DNA of 64,000 bases from Yuukianura sp. NJ FZ-2021 (Eukaryota): positions 8,556,001 through 8,620,000 of the forward strand of contig CM102289.1 in NCBI GenBank assembly GCA_046563655.1. The letters are read 5' to 3'. The translations under genes and the position numbers were made by a program. A model generated the notes under the pieces. It ran no database searches, had not been told where the DNA came from, and was given only the letters and a program-made list of their open reading frames with translations. Shown here in pieces: positions 1 to 64,000 of this stretch. Every line of letters begins with the position of its first letter. Positions within the stretch are counted from its first letter, which is position 1.

Positions 1-259
1 AAACAGTAGAATGGGCTCGAATCGAACAGCCAAATTAAAATTTAAATTAAAAACTTGATTCATTGACAATGAAATTCCAGTAAAATTAGTTTATAATACA
101 ATTATACACTTAATCAATTATCACTTCCTGGTAAACTTCATTTTATTGCCAAGTTTATTAGAATTCAACTGTAACACTTAACTGAAGCAAATACTAAAAT
201 TTAATGGTCAATTCCAAACAATAACAATCGAGTTTAAAGTTCAACTCGTCGCCCACATC

Positions 260-3200
260 TTAGATTCCCTCCAGGTAGGATTTTTCTGAAATTGCAAAAG
301 AAAAATTTTAGAATCACGCAACAAAATTTTTGGATGAAATTTTTTTAAAATTTAAAATTTCTTACCCCAAACAGTTACAGTTGGTGAAACCAAGCCGCCA
401 GAATTGCGTTTTGATTTGTACAGAATCCCGACTGCCACCAATGGTCGCCGTCTATTTCTGTCAATATGTTGGACCGACTGTATGTCAATAAACGGAACGA
501 CAGATTGACCTGCGTCTTTTTCCAACGAAGTTGCGTCAAATTCAATGAATTCGGAATTTGTCGGAACGTTAAACGGTTGGGACGGTCCATGTTGACGCAG
601 CGGAGAACAGGCTTCGCTCAAGTCCACTTTTTTTCTTGGTACGACAGGAGTTGGATGTTTTGGTGAACGCCATTCCGTTATGGGTGGATTAGTGACTCCA
701 TGTTTGTCAATTTTGACAAATTGGACGTCAAGTTCGAGCCGATCTTCTTCCAGTCGAAATCGAACGCCACTCACAACTTCACCTAAATGACCTTGCACAA
801 TGTCCAAATTCATTTTACGAAATCCAGTTGACCCCAGAGGAATTGCACCTTTGGGAACTTCTTTGTCTGGATGTGATTTCCAAACTAACTTTGCATCGTC
901 AACTGATCCTTCCCATGGATCCGTCAGAAAACCTTGTTCAACCTGGAAATATAATTAATTAAAATTGTATTATATTAAAATACGTTTTTTGTGTTGTAAT
1001 GATTGAAATATTTACGATTAGCCGCATAGTTTGTCCAGTTTGTTCAAATTTGACTCCGGTCACAATGTATCCTTTGTCTACATCGGCCAATGACTCGGCA
1101 GGGTCAAAGTAGTGTTGACCTTCTTTGGTCAATGGATCGTTGCAGACGCAGAGACAAAGTTCGCAGTACTGCGGAGTGTTCAAAATGACGTTTTCTTCCA
1201 TCGCCCAGCGTTCCTTGGCAACCAGCACTTCGCCTTCGCAGTGTGATTTGGTGGGGTCAACGGCCTCTGGTTCTAAAAAATGAAACATGTCCATGCATAT
1301 TTTTGACAATTTCAATTGTTTTTTAACAATAATTTCATATTATCTGAATCATTTTAACTAATTTTTTTTTTAGAAAAAAAATGTTTTTTTTACTTACCCG
1401 CGGTTGCGTTTCCTTTTGCACCACAAGCGGAGCCTGAGCCAACTTCTTTCCCGTTCAAATTCAACCATTCATATAATCTTCCAGAGTCTGGCTTGCCTTC
1501 GCAAATGGACACTTTTGGAGCAGCCCGAACACACTGAACAATAAAAGATAATAAAATATAATATAATATGATATAATATAATATCTAACATATAATAAAC
1601 ATAATAATATATCTTAAACGATTTCATACCCTTCTAGCTTTTGTAGGGCAATTTGACATCTTCATGCAGTTTTTGCCTGGTTCGCAATGCGATTGCCGGT
1701 AGAGGTCGCAATGTGTCGTTTTGTTTGTGCATGTTGGAGTATTCCCGTGGTAGTCCATACAAGTTCCCAAACACTTTCCAAATGGATTCAAAACCAACTC
1801 GGACTCCAAGTACCCCTAGAAAATTTTCAAAATTTTTATAAATCTTGAATTTTGAAATTAAACTGAACAAATTCCACTAAAAACTCACGCCAAATGCTCC
1901 AGCAAACTGGGCCGTCGTAGTTGGATCAAAAAGTGGCGTTCTGGTGTCAATGTATCCCGGATTGGAGTCGTTAGCGGTTGGCGGTCCTCCTTGCGGATCT
2001 TGAAAATTCAAAATTCAAATTTTGGAAAATGTAAAAAATTCAAAAATTCTTCGAATTTTTAAAAACTTTTATGTTTTAGTTAATTTTTTTACCGAGAGGA
2101 GGATGTTGGTGGTCGGCTCTCGGAGACAAGCCCTCTGGCGGCGAAATCTTGCCCCACTCCGAAGGTGGCTTCGGATACTCCACAAGGTTGTCACGTACAA
2201 TTGGACTTCCGGAGTCATCTACCAGCACTGGAACGGTTTTTACGTGACAATCTGGTATTTCCGTACCGTTAGTATCAACGCACTTCCCGTCTTTGACTTT
2301 ATGAAGCAAAACAGTGCCGTTGGGGTCAGTTGCGACAGTTTCCAGTTTGATACAATTAATGTCCTGTCCGTCATGCGTAACTTTAGTGTCGCCATCTACA
2401 GCCAAGAAAAACAGTTTTAACACAAAAGCAAATTTTAGAGCCAAGTTTGCTTCAAGGGTGACGTCACGTCACTCGTGCCATTGCTCCGAATGAATTGCAT
2501 AGAAACCAATTGCTCCGAAAGGTATATTATTGCTGCAAAAAACAAGTTCGGAGAAATATGCCATTTGGAGCACTTGGATTCGTAGCAATTCGTTTGAAAG
2601 AATTTGCTTCGGAACAATTCATTCGGAATAATGGCATGTAACCTTTTTAACTAACCGTGGAATTTAATTTCAGTTCCATTTTGAAAAACTTGGTTATTTT
2701 GGACATAGACTCCTGGTGGACAGTTTGGAGCTGACAGAATGGGGTGGTCATCTTTAGTGTCGTTAGACGGCGGTGGGCGGTCACATTTGAACAAAAGTGG
2801 CCCTGGAACGATTTCTCCATCATCGGCTTTCAATTCGCCCAATTTGATTTTCTTTTCAATTCTTTCATGCATAGTTTTTTCGAACTCTTTGAATTTTTCT
2901 TCAAAACCCGGCCCTTTCTTTTCTACTTCTGGATCGATCTTAGGTTCCCGCCAAATTTTCATCTCCAAACTGATTTCACGCATCATTTGAATTAGTGCAA
3001 ATTTAATATCAGATACGGACAGGAACAACGCAGCGTCCGTGAGGAGGTCAAATTCGTCCATGATTATGCCAAATTCGTTGTTTCCGTAACAGAACATGTT
3101 TTGATCGGTTTCACGCGGATCCCAGCCGACCTTCTATTTCAAAAAAGAAACATTTTGAAAAAAAAAATTCCGATTTTTTTTTTGTAGAAATTTACCGTTT

Positions 3201-4214
3201 TTCGCAAGATCTTTTCCATGCCACGTATCAAATGATGTTTTTCACCCAACGCAGTCATTTCCGTGTCAATGTGGTGTACTATGCTTTCGACATCCATGCT
3301 CTCAAATGTATCTGTTAAAAATATTGAGTTACACTTTGGAAACATAAAAACTACTTTGAAATTTTGAAATTTACCGCTGTCTTCTTTTATTGAAGTGTTT
3401 GTAACCCATGATGGATAGTGTATCTGGATAGCATCTTCTAATCCTAGTAATCCGTCTGATTTAAAGACATCCAAGAGATGATCAAAAACATGGTGGATTG
3501 TGGTGGCCATTGCGTTGATTTCAATCCATTTTAGACGCGTCTGGTCACGCAATGTTCCGGTGTTTTTCTTTGCGAGCTCGATACACGCAGGACTTCAGAT
3601 AAAAAGTTTCAAAATTTTGGTTTCAAGTTATGTAAAATTATGAATGAAGAACTTACATTGTAGTTAGTCCAATCAAAGGATTGATTTTTGTGTGAGCTCC
3701 GCTATGCTCTAGTCGAGCTGTGACCAATTTAAAGTGGCTCAATATTGGACTAAAGTCGACTGAAAAGTTTGACGAAAAATCTTGGAAATATTTTTTCTTG
3801 TCTTCTGGAGTTGCCTAAAAAAATATATCAGGTTTACATATTTTCGAAATTTTGAAACTTTTTTTTTTGGAATACCGAAATTTTTTCAGTCCAAGTTGTT
3901 TTTAAGGTAGACGTGTAATGGTTCATGAGTTCAAGAGCTGAGGTGGCAATTTGGTTCACGGAATGTACGAATCGGATCCATTTCAAGTTTTCGTGAAACG
4001 GATCCACTTTTTCGTCAATGTCAAAAATGTCTGGCTCAGCGTCAGCAGGCGGAGTTTCCCGTTTAATTCTAGCAGATCGTAGGTTTTCCAGTTCCCATTT
4101 TTGATTCTTCTTGTTACTTCTTTCATTTGCAAAAACAACTTCCGGTTGAACGCAATCTATTATGGCCGCTACAACCAAAAATTCCACAAAAAAGTTTTTC
4201 CAAAACGCCCTCAT
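260..4214 (-). CDS. Secreted DUF4803-family protein, about 11 exons
   Basis: Signal peptide MRAFWKNFFVEFLVVAAIIDC. GT-AG exons join in frame. Motifs GYLESELVLNPFGKCLGTCMDY, YCELCLCVCND..HYFD, IVTGVKF and VVSGVRF match the DUF4803 pattern. The last exon gives WEKSYLEGI* at 260. Confidence 0.8.
2456..2643. mobile_element. Small foldback/MITE-like element in a DUF4803 intron
   Basis: 22-bp inverted repeat, TGCCATTGCTCCGAATGAATTG at 2476-2497 versus 2615-2636 (2 mismatches). Outer ends are GGGTGAC/GTAACC. Confidence 0.5.
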
Positions 4215-4783
4215 TTCAAATTTTTTTAAAAATTGAGTTAGACTACCCCAATGCTGAACCCCTTCTAAAATTGATAGCTCTAACTCTTAAAATTTTCATT
4301 GTTCATTTCCAGGTCATTTCTTAGAATTTCTATTATGATCCAGGTCAGTTTAAAAGTGTTTCAAGCAAACTAAATTTCACTTCCTGGTTTCTATAATTCG
4401 AAATTCAATTTGATTTGCTATTAAAAAACAATTGTGAAAGTTAAGTTGAAGTAATAAACATTTTCATAGTCGATTCACTTTAACGAAATTTCAGTTTAGT
4501 TTAAACTTTAGTACTCCAGAAAATCCTATGCTTACATCATGCTATTTGCAATTTTAAAGCAGAACAAAATGCAAAATTGAGAAATATGAATGGAAAAAAA
4601 TGGATATCGAATTTCCCTCAAAAAGTCTGCTCTGCTCTTTGCTGGAAATGGGATATCAGGGGCGTTTAAAATGTTTCAGACTAAAATTTTTATCATGTTC
4701 AATGTAATTCTGGAAATGCGTTAGTTGGATTTGGTATTTAGAATTGAATTGAGTAAAAACTGAGGTTAATTTAGAGTGTGACG

Positions 4784-6614
4784 ATGGCGTCTTGGACAAT
4801 TTCGGTGAAAATATTTGTTGTAATAATTTTATTAAAAGTTATTCAAAATAAAGTCTTTGCAGCAGATCCAACCGGTAAAGATTTTAGTTTAGATTTGTTT
4901 ACCTAAGAAGATTAATTAATTGTAATTTAAAATAATGATTACTATGATTACTTAGTTAATTGCAATGTAAAGTAAATGAGTTTTGGTATGTTAAAAGATC
5001 TGTCTCGACTGCGAGCTGATCTTCTAGCTGGATATGACAAAAACGCACGCCCAATTCTAAGCCACATGAATACTACTGTTGTTACTATCAATCCATATCT
5101 CAGGGGATTTGAATTTGTAAGAACTACAATACAATAAAAAAAACATAACCTAAACAAACATAGCCTAACATTTCAAAATTTGTTTTAGGATGAAATTCGC
5201 TCAATTTTTACTGTACACTGTTGGACCGTAATGGTAAGATTTGATCAAAAATGTGTATTTTTTCTTAAAAAAAAACGTTTTTTGCGATGTTTTTGAAAGT
5301 TTTGAAATTTTGTTCAAAATTTTTCGTTTTTATCAACAGACATGGACTGACGAACATTTAAAATGGGATCCAAAAAACTACGGCAACTTGACCAACATTC
5401 ACTTCGCGGCTAAGGAAATTTGGCAACCGGATCTTAGCGTCTACAACAAGTAAGAAGGAAATGTTTGTTTGGTGACAAAATTTTGAAAAATTTCCTTTTT
5501 CAATTCTTTTTTTCAAAATAGTTTTGACCAAAGTGAAGTTGATCATTTCAAAAACACGAGAGTGATAGGGCATAGCAATGGATATTTAATTTGGGTTCCT
5601 CCAACGAGATTCCAAGTTGGATGTGAAGAAGACCTGCGCAAATGGCCCTACGACACGCAAGTTTGTTCGGTAATTCTCGGCTCATGGGCTTACGATGGCA
5701 ATCAGCTTGATATAGCACTCCCTGTTAACCAGACTAAGGTACTTTTTAATACACCTTTTAAAAAAAATTGAAAACTAATTTTTTCAAAATTTTAGGTCAG
5801 CGGGTTTGAAATTATTCAAAACAGAGAGTTTGAACTTGTGTCAACTGAAATCAAAAAGAAAACATTATGGTACGGCGACGTGTCTTATCCAGACATTACC
5901 TTTACTATGACCCTGCGCAGACGGTCTGGAACACACACATGCGCAGTGGTAGTTCCAGCACTAGGTAAAATATGCACTGAAATTGTCCAATTTTTCAACA
6001 AATTCAGGCATTTTCAAAATTTTGAAACTGATTTTCAAAATTTGAAGCCATTTCCACTGCCATCTTGATTTCATTTTGGCTACGACCTGGAGCCTCTGAG
6101 CGCTTGGCTCTCATTCTCCTTGTCATCCTCATCAACGCCCTCTACCTCAACCGAGTTTACGTTCAAATTGTTACCCACGGAGACCGTGTTCCGTTAGTCC
6201 GTAAGTCTAAGTTGGAATTTTCAAAATTTTGAGCCAAATTTCGAATTTTGAAACAAAATGTTTCTTTCTTTCAAATTTTCAGTGTTGTTTTACCGGGATT
6301 CGCTGATTATGGTGTCGATCGCTCTGGTTTGGACAATCTGTTTGCGCTACTTGGCTGCAACCAAAAGAACTTCACCAGTTCCGTTGCCAGGATTTGTGGA
6401 AACTTTTTTGACGAGTTTTCCCGCCAAAATTTTGTGTCTTGACCCCCGACCTGCAGTGGGCGCTCAGACTTCGGACACTGACGACGAAGGGAAGCTTGTG
6501 AGCAGTGGGAATCCACATCAAGCTGACTGGGCGTGGCTGGCTCATCTGCTTGATCGAGTTGCTTTTATGCTCTATCTCATTGTGTACATCATCTTCTATG
6601 TCGCCATGTTGTAA
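4784..6614 (+). CDS. Divergent nicotinic acetylcholine receptor subunit (non-alpha), 8 exons
   Basis: Signal peptide; LLAGYDKNARP, WTDEHLKWDP, IWQPDLSVYN; Cys-loop CEEDLRKWPYDTQVC; GSWAYDG; four TM segments ending WAWLAHLLDRVAF. Loop C has no vicinal CC. Confidence 0.92.
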
Positions 6615-6623
6615 CTTTCTGCA

Positions 6624-6780
6624 TAGCATAGATTCTAGCGGGAGTATTTCAAATTGGCATAGTTTCTAGCGGGAAGATCACAAATTAGCATAGTTTTTAG
6701 TAGGAGTATTTCAAATTAGCATACTTTATGGCAGGAATATTTTGAATTGACTTACTTTCTCTCTGGAATGTGTCAAATTG
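6624..6780. repeat. Degenerate 31-bp tandem repeat (about 5 copies) just after the nAChR stop
   Basis: Unit TAGCATAGATTCTAGCGGGAGTATTTCAAAT, repeated with increasing divergence. Confidence 0.75.
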
Positions 6781-7016
6781 GTTTACACCCTAAATTTCCA
6801 AAAATTTTCAAAAATCTCCAACGCCAGTACCATTGATAAACTTGTCAATAATTGAATTTTAACTGATACAAAACATGTTCGGAAAATGAAAACGGATTTT
6901 ATTTTATTAGAATGAAACCAAACTCTGTCAGGAATTCTACAAATTTAACAACTAACAATTACTTCTTTCAAAAATGTAATCTATACTGTAATCTGTACTG
7001 TAAACCTCAGTTTAGC

Positions 7017-7270
7017 TTAAACAGTATGATGGGCGTGAGGCCTGCTGCTGCTGCCATCATACAAATGCTTATTTGGCCGATGTGGCTTCCGCCTTTTCGC
7101 CGTGACTCCATTCATGTCAAATAAAATTAAAAATACAGCAAAGATTACCTGTTTAATAAAAACAGCAAAGTTTAGCAGTAGTGTGACATTTAAAAATAAA
7201 GTGAAGTTAAAATTTTCAAAGATGGACAAGATTGTTGTTGAATTACCGCAAAGTAGTACTTCAAGTTCAT
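7017..7270 (-). CDS. 51-aa secreted cationic His/Pro-rich peptide (paralog 1)
   Basis: Exons 7270-7247 and 7148-7017, phase-0 GT-AG intron: MNLKYYFAVIFAVFLILFDMNGVTA-KRRKPHRPNKHLYDGSSSRPHAHHTV*. TATAAAG on the minus strand at 7351-7357. Confidence 0.8.
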
Positions 7271-7540
7271 TATTTTGGAAGATATTTTGAAGAAAGTTTC
7301 AAAATTTTCGAATTTGTGAAATACTTAGTTTTCACCTGACAAGAACCCCTCTTTATACTATTCGTTTTTCTAAATCGAGGTCATAGTGTATTTTCGGATA
7401 CGTTTTATTTCAAAACGGGATTGGCCGGTGAACTGTCAAAGAAAAATTCAAAATACATACATGTACATGTTGGTGTAAAGATTTGAAAATTACATTTAAT
7501 TCTATTATTATAATATCGTAATGTTGAAATTTCAATATAT

Positions 7541-7773
7541 TTAAACGTGGGGCCTACTACTGCTGCCATCCCATAGCGGCTGAATTGGTTTATGTGGTTT
7601 ATGAGGTTTCTTTGTCGTTTCTCCTTTCACGACAACGATAATGATTGACAGAATTGCAAAAATTACCTTTAAAAATTTAATGATTAGTTAATTATGTGAT
7701 TTAATGATTAATTGCATGATTGATTGATATAATACTAGCTTTTACATACCAGAAAAATGTACTTAAAGTCCAT
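7541..7773 (-). CDS. 49-aa secreted His/Pro/Lys-rich peptide (paralog 2)
   Basis: Exons 7773-7750 and 7666-7541: MDFKYIFLVIFAILSIIIVVVKG-ETTKKPHKPHKPIQPLWDGSSSRPHV*. Same intron position as paralog 1. TATAAAAA on the minus strand at 7855-7862. Confidence 0.8.
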
Positions 7774-8218
7774 GGTGCCAAGATTTCGGATGCTGCTTAG
7801 TGAGTAGTAACTGTAAGATCGAAAAATGCTGAACTTTTACTTTTACAGCGTCTCTTTTTATATCCTTTTTTCCAAAAATTTCTTCAAAGTTTTTCCTTTT
7901 TTAAAAAAAGGTACATGAACAGTAATCGGTTTCTAAAAATAACATGGGAAATAACATGTTGGATGCCAATTACTTTTGGTTTACCGAAATTCCCACATCG
8001 TAAATAGAAATTTAACGGTTCATTTCTAAAATTTATTTTTGACAACTTTCTTCAAAATTGGAATCATATGCTGCTAAAATTGCCACTGCAATAGAAAATT
8101 GCAGTTGCTGTACTAGAAATTGTGCAGTTCACAACATTTAACATTTTTTATTTTTTCATTAGACAGCATAGGTTGTAAATGGATACTGATTTTTTTCAAA
8201 GTGGCTTCCAGTATATGC

Positions 8219-9520
8219 TTATGCTTGGAGTCGTTGACGAAGTCGCTCCAACAACGTGTCGTAGCTTGGGTACAGCGATACTGTGCTCATGTCTTTCCTT
8301 TTCCCGCCAAAACTTTCTTGTCCAACATCACTTAAGTTTCCATCAAAATCGCTTTCGGACTTTTCACAAACATGTTCTTGACCAAACGTGATGCTAAAAC
8401 TCTCGAAAGTTGAGGACGGCTCTGAAAATGTGAAAAAAAAATTCAAAAATTTGAAAATCTGAATAATTTCTCATAAAAATTATTATTATTGAAATATTCA
8501 ATTGAAAACCGTTGTTGTCGTCTTGAAAGTTGAAACTGGCCGTGGATCGTGGAGAACACGGAGGAGTAAGATGGTTGTACGGCAGATCAAAATTGCAAGT
8601 ACTGATTCCAGCATCTTGTTTTCCATCAGTCAAACTTCTTTGCATCCAAGAAACAGGTTGTTCCTTGACATAATCAGAAACTTGGTTATCGTTACTGTCT
8701 ACAAAGGTTGACTTTTTGGGGCCACTGCAAGCTGGACGTGTCAAGTGACTGATGCCTCCGGGCAGACATTGTCCAGGTCTGATCCGAACGTTGTTACTTG
8801 TTGGTTGAATTCTTGTTCCAGTGATGTACAGAGATGGACTGATCGACGCCACATTTGGATTGTCAATCACGAGCCGATACAAAGTAGGACGCCCTCCTAA
8901 GGACTAAAGTAGAAAAAAATTGTTCTTTTCAAAAAATGTACTAACATTTTCAACAATGTCACAAATTTTAATACCTTTGACACAATTCCACTTGCAACTA
9001 ACTTTTCCAGCGCTCGCTCCAACTTGATCAGTGAAGCATCAGTGTTGTATGCACTGGATGCTGAGCGTACAAGAGCCAGAATGTCTTCGTAGTGCATTCC
9101 ACGCTGAAAATAGGCCAATCCTGCCCGAAGTGCTCCAACAATCAACTCGCTTGACGTTTGTCCATTTGATCCATTCTTGAAGGAATCTTCCTTTTTAACA
9201 AAAGATGGAATGTGTACAGGCGGATATGGACGAACGTAGTCATCAAAGAAACTTGAGCTTGACCTCTTGACCAATGAGGGCATAGAATTTGAGCGGAACC
9301 GGGATCGGACTGGAACAGGTTTCGTCGAACCGGGTTCGTGAAAGCGGTTATTTTGAAATTGGGATTGCAGAATTCCTTGAGGTGATTCAAATTGATCTGA
9401 CAGTGATTTTTTGAATGTCGGGCGAATATTTGGTAGAGAGATGCTTCCGCTGACGTTTGTACTGCCCACCCATCGTTTCGGATGTGGATACCCCGGAGTC
9501 ATGTTATTGTTCATTTGCAT
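8219..9520 (-). CDS. Uncharacterised Ser-rich protein with a putative winged-helix domain, 3 exons
   Basis: Three ORFs join through GT-AG introns. Central segment: ELIVGALRA..GMHYEDILALVRS..KLERALEKLVASGIVSK|SLGGRPTLYRLV. Confidence 0.65.
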
Positions 9521-10018
9521 ACCTGCAAGACAAGGTCAAAGGTCAACTTCGCTTTTTCAGAAAAAAATTCCAGGTCAAGGTCAACTTACAACTCAACTTG
9601 CAGCATAAAATTGAAACCTTGAGAATGAAAACAATGAGTGCGTATAAAACTGGCTTTATTTTACAAAAAAAAATGAAACTTTTTTTGTGGGATTTGCTCA
9701 AACATTTCAAACATCACCAGAAAGTCATAAACAAACCAAATCATGCTAAAAACCAAAATTTTTAAATGTTGCCATATCAACGAAACGAAAAAAAATCTGC
9801 CGCCATTCTTGTACTGAACAAAGGGCGCGAAGAAATGGAAAGTTATGAAACTTTTCAAAACTTTCACTTTTGAAAACATATAAATTACGAAACTACGAAT
9901 TCACTTTGTTTTACAAATTCATTGTCTCCACTTAAGTTCTAATTGTTAAAAATTTTATAAAAGGAGGATGGCCTAGCCATTGTTACATTTTTTTAAGTAT
10001 AAAAAATTACTTTCGAAA

Positions 10019-11313
10019 ATGAAATTTCAATATGGCGGTATATTTTTCATTACACTTGGATTGATTGTGACAATTACCGGATACTATGAAGACCCAGGTA
10101 AGTTTTTGCCCAAAATGGATAATTTTTCTATCAAAAACTATGTTTTCGTACGGGAATTTGAAAATAATATAATAATAATTTCATAATAATAATAATAATT
10201 TAAATAATAGTTTCATGATAATTTAAAAATCAGGAATAGATCATGAGTGCCTTTGCCTGTACAACGCTCAGTATCCCAATGGTCATTGCACTTGTGTGCC
10301 ACCATTTGGCGAAAAACCAGAAAAACCCGGAGGAGGAAAACCCGGAGGACCAGGAGGAGGAGAAGGGGATGGTAGAAAATTTAAATATACATCTTAATTA
10401 TCAAACTAATTAGTTACTAATGTAATAATAATAATTTAAATATTATAATTTGAAAATCAGGTCTAACTCACGACTGCCTATGCGTGTACAACGCGCAGTA
10501 TCCAAAAGGTCATTGCACTTGCGTCCCACCATTTGGCGAAAAACCAGGAGAACCCGGAGGAGGAGGGCCAGGAGGAGGAAAACCGGGAGGACCTGGAGGA
10601 GGAGGAAAAGGTAGAAACTTTAAATATGAGTCTTAATTACAGTGAAGAACCAAATTAGGAAACTCGCCCTGATTGGCTCTTTCGAGATAAGCCAACCCCT
10701 CTACACAGTAAAGTTCAAAATCATCTCAATTCCAGGAGAAAGAACAAGTCATTTAAATATTTCTCCACTTTGTTGTTGAGATAAAAAAAAGTTGAGATAA
10801 AAGTTTCCAAATTTGGTGCTTCACTGTATCAAATTAATCAATCAAAGTCACACCTCACCTCATGTTTCCTGTATCACAGATCAAATCTACCACTGTACAT
10901 GTTATTACGACGCTGAGACACCGAAAGGAAGATGCGATTGTGATCCGCCATTTCCAGGAACTGGTGGGCCAGGCAGCCCTCCTGGACAGCCTCCAATTCC
11001 GGATAGACCCCCAGCAGAAACATGCAAGAATTTAAAAAAAAAACGATTTTCAAAAAATGAGTTTTTCAAAAAAATTCAAATTAAGCAAAATTGTTTCCAA
11101 CTTACTTTTTCAGGGCCTGTTAAGTGTACATGTATCAAGAACGACCAGTTTCCCAAGGGCATGTGCTCGTAAGTTTCAACTTCAAAAATTTTTTAAAAAA
11201 TCAACCAAAATTTTTTATCTTTTTTTTTAAATGTGACTATAAATTGTATTAGGTGCGACCGCGACATGTGCTACAACGAAAAATCTGGTGAAAAGAGATG
11301 CGTAAGCGGATGA
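10019..11313 (+). CDS. Secreted ~208-aa protein with four CxC-x10-CxC modules and Gly/Pro linkers, 6 exons
   Basis: Exons 10019-10097, 10234-10371, 10461-10610, 10880-11023, 11114-11168 and 11253-11313 total 627 nt in frame. Signal peptide MKFQYGGIFFITLGLIVTITG. TATAAAA at 9956-9962. Confidence 0.82.
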
Positions 11314-11585
11314 GGTACAACATCAACCATTTGTAAACCATATTGTTACTTAATAAATTTAATTAGTTTGGTGATTTATATAAATCACGACCTTCAACTG
11401 TCAATTTTTTATTAATCTAAGCCCAAGTTCTCAAGAATTACACTTGAAATCGCAAAGTCAATTTGCTTTAAATTCTAAATACCAAAATAAATTGAGATTA
11501 TGAGAATCACTGGAATAAGTTTAAGCGCCATCAAGATTTGTTCAAAAAACATCAAAAAAACCACTTCGACTTCATCTAAAAATAA

Positions 11586-11680
11586 ATCACATGACAAAAG
11601 TCACATGGTAAAAGTCACATGACAAGTCACATGGTCAGTCATATGACAAAAGTCACATGATAAAAATCACATGACAAAAT
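11586..11680. repeat. Short tandem repeat of a ~12-14 bp unit (GTCACATGACAAAA), about 7 copies
   Basis: Repeated tcacatg core between two convergent genes. Confidence 0.7.
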
Positions 11681-11857
11681 GCGCCTGCTATGAAAACCAC
11701 ACCTTTCATTAGACATTTTTGAATAGTAGTAGTTAGTACTCAACGTATAAAATAATTGGACGTTTGAGATAAATATTAAGGCTTATGTTGACAAAATTGT
11801 TCAAAAAATTGAAAATTGTTCACAGCTTGAGCTTATGCAACTGGTAATGAGCAGTTT

Positions 11858-14555
11858 TTAGAACACAGTAGAAGGAATTTGATTACGAGCCATGAGATCA
11901 CTTGCCATACGTGTGAGTGCTTGGTCCAACTTCTGGATGATTGGATCCGTCCGGAGAACTTCTCCATTGCCAATCATTTTATCACGTTCGCCCACAAGCC
12001 GTGTAAGTTCAGCATCAATTTCTTCAGCACTCATCTTGGAAAGCTCACCAGGTTGCAAGTATTTCTTGTAGTCATTGACAATGGAAGAGAGGTTGGAACG
12101 AGAGCCTCTATTGGAAAGAAGTTGAGCACCGGAAGATCCATGACGATGAGTTCGTTTTGCAATTTTTTCAGTGAGGAGATTCGCCTCTTGGATGTTCGTG
12201 TCCTTCTCAGAGTAAGTTTTCGCCAACTCTTCAAGATTTTTGGCCAGTTCTGCCGCTGCCTCACGATCTTTGCGCAGATCCTTGCGTTCTTCGTTCAGAA
12301 AGATGTGGGCTCTGTAACATCAAAAAAGTTTGAGCTACTAAACTACTAAGCTACTAAACTTCTAACTAACTTCTAACTATGATGTTAAATTCTTACCTCA
12401 AAGCCTCGTTTTCATTGCATCGCAAAGTCTCGAGCTGACGCTGAAGCTTATCCACGCGTTCAGCCAATCGTTGAGCGCCATTTCTGTACGAATCTCGTTC
12501 ACGACGAACTTTGGTCAATTCGTTAGACAATGCTTCAGTCTAGAAATGAAAATTTTTGTAAATTGTAAACCAAGAATATGTTAACACATATTGCTTATTA
12601 TATCGCTTACCTTTTCCTCCAGTCGGACAAGTTTCCGTTCCAAAGTAATGTCAGGCCACTGAGATCTCATGGCATTCAACTCATCAATTTGATCTTCCCG
12701 CATAACAAGTTTGCCTTGAAGTGATTTGACCTTGGCATTCAGTCTCTCCGTTTCAGTCTGAGCAGATTCCAATTTTGCAGTTAGCAAGTCCAGATCGTTT
12801 CGGTGTTTCTCCTTCATCAAGTTCATCCGTACCTTCATCTCTTCGACGCGTTGATTCAGCCCGAACGTCGCCTTATTTGCAAATTCTTCCACCTAGAAAC
12901 AACGTAACAAATTCGTAGTGAGCCAATGACTGTAAGCACTATTTAGACTTTCTACTATACCTCTAGTTCACGCCGTCTCAAACTTGATTGCATTTCTTCC
13001 AAGTAAAGTTCCTTGGCTTCCAATTTTTCTTTCAATGCTGCTTGCTCCAGAGTGATGTTTCGTGTATTCTGCTCATGTTCTTCGTCCCGTTTATTCCAAT
13101 CCAACAGTTTCAAATAACCCCGCTGCTTTTCCTCCAGCTGTAAAAAAAAGTAACACGTATGGGTCATTTTGATTACAATAATTGAGAAGTATTCAGCATG
13201 GATATTTTTATGATTGAAAAATAGTCGACTAACCTCAACTTTAATTTTGATTATTTCATCATTGCTCAACTTGGCAAGATTATTCGGCAGTTGTTTCAGT
13301 ACTCTGGGGCTATCCTTCGTGTAAACTTCAACTGAAACGACACAAATATGTACGTTAAATTCGAAAAGGCAGAGCAAGCACTGATAATTGGTAAAAAATC
13401 TAAGTTACCATGGTCTCTTGAATGGCGACTGGCAGCCATTCCATCCAAAGTGTCTCCTGCTGCTGATGCTGATTCTTGAATTTGGTCAACGCTTGAGCCT
13501 GACTCAGATTCTTCTTCGTCACAGTAACCAGACTTTGGTTTATTTGGAATAACAGCTGATTCCCCCTGTCCCTCTCCCAAGCACCGTTGAATTTCTTCTC
13601 TTGCGTATTCAAGATCTTCGTTGTTGATTCGTTTCTGACGAGGAGATGCAACTGCTGCCATAGCAGCTTCTCGTGCAGAATCCTTCGAAATATCTTGACT
13701 GGCCGACGGTGGTTCGTCATCGTCAGCGTCCATTTTGGTTGGAATTCCATCTTCAATGTAAGCATCTTCCTCCATATTACGACTTTTGCGAATGTGATCA
13801 TCCGTTGGCTTATCTCCAACGAACTTATTCGGCTCTACGTTCATGTCAATGATCACTCGAAGTTCAGGAGTCGGTGGTCCAAGAATAAGTCCACTTGGTT
13901 CCGTATCATCGTGCAGAAGGATTTGCAACTGCCCCTTCAATGTGTCAATTCCAGTTTCTGTGAGGCTCTTCAAAGCTGCATATGTACGGCCAACCAATCG
14001 TGGTAGACCGTTCACCCCCACAGAGCGGAAGATGCGAAATTCGATAGTAGTGGTTTCGAGGAACTCATAAAACAGAGCTCCGTTGCACCGAATCCTACAA
14101 GTTGCCTTATCTCCAATGAACGTATGCCGAGTTTCCTTTTCGTTTGAGAGTTGAAACGGGTCGGAAGGAATGTCACATCCAAAGAGATTGAACTGAACCT
14201 GCCAGAACGAACTCTCTTGTTGCTTGACGTCGTGGAGTCTGCTTTCCAACTGTAAACAATCAAAGAAATGTAACGGAATTCCTGATGTTAATTCAGTGAT
14301 AATGAAAAAGTTTACCAATTGGAAGTACTCGCATGATACTAAGGTCGTGGCCAATATATAGCAGTCATCATCGGGAGACGGAGTTCCAAGTTCAAAATAT
14401 CCTGATTTCTCATTGACTCTCCAGTTAAATTTCGGAGGGGCTGCTGCCATCCGTCGTTTGTTTGGGCTTCTGGAACGGACGGGACCGATGTACTGCCTTT
14501 TCGGTTGTACTTTCTGTTGCGAAGATACCGTTGGCCTTGTAAGCCTGGACGACAT
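11858..14555 (-). CDS. CEP120: Centrosomal protein 120-like (one C2 domain plus coiled coil)
   Basis: VNEKSGYFELG..ILATTLV and QFNLFGCDIPSDPF..KATCRIR resemble the second C2 domain of CEP120. The long coiled coil ends LTRLVGERDKMI..DPIIQKLD, like the CEP120 C-terminus. Confidence 0.7.
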
Positions 14556-14702
14556 TGTTCCTTGATTCGTATCTCGTACGATTTTCCAATCTGATATGCT
14601 CTACATGTATAAAAATGGGAATACCAACGATCAAAAGCAAGCAAGAAGTTGTTCGACGTTAACTACACCGCAGATATACTCTAGTACCATGTACAGCGCC
14701 AT

Positions 14703-14713
14703 TGCGCATGCGC
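14703..14713. promoter_or_regulatory. NRF1/ewg-type palindrome between the divergent CEP120-like and galectin genes
   Basis: TGCGCATGCGC lies about 150 bp upstream of the CEP120-like ATG. Confidence 0.4.
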
Positions 14714-15462
14714 GGTGTGTGTATGGGTATAGTGTAGTTTCGAAAACGTTGCAAGATACTAAATACAAGATAAACATTACCGTTCTTAGACTGAGTACAC
14801 GAGTACAAGAAGACGTTGACGTATTAGATAACTGAAGCTCTGGTTATCGCAGTTGGTTGTTAAGCACTCGATTAGCGTTTAAGTAATCGATTGATACCGA
14901 TTTAATTGTAAACTGAACAAAACCATTCAGTGCATAACAAAACTACTTTACTAACCAAAATGTTTACTCCTTTTATTACTCACGCTGAGTTGCACAAAAG
15001 GTTACACACACACGGGATGGATTCACCACGGGCATAGCTGGGCAAATCCTGTGGATAATTTCTGTTCGTACATATTCGAAAAATTTATTCTACAAGCACT
15101 GGAAGGAAGCACTACTGGAAGCCTCTGCTGGAACTGGACTGGAACAAGTAAGTAACTCATAAAATAACATTGTCAAGCAATTGTTTGTGCAATTAAATTA
15201 GCTACTTTCCCCGAAATCGGGGTCAATGACGCGTTGAATCATTGTCGTTTCCTTTTCCGTGATTTCATTCATCAGTGAGAACAAGGAAACGTCAGTAGTG
15301 ACGTCAATTTAAGTTAATTGCCGTGACTGAGTAGCTGGTGTGAAGAGTTCAATCAATGAGTCACTGCTCACACCAACATTCACACGATTTGACTGTGTCG
15401 TTCACTTTTTTAGATCCCACTCGACTTGACACGTCCAGTCCAGTGGTCTCATCGCAATTGTA

Positions 15463-17694
15463 CAGTGATAGTTTTATGTTCTGGCCATGCAAATGAGCTT
15501 AATCTCAGCCACTCCTCCATTTCTCGGAACAAAACCCCCTCTCGGTTCGGAAATACTGGTCACCGTAAGGATCAACGACCGTCATTGGAACCGCACAGTG
15601 TAGGCATCCCGCTGTTTTAGTCACTACAATAAGGGCTGTGGCAACTGAAATTTTACCCCTTTTGCCAAACATAAAGCGGCTACGTAAGTTGACGTAGAGT
15701 AGCCACCGAGTAGCCACCAGCCGTTGTAGCCACTAAAAATCACGGATGCTTACACTCTGCGGATACAGTGACGGTCACTACACCTTACCCCAACCCAAAT
15801 ACTCGTTCATTCTGTCGGAAAGTTAGATTCAGTGGAGTGTTGCGCCTACCAGAAGTTGTATTAAAACATTAGTTTTGAAATATTAATTATTAATTAAGCT
15901 TTACGGATAGTGTAAAGGTGAATTTATTGCCTTAAAATAACAAATTGTAAACAACAGTAATCGGCTTTACATTGACATTTGACCAAGAAACACATGGAAA
16001 TGGAAAAAATATGCAGAATATGGAGGGGTAGCAAGCACATTATTTTAAATGTTCGAAATGACTCCCATTTTCCTGAAGACAAAGTTGTAAACGTTTACGG
16101 AAATCGTCTCTTACATTTCTGAGTTTTTCAGGCGTAACGTGCACATGAAAAAATCGTCAATTCGTCGCATTAAGTCCAACGCAGTGGCAGGTCTTGGCGG
16201 TAAAAAAATATTCCCTCTCATTGTCCCAAACGCAAAATAATCAAGTGGCGAAAAATCTGGGCTACGAGCTGGCCAATGAAACCAACCGGCACGTCCAATC
16301 CACCTTTGGGGAAAAGTCTGATCTAGGTAGTTTCGTACAATTAATGAAAAATGCGGCCCACAACCGTCCTGTTGGTAAATGATGTCAGCATGTGGAATGT
16401 TTTGACGTGTTGCTGAAGCCAAAATTGCAGGCACAATTTGTTGTTGTAGCATGGTCAGGTACATTTGTCCCGTCAAATTCCCGTTGAAATATATTGGTCC
16501 AATCACCTCGTCACCAAAAAGACCAACCCACAGGTTCACTTTTCCGGCCGATTGAGTTTTAACTAAAATCAGAAGAAAAAAAAAATCATGGCATCAATAC
16601 CCCACCATAGTTTTCACTAATTAGTTATGGAGGGGATTTTTTTTGCAAAACACAACTATTCCTTTTTAAGTCACCTTTTTTTAAAAGTCTAACCTGGGAC
16701 ATTCCAATGCGGATTCGTATCCGAGCAGTATCTATAGTTTTGCCGATTAACAGTTCCGTCCAGTTTTACAGTTGCTTCGTCGGTGAAGACGATGTTTTTC
16801 GCATAGTCAGGTATTCCGTTTAGCATTGGAAGCCAAATTCTTGCAAACCAGGCTCTGTCAGGATAGTCCGTAAATTTTAGGAGTTGATGGACTCTAGGTT
16901 TGTAGGACTTCCAGTTGTACTGATTTTTCACCTTCATAACAGACGTTTGCGAAACACCCATATCACGAGCAACTTGGTTGGTTGAAATATGAGGATCAGC
17001 CGCAAAAGCCCCAAGAATCCCTATTGCCGAGTTTTCGTCTGTCGCTGTTTTTGGTCTTCCAGATTTTCGACGGTTTTTAGTGTTACCCAGTTCAGAGAAT
17101 CGTTTAAGAATTCGGTTCACATCTTTTGGATGCTCCATAGGTCGATTTTGCGAGATAGGATTTTGATTGTATTTGTGCATGAGCTCGGTACTGGTTTCAT
17201 CTTTGTACTCCAACCGAAGATTAATTATGCAAAGGCGCTGCTCTTCCGAGTAATGGACAGGCATACCTTAACTGCCAAAACAAAATATAATAGTAGCCAT
17301 TAGCAAATAACTTTTTTCGTTTTGCGACATAAATCCCCTCTCACAATGCAGTAGTACCAATAACTGAATTAGAAAACAATAGAAGTGGCTCACTCACCTT
17401 AATTGAAGTTATTCTCGCTCAATTCACGTGCAGATCACTTTTTAATTGTCGTACGGCAACTTAATTCAATAATATTTAGTGTTTAACTAGTGAACTTTTA
17501 CTAGAAAACAGCAGAGCAAAACTGATAGCCAAGAAGCAAAGAAAAAGCGTCGGTTGACTTTTATTTGCCGCGCTAACTTCTTAACCGAAACAAACTTTCG
17601 GCGGGAAACAACATCGATGGGGAGTTTTTCCGAGACATGGAGGAGTGGCTTAGATTAAGCTCATTTGCATGGCCAGAACATAAAACTATCACTG
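15463..17694 (-). mobile_element. Full-length Tc1/mariner DNA transposon, DD41D (rosa) family, 2232 bp
   Basis: TA target duplication at 15461-62 and 17695-96. TIRs start CAGTGATAGTTTTATGTTCTGG, are perfect for 43 bp and extend to ~67 bp with 2 mismatches. The element encodes a transposase. Confidence 0.95.
16040..17264 (-). CDS. DD41D transposase, split by an intron, with an apparent 1-nt frameshift near the C-terminus
   Basis: N-terminal HTH with SGRPK; catalytic motifs VFTDEA, QQDGCGPH and SPDFSPLDY (41 residues between D2 and D3). Intron 16693-16563. Adding one T to the run near 16150 restores the canonical tail RLQLCLQENGSHFEHLK*. Confidence 0.88.
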
Positions 17695-17735
17695 TATTCT
17701 ACTCAACGGATTACTAATCGCCTGTGGAATTATCA

Positions 17736-19385
17736 ATGGAACCACCAATTTTAAATCCGGTAATACAGAAATTTATTTATTTATTATTCAGAATTCAATT
17801 TATTTGTGTGGTCAATGTTTTGGAATAGGCTGTTCCATATCTTGGGGTAATCAACCGAGGATTCCGTCCAGGCCAAATTGTTCGAGTACAGGGAAGGGTT
17901 AATCATAATTCACATGGGTAATCACAAAATACTGAATCACAAAGTACTGAATTTAAATCACGGTAAACCTAACCGTAGTGCTATTTCTCTGTTCTAGATT
18001 CAAAATTGAACTTCTAAGTGGTTCAGATCCAAACCATGATGATGTTGCCCTGCACTTGAATCCTCGTTTCTCAGAATCCGTAGTTATTCGGAATTCGCGA
18101 AGTTACTCATCATGGGGCACTGAAGAACGGCAAGGAAACACTTTCCCGTTTGCCAGAGGTCAAGTCTTCGAGGTTTTAATACTTTGTGAGCAGAACGATT
18201 TCAAGGCAAGGTCATTTGAACATTTCTGGTTCTAGAAGCCACAGTTCTCTGGAGATGTATTTTAACTGATTGTGATTGGTTTCTACTGCAGATTGCAATT
18301 AATGGTCAGCATTATGCGGAATTTACTCACAGAATTCCAGTTGAACGGATAACGCATTTAGCCGTAGATGGAGACATAACGATTTCCTTTATCCAGTTTG
18401 ATGGACCCTCAGATTCTCCGGTTGATACAATGTCTGCACCGCTGTCAAATCCAACAGAAGGCGTTGCCTCGGCCCCACCACTGCTTCAAGGGGGCCACTA
18501 CGGTGACCAGTATCCACCTCAGTATGGTTACGGCCAACAGCCTCCTCCCGGTGCCGGGTTTGTCCCACCTCCGTATCCTTCTGGTGGGGCAATGGGAGCC
18601 CCACCGTTTCCACCACAGCAACCCGGTTATATACCTCCTGGAGGCTACGTACCTCCACCTCCTCCAGGACAGTATTACCCTCCTCCTCCACAACAAGGGT
18701 ACCCGTATCAGGTAAGAAATCTGGCGTTGCGTATACTGTTACTTAAATCTTTAGAATTTTATTTACTTTGTAATTTTCTGCAGAGTCAGGGTCAGTACCC
18801 GCCGCCACAACAGCCCTATGGAGCTTATCCTCAACAACCTCATAAAAGCGGCGGTGGCTTGATGGACACCGCTGGGAAAATGTTAGCGGGAGTAGGATTG
18901 GCCGGAGTAGCAGTAAGAGTCTTCAACGTTTTTAAATCGAAAACTCTGGGTAAAATATGAGTTCTTGAATTTCTAGAGCAAAATTCCTGGCATGGGCGGA
19001 GGATCGAATAATCAAGGCTACGGTTACTCTGGCTACCCGAACCCGTATCAAAGTGGATACCACGGGTCTAGTAGTGGTGGCAGCGGGTTTCCCGGTGGAG
19101 CTATGGCGGGACTTGGAGCACTGGGCCTTGGCGGAGCACTGGCTGTAAAAGCAAAAAAAGATTTTTAAATAAACAATCTCGAATGTCGCAAATATAGTTT
19201 CATTTATCATTCTATAGGCCACGGTTCTCAAACCGAAGAAAATGAAAAAGATGAAAAAGAATAAGAAGATGCTCAAGTATGGCCTTCCACTGGCTGGAGT
19301 GGGGGTGGGAGGATATGCTTTGCATAAGGGCATGCATGGATTCCGGAGGTCAAGTAGCAGCAGTAGCAGTTCTTCGTCAGACTAA
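17736..19385 (+). CDS. Galectin: single CRD followed by a long Pro/Gly/Tyr/Gln tail
   Basis: CRD motifs HLNPRF, VIRNS, WGTEER, FPF..G..F, FTHRIP. The tail of PPQQPGYIPPGGY-type repeats ends KKMKKMKKNKK..SSSSSSSSSSD*. One GC-AG intron at 18206. Confidence 0.9.
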
Positions 19386-20025
19386 AACAGTATTCACAAG
19401 AAGCAAAGTTCCGGAAAAGCTATTTCCGAAAATCCTCCACTCTATCAAAGCAACTGAACAACAAAGATTTGACAACCGAAGTATTTTAATACACGTGCCT
19501 GAATCTCCCTATAACGTAAACATATTGGCAAATTTCGAACAGGGTGGTGCTGTTTGGAATTTGGGAAATTTTAGTTTAATAATTAACCTCTTGCATTACA
19601 TACAAATGCTAACGTTACAGACGATTCTCAACTTTGAGAACTTGGTATTTACAAAATGATGATAACGAATATTTAAAAAAAATAACGCAAAAGGCTGACA
19701 CTTGTAATCTCTGTACCAGGATTCTCAATTAACATGCAAAAGTATAACTAATAAATTAAAGTTAAACATGAACAAATTCCTATTTGTTTATTTTTATGTA
19801 ATTTATTAATTAAATTAAATTAAAGTTTACAGTTAATTTTCGAGAGATTGCGACGAATTCAGAGGATTAGTGACTTTTGGCGGGAAAAAATGTTTTGAAT
19901 GAACATGTGTTTTTTGTTATTGTTTTTTTTCTTTACACGTGTTTTCGCTTTCAAAACAAAGAATTTTGTCAACATTTTAATCATACAGTTAATTAAACTT
20001 ACAAGCAAGTCCTACTTTCCTTTAC

Positions 20026-21710
20026 ATGATTGCTATTGAAATGAGGTCATTTCTACTAGTGTCACACGCACGTACTTTAGCTTCCACTGCCTTTTCACAG
20101 CCAGTTATTTATCGATTACCAAGGAAGTCAGCGCTGTTTTACTCAACTTCACCTTCTCATCCGGTTTCTCCCGTAGATGATAAAGAGGATCGGTCAATTT
20201 TTAATAGAATCAAATGGAAACAACTTCTGGAAGATGACACGGTAATTGAAAACATTAAACGACGCCAGGAAACCGCGAATGTGGATAAACTGCGTCAGAT
20301 GTGGCGACAGCTGAAAGATCAAGATCAAGTAAGAAACCTCGGTCCTTCTGATGGTCGTTCACAGTTGGAGGAGGCGCTGGTCACTGAAGCTCTACGATTT
20401 CCAAACGATACACATCAGGCCGCAATTGATTGTGGAGACAAGCCAAAACTACTACGCGTAATTGGCCAACCATGTCCGACAGCTAAACCAAAGGACTTTC
20501 AAGAGGTAAATGTAACAAATTACAAAAGTTCTTTGATTGTAACGTTATAGTGGCCTCAATACTGTTGTCTCTGGTTTTTCAGTTGTGCGAATCCAGAGGA
20601 TATCTGAAACGGACTAACTTAGGCGATCTTGTGGGGTCAAGACCTTACGTTTTGAAGGTGAACCGATTGATTTTACTTTTTATACATACTGTTATTCAAA
20701 CGTTCAACTCATCGAATTGACCTTCTTCTTGTGTTACTAAATAGGGCTATCTGGCGGAACTGGAGCAGGCACTTATAAATTATACAGTGGAGGCTCTGGA
20801 AAATGAAGGATTTGAGTTCATTTCTGTTCCAGATTTTCTGTCCCCGCATGTCATTGAATCATGTGGATTTCCAGTTAAATCGGAGAGAACGATGGTAAGA
20901 CAAGATTAGTCAGATTAGTAATTGCTCAAGTTAACTAACTACATTCGGCCAAAATGAAACTCTAATAATCCAACTAATTGTCAACAGGTTTATGAAATTG
21001 AGACAGAAGAAGGGGAGCAACCGTTTTACTTATCCGGTACTTCCGAAATGGGCATTGCGGGATACCTTGAAAATCGGACATTCGAAGCCACTGAACTTCC
21101 GTTGAAGTTGGCCGCAGTCAGCCGCTGTTTCAGAGCCGAGATTTCAACGATGGAAGAAGAACGAGGGATATTCCGAGTCCATAATTTTTCAAAGGTTGAG
21201 ATGTTTTGTGTCACTAAAGGCGAAGGAACTGCAAGTGAAGAACTTCACGACTATATTTGTGCCCTCGAAGAAAAACTTTTCACTGGGCTTGGCCTACATT
21301 ACCAAGTTATGGAAATGTCACCAAACGACCTTGGTTCTCCAGCTTATCGAAAGTTTGACATCGAAGCATGGATGCCCGGAAGAAAACAGTTTGGCGAAAT
21401 CTCAAGTTGTAGTAACTGCACTGACTATCAATCTCGTCGTCTCAACATTCGGTACAAAGATAGCCCTGAAGATGATCCTAAGTTTGTCCATACGCTAAAC
21501 GGAACAGCTTGTGCCATTCCCAGAATGCTGATTGCTGTCATCGAGTCATGCCAAACTGAACATGGGGATATGCTGTTGCCAGATGTACTTCAGAAGCACA
21601 TGCATTCAAAATGGATCGTCAATCCGCCCAAATCTCAGGCTCCCACGTTCCTCAAAAGTCGAGGTCACCAAGATAAGATCCTACTTCACTATGACCCCTG
21701 GAGAGAGTAA
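20026..21710 (+). CDS. SARS2: Mitochondrial seryl-tRNA synthetase, 4 exons
   Basis: Presequence-like N-terminus; class II motifs LSGTSEM, CFRAE, GIFRVHNFSKVE, KFDIEAWMPGR, EISSCSNCTDYQSRRL and HTLNGTACAIPR. Confidence 0.93.
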
Positions 21711-21971
21711 GCTGTTCACTGATAGTGATTACTTCCAAGTACTCTATAAACTACACTGTATTCCGCTGAACTTTGACATACTAACTTAACTCTGAAGTTG
21801 TAGTTTATTGGTAAATGCTGTAAAATTACAATTCCCAATGCACATTTCCCATAATCATATTATTTCCATTAGTTTCAACATCACGATTAGTATGTTCAAT
21901 TACTTTTATGTCACAGTTAGCGTATCATCTAGCCTCCAAAACCATTTCCCCGAGTAAACATATTGATATTA

Positions 21972-22294
21972 CAGTAAAACCTCTCTTACAGCAACTTGCT
22001 CCGATTACTAAATTCTCTCGATTACATTGAATAGCTTTATCGGACCACCCGAAACCTCAACAATTATGAAAAGCTCCCTCCAAAAATTTAAGTTTCACCA
22101 GTGTTGGAGGAGATCCACTTTTTTTTGACGTTTCGTCCAGTGGATAACATATTTTATCCGGACGAAATGGCCGGATAAAATGGATGCTTCCACCTAATTC
22201 GATGTAGGTGGAAGATATATTTTCACCATCCGACAACACTCGTTTTATAGTGTTCCGCCAAGAAAAAACTGTTGCTATAAGAGAGGTTCTCCTG
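21972..22294. mobile_element. pogo/Tigger-type MITE, 323 bp
   Basis: 24-bp TIRs, CAGTAAAACCTCTCTTACAGCAAC versus CAGGAGAACCTCTCTTATAGCAAC, flanked by TA on both sides. Confidence 0.8.
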
Positions 22295-22534
22295 TAACTT
22301 ACGCTTACGACGATAAGTCATTTATGGCAAGCTTACGGTAATCAATTAACCTTCAGCTCCTCCCTGAGTTGAGTCTGGAGTCACTTGTTCTAAAATTCTA
22401 TTGGTTTACCTCAACCGAACAACCAAACGTACAAACTACAAAATTATATCACACATACTTCTCGTTTGTGTTAAATTATACTTCAGTACGTGCATTATCA
22501 TGCTACATTCAATTACTTTTAAGAAGTGCTTACG

Positions 22535-24950
22535 TTAACACGAAGGCATTCCGACACTTTCGTTATCTCTGGTGGGAAGTGGCGATCCTGTAGGATCGAT
22601 CAGCTCTAAATCCTCTAATGACAAGGAAGAGTGAGCAATTTGTGACAAATCAACAGAGTCCTTGATCCGGGCAGCCTGTAGTGTCTGTCCAGATTGTTCC
22701 CAAGGTCTTGATTTGGATCCGAGTGACTCTGAACTGGAACTGGAGTAGAATGAGTAGGAATCGGCTCGAAATTGGGATTTCTCGAACAAATTTCCTGTAA
22801 CGAAGTTAGTGATTAACAATAAATTATTCGATTTATCTCAATCAATAGCAAATTAATCGAATTGTCTTAATTTAGACTCTTACTGGAACTGCAAGGAGAA
22901 TCCTGGACAACTTCCCGCTTTTCCGAGGAGGACAAACTGAATGATGCTGATCGTATTCTTTTTGATGGTGGTGTGGAGGGACTCTCCGGACAAATTAGTC
23001 CAGCTATAAATCAGTATAAATTGACAAATTTACTAAATCACAGTTCCAGTTTCAATTTGAGCCATATTACATAAAACGTTGACGGGAGATCCAGTTCCAA
23101 AGCCGAGTCCCATTGTCATTGATAAAGGCGACATTGAGAAGCTGGAACTCCGAGACCGGGAGCCACTAAGGTGTCCCATGTCAAGCTGTCGGCGGCTTTT
23201 TAGAACACTGGAGCTTCCAGGGGACTTGAATTCTGGTTGGTGTAATGCACTCGTGGAAGCCCTAGGGGACATGAACAGGCTACGTGGAATGGAACGATTA
23301 GAACGAGAAGGAGATCGGCTGAAGTTGAACTTGGCAGTGGAGGTCAAGAGTCGCTTGATTTCTTCGCTTGGTTCCTGGGATGCTGTGAACAAGTTCCGTC
23401 TGACTTTCTTCGGATTTGGACCTAGAGAGATAACATACAGAACAGAAGTAGTAGACGACAAGACTCTTGTGACTTGTCATGTTCCATGTTTCCTTGCATA
23501 TACTTACATGATGACGATTGAGTATCAATTACTATGTCACTGGATTTAGTACGGCTAAACAAGTGCACCGATTCACGTGAGAAAGGCAGCATGGAGGACC
23601 TCCCTGGCCGACGTACAAGGATTTGACTATTACTGGAATTGCTAAATCTTGGTTGGACTCGGATGGCGTCGGTTCTGTAACGAAAAAAAAAACGTTTGAC
23701 AAATGACAAATTCTCCAGTGACCTTAAAAGTTTTCAATTTGCATGTTATACCTTGTCCTGCCAGCATCCTGAGACATGGAGATACTGCTTTGACTTTGTG
23801 ATTTCAGCAAAACATCTTTCCGCAACCGACTTCTGTCAACAGCACTGATAGGATCTCCCTTCCGCTCCGAACTTGGCCCAATCTTGGATCCCGACAACTT
23901 GCTTCCAGCATTCTGCAACGGAGTTGAGCAGCGGCTGGACTCTGAAACATGGCTGATGTCACCATCGACTGATCTCACACTCAAAGAACCCGGTGGTACC
24001 GGTGCTGCACTTGTCCTGAGGTTGTTCTTCAAAAACGTTTTCCAGCTAGGAAGTCCAGGAGCCATTGACATGTTCGACACAGGCTGAAGAACCTGACCGC
24101 CATGGAGATGCCGGAGTACTTTGAGAATTGAATTGGGATAACTCGAGCTCCTTGCTTCTTCAGTGTCATGCAGACCCCACATATCCACAAAATTCACCCT
24201 CATCTGATACGTCCGAGTGATCATTTCCAGAAAGGCTTTGGACACAAAGGCATTCAGAAACTGCTTCGAACTTGTGACGATGTCCAACTTCTCCGGAACG
24301 TCGTCCACAAAATGTTCCATCTCTGCAGTGTCTCCTGGAACACGAAAGAAGACATACAGTATGTTTCTGGTTGATTCATCTACGGAGTCAGTCAAAGGTG
24401 AAATAGAGTCAGAAGACTGGAGTGACGAAGAGGACTTGATCTTCGGCAGAACGTCAGAAGTAGGTGAAACAGTATGCCAATCAAAATCGGACACCATTCC
24501 TTTGAAAGCGGAGCTCATGAGGGTCATTCTGTTCGTGTCAGAGCAAGTTTCGTTTCCGTTGGAATGAAAATTACGAACTTCGGATTCCAGCGATTTCTCA
24601 AAGACTTCGAAAGAGTTGATGTCAAGTGGCATAAAGCTGCGTAGCTCCTTCATAGGATGGACATAAGTTGATGAATTGAAGTAGCGGTATGTAAACTGGA
24701 AATCCGTGGAGCTGAATTTACCGCGTTGAGTACCGTCTTTGGTAAGTTGCTCCAAGATAAACTCTTGTAACTGCTTTACTTTAGCCCGTAGTCGGGTATC
24801 AGTCGAAAAAGCATCAGTTGTACAGCTACTGACGCTGATCGTACTGAATCCATCGTCCATTGGCGAGTTTTCGTCGTTGAAAAAGTCATCTTCTTTTGGA
24901 TATCGTGGAAATCCATTCAAGTCAATCAGCAGGCCCACTTTTATTTTCAT
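22535..24950 (-). CDS. TICRR: Treslin/TICRR-like replication initiation factor (compact), 5 coding exons
   Basis: N-terminal vWA-like segment (KVGLLID, FTYRYFNSS, SFEVFEKSL, SDFDW), KKVRRNLF, CDK-type sites PESP and VVQDSP, and SFYS. All are recalled Treslin hallmarks. Confidence 0.7.
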
Positions 24951-25467
24951 TTCTAAAAAAACGAAAGCAAAACGTTAAATCCCGAAGTATTTTAACTGCT
25001 TGTCGTAATTACGCTTTTTAACAATTGTGCACTTACCGTTATTTCAGTGGAATCCAAATAAATAAATTTCTTACGTCACTGTCCCACCCAACCTGCCTAT
25101 TGTAAACACCGGTTCTCAGTAATTCATTAGCTGCGAATTTAATTGGTCAAAAATTAAATACAAAAAGAGTAATCGGTAATGTGTGGTTTTATCCAGATCT
25201 TCCCGAATTTGGAAGAATTTGGACTTCACTGGTTATTTCCCGAAAAAGTCATTCACCTTCCCAGAAAGTGCGAAGTGATCCTAAAATTATTCAAGTTAAT
25301 TGGTATAATTAAGATTTTCTAGGCAGTTTAAAGCTGGAAGAGGTCAAAACAGAGGTCAAAGTTACCGTTAGCTTTTCACCTCCTATCCACACCTTTTACT
25401 GCTTTTCCCCTTGTGCCATTTACCAGCTGCCAAACTGAAACTGTCATTTCCCTCCAAAAACTCACTG

Positions 25468-25482
25468 TTTGAATTTGGCGCC
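25468..25482. promoter_or_regulatory. Adjacent CHR and E2F motifs (DREAM-like) upstream of the Treslin-like gene
   Basis: TTTGAA immediately followed by TTTGGCGCC. Confidence 0.45.
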
Positions 25483-27590
25483 TTTCACTTCTCCGCCCAA
25501 GGGTTGCCCAAAGGGACGCTTTGCTATGCACATCAACAAACTTTCACTTACCCCAAACATACTTTCTCTTTTATTTTTCCAATTACTTTTAACTAACTAA
25601 TCAAATTCAGTGAATGAACGTTATTTATTAACAAATTTTTTAGTTAAATTTAACTACTTACTAACAAAACGTCAAGTAATTCAACTAAAAGTTCAAACGT
25701 TTGAACATTTTACGCTACTGACAAAGATCTTTGTTCAAAAAACGGAAATTTTTTGTAAATAAAATATTAGATGAAAAGTAGTACTGGAAAATTTCAAATT
25801 CTTTCTCTTTGAGTCCATTCGGGCTAATCTTAACAAAACATGAAAAGATGTGATAGTTTACATAATTTTTGAAAACAGAACCAGTTCAAATTTGGATTAA
25901 ACTGGTTAAATTCAGCTTTAGTAACTTCAAAATTGTTAAACATGTTGTTGAAAAGAAATTTTTAAACGTATTTTTTGTTTTGATTGTTAAATTTTTCTTA
26001 GGCCGTAGGTGAGGCCAAGGGGTTTGGCAATGAGCCAAAATGGATAATTCCAATGATGAATTTGCAATTCACGCAAACTGATCTCACTCCCAGCTTCGTA
26101 GAAGTTTAAGTTTCATTTAGCTTTGCGTTCCTGTTGAATAAACTCCAATACCGTATACTTATTCTAAATTGTAAAATTGTAAAAGCAGGGATGCATAGCA
26201 CAAAACAGGTACTACAGAATTTCACCTGACATCCCCCTTGTGACTTCAATTGTCACAAAAACGCCTTTACATCGTCCAATTCCCTTTGAAAATACTGCAC
26301 TATAGGGATGATGTTAGGTTAACATTTTATATTGTATTTCGTATGCAGGGTTGGACTCCACTTGCATCTCCTGCTTCTTCATCATCATCCGAAACATTTG
26401 AGAATCATACCAAAAACCTAAGCATTTGGTACCTAAACTTAAAACCAACCAGAATTCAACAAAAACAGAAACTGGAGCTATACTCTGCATAAAATCCATT
26501 GTTACCCTCAGTCACTTCGCACAACCAGTGACAGATTTCTAGGAACGTGAATTCCGTTGTTCAACTTAGATTAGGTTAACATAACAATTGATTTTTGCAA
26601 TTTAAAAACTACCAACAACTGATTTTAGTCTAAAACTAAAAGTTTTTTTTTAAACTAAAGTTGACAATATCCACCGTTGAATTCAGGAAATCCACAAACC
26701 GGCTAACCGCACTAAACTTTTAGTTCGACGCAAATTTAAAACTTCATGACTGAAACCGAAGCCGGACAAAGTTGGTTTTGCGCTGCAGAAGAAGATCCGG
26801 GTAGAATTTGGACTTACGTGACAAGTGTCGTGGATTTTCGTAAAAGTTAAAATCCAAAATTAGCAGCTTCAAATGAGGGGTAATTGAGTTATTTTTTTAA
26901 ACTTTAATTAGTTAATAATTAGTCTTTAATTAGTTAGCCCGGTGCTATGCTACCCTTGGTCAACAAGGTTAAAGTCTAATTACTTAGTTAATTATTCATT
27001 GACGTGTTAAAAACAAAACAAGTTTGTTGTACGAAGTACTTTTGACCGCTAAGAACTATATTTGCACACCACAGTATAGCAGTATACGTTCCAAATTTTG
27101 CCAATTTCGATTTGTGCGAATTTCGGATATTGCGGTGGTCTAGCCGTCGAAAAAAAATTTGGTTATGCTGTGATTCAGCGTTTAACCACAACTTTAATTT
27201 CCTTGTACACAAAAATTTCAATTGGTTTGGTTAAAAATTCAGTGATAATTTGTACATTGCAAAATTTGTTTTTAGGTTAGGTTAGTTACTAATTTTGATT
27301 AGTTAAAAAATATTTGTTTTTGTGTTCTAGAATGAATAGTGGCAACATCAATCCAAGACGTAAAGTTTTGAACAAGACAATTTCTCCATGCGCCGCCAAA
27401 ATTTTACCGCCGAAAAATCAACATGGAGTTTGACATAACCAAGGAAAATATTACGTAAACGGGACCAATTAAATTTAAAGTGCTAAAGTGATTATCATAA
27501 GTTCCTCTCACCAATGCCAAAGCCCATTCGACGTAAATTTTACGACAACGTTTACGTTTTTACATTTTACGGATCCAGTAGTACTATAAA

Positions 27591-30500
27591 ATGGAACCGA
27601 ATTTGCTCAAGTGCTGCATTCCTTCTTGTTTCCTCCGTCCGCTCAACCGCTCTGACCGAGCTAGATGTCCATGCCGACTTAAAAAGTTTCGAAACCGTGT
27701 CGGTCCGGCCAAACCGATCATCAGCATTTCCAAAGAAATGTCGCCGTCACCAAGTACTACTGACCACGCCCCCTCCCTTGACCACCGTATGCACTCAAAA
27801 TTCAATGGTGAAACGAACTTGTACTTTCATGAAGACGAAGTCGGCTTTTGTTCGGTCAAAGATCAAGTTAAAATTAACGGAAATGTCAACGGTATTGTTC
27901 GGGAAAGTTCGGATTCGGACGAAAACTTTCCGGAAATTGATAGAATTAGTGTCGGGGAGGAGCTAGAAAGCAGCTTAAGCAAAACTTTCAATCAGTTCCT
28001 GTCAGAAGTTTATATTCAACTGAGTAAAAGTAAGCAATTACGTGTAGTTCATATTAAAACGAACGAAGTCGAAGGATCCTTGTCAGTTCAGAGGTCAACC
28101 GGCACAGACTGTGTCAATAGTAGCCTCACTGGACTAACTACGAGCAGTGACGATGAAGATGATGACTACTGGTTTTCAAAATGGAGTCGTCGACCTAAAC
28201 TCAAAAACACTTTTAAAGTTCAACTAAGAAACAGCAAAGCAAGGAGAGCCGCCATGTTAGAAATTAATTCCCGCACAACTCGAAATTCTGAACAGGAAGA
28301 AGATAAAGAAGATCCTGAGAATTTGAAACAAGAAATTGCGCGGCGGAGTCTCAGCCCGCCACTTTTTGAAGTTTTTCAAAAAACGGAATCTCCTCTACCA
28401 CCACCTTCCCCGAAAGAGCCAAGTCCTGTCGGTACGACCGAAACTTGCGATGCTCGACGAAACAGTTTCGACGGTATTCCGGTAAAGTTGGTAGAAAACT
28501 ATGACATGGACGAATGGCCAACACCGGACGAGTTTCAGCAGGATCTGGATCCAAATGGTGAACCGACACGCGAATCGGCGGCGTTTACGAATTTTGCGTT
28601 TCAATTTGACGCTGAAGATTTTGAAAATGGCGGGGATGGCCAAGAGAGGACCAAGACTGAAACTGGTGACATAAAACTGACGACTGATCATGTTTTAACG
28701 GAAGGAACTTCAGTGTTCATGTTCAGTGAACCAATGGAAGAGCCTATAAAGACTAACGGTTTCATCCGGAGTGTTAGTCCTTCAACTAGAATTGAATCCA
28801 CGGTGGTGACCAACGGTCATGCGCGGGCGGTGTCTCCGGGCGGCCAATCAGAATCGTTAGACTGCTCAGAGTCAATTGTAGCTGACCATTCGTCAAAACC
28901 ACTTCTGTTTTTCATTCATGGGATTTCGGGATCCAGCGATGTGTGGAAGGGACAGTTCAAATATTTTCATGACCTTGGATACGAAATTGTTGCTCCGGAT
29001 TTGCTAGGTCATGGCCTCAGTTCGACTCCTAACAAAGCCAAACATTATTTATTTGAATCTCTAGTACAAGATTTAGTGGCAGTATTTGATCATTTTATAA
29101 GCGACGGCAGACGGGCTGTCATCATCGGGCATGGATATGGGTAAGTCAATTACTTTTATAATATATTATTATATTTACTTTATATATTATTATCAGGGTT
29201 GTCAAAAATATGTGCTCAAACCCCCGAAATATTGACAACAATTTTTTTTAAATCGCCCAAATAAATATATTTATTTGCCGATGCCTTGAATGTTAAATAA
29301 ATAAATATTTAGGCGATTTAAAAGAAATATTTTTTGTCAATATTTCAGGCGTTTTAGCATAAATATTTAGAAACAAAAATCCCGCAAATATTTTTTTTTA
29401 TTAGCATTAGGGGCTTGGAGACTAAATATGTTTGACATCCCTGATTGTTGTATTGACTTTAAAAATTTTACATGGTACGTCCTAGTTAGTTTTAGAAATC
29501 AAAGTGTTCACAACCTAATTTTACAAAATCGCGATAAACCACTTCCGCTAATTTCATCTTCTTCCTCCACGCTTTTTCTTTTCGTTCTCAGGAAATTAGC
29601 TTTTGAGTTGTAAAATTGATTTTTATCTATTCCTAATGAAATTATTAAAAAACTTTTTTTGAAAGTTTTGAATTTTTGTTTTTTGAAAATTTCAGAGCTT
29701 GCATGGGCACGGTGCTTTCAAGATTACGTTCTCAAAATGTTATTCTTTTGATTTCCGTAAGCGGCGGTGGACCAACACCGTTGATTCCATTTGGATGTTT
29801 AGAGAGACCTTTGCTAAGGTTTCGAAAGTAAGTTTTTGCATTTTTTTTTTTTGAAATTTTGATTCGTGTGGGTGTGGGAGTACTATGACCAAAATTAGTT
29901 ATAAATTTTGAATTTGGACTTGGCATGCTCCAATTACTTGCAAAATGACAGGGTGACTGATGACATTTATCAAAGTCAAGGTTACTTTTGTTAAAACCTT
30001 GGCATGTCAAACTTGATTTTTTATCCCACGTGACGTCACCTTGCATTAAAGTCAATTTACTCAGAAAACGATACAACAATAAAAAAAAATGTGGCTTTTA
30101 GGCCAATTATAGTTGAACTAAAAATTTTCATCATAAAGCCACTTGTATGGTTGACTTCCAATGCTAAAATGTGCAAATATTTTGAAAAAATGTGTGTTGA
30201 AAATGTTATAAATGTTGAAAAACCTAAATTGAAAAGTAGATTTTATTTGGTTTTAGTTTTTTTGTGCCCAATTTCACAAGAAAAAAATGAAAATTTTTTA
30301 AATTGAGGAAAACAAGAATTTTTTGTGTTGAGATGATGAAAAGTTTCTTGTAAAAATGTTTTCGTGGAACTTTGCTGGGAAAATTTTCCTGCCCTACTTT
30401 TACTGTTAATTAAATTTTGGTTTTCTAGTTTTTACAACTATTTTTTATCGAAAATTTATAATTTTTTGTGGTTTGTTTTTGCAGGAAAAAATTCATAGGT

Positions 30501-30881
30501 CGATTTGACAATCCTGAATTGCATCGTGTTCTGCCAGAATCAATTCACCAGCATATTTTGGCTGGTCAATTGTGGGTTGAAGGGGATGCTGCTTTTCATC
30601 GAAAGTAATTAACATTGAGACATTAATTAATTGAAAAGTATATAAAATTTTATATAATTTATATTTATGTGAACAGGATTACAGTGCCAACATTGCTTGT
30701 GTATGGATTGCGTGATCCAGTGGTAACTTTAGTCGAAGAGTGTGAAATGGAGCGCACAATTCCAAAGTCTTTTCTGGAGCTGATTCCCACGGCGGGTCAC
30801 ATGGTCATGTGGGACGATCCGGCCAATTTCAATAGAATGCTCATTACTTTCATTGAGGCTTGGGCTGACTCCCAAACTTAA
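27591..30881 (+). CDS. ABHD8: ABHD8-like alpha/beta hydrolase with a long acidic N-terminus, 4 coding exons
   Basis: FFIHG, APDLLGHGLS, IGHGYG, GGGPTPL, WVEGD, VPTLLVYGLRD and AGHMVM match ABHD8. Confidence 0.82.
29194..29443. mobile_element. hAT-like MITE (250 bp) in an ABHD8 intron
   Basis: 18-bp TIRs, CAGGGTTGTCAAAAATAT versus CAGGGATGTCAAACATAT. Degenerate 8-bp flanks ATTATTAT/ATTGTTGT. The interior is palindromic. Confidence 0.7.
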
Positions 30882-31242
30882 TTAATAATTAACTTAATTG
30901 TTAATTAACTTAATTTAACATAGGCTTTACCTATTTGACAATAACGCAAAGACAAAAACCTACTTATACACAATCAAAACAATTCCTGACTAAAAGTACA
31001 CAGTTTTTCACTGCCTACAATGTTCAAGTGCATTTCAAACTGTGACACAAAACAAAGATATTTCCGAAAAAATATAACTATAAAAATTATTTGAAAATTT
31101 CCTAACTGACCTTTTTTTGAAAACGTATTTCCTGAATTTACTCACTTTCAAAATTTTGTGCTGCTAGAGTAGAATTGTCAGCTCTGTTGAAAGAAATATT
31201 GAAATTGGTGCACTTAAAAAAATGGCCCGAAATCATTCCAAT

Positions 31243-32847
31243 TTAAAAATTACCGCGCGAATTATTATTTCTTGAAACAGGTCGAAAGCAACTTCTGGTT
31301 CTGGGAGGAGCAGGGTTAACGACACACCGTGGTTGCGGAGGTGGCGGCGCAATGGCCGGAACTCTGCAGGCACTTGGAGTTGGACTGCTGTGCCGAACCG
31401 GAGAGTTCGAACCGGGGAAAACATCCATGTACGGTCTCGGTCTCGGTCTTCTAGAGGTCGAATCTGATTCTGGCTGGGTACTGGAGTCCCAAGCCGGCCG
31501 TCCATCTACGTTGTACCGTTTCAAAAAAGTGTCAAATTCGGTTTTGAGTAGAAAAAGTGGACCGGGATTTCTGGCGGGAACTTGAAAATCGTCTTTGGTT
31601 GGATGTCCGTTGTCGATACTTCGCCCTGTTCTTGTTGAATATCCAGTTTCTCCATCAGCTGATTGCTTGCGAGGCTTGTCGTTTTGATTTCGTTGTAATC
31701 CAGGACCATGTTTGAATGCGTCGTTTTCCTTGGAAGTATCGTCGGTGTGTTGCTTGGTTTGTACTGGACCACTACCAGCATTTTCAGTAGGTTGAGCAGA
31801 AACAGTAGCGACTGGCCTTGATTTAGGGGTGAGACTTGGACCGGGTTCTTGCGCGAACTCTTGAAATTCTTTTGTCTCATCAGCTGATTGTTGTGGTTCG
31901 AATTGTGAAATCAGCTGTGCTACGCTGGTTGGTTTTGGTGCCGTTCCGGTAGCAGAGTTGGGTATCGTACCGGCAGCAGAGCCCGGCATCGTTTCGGTTC
32001 TGGAAGTCGTTTCATCGCTACCTTCTGGAGGCCTTGACTTGAAAATGTCCATCGGTCTTGCGTCGGCATCGAAGGGGATTTCATAACCTGCTCCACCTCC
32101 AAATTCAAATTGCGTCGCAATTGCAGGGGTTTCAAACTTTTGTGCTTCCGGATTGATGCCAACTGAAATTCCACAAATACTTGTGCCGTTCCCGACTCCA
32201 CAAGAACCTCCTGGTCCGAAAAATCCGGCACAAAAATCCTTCGTTCTGTCTTCGGCCGGGTTCGTCAAGGTCGTTGACCCGTCCGAACCCGGGAAATTTC
32301 CAAAATTTCTTAAATTAGTGTTGATGATGTCGTCGCTGGACGGAAGACCACCAAAAGTTGGACATCCCCCAGGAAGTATGCTGTTGGTCAGTCCAGAATA
32401 TTTTCTCATGCCGATGTCTGTTCGGTTCCAATTATTGTCAAATTTCGCTCCATACGATCCGTATCCTCTTGTCCTAGGTTGTGTCGGGCAATTAGAGTCG
32501 GAAGAACCGAAGTTTTGAAACGGCCCGAGATTTTCGCGGATAATTTCATCGCTTGTTGGAATATCTCCGAATTTCGGACTCGTTGGACAAGGTCCACCGC
32601 AGTTGCGTTGTTGAGCTCTTGAAATGATTCCGTCAATGATCTCATGACACCTTCCAAGATTACAGCTTGACTTTCCAATTGAAAGTTCATTACGACATTT
32701 ACTATTCTTCTTCAGCGATGCAATTAGTGCAAGGTCTAGTTGTCCGTGGTTTCGGTTTGCACCGGTAGTCGAACCGTTGCTGTACCGGACAGAGTCATCG
32801 TCGGACCGTTTCGGTTTATCCCCATGTCTGTCCAGTGCGAAAGTCAT
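31243..32847 (-). CDS. Uncharacterised 534-aa low-complexity protein (single long exon)
   Basis: Uninterrupted, GC-richer ORF rich in G/S/P/T with an internal 2-copy motif. No family recognised. Confidence 0.7.
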   Translation of the reverse strand: MTFALDRHGDKPKRSDDDSVRYSNGSTTGANRNHGQLDLALIASLKKNSKCRNELSIGKSSCNLGRCHEIIDGIISRAQQRNCGGPCPTSPKFGDIPTSDEIIRENLGPFQNFGSSDSNCPTQPRTRGYGSYGAKFDNNWNRTDIGMRKYSGLTNSILPGGCPTFGGLPSSDDIINTNLRNFGNFPGSDGSTTLTNPAEDRTKDFCAGFFGPGGSCGVGNGTSICGISVGINPEAQKFETPAIATQFEFGGGAGYEIPFDADARPMDIFKSRPPEGSDETTSRTETMPGSAAGTIPNSATGTAPKPTSVAQLISQFEPQQSADETKEFQEFAQEPGPSLTPKSRPVATVSAQPTENAGSGPVQTKQHTDDTSKENDAFKHGPGLQRNQNDKPRKQSADGETGYSTRTGRSIDNGHPTKDDFQVPARNPGPLFLLKTEFDTFLKRYNVDGRPAWDSSTQPESDSTSRRPRPRPYMDVFPGSNSPVRHSSPTPSACRVPAIAPPPPQPRCVVNPAPPRTRSCFRPVSRNNNSRGNF

Positions 32848-33176
32848 ACTTTAGTTACAATTTCTTCAAAAATTTAGAAAAATTTTATTTTGGTTTTTCG
32901 AAAATTTTGTGTTGAATTTACCGCGGAACTTTGTAAAATCCGACGTGACTGTTCCCCATTGCCTATTCGGCAAAAACTCCGCGTGTTTGTCACCAATTCC
33001 TCAAAATCGTTGGAAATTGCAAAACTTTTATGAAAGTTGTAAACCACAAAGTTAAAAATTGTGAACAAAAATCAACAAATTTGTTTTTACTTTTATTGTG
33101 GTTCACATAGTTGTAACTTTTAGGAATTCTTAAAATGTATTCTCGCAAAATTTTTTGAAATTTTGGATTTTTAATT

Positions 33177-35096
33177 TTAAATGGTTCGTTTGGGATACAT
33201 AAAAGGCGAGTATTGAACAAATGTGGATTTCGTTTCAGGAATTTGTGAACTTTTGTCAATTTTTTGTGACGTGGGTCGTGTCCATACAAATGTCGATCGA
33301 GGAGACACTAGCAGTGGCTCCCGCGTAGTCACTGGACGCTTCTTGGGGCTTGACATACTAGTAGTACCGGTTTGGATACCGCGACCGGCACAAGTTTCAA
33401 CCGGAACAGTGTTGGTCGACATATTGACCTTTTTTGTTACGACCTTTGAAGTATTTTGACCTTTGACCTTGACCTCTCCTGGAGCTTGGTGACCTTTCCC
33501 CCCTGGGGAAGTGAGGTAATTTGAAGGAATTGGAGCAGTTGCTGGTCGTTTCACCGGTTTGTCGACGGTTTTTAGCAGTTTTGAAACGCGTTTGTCATTG
33601 TGAAGCTTTTTCGGTGGTGCGTAGCATCGAAACAGGGTTTCATTTGTTGTGCTCATGACATGACCACTCTTTGTCTGCGTCTGTGCAGATCCCATTTTGC
33701 TGGATTTCTTTCGCAGCTTCTTGACAAAGTTGTACGTTCGTAGTTCCTTGTCATCTTGAACTTTGAAGGTTACGGTAACCAGGCCAGAAATTAGCCGATC
33801 CTGTTCGTCACAAATTCCAGTAGCTGTAGTATGTGCTGGATTTTCTGGAAGTGGTCCAACCGTCGGTCTGGAAGTACATTTTGGAATACTGGGTTGGTGA
33901 CAAGTTTTGGACGTTGACTGGACAGCCAAACCAGTGCTGGATTTTTCGCAGTCTTTCAGCCACCAAGTCACTTTGTCGCGGACGGTCAACCTTGGAAATG
34001 GTGGACACTGCTTTGTGTCATCACTTTGTAGCACAGTACATGAAGAGGCGTTGACTACTTGGGCAGTATCGGTACCCACTGATGATTTTGTGATGCTGTT
34101 CAGTAAAGAAACTGGAGGTTCCAGGTGAACAGGTTTTCGTTTTGGCGGAGTGTTCGAGATTTTTTGAAATTTCGCTTCTCTACGCTTGCGCAACAAGGTT
34201 CTGGAGGACACGACGGCTCGCAATAGGCAGTATCCGCTGGTGGCACTCTCATTGTCACAGTCGCTGCCAGACGAATCACCGTGACCTCTCCGATCTCTTA
34301 TGCTTTTGGAAATACTTGAAATGCTGCTGTCTTCGGATACTGGATGATTCCTAATTTCAAACACCAAAAACAAGCAGCATAAATTCCTTTTGCTACTGCA
34401 ATGGACTATGAACTCTCACGTTAGTATTGAAGTCGGACGGGAGTCGCTGAATCCCAAAATACTGCCAGTATTTTGATTCGAACAAGTACAAATGTTGACA
34501 CAAAGCGGTGTAGCAAAAGATACTGGCTGGTCCTTGCGTCGTTGATTCCCAGATGACGAACGCGTAGAATTTCTAAGCTGACCGTGGGTGTTGACATTGC
34601 AAGTTTTTTCTAAAAACATAAAATATTTGAAAAATGTATTTAAAAAAATCAAAATTTTTTAAAACTGGGTGTTTGAATTTTTTTTAGAAAAAAAAATTTG
34701 TTTACCTTCACATGAAGCTTTAAAGTTCGTATGGGCCGTCGACCACATTTCCAGCTCCTGCGCAGAATCGTCACTTTCCGAATCAAAACTTCGCTCAGAA
34801 ATGGCGTCGAACGTCTCCTGCTCTTTTGAATCTCTTGGAAACCCAACTTGTGGAACATCCTGTACTTCCTCATTCTGCCTTGTCTTGACTCTGATTGGCT
34901 GTCCATAGTTTACGTAGAAGCGGGTTGGTTGAATCCGTTCCAGAACTTCCTGATATTGCTCACCCTGCTCACCCCCGCCTTCTTCTCTTGTCCAGGGGAG
35001 CCTTGGTTGAGTTCTTGTCATAAAGTAGTTCGCACTGGACTCAACCTTGGTCCTATCATTTGTGATTTGTGGGAACGGATTTTCAGTGGGTTTCAT
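33177..35096 (-). CDS. Uncharacterised S/T/K-rich protein, 3 exons (possibly part of the upstream zinc-finger gene)
   Basis: ORFs 34659-35249, 34416-34652 and 33177-34373 join in frame through GT-AG introns. The start is uncertain. Confidence 0.6.
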
Positions 35097-35360
35097 TTGA
35101 GTACTTAAGAAGGCACTTGAAATGTCAGAGGAAAGGAGCGGGAAGGTCCAAGAACTTTTGAAATTTTGAAATTCCAAATCTCTTTTTTCGAAATTCGGCT
35201 TTAAATCTAAAGGAATGTTGGGAAAAGTGATTAGGAGAGGAAACGACAAGGGAAGGGAAACGAATTAATTTGAGTGCAAGGATACCACAATGGAATTTGG
35301 AAATTGCGAACATGGCTAGACTAAAAAACTTAAATTTTTTCAAAATTTCAAATTTTACCG

Positions 35361-36213
<853 letters not shown>

Positions 36214-36635
36214 TTAAAAAGCGGGCTAGTTTTTGAAATGACTTGTTTGGTCAAAGGTTCTGGAGCTACTGAAAGTGAAAATCCTTAGTGGTGGATTTTG
36301 GCTCTGGTGAAAGTAATACCGTAGTTACTCCCTCCGATGCCACCCAATCAATAACGATTCTCCGAAAGTCAGATAACTGAAACCTCCCGTCCGCCTTTTT
36401 CGTGTCTTTCGTTCCATTTTCAAGGCTTTTCAGTCATTTAAGGGGAAAATGTTGCAAAAGTGTTGTGAATTTTTGAACAAGGACAGTAGGTAAAGCAGAG
36501 GACAGAGAAAAAAGACAAAAAAAGAAGTTTCAAAAAAAGATTATTTTTTTTTCGTTCTTCGAGATTCCAAAACATTTTTGTAAGTGCTTAATGGATGGTT
36601 CAAATAAGAGGAACTTAAAACTGGAGAAAGCATAA

Positions 36636-37145
36636 CGCTGAATCTATACTTTTGCCTTTTCCATTTCCATTCCTCTTCCATTCTCGTTCCATTCCATTAC
36701 GAATGCATTGTTGTCATCCATACTACAATTGCATTCCAGTACCATTTCCATGACAGTAGCATTCCATTTTCTATTTCATCAAGCATTCTCGCTGAAAAGT
36801 ATGGATCGTTCCGTCGATGCACAAATTGGAAGTGCATATTTTTCGTATTTTTCTTTAACGTTGGTGCATTTGTGCAAATTTAATTTGCCATAGCAACCCA
36901 TTTTTCCTCGGTCGTTCCATTGAAGGAATAGCACTGAGTTCAATGGCACGATGACACTGGCATGGCAATGGAATGTAACAGGAACGGAAAACTCAAAATG
37001 CATTTCCGTTCCATTTCCATTCCATGATCGTTCCTCGTGGAAACCACGAAGCAACGATGGAAAACAAGTATGGATCGCGAAAATGGAAAATGGAATGGAA
37101 TGCAACGAGAATGTAACGAGAAAACCACGAAGTATAGATTCAGCG
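36636..37145. mobile_element. PIF/Harbinger-like MITE, 510 bp
   Basis: Perfect 16-bp TIRs CGCTGAATCTATACTT with TAA on both flanks. Internal TTCCA/TGGAA motifs occur in opposite orientations. Confidence 0.82.
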
Positions 37146-37982
37146 TAAGCATTAAAGTCTTCCAAACAGGAGACACTAAAAGCCACGCATTAAAAGCCCT
37201 ACTAACCTTACGTTTCAAAAAAGAGAGAAAGTGTAGAACTTTTTAGCGATTTTAAGCTATGGATTTTTCGGATCGATCGAAAAACGTCGATGATTTTGGT
37301 AAAACTGAAGAGAATTTAAGACGAAACGCGAGATACTAAGAAAAAGATTCTCCCGGTGTAAGATTGAAAGTGGCAAATTCGAATGTATTATTCAAGTGAT
37401 TTTGGTTTCGGATTTAGTTTTGGGTGGAGAAAGTGTACAAAACTTTGGATATAAAAAACCGGAGACTTTCACTGACTTGTACGCGGTTGGTGAAAAGTTT
37501 TTGTCGCATTTTCCTACAGGTTTCTAGGCATTTTAGACACAAACAACACGAAACAAAAAAGGAAAATTGCTACTATAAAAAAACAAATTCAAAAAAAAAA
37601 ATACTGGAAATTATCCAATTATTTAATCGATTGCACAATTTCAATTCAAATTCAAATGTTAAGTGAATGTTTCATTGTAAATAAATAAAACAGAAAAAGA
37701 ACTAAAAGAAATTCTTGTCCTGAAATACAATTCAGTTCAGTGCAAGGAAAAATTGTTTCAAGAATTCAAGAAAAAAAATCGTTTCTTAGAAAAAAAAACT
37801 TGCACTTTTAACAAAAAAAAAAACTTGTAATTCAGTTGCAGCGTTAATTCAATTCTTTGTTGCCGTTGAAAGTGAAAGGCAAAAAAGAAAACATTTATTA
37901 CTGCAACAAAGTGAGAAAAAAATCAAGCAATTAGTAAGTACCTAAACCGTAAAAAATTATTTACCGAGCTTTTAGCTCCATT

Positions 37983-40236
37983 TTAGCTTTTAGCCTTTTG
38001 TGATCCAGTTTGGAATTGTTGAGCTTCCATCACAAACATCAAAGACGGAAGTGAAGACAAAATTAACTGAGAATATTTCATGTTGAGTTGCGTTCTTCCT
38101 AAGTCCAGAGTTGCCCAGAACATAAAACCGGTACCGGGTAGCTTAGTCTTAAGTGGTTCCAGACGAGTAAGTTTGATCGATTTACAAGTTAGAAGGATGG
38201 AGATCCTTCAAAAGACAAAAACTTGCAGTAAAATTGTCACACTGCCTTGACTCAAGAGATTCCTTACGCATTTTGTGAGAACTGGTTGACTTTCTTCTGG
38301 AAGAGTGGCGATTCTTGGGTTATTTCACGCACATACTTCTTGCAGTTGGTATGGTGGCACAACTCTTGGACAAAGTGCGACGACATGCTTTGTTCGTAGT
38401 GTCCTTAAGAACTACCTTCGGAGATCCATTGAAGACGTTCAGAGATTTAGGAAGTTGGATGCCATGGAGAACGGCAGCTTTGAAGTCCGGAAAACATTTA
38501 ATTCTGAACTTGTCCCAAATCCCTTTGTCCTTGGGGTAAACAGTCCTAGACAGATTTTTGTAAAATTTTAGTAACTTCGCTTTATGTAATGTGATAAACA
38601 TAATTAAGACTTACTGTAGTAACTTATAGTTGAAACAAACATATTTGACGGCGTAGTACAAAGCGAGTCGAGCCTTCCTTGCATTCGAGCAAAACATTAA
38701 CTCGTTTTCCCCAAGAGCGTAGAAGAGCAAACATTCGGCCAATTCGATAGTAAATCTATTCAAAAATTGATCGATTTAGAAAGTTTTCTTAAAATACGTC
38801 TATCTGAGACAAGCGGTGCTCACGTACTGCTTGGTAAGTTTATCCGGGTAAGTCATCTGACTGGCGCATGCTGACATAAAAAACTGCGAAGTCGGGCAAC
38901 AGATTCTGAACCTGGGAAGTGATAAACAAGGTTAACTGAGATGCTAGATTAAACAAATGAAATGCAATTCACACTCACTTCAGTTTGTTCAGAATTTTTG
39001 CCTCCATTGTTACCAGGCGCTTGGCAGTATAGCGACCAGCTTGTGAACATTCTCTGAGAATTCGTTCAGCGCTGATGGTGAAATCGGTTTCCTCCTGCAA
39101 GTAACAGCAAGCATAGAATTCTAAAACGAACGCAATACATTGCGGAATAGCCGAATCGTGTACCTGTTTAGCTGCAATGAATATAGCTGCTGCACTAAGC
39201 AACTCCAGTGAGAATAGTGGAACAGCTTGAGTTCTCAAAAATGCATCAACGATGTACGCTGCTACATGTATAGTTTGGTAGAGCAGTTTGAGTCCAAGGC
39301 CCATCTTCCGGACCCAGATGACAGCATCCTTGCGCTTACTGAGTTGGCGCTCCAACTCCTACAAAATAACAATGATTACTAAACGTTTTGTTTGAACAGG
39401 CTATACTGAGTAAGTTGACTTGTCACCTTGGTACATGTCAGTTGATAATTGGCTGCTTCGTTTTTCAGCTCCTCGATGAGTATTTCCTGAGCGTAGTCAT
39501 CAATAGTCTTCTGCATTGGGTCAAAATAATCACAGCTAGGACTGACCGGTTTGAGTTGGCGCGGTATACCAGCACATTCCGGTGCCGTTCCGAAGAACAC
39601 GGAGATTTGAGTCTATGAATAATGAAACACATGTTGTGTAAAAACCGCTACAGTACTCTCCAAGTTTGGAGCATGATGATATGAACTTGGGTTTAATGAA
39701 AGATACCCGAAGATCAGCCGTGTCAGCTTCATACTTCTTCAAAGTAGTCGGAGTTTTCTGTTGTCGTATAGTTGGGCCAGGGAGATCAAGCACTCCACAG
39801 TCCGTACCAACTGAAGCTAAGGATGTCGTACTGATTGAAGATGGAATGCCAGAGGAACTGGAAAATGACTGTGAGTGTCCGACTGTCAATCTGACTCTCT
39901 TAGCACCACTGCCTTGACTTGACTCCTCACTCGGAGGATAATTCTCGGCAGTAATTCTTCCTTCTCGTACATTCCGAGCTAAGATGTTCCGCAGCAAGTA
40001 TCCCTTCTTCTGAGACTAAAAACAGAAACAAAACCAACGTTAAAAGAACGTTTTAGTAATGTAATCAATCGCCTTTTCGCAACTTGAAATCAAAATCACA
40101 AAGCAAACCTCTACTCATTTTGACGTTACATCCGCCGTAAGATAACACGTTTACATAACTACACTGACCTTGACCTTATTGTCGTTAGTGATCACTTTAC
40201 CTTTAGGTATTTCAGCAACGTTATGCGACGGTCCAT
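37983..40236 (-). CDS. Divergent cyclin (A/B-like fold), multi-exon; C-terminus ends at 38320 or 37983
   Basis: Cyclin box RKDAVIWV..LKLLYQTIHVAAYIVDAFL..LELLSAAAIFIAAKQEE..LVTMEAKILNKLKFRICCPTSQFF. GT-AG introns join in frame. Confidence 0.85.
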
Positions 40237-41390
40237 TCCGGGGTGCAAAAACTAGCTAAACTTAAACCTAGTAATCGTACCGACTGTGTCCAATTTTGAA
40301 TACAAACGATGATGAAGATAACCCTACCTTAACACTAATCTAAAACTAATTAGTGCTAACCGTATTTCAAAAAGTTAATTGTTACAGCATTTTGCCAATT
40401 TTTTGCAAAACGAATTTTTCAAAACGCGAAAACAAGAACAGAGACAAAGAAAAATGAAAACAATTTTAAATCGCAGCTCCATTTTCCCGCCAATTTTATA
40501 AAACATAAAAAATAGCGTCTATTTGAAAGATACAAAAGTTATGAGAATGAAATTCATAAACAATAACTATCTTTTATCCAAAACATGAAAAATTTAAAAA
40601 TTTGATTGTGAATTTAGAAAACAATCTTTGAATTTTTAAAACAATTTTCCTACAATGCTCAACTTATACTTTACTTCGTTTTAACTCAATCCCTCAAAAT
40701 CAATTAAGTTCTTACATACCCAAGAATTTGAAAAAATTCGTGTTTTTTCCTCAATCCCAAAATATCCTTTTTTTTAAAAACAAGTTGCGATATTTTCAAA
40801 AAAAACGAAAGATGCCATTATTGGAAGATGTTGTCCTTTTGAAGAATGGTACAAAACAGGGTGTATTAAAATCAGTCCAACAATAGACTGCATGGAAAGC
40901 GCCGCTGCCTAGCAACGAACAATGGAGTACCTGTCAGTACACATAACTTTTCAAAAGCCTATTTTTTTCTGGAAGAAAGAAGACAAGTACTCTGGGAGGT
41001 CAAAAGGCACAAGGAAAATCTTCTTTTAAATTCATTGTTTAACCATTCTAAATTTCCCAATGTTAAAGTACCATTTACAAATGGAACTCAAATGTAGAGA
41101 ACGAGACAAATAAGGAGATGAAGTGATTTAGTACTTGAGTTTACTAGAGGGAGGGCGGAGATGACATAAGGATAACATGACATCTTGGATAAATCCCACA
41201 CGCTTTCTACCTTAAAAATCACAGAATCAACTTAAGATGGGCCATAAGAAGGTACAAGTTTAGTAACCCTAGGCTAACCTACATCTTATGTTTAGTAATG
41301 CATATGCTATGTTTTCAGAAATTACAAAATTAGTATTCTCCAACACTACCACCACGATATTTTGGAACATGAAAACTAAAAAGCACTTAC

Positions 41391-41480
41391 GTCTGTTAGC
41401 GGAATTAGTCTGGGAATGGATGACGGGCGACCAGTTGACGAGCGGACACTGCCTGGCTTCTTAGAAATAGAAGTCTCCAT
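41391..41480 (-). CDS. Probable alternative first coding exon of the cyclin
   Basis: METSISKKPGSVRSSTGRPSSIPRLIPLTD followed by GTAAGT in phase 0, compatible with the acceptor at 40015. Confidence 0.5.
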
Positions 41481-42883
41481 GTTTCTTGACGCTGATCAGC
41501 GATTCACAAGCGATTGTTGCTGCTTTCGATCACTTTCGAACGCTGATTCTAAGAAACTTCTACCTTAAGACTTTTCTACAACAAAAAGTACATGACAAGA
41601 CGGCAGTCTTTTCATAAGCTTCTTCCAGTAGCCTTTTCCAAGCAAGCAAGAAAAAAACTCCTATTTTTTGCAAAAAAAAAAACATTGCAAGTTGCAACTA
41701 ACACAAAATTGCAAACATTTCATAGGTTTGCCGGCCAACCAAATTCAGAGTCAAAACTGAAATTTTTTTGAGTCAAATTGAACTCATTTTTGAGATAATC
41801 TTGAATTTGCATTTGCAATTTCAATTTACAGTTACAACTTGCAACTTCTTGGTTACTAATTTTACTCAAATTAGTTAGACTAATGCTATCGTGATTCATT
41901 CCAAATGACGTTTTAGTAATATGCAAGTTGGGTGATTTTCAAAAAATAAACTCGGTAAAACTTTTTTTTCATTTTGTTTTTTGAAAATTACAGAGTCTTC
42001 ATACATTGTCCAATTTTTTGTGTCTAAATTGTTAATTTGTGTTAAAATTTTGAATTGGTAATTAATTTATGTTGATCATTATTTTCTCCTTTTTAGTTAA
42101 TTCCAAATAAAATCTATGTCGAGAAGAAGTTTAGCATAAAAATGTCAAAAGTTAAGATGTGATTAGTTTAGTCCAAAATGGACTGGTTTTGGGGCTTAAG
42201 GAAACCAGTGGGGCACTTCTTGACTTTTAGTTTCAGAAGATGAAGAAAAGATGTGGATGAAGCTGTTGTAGTCTTTTATGGTGAAACTGTAATGAAATCC
42301 ATGTAGGCGTTAGTTGGACTGTTGGATTTCTTTGTAAATGGAGAGGGTCAGACATCAGTTTGATTCTGAGGGAGTTGCAGAAAATAGGACTGGAAGGGAT
42401 CAGTTACAACTTCAATCTGGTACTGTTTTGGTTAAGTGCTCACTTCTGCTGGATCCCACAGTGACAAAAAGTGGTATCCATGACAGGTCAATAACTAAAT
42501 TTTGAGTGGGAACTTCAAAAAGGACGCCTACGACAATGCATTCTGCAATATTCAGCAGTGTTCTTTTCCTCACTTTCTTGGTGTCAGTGTGGAGCTTCTC
42601 ACTTGACCAGGGTAACATTTTTTTTTGAAAAAAAAAATTTAGTTTCAATAGAAAATGAAAAAGTTTGTTGTAGAATTTTTTTGTTTTCTCCCGGAAGAGC
42701 TTTTTTGTCCACTTTTATTAAAATTGGTTGAAAACATGAGAAATGTTAGAGAGAAAGCAGTTATGTGGTGACAGTAGGACAAAAAGTGCTATGCAGACAC
42801 AAACTTTCTCCCATAAATTTATTTGTCATTTTTTGTTTTCACTTTTGAGTTATGTTCACCAATTTTTCATGTCATTTTGTTAG

Positions 42884-45800
42884 ATGTCAATGCCCTCAAC
42901 TAAACAACACCACAAAAAGAAACGACATCGCGCATGCCCGAGTACAAGTACTTCAAATGGCAACGAACTCAGAAAATTTTGAAAATTGTTTGTGTATTAT
43001 GTTCCAGATTTGTCCAAGACACTTGAAAGAGCGATGGAAGATGACCGATTTGTTTTGGTTTTTGAAAATTTGCCGCCACGTCGACGTGGTCGTACTCCGG
43101 CTGACGCTTTGCTAACAATTGAATTTCCAGCATCCAAGCATCACATTGGTTTCGCTCTGGACAGAGTGAACCACCAAGGTTAGTCAACATTTTTTCAAAA
43201 ATATGAAATTGAAATTTTCGTAGTGTCAAATTAGTTTATGACCTTTCAAAAAACATTTTTCGAAACAGTAGCAAAACTTAAAGTCTTGTCTTACTGGACA
43301 ACAACAGAGCAGAGGATTCATGATTTACGATTTCTGGACAGAAAACAAATGGGCGTTGGCTCGCGGGGTGATAAAGAGGTTGGGCCATTTCTCGGGAAAA
43401 TTGTTGACAACTTCGGAAATTTATTACAAAGATTTCCAAAATTACTTCCATAAGTTTCAACTACGCTTAAGTTGTTTTTAAGTGTTTCGAAAAAGTATCA
43501 TGGCGAGACGTAATTATGCTTGAAGGCTTCATTCTCTCGTGTTGTCTCGATTTCTATATAAGGACACAAACAAAAGTTCAAGAACAAACCGATTTCAACT
43601 TTGTCTGCACAATCGAAGGGAATGAAAAATTTATAAAGTCCACTTTTCACCAATTATTGGAATATCGTGACCCATTTTCTCAAATTATACATTTGGGTTT
43701 CGCTTTTTCCAAATTCGATTTCTGGTCAATGAATCAATATTCGTCGGCAAATTTTGGCAATGACCTCTGACCTTAAATTTCTTCAGAATTTCTTAAATTT
43801 TTCTTAAAAATGTCTTAATTTTTTTCAAAGTTTTGATTGAGACGCTGGAAGACGGTGCTAAGAAGACACTGAACATTCCGGCGACATTTCTGACTGAAAC
43901 GTCGCTTCATACGTCGATGGTCGTCGAAGTGAACCAAGGTTGGAGCGGGACAGCTCGTCTTGCGCTGTTTCTGGACTGTTCTCCCCTTGGCCTGGTCACG
44001 CTCTCACAAAATCTGCGTGACCTCCTAATAAAATCCAAGATGCACCACCCCCTCAAAGTGGTAAGGTCAAAAGGTCACGCATCGTGAAACTTAAGGTTGT
44101 GCAAAATGAATGAATGAACTAAAAGACTTGTGTGTACTGCTATACTTGACAGTATTGACTTGATTTGTCAAAAGTACTTTTGCCCAATTTTGGAAGTTAA
44201 CAATGGGCATGGCCGTTGACCTTTCGTTTAAATTAATGCCAATATTGTTGAGCAAATTGATGTTTGTTTGAACAGAGTCGGGACAGACGCCTCAAAGTGA
44301 CTGTCCACCCGACGATTGATGCTCGAGAGGCTTTGGACGATCTGGAATGTCCGTCCAGGGCGGAACAGGCTGTCCAACCTCCAATTGTCAATGAAATTGC
44401 TACGTCATACCGCCGGGGTACTTTCACTGTTTAAATTTTTGAATTTCAAGACTATTTTTTAAAAAGAAGCACAATTTCGAATTTTATTTTACTGGTTATA
44501 GGGGATATTCCAATTATTTCGCCTGACATTGACGGTAAAACGAATTTTTTTAATCAGATTTTGAAAGAGAATAAGAAAAATTTCGAATTTCGTAATTTTG
44601 ATAATGGAATTTCAGAGTCGCAGCTGATTAAAGTAATTCAAGAACTCATCGCAGCTATCCGAATTCTTCGAATTGAAATTGAGGGACATGTGAGTTCTGA
44701 TTTTTTTTTTCTTGAAAAATTTTGAAAATGTGAAAACTGTTTTTCTTTAGAGGGAAGACACGCGAAGTCTACGACAGACTTTGGAAAATTGTGAAATGTG
44801 TAAACCTAAAGCGGGTAAAACGAAAATTACCAACTCCAAAATTAAAAAAAGTTGTTTTGAATTCCAAAATTTTTGTTTCAAAAAATAGAACCACTCAAAA
44901 CTGGATGTCGCGCTGAACCACCGCCATGTTTTCCTGGAGTCGTCTGTCGTGACATGCCTGACGGGACAGTTCGATGCGGTCAATGCCCCAGGGGTAATAC
45001 AAAAATTTTGTTGAAAAAGTTCATGAAAATTTCCAAAAAATTTTCAATGTTCATAAAAAACATAAAATTTTGGACCACAGGGTACATTGGAGATGGAAGA
45101 ATGTGTAAACCCGGGATTTCTTGTGCCGAAAGACCGTGTGCCGAAAGAGTCCAATGTTTCGACACTCCTGACGGATTTCAATGTGGCCAATGCAAGTTTT
45201 ACAAAATTTTAATTGTCAAGACTCGTTTTTTGAAAAAGTTGTCAAAATTTATGACAGGTCCTTCTGGTTACGAGGGCGATGGACAAAGATGTCAAAGAAG
45301 AAGGGCATGTGAATCAAATCCATGTTACACAGGTTTGACATTTTCCCTTTTCCTTACATGGTTCTTGTCACACATAAAATTTTGAAGTCCAAATTTTGGA
45401 CATCGAAATTTCAAAATTTTGTAATCGTAGGTGTACAGTGCATTGACACTGAAGATCCACCATACTACAGATGTGGAACATGCGTCGTCGGATTCACTGG
45501 AAATGGAACGCATTGTCACGACTTGGACGAGGTCAACTTAAAAAAAAATCAATTTTCATAATATTTCTTCAAAATTCTGAATCTGATCGTTCTGCTTTTT
45601 AGTGTGACCTCGCCGAACCTTGTGACCCGCGTGCTCGGTGCATAAACATGGCCCCGGGATTTCGTTGTGACCCATGTCCTGCTGGGTTAGTTTTGAAATT
45701 TTGAAAAAATTCACTTTTTTAAAACTTCTTTTTTTGAAATTTCAGGTTTACCGGGAGCACCGGACTTCAAGGTCAAGGTTTAGACTTTGCCAGACGGAAT

Positions 45801-48800
45801 CGTCAGCGCTGTTATGACATTGACGAGTGTGCGCAGGGCAATGGTGGATGTGTGGCCAATTCCCGTTGTGTGAATACAGAAGGCTCTTTTTACTGCGGAG
45901 AGTGTGACCGTGGATTTGCGGGGAATCAGAGCCTTGGATGTCATAATCGACCTGGAATGTGTCCCGATGGATCCTTCTGTGACGAAAATGCTGAGTGCAT
46001 TCGGCTAACAGGACTCAGCTACTATGTCTGCAAGGTAAATGTCAATGTCACTCCTAAAATATCTCCAACGCGTGCTTGTCCTACTGTCACTGTTTCGAAA
46101 AGTAGCGTTTCATGCCAAGGTTGATCGATATTGCTTCATTGCTTTTCCATAAAAGAACCAACACCCACTTAAATCTATTTTTGAATTTAAGCGTAAATTT
46201 AACTGAAATCGATAAATTTCGTCAGCTTTTTTCATCGGAAGAACGTCAATGGGGCATTAGCGCAATTAGAAATGGAAACGCTTAATTTTCTTTGACATTG
46301 CAGAAAAAACTTATGAAAAAGTATTAATTAATTAAATTAATTTTATATTAATTATTTTCAGTGCAAAGTAGGCTGGGCTGGAGATGGCAAAACGTGTGGG
46401 CCGGACAGGGACTTGGACGGCTGGCCTGACTATGATCTCAACTGCAGCGATCAGAAATGTCGTAAGGTGGGAACCATGTTTTATATTATGTAAAATATTA
46501 TATATTTTTATTATAATATTTTTATATTATTACATCATTTAATTATATTGCAGGATAACTGTATCTACACTCCGAACAGCGGACAAGAGGTAAAATCCTC
46601 AACCAAACATCACTGATTTTTTGTTAGTATTTTATTAAAAAATTTCTTGTAGGATGCGGACGGTGACGGAATTGGTGATAAATCATTATTCTAAATTATT
46701 CAAAATATTATTATTTTAATTAATAGTATTATTATAAAAATTTACACAAATGATTTGATTTTTAGGTGATGCTTGCGACAGTGATGCTGGAAAGTGACCG
46801 TATCCTACCATTTTTAGTGCAATTAATTTATGTCTTTTCTAATTTTTAAAATCATTTTTCTTCCAGACGGAGACGGAATTCCTAACACTCCGGTGAGAAA
46901 TGTTTAAAAAACTAATAAAATTTATGAATTTATAAATTATAATTATTATAATTTATATAATTTATAATTCCAGGACAATTGCCCTCTTGTTCACAATCCT
47001 TTGCAGGAGTTAAGTTTTATGAAATTTTAAAAAAATTGCTAAAAAGCCGAAAAATTTTAGTTTTTTCAATTTGCCATTTTTCATTTCCAGGATTCGGATC
47101 CGCATGGTGGAGACAAGCAGGGTGACGCATGTGACAATTGCCCTACTGTGCCAAATCTGGATCAGGTATGGCATTCGAATTAAATATAATTATATATTAA
47201 TATGCTATTATATTAATTATAATAATTTCAAATAGGAAGACACGGACAAGGACGGTTTAGGAGATAAATGCGACAGTGACATAGATGATGATGGGATTTT
47301 GAATGAGCGGGACAACTGCCCTAAAATCCCGAACGTTGATCAGCGTGACAGCGATAGAGACGGACTTGGTGACGCGTACTGTACAAATTTGGAATTTTGC
47401 ATTGTAATTTGCAAATTTGTAAGAATTAAATTGCAAATTTTTGTGTAGGTGTGACAATTGCCCTCGCGTTCCAAATCCATTGCAAGAAGACTCCGATCGT
47501 GATTTAGTCGGTGACGCCTGCGACAGTAATATTGACAAAGACAGGTTTTCAAGAAATTTTATGAAAACTCAATAAGTCATGAAAAACTGAAATATTTGTC
47601 AAAATTTAACCGAAATCGGTTATTTCAGGGATGGAATCCAAGATAACGTTGACAATTGCCCGGATGTCCCAAACTCTGACCAAATTGACACTGACAATGA
47701 TGGCCAAGGAGATGCGTGTGACCCAGACAAAGGTTCCTGCAAAAAAATAATAATTCAATTTCAAAAATTTTATAAATTTTATGTTATAAATTTTTTACAG
47801 ACAATGACAGAATCCCCAACGCGCGGGACAATTGTGAACTCATTTATAATCCGGACCAAATGGACACCGATGGCGATGGAAGAGGAGACGCGTACGATAT
47901 AAATTATTACACATAATTAAATTTACATAATTAATATAATTTATAATATATTTAATTTAGGTGTCAGACTGACACTGACGGTGATTCCTATCCTGATTTC
48001 CTGGATAACTGTCCTAACAACTCAAAAATCTTTACAACTGATTTCCGGTAATTCAGCATCGTTTTTTAAAATTCCGAGTAGAATTTTTCTACAATTTTAA
48101 AAATCTGTCGAATTTCTAAAATTGTAATGTAATGATTTTGTCCAGAACTTACCAAACAGTAGTTTTGGATCCTGAGGGAGAGTCGCAAATTGACCCCAAC
48201 TGGGTCATCTACAACAAGGGAGCTGAAATTGTGCAGACGATGAACTCTGACCCGGGACTTGCTGTTGGTGCGTTTTCAAAAAAAAAAAGTTTCTAAAACT
48301 TCTAAAAAAATAGAAACACTTTTTGAAAAAAAAAACTTCTTCTTTTTTTTCGTTTCAAGGGTTCCACCGCTTCGGAGGGGTTGATTTTGAAGGAACTTTC
48401 TTCGTTGACACTGAACTGGACGATGACTATGTGGGCTTCATCTTTAGGTAATGCTGGAACTGCTGTCCTCTAAAAAATTTTGAAATTATGAAACTAAAAT
48501 TTTGAATTAGTTATCAAGACAATTCCCAATTCTACACGGTGATGTGGAAAAAGAATACTCAGACTTACTGGCAAGCTACGCCGTTCAGGGCTGTCGCTGA
48601 ACCTGGAATTCAGCTCAAACTTGTCCAGTCAAACACCGGTCCCGGAGAAATGCTGAGAAACTCCCTTTGGCATACTGGCGATACTGCCAGTCAGGCAAGT
48701 GAAGAAAAACAAATTGCCGGCGCATGCGCACTGCTTGAATAGAAATCTTCCCATTTTGCAGGTCAAACTTCTTTGGAAAGATCCACGGAATGTTGGTTGG

Positions 48801-49158
48801 AGAGAAAAAGTGGCTTATCGCTGGCTGTTGCTCCACCGACCAAAAATTGGACTCATTCGACTCCGAATTATTGAAGGAGAAAATGTCGTCGCAGATTCTG
48901 GAAATATTTTTGACAGCACTCTGAAAGGTGGACGGCTTGGTGTCTTCTGTTTCTCACAAGAAATGATCATTTGGTCCGACTTGGTATATCGCTGCAATGG
49001 TAAACAAAATCAATTAAGTTTACACATTAATTGACTTGATTTAAAATTTGGTGTTTCATACCATTGTAGATCATGTGCCGGAGGCAATATACCGAGAGCT
49101 GCCTAGAAATCTGCAGAGGGAAGTAGAAATCGATAGAACAAAGCCACCAGCTCCATGA
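42884..49158 (+). CDS. Tsp: Thrombospondin (pentameric arthropod type), about 29 exons
   Basis: N-terminal domain, coiled coil ending CEMC, EGF repeats, type 3 repeats (DNCP..NPxQxDxDxDGxGDACD) and a C-terminal domain ([45 protein letters not shown]). The 5' end is uncertain. Confidence 0.95.
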
Positions 49159-49539
49159 AATTGAACAAAGAGTAGAATGGATAGTACTAAAATTTAATCA
49201 CTGCCAAAGTGCCATAACACAAACTAACCTAAATAATTGACAGTTTAAGATATTTCTTACTTGTTTACCATTTGATGACAATTAATTGTTGCAATTCAAA
49301 GCTAACCAAATAATTCATTCAAATTGAGTAAATATACAAAAGTATAAAGGAAAATTATAGTGCACCGACTCGAACCAAGCTTTCTTTTCCTAATAATTTA
49401 TAATCCTACCTACAACTTAAATGATTCCACTTTGATTAATTCCTATGTCCTAAGTAATTTCGGCATCGACATTAGAGAAATAGATCTGGTAAGGCCACGG
49501 TGCTGACATTTTTAGGTTGATCTTTGAAAACTGACTGAA

Positions 49540-49966
49540 TTACTTGGCTGTATTACTGTCGGAATCGGGCAGAGGACGGCGAAAAAGAAGAATGTGTGGC
49601 TCTGAAACAGAAAAAAAAAACGAATTTCAAAATTCAGTGAATCCTCTGAAATCCAGCAGTATCCAATGCCTTGATTGGCAAAGTCGAACACCAGTTCAAA
49701 TATAAACTCACCTGGTTCGTGAAGCATGTAATGAATCCAACCCTGACTTTGCTGAACCCCAATACTTCTCCATTCGGTTTCCGACATCAGTTTATGACGT
49801 GGAACTACCTTAGCTAGTTCCTTCGGTAGAACTACATGGCTGTGAGAAAAATTAAATATTTTTTAGGTTTGGTTACTTACTTCACGATAGGAAAAATCAA
49901 CACTCACCGATATTCAAATTCGTTGTCAGTGTATTTGCCGGAGTAGTAAATATCTTTTACCGACAT
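49540..49966 (-). CDS. CKS1: Cyclin-dependent kinase regulatory subunit, 3 exons
   Basis: [73 protein letters not shown]. Confidence 0.95.
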
Positions 49967-50589
49967 CTTGGGTGGGGGCAGTTCTATCGATATCCCTTTC
50001 GTTTGAGGCAGTAGTAAATCTTGAAATAAACAATACATGTAATACTGGAATTTGGAATAAACAATCATTGAAGGAAGTGGAAGAAGTTTTGCTACCTTAA
50101 TCTGTGAACGTAAAGCGGAGCGAGAAATCACGGAATGTTCCTTTCAGTCTTCAGTTTTACAAAAATTAATCGTTCAACACGGAAAGAAAGTGACCTGACT
50201 TCGATGATGATGACGACAAAGACAGGAAATGATAAACCGACAAAACAACAATAGAAAGTGAAGTGGATGGGATCGAATGGCAATTGCAAAGTTGCAAAAG
50301 CCGGGTGTAGCTTATTGCAAATGGTCAAACAATGTGTAACTTCACAATATCTAAATCTTAAAAGCCTGGTGAAATTTTTCCTTGTAACTTGATATGAATG
50401 TCAATTTCTTTGCCATCATATCAATTTAATTATAGTAGTAATAAGTCGCCCATTGCACAGTTTTTGTGGACTAATTTAACTAATTTAATCTTAATCAGTG
50501 CATACTCCGTCCGACTTCCCTTCACTTTTCCTCCCATCTCACCCCCACATGAACCATCGCAATTTACGACTTTCTCGCTGTGATTCTTG

Positions 50590-51140
50590 GAGTAGAGGGT
50601 AGGATCGTACTTTGGGACCAACTTAGTTTTAGCCCTCCGAAAAAAGAGTCCCTCAGATATGGCAAACTTAGAAACTGCCAGATAACAAACTACCGACAAA
50701 ATTTCAACAACAACAATATCAATAAAACGACAAAAACTGACGTACCGTATTTCGGAGGGCTAACAATATATAGTAGGCCGACTACTATCCTACCCTCTAC
50801 TCTTTGGGCATATAAAAGTGCACTAATTTTTTAAAGTCCAAAAATTTTTCAAAGTATAGAGTTTATGCAATCAAACAACCTTTAAAATGACCTCTGCGAA
50901 AGTTGTTCAGCTCGATGATAACATTATTTTTTGTCCTGCGACTTTGAAGGTCAAACGAAAAAGAAAGATTTCTCATACTTGTTGCTTAAACGATCGTTTT
51001 CATGATCCCGATGACCTCCGTGACCTCAAAAGGTCAAAATAATCCTCCAATCGAGCTTAACAACTTTCGTAAAGGTCATTTTAAAGGTTGTCTAAAAGCA
51101 TCAACTGTGTAGTTTGAAAACTTTCTGGAGTTAGAAAATC
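50590..51140. repeat. Two adjacent inverted-repeat structures (probable MITE/foldback remnants)
   Basis: GAGTAGAGGGTAGGATCGTA at 50590 pairs with 50783-50802, with inner TTAGCCCTCCGAAA arms. A second pair of 42-bp arms lies at 50875-50916 and 51050-51091 (3 mismatches). Confidence 0.7.
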
Positions 51141-51924
51141 TTTGAAAAAGTGGGGCCGAACGGGTTGGTACAACTAACTAATTATTGCTGTAAAGTTTGT
51201 GCCACTCAATGAGAAATTACAACATTTGAGAACATGAATCAATATAGTGTCCCTCATACTTCGCGTTTTGCTACAAATGCCCCCGCTCAAAAAAGAAGAT
51301 TCTTCTTTTTTCCTATCTCCTCTGCATTGGAGTTGAGAGAGAGGGAACCCGTCCCAACCTAGTTTGAGTGAGAGCGAGTGAACGAAAACTTGGTTGGGTC
51401 TCCTAACAAATCAGTGCATATGCATTTTGTATTTGTTCTAGAAAATGACTGTTGTTTGGAAAAATACAAAATACAAAATAGGGCGTATTTCTTTGATTTT
51501 GACAGTTATAAAAATCTTCCCGCGCTTTTATGTTCAAAGTTCATCCCGCCCAAAACAATCTCACTAATTCTCAAACATCAAGATGAAATTTCTAAGGAAC
51601 ACAAACCCGCGTAAACTTAAATTTCTTTCCAAAATTCTGTTTTTGTTTTTCGAAAAATGAATTAAAAAATCGAGCTGAACTGAGGATTAAGTGCTAAAAA
51701 GTAAAACAGTAAAGCAATTCGAATTCACTGTGACTCATTCACTCATTAATTGGTGTTTCAGATTCAATCTGAAGCCGCGTCAAGGTTATAATTAAGGCGT
51801 TATATCTATTTCTGCATTTCAGGTGTTGTAATAATCAAATTTCGGCCCAAAAGCGAAACGTAAGCTTTTCAATACTTCTTCAATGTTATTTTGTCTTAAT
51901 TACATATTAATTTTGACAGTAGAG

Positions 51925-54389
51925 ATGCCTAGAGATCGAGATCATCGTGGAGCTACAGAAGAGGCTTCGAGAGAACGACATCGTGAAAGCGGAGCCCGAT
52001 ATGAAAAAGATGACAGAAGTAATCGCATAGAGAGAGAAGACAAACGAACATCTACTAAGAGACGTTATTCTGACGACGCAGAATCATCAAGACGGCGACG
52101 GTCCACGTCTAAATCAGGGCGGGATAGAAAAGAAAAAAAGTCAAAAAAGTCCAAGAAATCTAAACGACGACATCGGTCATCTTCATCTTCGTCAAATTCT
52201 TCTACTGATTCATTCCAGCTACTACTACGATTAGAAGAGGAACGTAAACGAAAAGCAGAAGAAGAAAAAAAGCGAAAGGAAGTTATGAAAGCACTGGAAA
52301 CTCCCGAAGAGAAGCGAATTCGTAGGCTTGCCAAGAAGGAGGACAAGGAAAGGCGACGGAAAGAAAGAATGGGATGGGACAACGAGTATTTGCATTACAC
52401 AAATACTGACAATCCATTCGGGGACCACAGTCTGCTGGACACATTTATGTGGAAAAAGAAATTGGAGAAGGATGGCATGGCTGACATTTCACATGAACAG
52501 GTTGAGAGAATCAATCGTCTAAAGCAAGAGGAAAACAAACGGGAGCTTGAAAAGGTGAAGAAACGACGTCTGGAACATGAACGTGAACGACAAACTCGTG
52601 AAGAAGAAGAAAGTTTAATTCAAAGGCAGAAAGAAGCTGCACAATTCAAAGAATGGGGAATGCAAGAGGACATTTTTCACTTGGAACAAGCAGCGCTACG
52701 TTCTAAAATTCGCATCAAGGACGGGAGAGGTAAGTTTTATAACAGTTTCTATAAGCGATTTGCATCTTTGATCTTCTGCTATAGAGAACGTAAATTATAC
52801 TCCAATTTGTGTTGCAGCTAAACCTATCGATTTGCTTGCCCAGTACATCAGTAACGAAGATGAAGTTGACGCAGTTGAGATGCACGAGCCGTATACATAT
52901 CTAAATGGGTTAACGATTAATGACTTGGAAGACTTGCTTGAAGATATTAAGGTAAGCTAAGCATTTAGAAATCGAAAGAAGAAGATTTGTGTCGATAAGA
53001 GATAACTGTTCGGTTGGTTATAGGTTTATGAGCAAGTTCAACATGGAAAAAATCTGAGTTACTGGAACGACATCACTGTCATTGTGGAAGATGAACTTCG
53101 GAAACTACGAAAATTGGAACAAGATGACGATTACCGCGTGGCCTTAGAACGACGAGAAGGAATCAATCCCTCAGTTGCCCAAGATGTCGCAGCAGTGTTC
53201 AAGGGAAAGACTGCCGAGCAACTGCAAGCCCTCAAAGCCCAAATTCAATCAAAACTGGACGGGTCAACATCGGGCGTTGACATTTCCTACTGGGAGTCAC
53301 TTTTATCACAACTGAAAGCCCACATCGCTCGAGCCCAGCTAAGAGATCGTCATCAGGAAAACTTACGTCGAAAGTTGGAGCTACTGAAAGCCGAACAAGG
53401 AGTGGAGGAGGAGGAGCGAAATGCAGTTTCATCCGAAGCGAGGAGTCCACAACCCGGAACGTCGTCATCTGTAAAACCAGATCCAGATTCTACTGCAATC
53501 GACGCGAAGGAAGATGAAAAGTCTCAAGATTCTGTTCCTACTGAAGAGTCTGAAAGAGAAGAAGATGAGGAGGAAGATGACATTGTTGACGAATGTCTTT
53601 GCAAGTACCTTCAAGGAAACTACAGTCCAGTCCTTATCACGCAAGATGAAATTGAGCCAGGAATTTTTGTTATTGGGGAAGATGAGGACAATGTTCGATT
53701 GGATTTGGCACGGCGGCAAGTTTTGAATGCAGGTGCAAAAGTGGAGAACGTTTGGACGGCAGAGGAGAAGGCACTTCAGCAGGAAGCTAAAAAGGGAATG
53801 ACCAATGATGAAGCTACTTTCTCCGTGGAGACGCCGTTGGAGCAAATCTATCTTTGGTCAGACAAGTATCGACCAAGGAAACCTCGATATTTCAACAGGT
53901 AAGTTTAGATGAATCTTATGTAGCAGGCTTTTGATTTTATAACTAATTTTAAAATTTTACAGAGTTCATACCGGATTTGAGTGGAACAAGTACAACCAAA
54001 CCCATTACGATATGGACAATCCTCCGCCGAAGATCGTGCAAGGATACAAGTTCAACATTTTCTTTCCAGATATTATCGACAAGCATCTGACACCACAGTA
54101 TCATCTGGTACGTTTGTAAATTAACTAGCAATTTCGTTCTTTTACCGCCGCCGTTTTGTTGTTAATGCATGATTTAATAATGTGTTTGATTATATTTCAG
54201 ACCGCATGTGCAGATAACCCGGATTTTGCTATTCTGCGATTCCAAGCTGGTCCACCATATGAGGACATTGCCTTTAAAATCGTGAACAGGGAGTGGGAAT
54301 ACTCGTATAAGCGGGGCTTTCGATGTCAGTTCCAAAACAACATCTTCCAATTGTGGTTCCACTTCAAGCGATACAGATATCGAAGATAA
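51925..54389 (+). CDS. cactin: Cactin (spliceosome C* factor), 5 coding exons
   Basis: ETPEEKRIRRLAKK, YTNTDNPFGD, LRSKIRIKDGRAKPIDLL, WSDKYRPRKPRYFNR and AGPPYEDIAFKIVNREWEYS..LWFHFKRYRYRR. Confidence 0.97.
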
Positions 54390-54590
54390 GGTTAACAGGA
54401 TCAGCAGTGTTATATTGTCGGATATCACTACCAAGTGGTACACCGCTACACATATTCACAGTTATACAGTCATCAACATTTTTAATACTGACGAAAACAT
54501 GGTTTGATTTCTGTCTTCTCCAATTGACGAATTTTGAACCGTCTATAAACTTGAACGTTACAATGTGATGTAATTTTTAGACTAAATTAT

Positions 54591-55507
54591 TTATACTGGA
54601 GTAGTGGTATCCAGTTTCAGGTTAAATTCTTCGTGGATGTAACGATTACGATCACCAGAAGTGTCTACTAGGATGAGACGAAGACTGTCTTTTGCTTTCA
54701 AACTCTCCGCGGAATTTAGCAAGAAGGCATAGAAATGGCGCCCTTCAACTCTTTCATAGAATTTACGACACTCTTCGGCTGCCAAGTGACGACTTCCAGG
54801 TTTACTCCCATCAAATGCTGTTAATTCAAATTGGATTTTGAAAATTCGAAATTGAAATTTTGAAAAATGGAAGTCATGGGCTTACCGTGCAATGTGGCTG
54901 GAATTCCTTGTATTGGTAGAGAACAGTAAGTCTTGCGCAGTTTGAAAAAGTTTTCTATCGGCGCATGGTAAAAGGCACCGTTGTCAACTAATCTACAGGT
55001 AAACGATTGGAGATCTTTCTTAAACGGCTTCACTATTTCACATCTGTAAGGAATTAACTGTGCATTTATATTTAACTTTATTTAAATTAGTTAAGCTTAA
55101 TTAACTAACCTTAGCCATTTCTTTGGTTTATCTTCAGAGACGTACTTCACTGCATAGAATCCGCCCAACTCTAGTTCGTCAAGATGGCGGCCGCCTTTTT
55201 CATAAGCGTCATACCACTCCGTCATTCCCATTTCTAAATCCTCAAGGCATTTTGAAGTACGGTAATCAGTCACCTGTAAGTTCAAATTCAGTTGTTCTGT
55301 TAAAAATTTTGAAACTGAATTGTAGAATTTTGTTCAAATTTTTCATAATTTTGTTTATCATTTTACATGAAAGTTCCACGGTGAAACAGCATTTCGTATT
55401 ACAACGCTCATTTCTACCGGTGAAGAGTCCTTAAACGTATAAACCGGATTCATGCGCAGTGGCTCCAAAGGACTCACAAAGTCCATCTCCATTGTGCTTC
55501 TGCGCAT
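54591..55507 (-). CDS. Small protein consisting of one extended Tudor domain, 4 exons
   Basis: AVSPWNFHV, helix, GGFYAVKY, KWLRCEI, LVDNG, LRKTYCSLPIQGIPATL and LILVDTS..YIHEEF follow the eTudor (Tudor-SN) layout. Confidence 0.8.
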
Positions 55508-56334
55508 ACGGTAACGCGTAAATTTTAAGTTTTACACTCAACAGAATTACAGAATCGCAAAAAGTTAGAAATGAATAACACTTTTTTTAAATTTTACGCA
55601 AGTTTACGTACCTGTTTGGTAAGATTGAAAATACTTTTGCAGGTATCGATATTTTTGTAACTTAATGTTACAAAATTGTTGAATTTGCACAATGCTAAAC
55701 TTGTTACAGTGTTTGTGCAATGAAAACTGGTGTTTTGTGGTGTATCACATAACCTATTTCCCTCATGTTTTCACTATCCTCTGCTTCTTGTCAATCTGCT
55801 TATTGCTAAAACAGATTAAATTATAGCACTTTTTTTGCCAACATTCCTTCCGCTATACCCCTCTGCAGATTGTGCATCTTTTTGCAAATTCAGAGGCTCT
55901 TGTTGTTGTAAGTTGCTCATGCTGAAACACACTTTTTAGCACCGTCCATAACTCATCTTCTCACCTGTAAAAACATTTTGTAGCCACAAGCATCAGGCAG
56001 CATCCCCATCGCATTATTACAAGTATGGTATACTAACTTCTTTGAGGTGGGCAGTAATCTCTTTCATCATGAACTTCATTTTGTTCAGGGAATTGGTTCT
56101 GGTTGATGAAATTTGCAACTTTATACAATCTTTGCAAAATTTATACCTTCCCTACTTGAAAAATGTCTGTTTCAAAATACTTCATCAGAATTGTATCGCA
56201 AACATTGTTCTACATATGCTGATACTTGATTTGGCAACTTAGTTTTTATTGAGCTTTGTGGTTTTGTTACTCTTTAGTTTGTAATAAATTTTAGTTCTTA
56301 TAATTTTTTGTTATAATAATTTTAATAATTGAGG

Positions 56335-59300
56335 TCATGACCCCTCCCAGTCCTTGAGAATTATGTCACTGCCAACTTCTCCGACCATAATAGCCGGAAT
56401 ATTTGTATTGGCATTGGGGATTACCGGCATTATACTTGCATCTACTACTCGTAAACCCGTAGTTTTTAGTACTCTGCAACACAAGAGTAAAGTTTTTGAA
56501 AAATTTTAGTTCTTAAATTTTTCAATTTTGAAAACTTTTTTCAAAACTACCTTAGTTTTGAGTCTACAACTGCTCTAGGATCTTCCGGCCCTCTGCCCAT
56601 GGCTGCTGTTCCAACAGGATGGTAAATTCTAATGCCAAATTTTTAAAGTTTCGAAATTTTTAAAACTAGTTTGGAATTAAAAAAAAAATTTACAATTTTT
56701 TTTTAAATTTTACGTCATAGTTATATGGCGAAGGTAGCATTCGTAGTAAGCATCGCTTTTGAATGGCACTGACTCACATCCAGGAAACGGTTTCACCAGA
56801 CGAGCATTTAAACGTCTGTACGTCGTCGTATTTTCAAACATGTCCACCAGTATTCTAATACCTGAAAAGTACACAGTACTACTGGTTGACTTTCATTTTA
56901 CAAATTAATTTGAAAATCTGAAATTTTGAAAAATTTTGTCAAAAAGCTAAAATTTTGCACTTGCCTTCTACAGATGCTTTCATGTCATCCGGATGCTGGA
57001 AGTAGTTTGGTTGCATAATTGGTGGATCGTTGGGATTTTGACTAGCAAGTTTAACATATCCTATGGATTTAGGACGCTGAAGTGAAACGCCTATAAAGTT
57101 AGCGTCTTTTTCCAGCCCCGTTTCTTCATTAAGGTCTTCCTTAAAATACTTGTGCAGTAGATCTGCCTTGATATTGTAAATGTGCTGCAGCATTTCCGGC
57201 ATTCCGCGAATCACACCCAGCGGAAGCATTGTGTACTGGACATCGGGCCAACTATGATCATAGTTTCTTACGGCAGTAGAAACGTACCCAACAGCACCCT
57301 GCGCAGTAGATACCAACACGCCTGCGCAGAACCCGAAAATTATCAAATTTATTTTTGATAAGTTTTTAGGTTGCTTTAAATTTTTACCTTCCCGATTCAC
57401 AACAAAGTTGACAGCCGAACTGATCTTAACTGTGCGTTTGAGTAGGATTGACTCCTCAGCATCCAATCGAATTGGACCTAACAATGTTAGCATATGATCC
57501 TGCAGATTTTGGCCAACAGGCAGGTCAACCAAATTTCGAATCTGAAAATTCAAAAAAAAAAAAAAGCAGGCAATAATTTAAAATTCTCAAATAAAATAAA
57601 AACAAGGCAGGGCGATGCTCAATGGTTGAGCATAGGTCTTCTGGAGGGAGTTGGCAATTGATAAGGTTTTTACACCGGCTGTCCGCAAACGCAAGAAAAA
57701 CGTTAAGAAACTGTTTTCACGAGATTTATGCAACGAAACGTGGCTCATAATTTTCAGTGGAGATATGGGGCCTTTTTGTGCACAATTGCACCAAAATGCG
57801 AAAAAACCGTTTGCATAAAAATGTTGTTCAAGGTTAGCTCAGATTTCACTCTGTTCAAATTTTTTAAAAAGTTAAAAATTTACTATAATAAGTATTCTAT
57901 TTACCTTGATGAAAATCACTCTTTTTAAATAACATAATTCCAAATTCCAAAAAGTTAAAAGTTTAGTAGGAAAATCACTCTTTCTAATCAACTAAATTCC
58001 AAATTCCAAAAAGTTAAAAGTTTAGTAGGAAAATCACTCTTTCTAATCAACTAAATTCTAAATTCCAAAAAGTTAAAAGTTTAGTAGGAAAATCACTCTT
58101 TCTAATCAACTAAATTCGAAATTCCAAAAAGTTAAAAGTTTAGTAGGAAAGTCACTCTTTCTAATCAACTAAATTCGAAATTCCAAAAAGTTAAAAGTTT
58201 AGTAGGAAAATCACTCTTTCTAATCAACTAAATTCGAAATTCCAAAAAGTTAAAAGTTTAGTAGGAAAGTCACTCTTTCTAATCAACTAAATTCCAAATT
58301 CCAAAAAGTTAAAAGTTTAGTAGGAAAATCACTCTTTCTAATCAACTAAATTCCAAATTCCAAAAAGTTGAAAGTTTAGTGCGAAAATCACTCTTTCTAA
58401 TCAACTAAATTCCAAATTCCGAAAAGTTCAAAGTTTAGTAGGAAAATCACTCTTTCTAATCAACTAAATTCCAAAAAGTTAAAAGTTTAGTAGGAAAATC
58501 ATTTTTTTTAATCAACATAATTCCAAATTTCAAAAAGTTAAAAATTTAGTAGGAAAATCACTCTTTTTAATCAACATAATTCCAAATTTCAAAAAGTTAA
58601 AAATTTAGTAGGAAAATCACTCTTTTTAAATAACACAATTCCAGTGTATTGCAAAGTGTATTTTCAGAATCTACAAAGAATTTCATAAATTCGAAAATAT
58701 TAATATTAATATAACAACGTCCATTACCGAACGTCAAAATAACTGCACAATTCGACATTTGTGCATCTTACTTATAAGTGTGCAGAAAATTGAACGTTGA
58801 GTGGCAGGGGTCGAATATAGCTTTTTTAAAATCAAAATCGGTTCAAATATTACATGCAGCATGTGTTAAATCAAGTGCATAAGTAATAGAGTCGAATATC
58901 GCTTGCTAAAGTCTGAATTCTATAAAATTTCTTGCAGAAAAAGGCAAATTTGAACCCTGGCATGCACTGTTTACATGTTACCAATTTAAGCCGGATTTTC
59001 TACCCTCTAATCAGTCTTAATTTAAGAACGTAACTAAACATACTGCCAGAAAATTACCAGATCAAAACTCCGTTGTTTATAAATACGTTGAGTGCAATCG
59101 AAACCAAAACTGTTTTGCGGAGCCACGATACTGCGGGTACGTAAAGTAGCCCGCCAACTTTTGCGTTGTTAATTTAACACTTTGAGTGCAATGTATACCT
59201 AGTGAAAACACTTAAGCCGTAGATAACTCCCCGACTGCGACGGGGCTTACGTTTCAGGGGAAAGGGTCCTAAAAAACGTTACGGACGGACAGACAGACAG

Positions 59301-61198
59301 ACAAAGTCGTATCAATAGTCTTCTTCAGCATGTCGTAGACATGCGTCTCTAGAAGACTAAAATTGAAAAAAATTCTTTGTGAATTTACTCACCCCGACAG
59401 ATTTCAAATGCTCCCGAGGGCCAATTCCAGACAACATTAAAATTTTTGGTGTATCGAGAGCGCCTGCGCTGAGAATTACTTCTTTTGTGGCTTTAACAAA
59501 TCGACGTCTACCATGACGCATAAAAGTGACGCCATAAGCACGTCTATTTTCATCTAAGTGAACCTGATTTAAAAAAAATCCATTAAAAACATGTTTTAAC
59601 GCAACTTTCATCTTGATTTTTGCAAATCTTTAGAAAAATGTATTTAAAAATTTTGTTTTAAGGCAATTTTCATTTTGATTTTTAGCAAAATTTTCAAAAA
59701 ATGTGCCGTTTTCATTGGCTTACTTTGATTCCGCGTGAGTAACGATAGATAGTGAGATTTGTACGACTGAGGATTGGTTTAATGTAGCCTTGGTAAGTAC
59801 CCCATCGGAGTCCATTTTTCATTGTCACAACATTGGTGGAAAATCCTGAAAGAGTAAAATATAAAATTTCATAAGATATCAAACATGTTTGACAACTTTG
59901 AAATTTCAGCAGTCAAGGTGCAATATGGTCATAACGTTTCAAAATCTATGCAATTACAGGAAGAACCTAAACTAATTTGTAATTCAAAATGCATCAACAT
60001 TATTTTTTTTTTTGGAAAATGAAGAAATTGTGAATTTTTATAAATTGATTATAAGTTAAACTTTTTGTTACCACTTGTCTGCTGTGCTGATGAATCTTTG
60101 ATGGGGTAGCCCTTCTCCTTTGCTGCATTGAGGAAATACTTTTCCATGTAATTTTGTTTTACTGTTTCCACATGAATTGGACCGCCACGCCCATGAAATT
60201 CAGCTGAAATTGGCAATTCCAGTCATAATTATTCAATAATTAATGAAAACAAATTACTGGAATTTTTTTTCTAAAACTTAGATATTTTTTGCTTTTTTAG
60301 AGAAAATTAAATTTTTCTACCGCTTGGAAAAGCGCCTTCATAATCCTCCAACTTTTTGAAATATGGCAACACGTTTTTCCATTTCCAGCGCGGATCTCCA
60401 GTAATGTTGGCCCAGTTGTCATAGTCTTTGGGATTCCCGCGCTGGTAAATCATGGCATTCAAATTGCTTGACCCGCCCAAACCAACTCCACGCGGCCAAA
60501 ACACTCTCTGGAAATAAACATAAGCATAATTTAAACCTTGACCTTGCATTAATTCATAACCAAAACTGGCTTCTTTTGAGTGCGAGGTCAAAGGTCAAAC
60601 CTGATTATGTAGTGCAAGTGCTGCATTATGTTGTGGTTCTGTTTCATAAAGAAGGTCAGTGCTGGGGGCCCTTTGAAGCAAATAGAAACTTATCCCTAAT
60701 CGTGAAATTGGATTCGGATCGCCTCCGAGTTCCAGCAAAAGAACTTTGTGTTTCAACGAAAGTCGATTTGCCACTACACAACCGGCTGAACCACCTCCAA
60801 CTACAAAAACAAAAACAAAATTTAAAACCGGATCCAAAATATGAAAATTTTGACGACGTCAAATGTCTGCGTACCAACTCAAATAATAATTGTCCAGACG
60901 AGTGTTTTTTTCAATTTTAATAAAGTTTTAGGGATTTTTTGTTTGAATATTTACAAATTTCGAAATTTCCTGTACGGAAAAAGTTATGCACAATTGTTTT
61001 CATACCAATAACAAAATCGAATTCTTCCGGTACGCGTGGATTCTGCATTCTCCAGGCGGCTGACTGTATAAAATCGGCGCTCTGCATAACTCCAGCGTAG
61101 AATGTAAGCCAGAATGGAATTGTGAGTACAAATGGAATGGCAAGATGTGCTAGTGTAGGATATGGAACGTCAAACATTGGACCCTGTGCTAAATCCAT
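56335..61198 (-). CDS. GMC oxidoreductase (glucose dehydrogenase-like), about 11 exons
   Basis: [81 protein letters not shown] and ANTNIP. Confidence 0.95.
57602..59358 (-). mobile_element. DINE-1/HINE-type non-autonomous Helentron (~1.76 kb) in a GMC intron
   Basis: On the minus strand: 5' subTIR GTCTTCTAGAG within a hairpin, (GTCT)n GTCC microsatellite, central tandem array, 3' subTIR CTCCAGAAGAC, stem-loop ATGCTCAA-CCA-TTGAGCAT, and an end CTTGT. T runs flank both sides. Confidence 0.8.
57911..58643. repeat. 59-bp minisatellite, about 12.5 copies
   Basis: Unit GAAAATCACTCTTTCTAATCAACTAAATTCCAAATTCCAAAAAGTTAAAAGTTTAGTAG; one copy has a 7-bp deletion. Confidence 0.97.
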
Positions 61199-62383
61199 TT
61201 TGAAATTTTAAGAACACAAATAAAAAGCTACAGGACTGTAAAGCAACTAATTCACTACTGAAAGCTCCTTTGCAATTTTTGGTGTGAAAACCACTGTGGG
61301 GGTCACTAACAACCAATTCTTGATTTCTCAAGGACAAACTACAGAGTTTACTAAAGACAAAAGCCAACTTATTCCAATTAACCAAATTTTAGTAAACTAG
61401 TTTTTTGGTCAACAATTCTCAGGAAATTTTAATTTTGTTAGATTCGATGCCCAATGGCTGCTGGAATAGTTAGGAAGCCAATTAAATTTTAGGGTTTTTA
61501 CGGTATTTAGGAAAAACCATAATTTTGCTTTCGTTTGTATGCACATATTGCTAGGCATTTTTGACAATAAACAGCACAAATCTTCGAAAAACGGCAAAAT
61601 AATTCATACTTTTGGTGGATTTTGGTTGGTCACGTGTCTAGCCAAGGGCTACGTGCAAAGTGGAAAGTTATAGTAAGAGTTTTACGACAGAAACTATGGG
61701 AAGACCTTGGGCAATTTGATTTTGACTTTAAAATTTATAACCTACAGTAGAGAAGAATAAAAATGAACTTTGTTAACCCAAATTTCCTTAAAATTCCCAC
61801 GCTCTGTTTCAAAATTTCAACATTTTTTGGAGCAACTTGGCATGGCACACAGGAAGTATGAATTCATTGGCACGAACTTTGCTGTAGGTGTGCCCGTATC
61901 CAACTCTGGTTCAATTTTTTCAAGCCATTTCTACATTGAAAGATTTTCAAAAAAAAAGTTTTACAAAGAATTTTCAAAAAACTTTTACGACCGTTTTTTG
62001 ACGTTCAAACAACGTCAATCCTTATTTTATTTTCTCTTAATTTTCTTATCAACGTCAATTGTGACTTGTTTGCTGATGTAATCCAGTCCGTGTGAACACT
62101 TATTTTTTCAAAACACTTTGCATCATATGCTAATTTGTGATAAAAAATATTGTGAAAATAACAAACATGAAGCAAGTGCGTCATTATTCCAATTTTTCTT
62201 TGTTTAATTGCCCAAAACTGGTCAACTTTCTTTCTACTTTCTCCAGTTTTAAACTCCTCCAGCCGAACACACTTTTCCTCCGTTAAATTTGAAACAAACG
62301 TTTCATAATTTCAAAATTTCTAGACTTTCATTGTTCCAAAATCCCAATTTTTTAAAAACTTCGTTTTTTAAAAAACTGACTTT

Positions 62384-63790
62384 ATGGAGAAAACGACACT
62401 TGAGCATTGCCTTCCGGTATTAACTTTACACCGACTTTGTGGAATTCTTCCACTGAAACTTATCCGTGGCGATTCTGATGAATCGGACGTGGGAAAAACA
62501 AGGGATGGACAAAAATTTGAAAAAGTCGCAGTAGCTGATGGGAAAAAATACTTCATTTTATCAGTCATTGCCTTTACATATTTGACTCTTCGTTTCTCCG
62601 CTATTATATTTGCGTTTCTTCCGAAATATTTGGGCGGAAGATTTCATACTGTTGAGATCATTTGCTTATGCTACGCAATCTCCTATGCCACTAGCACTTT
62701 TGTATTCTACTTCGTCTTTCGCATGAAAATTACCAAAGTTGTTAAATTTCTTAACAATTGGCATCAGTTGGAACTCGAAGTAATGAAATCAGATCCAGGT
62801 TGAAATCAAGCAAAAAAAAACTTGTTTTTTTTAAATATTTATATCAAATTTTGAATTATATATTTATATTAATTTTTTATATTAGATATCAGTTTGTCTT
62901 CAACTGGACTAAGTATGGCTCGCCGCTTACGCGTGATGGGTTTGCTGACTTCGCTAATACCAATTTCCGTTTTTGTACTAAAATCGGGCGGACTGGTGGA
63001 AGTGACCCATTCGTTCTGGATTTTTGATTTTCAAAATTTGGCGCCATCTTATGCCTCTACCATCATTTACTTTTTGACATGTCTAGAATCATTTGTTTTT
63101 GTTGAATTGGTTTCGTTCAGACTAGGGATTTTTGATGTCACATTTTTGGCTTTTCTAACAAGCTTTATCAAAATTTTGGAATCGTTGATTAACCTTGCCC
63201 ATGACGTTGGACATAACAGTACTCAAATTGTCATAAATGAATACATAGAAGAGGCAGGACATGAGCAAAAATCAAAACCCGAATCTGCACAGAAGTCGAA
63301 ATCTAGACTTGAGTACTTGGTTTGTACTTATGGATTGATGCTTGACTTGGTAACGACTTTTAATAGTACTTTCTCAAGTGTTGTTTTTAGTTTTAACATT
63401 TCAGCCATGATCAACATGTGTAGTTCAGGGTACGCTTGTGCCAGATTTTGGCGAGGAGCAAGCGCCAATGTGCTGGCGTTTTACTTTTGTGCAATATGTA
63501 TTTCTGCAGCTCGGTTTTACACAATGGTACTAATGATGGGCAAAGTCCATAGGTTGTCTAATACGCTAAAACGGGTGTTGCAGCAACACGTTTTAGTGAA
63601 CACAAAAAGCGGGTTTCTTGAACAAGGAAATTTGCCGGGCTCGGATCAAAATCAGATTGAAGATTTTCTGCAATGTTTCATCCCGTTGCAATTCTGGGCT
63701 GGCAAATTTTATGCCATTTCGTCGTCAACTATCCTCACAATATTTTCTGTTGCAGTTACAAACACCATCATGCTTTTGCAAATGTTTTAA
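62384..63790 (+). CDS. Gustatory receptor (7TM chemoreceptor family), 2 exons
   Basis: RLCGILP near the N-terminus, multiple TM segments, and C-terminal AGKFYAISSSTILTIFSVAVTNTIMLLQMF resembling the GR TYhhhhhQF motif. Confidence 0.85.
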
Positions 63791-64000
63791 AAAGTCAAGT
63801 TTTCATGAAACTCTAAAAAAAACACTGACTAAAAAAATAGAAGTAAATTGTAAATAGTAAATATTATACATAGAATAAAACTGAAATAAAGTCTATATTG
63901 GTGTTCAGTTTACAATTTTGTGTGTATGCTCCAAGGTTCGTAAACAAAAAATGTTTTGTCTACACCAGGTTGTCCTATAACTCGATGTTTTTCATTTGTT

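Follow-up and report, generated by a model that had tools for sequence, protein, structure and literature searches.

The thrombospondin gene contained in the window, that is, the whole 64-kb stretch of DNA analyzed, has an intron that begins with GA. The question raised by this locus is whether such a donor can be a regular, productive splice site, or whether it reflects an altered base in a formerly canonical donor or a misplaced exon boundary. The initial annotation had proposed a GA-AG intron in a thrombospondin gene, and this is still the best reading, for which a junction fixed by homology, the presence of TSP_3, TSP_C, and EGF_CA domains, and compensated splice signals all speak. All thrombospondin features described below lie on the + strand.

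Host gene of the intron

The thrombospondin/COMP-type gene extends from 42536 to 49158 (+ strand) and comprises 30 coding exons and 29 introns, encoding a predicted protein of 1038 amino acids. According to the exon table established by reading of the sequence, the length of the coding sequence is divisible by 3, and its 1038 codons contain no internal stop or frameshift. Pfam searches with single exons detected the EGF_CA (3.7e-9), TSP_3 (7e-14), and TSP_C (7.7e-38 and 5e-26) domains. The protein has the thrombospondin/COMP order, with EGF-like repeats, type 3 calcium-binding repeats, and the TSP C-terminal domain, and can be aligned over its full length with COMP-named proteins.

When the 79-amino-acid exon 29 was used as a query, 1162 of 1178 candidate proteins were retrieved at an E value of <=0.001, and the named matches were arthropod proteins annotated as "cartilage oligomeric matrix protein" or thrombospondin. 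Among the 120 homologues listed for the entire protein, the highest identities were obtained for Folsomia candida COMP P0008 (82.7% over 840 amino acids) and Allacma fusca P0017 (82.3% over 834 amino acids), with the next-best homologues at ~65%. The nearest named proteins are those of springtails, at ~82% identity, which points to a springtail, or a very close relation of springtails, as the origin of the window.

Protein conservation places the junction at a GA donor

The sequence at both boundaries of intron 17 is as initially described. Exon 17, a micro-exon of 24 nt (46766..46789), encodes G-D-A-C-D-S-D-A and the first base of an Asp codon; it ends with GAC AGT GAT GCT G, and the bases that follow (46790-46795) read GAAAGT. 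Intron 17 (46790..46866) has a length of 77 nt, lies in phase 1, starts with GA at 46790-91, and ends with TTCCAG, its AG being located at 46865-66. It is followed by another micro-exon, exon 18 (26 nt; 46867..46892), which starts with AC GGA GAC GGA ATT CCT and provides the last two Asp bases and then G-D-G-I-P-N-T-P. Direct reading also bears out the phase-1 junction that had been proposed, in which G|AC forms an Asp codon; no other junction than 46789|46867 completes the type 3 repeat D-S-D-A-D-G-D-G. In a MAFFT alignment, this junction Asp is kept, without a gap, in 14/14 arthropod homologues.

To place the junction, we used a spliced aligner that maps proteins onto the genome and charges 6 points for a GT donor, 9 for a GC donor, and 16 for all others. 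The proteins employed included that of L015, a locus from a scan of metagenome contigs in which the open frame over exon 21 served as the query and which retrieved 54 loci. Despite the 16-point penalty for donors other than GT or GC, the aligner selected 46790-46866 with the Folsomia, Allacma, and L015 proteins; the Folsomia protein led to the recovery of introns 6-29 of the gene model, 46790-46866 included, and the other two proteins reproduced the model across the repeat region. With the aligner restricted to canonical sites, introns 17 and 19 combined cost 56-65 points of alignment score. The canonical-only model lost three residues at intron 17 and gained nonsense sequence at intron 19, and no GT/GC-AG pair yielded the conserved product at intron 17. 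When frameshifts were permitted along with non-canonical donors, the model of the repeat region remained unchanged; when they were permitted with canonical sites only, two forced frameshifts and a lower score resulted.

The joined exons 15-18 (108 nt) were aligned with a single unbroken exon of L015. This alignment is gapless, with 85/108 nucleotides and 33/36 amino acids identical. The differences are mostly at third codon positions, which indicates that exon 17 has remained coding. It is nearly certain that the intron is bounded by GA and AG in the sequence and that the conserved protein depends on these boundaries. A separate matter is whether the GA donor of intron 17 is a productive splice site in vivo, which the genomic evidence makes fairly likely.

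Two GT dinucleotides are close to the junction. The GT at positions +5/+6 of the GA site (46794..46795) is in phase 2, in agreement with the initial annotation; its use would cause a frameshift and then a stop, and reading on through the donor indeed reaches a TGA at 46795-97. The accompanying statement that this is the only nearby GT needs correction, since an exonic GT in phase 1 at 46781..46782 was overlooked. This GT is situated in the Ser codon AGT, forms the weak site ACA|GTGATG, and is the in-frame alternative donor of the canonical-only alignment. Together with the acceptor at 46866, it delimits an 86-nt intron of the canonical GT-AG type in which the frame is maintained, but three conserved codons are lost from the product and the junction Asp is changed to Asn.

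Donor and acceptor signals

The survey of splice sites covered 51 homology-supported introns from six genes within the 64-kb window, namely, thrombospondin (29 introns), GMC oxidoreductase (7 introns), a Cys-loop channel (6 introns), Cactin (4 introns), mitochondrial seryl-tRNA synthetase (3 introns), and CKS (2 introns). Queries disagreed on the seryl-tRNA synthetase alignments upstream of 20506 and on the channel introns outside 5117-6282, which were dropped. Homologues of the GMC oxidoreductase were only ~30% identical, and only introns agreed on by at least two of three alignments were retained for this gene, whereas the remaining ones were dropped. The survey revealed 46 GT-AG, 3 GC-AG, 1 GA-AG, and 1 TT-AG introns, and GG donors were absent. 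Outside the thrombospondin gene, GA, GG, or TT donors were found in 0/22 introns.

The non-GT donors share a strong downstream motif. AAGT at positions +3 to +6 was present in 5/5 non-GT donors versus 3/46 GT donors (Fisher p = 2.4e-5), and in the thrombospondin gene alone the corresponding values were 4/4 and 0/25. The donor of intron 17, CTG|GAAAGT (46787..46795), agrees with MAG|GTRAGT at 6/7 positions outside +1/+2. Its comparison with G|GTAAGT leaves +2 as the sole mismatch, which confirms the earlier reading of this site. Outside +1/+2, the thrombospondin non-GT donors match 6, 6, 6, and 7 of 7 consensus positions, compared to an average of 4.08 of 7 for the 25 thrombospondin donors with GT, only 3 of which reach 6. 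The three GC donors found in the window all have the sequence GCAAGT, and two of them belong to the thrombospondin gene. Intron 28 (CAG|GCAAGT; 48695..48761) was placed by the spliced aligner. Intron 9 (AAT|GCAAGT; 45192..45257) was placed by both homologues and the spliced aligner, and an AG-AG reading of this intron was discarded accordingly; the orthologous intron of L015 has T|GTAAGT.

The 3' end of intron 17 consists of a polypyrimidine tract and the acceptor (CATTTTTCTTCC followed by AG; 46853..46866). With 10/10 pyrimidines before the AG, this intron ranks at the top of the 51 introns, and the other 50 never reach 10; in the thrombospondin donor/acceptor scoring, 11/12 pyrimidines were counted. 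Visual inspection identified TTCTAAT (46837..46843) as a candidate branch site, which would place the branch A ~24 nt 5' of the acceptor. Intron 19 has 9/10 pyrimidines before its AG, a value that is reached by 4 of the other 49 introns. The combination in intron 17 of AAGT, the match to the consensus at the remaining positions, and the best pyrimidine tract argues, at the level of the sequence, for a GA donor that is compensated and probably works, and against an error.

A TT-AG intron is located downstream

A second unusual donor is found 220 nt downstream of intron 17. Intron 19 (47010..47090; 81 nt, phase 0) starts with TT and ends with AG (GAG|TTAAGT ... TTTCCAG|GAT). In this region, a single residue separates Q from D-x-D in the homologues and in L015, which fixes the end of exon 19 at 47009 and the start of exon 20 at 47091. 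An intron with GT at 47009 and CA at 47089 would generate an identical mRNA, and it is possible that a G is missing from the run at 47090-91. Two other placements were rejected: the combination of GT at 47009 with AG at 47090 causes a frameshift on direct reading, and a GA-AG intron starting at 47007 is less likely since it loses a residue kept by 14/14 homologues and L015.

A close relative lacks introns 17 and 19

L015, the nearest relative recovered in this analysis, carries the same thrombospondin gene. After splicing, its protein shares 85.6% identity with that of the window over 796 amino acids and is closer to it than the Folsomia protein. Introns 2-14, 18, 22, 25, and 26 are common to both genes, at the same residues and in the same phases, whereas L015 lacks eight introns, namely, introns 15, 16, 17, 19, 20, 21, 23, and 24. 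In L015, a single exon corresponds to the window exons 15-18 and a further one to exons 19-21a; the alignment of the joined exons 19-21a with the latter is gapless as well, with 113/151 nucleotides and 46/50 amino acids identical and differences mostly at third codon positions. All introns of L015 are of the GT-AG type (19/19). An intron at residue 641 in phase 1 is present in L015 and in the copepod-like L019 but absent from the window.

None of the eight window-specific introns was found in the type 3 repeat region of five further loci (L001, L019, L022, L023, and L024), and L019 has an intron located one codon from intron 19. By parsimony with few outgroups, the eight introns are probably gains in the lineage of the window, and several independent losses in L015 are possible instead. 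Intron 17 is probably young, since it is among the introns that are absent from L015. GA or TT donors were observed in 2/8 window-specific introns versus 0/43 others (p = 0.022); limited to the introns that can be compared with L015, the ratio is 2/8 versus 0/17 (p = 0.093), which represents a weak link. Introners or repeats were rejected as the source of the new introns, as only short AT-rich matches were obtained in the window and no clear target-site duplications were seen. The full scenario, in which a burst of intron gain in the springtail lineage introduced eight short introns in ~1.4 kb and left a GA donor (deviating at +2) and a TT donor (deviating at +1) as main productive sites, is tentative, and we judge it rather unlikely in its entirety.

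Alternative explanations for the GA donor

Among the competing explanations, the one that survives best is that a former G|GTAAGT donor acquired its A at 46791 by recent mutation, or that this A is a minor allele or an assembly miscall, so that this haplotype would be mis-spliced and other haplotypes would be functional. The donor of intron 17 is in fact only one base away from the consensus. A search for sequencing runs gave five, none of them of RNA. Four runs, in the form of assembled contigs, were aligned to the thrombospondin gene; X1-X3 derive from one sample, possibly the same one that was sequenced for the assembly, and X5 comes from a second study with a different organism label. The sample is highly polymorphic, as 451 substitution sites and 99 indels were counted across 6.9 kb of the gene; among the 40 substitution sites listed, most fall in introns. 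Record 7 of X1, a 246-nt contig at a depth of 191, spans 46552-46797 without a single difference or gap and in this way agrees with A at 46791, the base for which a check had been called for, although the sample may be that of the assembly itself. The mean depths of the X1 bins around the donor are 247-334, and in view of its depth of 191, record 7 represents the main X1 haplotype at this site.

Two other contigs that span the donor differ from the window, namely, record 14 of X2 (4 differences) and record 26 of X5 (46617-46849; 2 differences and one extra base). Any of these differences may fall at the donor, so that a T at or beside 46791 in the X2 or X5 haplotypes is possible, which leaves room for an allelic explanation. 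However, the GA-bearing record 7 is the main X1 contig and passes through 46791 without a branch. Furthermore, GTAAGT donors are rare here (3/46 GT donors and 0/25 in the thrombospondin gene), so that a mutation must have struck one exceptional site, which happens to be in the intron with the best pyrimidine tract of 51, and a second event of this kind would be needed at intron 19. Taking both sides into account, we consider a mutation, minor allele, or miscall improbable.

Somewhat less probable still is that the GT at 46781 is the real donor, giving the 86-nt intron 46781-46866 and a protein three residues shorter, with GAAAGT merely recruiting U1. This intron is in frame and of the GT-AG type, and ACA|GTGATG is no weaker than the accepted thrombospondin donors TTG|GTGATA and CGC|GTACTG. 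There is also a precedent, since the GA site of FGFR is described by Frey and Pucker (PMC7072748) as dependent on a GT six nucleotides upstream. Against these points, the use of 46781 removes the conserved x-D-A and alters the junction Asp, which is kept in L015 as well as in the 14 homologues. The nine bases that this donor would add to the intron still encode D-A-D and show only synonymous differences from L015, and the lower score of the canonical-only alignment mentioned above, determined for introns 17 and 19 together, also disfavors this donor.

Small exons such as this one of 24 nt, when followed by a weak donor, are prone to skipping. Skipping of exon 17 (donor 46675 to acceptor 46866, with eight residues lost), or an inactive allele or decaying duplicate, would be compatible with this property, with the preserved frame (exon 16 ends and exon 18 starts in phase 1), and with the second odd donor at intron 19, but it is very improbable given the coding-type conservation of exon 17 with respect to L015, the 1038 codons without stop or frameshift, and the conserved Cys and half calcium site, found in all 14 homologues, that skipping would eliminate.

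Proposed splicing of intron 17

We favor the reading of intron 17 as a short intron of the U2 type that has a GA donor and, judging from its sequence, is likely to be spliced productively. At the donor, whose sequence G|GAAAGT is perfect in all other respects, U1 and later U6 would base-pair, and the all-pyrimidine tract together with the short length of the intron may provide strong intron definition. Even with A at +2, G+1 would then be the point of cleavage, as at rare vertebrate GA sites and at the common ones of Eurytemora. Some transcripts are probably cut elsewhere, either at +5/+6, where a GT is found, or at the exonic GT (46781), which would result in a frameshifted or shortened by-product. 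As to its origin, intron 17 probably arose after the split from the L015 lineage, in a local burst of intron gain, and the same burst would probably have given rise to the TT-AG intron downstream.

The initial annotation had further suggested that this genome may have a spliceosome tolerant at +2. The composition of the window (1 GA, 0 GG, 1 TT, and 3 GC among 51 introns) does not favor this suggestion, nor does the exon that precedes intron 17, which ends with TG and not with the AG that is obligate in Eurytemora. A generally tolerant spliceosome is possible. A modified spliceosome is not required, because the ordinary human spliceosome can use GA and TT donors when the site is otherwise strong (PMC6280755). 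An Rfam search for RNA genes, including those of snRNAs, gave no hit within the 64-kb window.

What makes this locus interesting is mainly its connection with young introns, together with the TT-AG intron nearby. Constitutive GA and TT donors in one essential springtail gene, both of them in introns missing from a close relative, would, if confirmed, extend the association of non-canonical donors with young introns to a second arthropod lineage, and they would offer a compact test case for how far other splice signals can offset a bad +1 or +2 position. Gene finders restricted to GT/GC-AG introns would break or shorten this thrombospondin gene. Our search of the accessible literature on GA-AG introns in Collembola and on non-canonical splicing in springtails found no report of such introns.

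Comparison with known systems

GA-AG introns account for ~0.006% of human introns (PMC5714493), and they are known as common only in Eurytemora and Oikopleura (PMC7072748). Between ~10 and 12% of the donors of the copepod Eurytemora affinis are GA or GG (Robertson 2017, PMC5714493; Frey and Pucker 2020, PMC7072748). In this species, GA and GG donors occur in introns unique to it, amid "an explosion of intron gains" (PMC5714493, Robertson 2017), and AG is obligate at the end of the upstream exon (PMC5714493). The present case is similar in that it concerns an arthropod with short introns and a GA donor with A at +3. Like the introns of Eurytemora, intron 17 is lineage specific, lies among many idiosyncratic new introns, and is needed for the full-length conserved protein and not for an alternative splice form. 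In contrast to Eurytemora, the window contains a single GA and no GG donor in its 51 introns, and exon 17 ends with TG.

The same kind of compensation is seen in GC-AG introns, as exemplified by intron 9, in which GC is found where L015 has GT within a GTAAGT frame. GC donors, however, have a pyrimidine at +2 and form an accepted minor class, whereas GA lacks a pyrimidine at this position. Intron 17 also contains a U12-like heptamer, GTATCCT (46800-46806). A U12-type intron was rejected, as the junction reads GAAAGT instead of having RTATCCTT at +1 and the heptamer is found 10 nt past the junction, behind the in-frame TGA. Springtails are reported to have lost almost all of their minor introns (PMC10639083).

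Mechanistic parallels are offered by human cells, for which the following statements derive from Erkelenz et al. 2018 (PMC6280755). GA and TT donors are used only when U1 complementarity and enhancers offset the mismatch, and donors rank in the order GC > TT > AT > GA > GG > CT. TT sites of the form "..G|TTAAGT" occur naturally in FBXO9 and ETV1 and result from a mutation in FANCC (c.165+1G>T); cutting takes place either at +1 or at the GT that G-1 and T+1 make up, which lies one base further upstream. Intron 19, with gAG|TTAAGTtt, fits this pattern, and the cut one base upstream would shift its frame. Introns 17 and 19 resemble these human sites in having one mismatch at +1 or +2, otherwise near-perfect complementarity to U1, and a second GT at +5/+6. 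According to the same study, the human GA and TT sites are mostly minor or alternative, enhancer dependent, and often cut at neighboring positions, whereas the donors of introns 17 and 19 would have to serve as main sites in the gene of an essential matrix protein.

In human reporters, the GA donor was almost wholly outcompeted by a weak GT site, and cutting at +5 was possible (PMC6280755). GA is thus a weak donor in that system, and at intron 17 a cut at +5 would lead to a premature stop.

Intron presence and absence in the thrombospondin gene

Comparison of the thrombospondin gene with the closest relative found, the metagenome locus L015, revealed that eight of its introns (15, 16, 17, 19, 20, 21, 23, and 24; window 46590-47960) are present in the window and have no counterpart in L015 (3267-4220), whereas the introns flanking these eight are common to both. 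As a result, the window gene contains five successive micro-exons (36, 22, 24, 26, and 36 nt). The reverse case was observed at residue 641, where both L015 and the copepod-like metagenome locus L019 carry an intron that the window gene does not have.

The window-specific intron 16 and the exon that follows it (window 46675-46770) both start with GTGAT, a 5-nt direct repeat longer than that at the boundaries of any other of the gene's 29 introns. Introns 14, 16, 18, 20, 23, and 24 (window 46467-47960) are made up of TAATTA-like low-complexity sequence, with an A+T content of 85 to 90% as compared to 55 to 82% in the other introns of the gene; only weak matches were seen among them and to a small number of additional AT-rich sites.

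Predicted noncanonical splice sites

The same gene contains, in addition to the GA-AG intron 17, a TT-AG intron on the forward strand (intron 19, GAG|TTAAGT...TTTCCAG|GAT, window 47010-47090), the donor of which matches the pattern of 5' splice sites of the TT type in humans. Cleavage one nucleotide further upstream would shift the frame, and pairing the GT at 47009 with the CA at 47089 would give an mRNA identical to that of the TT-AG reading. A G may be missing at window 47090-91. Among the 51 homology-supported introns of six genes in the window, three (6%) were of the GC-AG type, all with the donor GCAAGT. They are located at window 45192-45257, where the orthologous L015 site has GTAAGT, at 48695-48761, and, on the reverse strand, at 56862-56964. 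Intron 17 also harbors the heptamer GTATCCT (window 46800-46806), which resembles a U12-type 5' splice site and lies 10 nt past the GA donor; this heptamer is unusable in frame because of a TGA at 46795-97.

Polymorphism and gene neighborhood

Diversity over window 42400-49300 was very high in the read contigs of runs X1 to X3, which derive from one sample, with 451 substitution sites and 99 indel sites across 6.9 kb. In this region the contigs were fragmented into pieces of about 250 nt. Taken together, diversity and fragmentation suggest pooled individuals or very divergent haplotypes.

Neighboring genes on the forward strand encode a Cys-loop ligand-gated channel (window 5000-6600), a galectin (18 kb), mitochondrial seryl-tRNA synthetase (20040-21700), an alpha/beta hydrolase (28-31 kb), cactin (51926-54389), and a 7tm gustatory-type receptor (62873-63787). 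The reverse strand carries Treslin (near 24 kb), a cyclin (39 kb), a CKS cyclin-dependent kinase subunit (49540-49967), and one or two GMC oxidoreductase genes (54700-61200).
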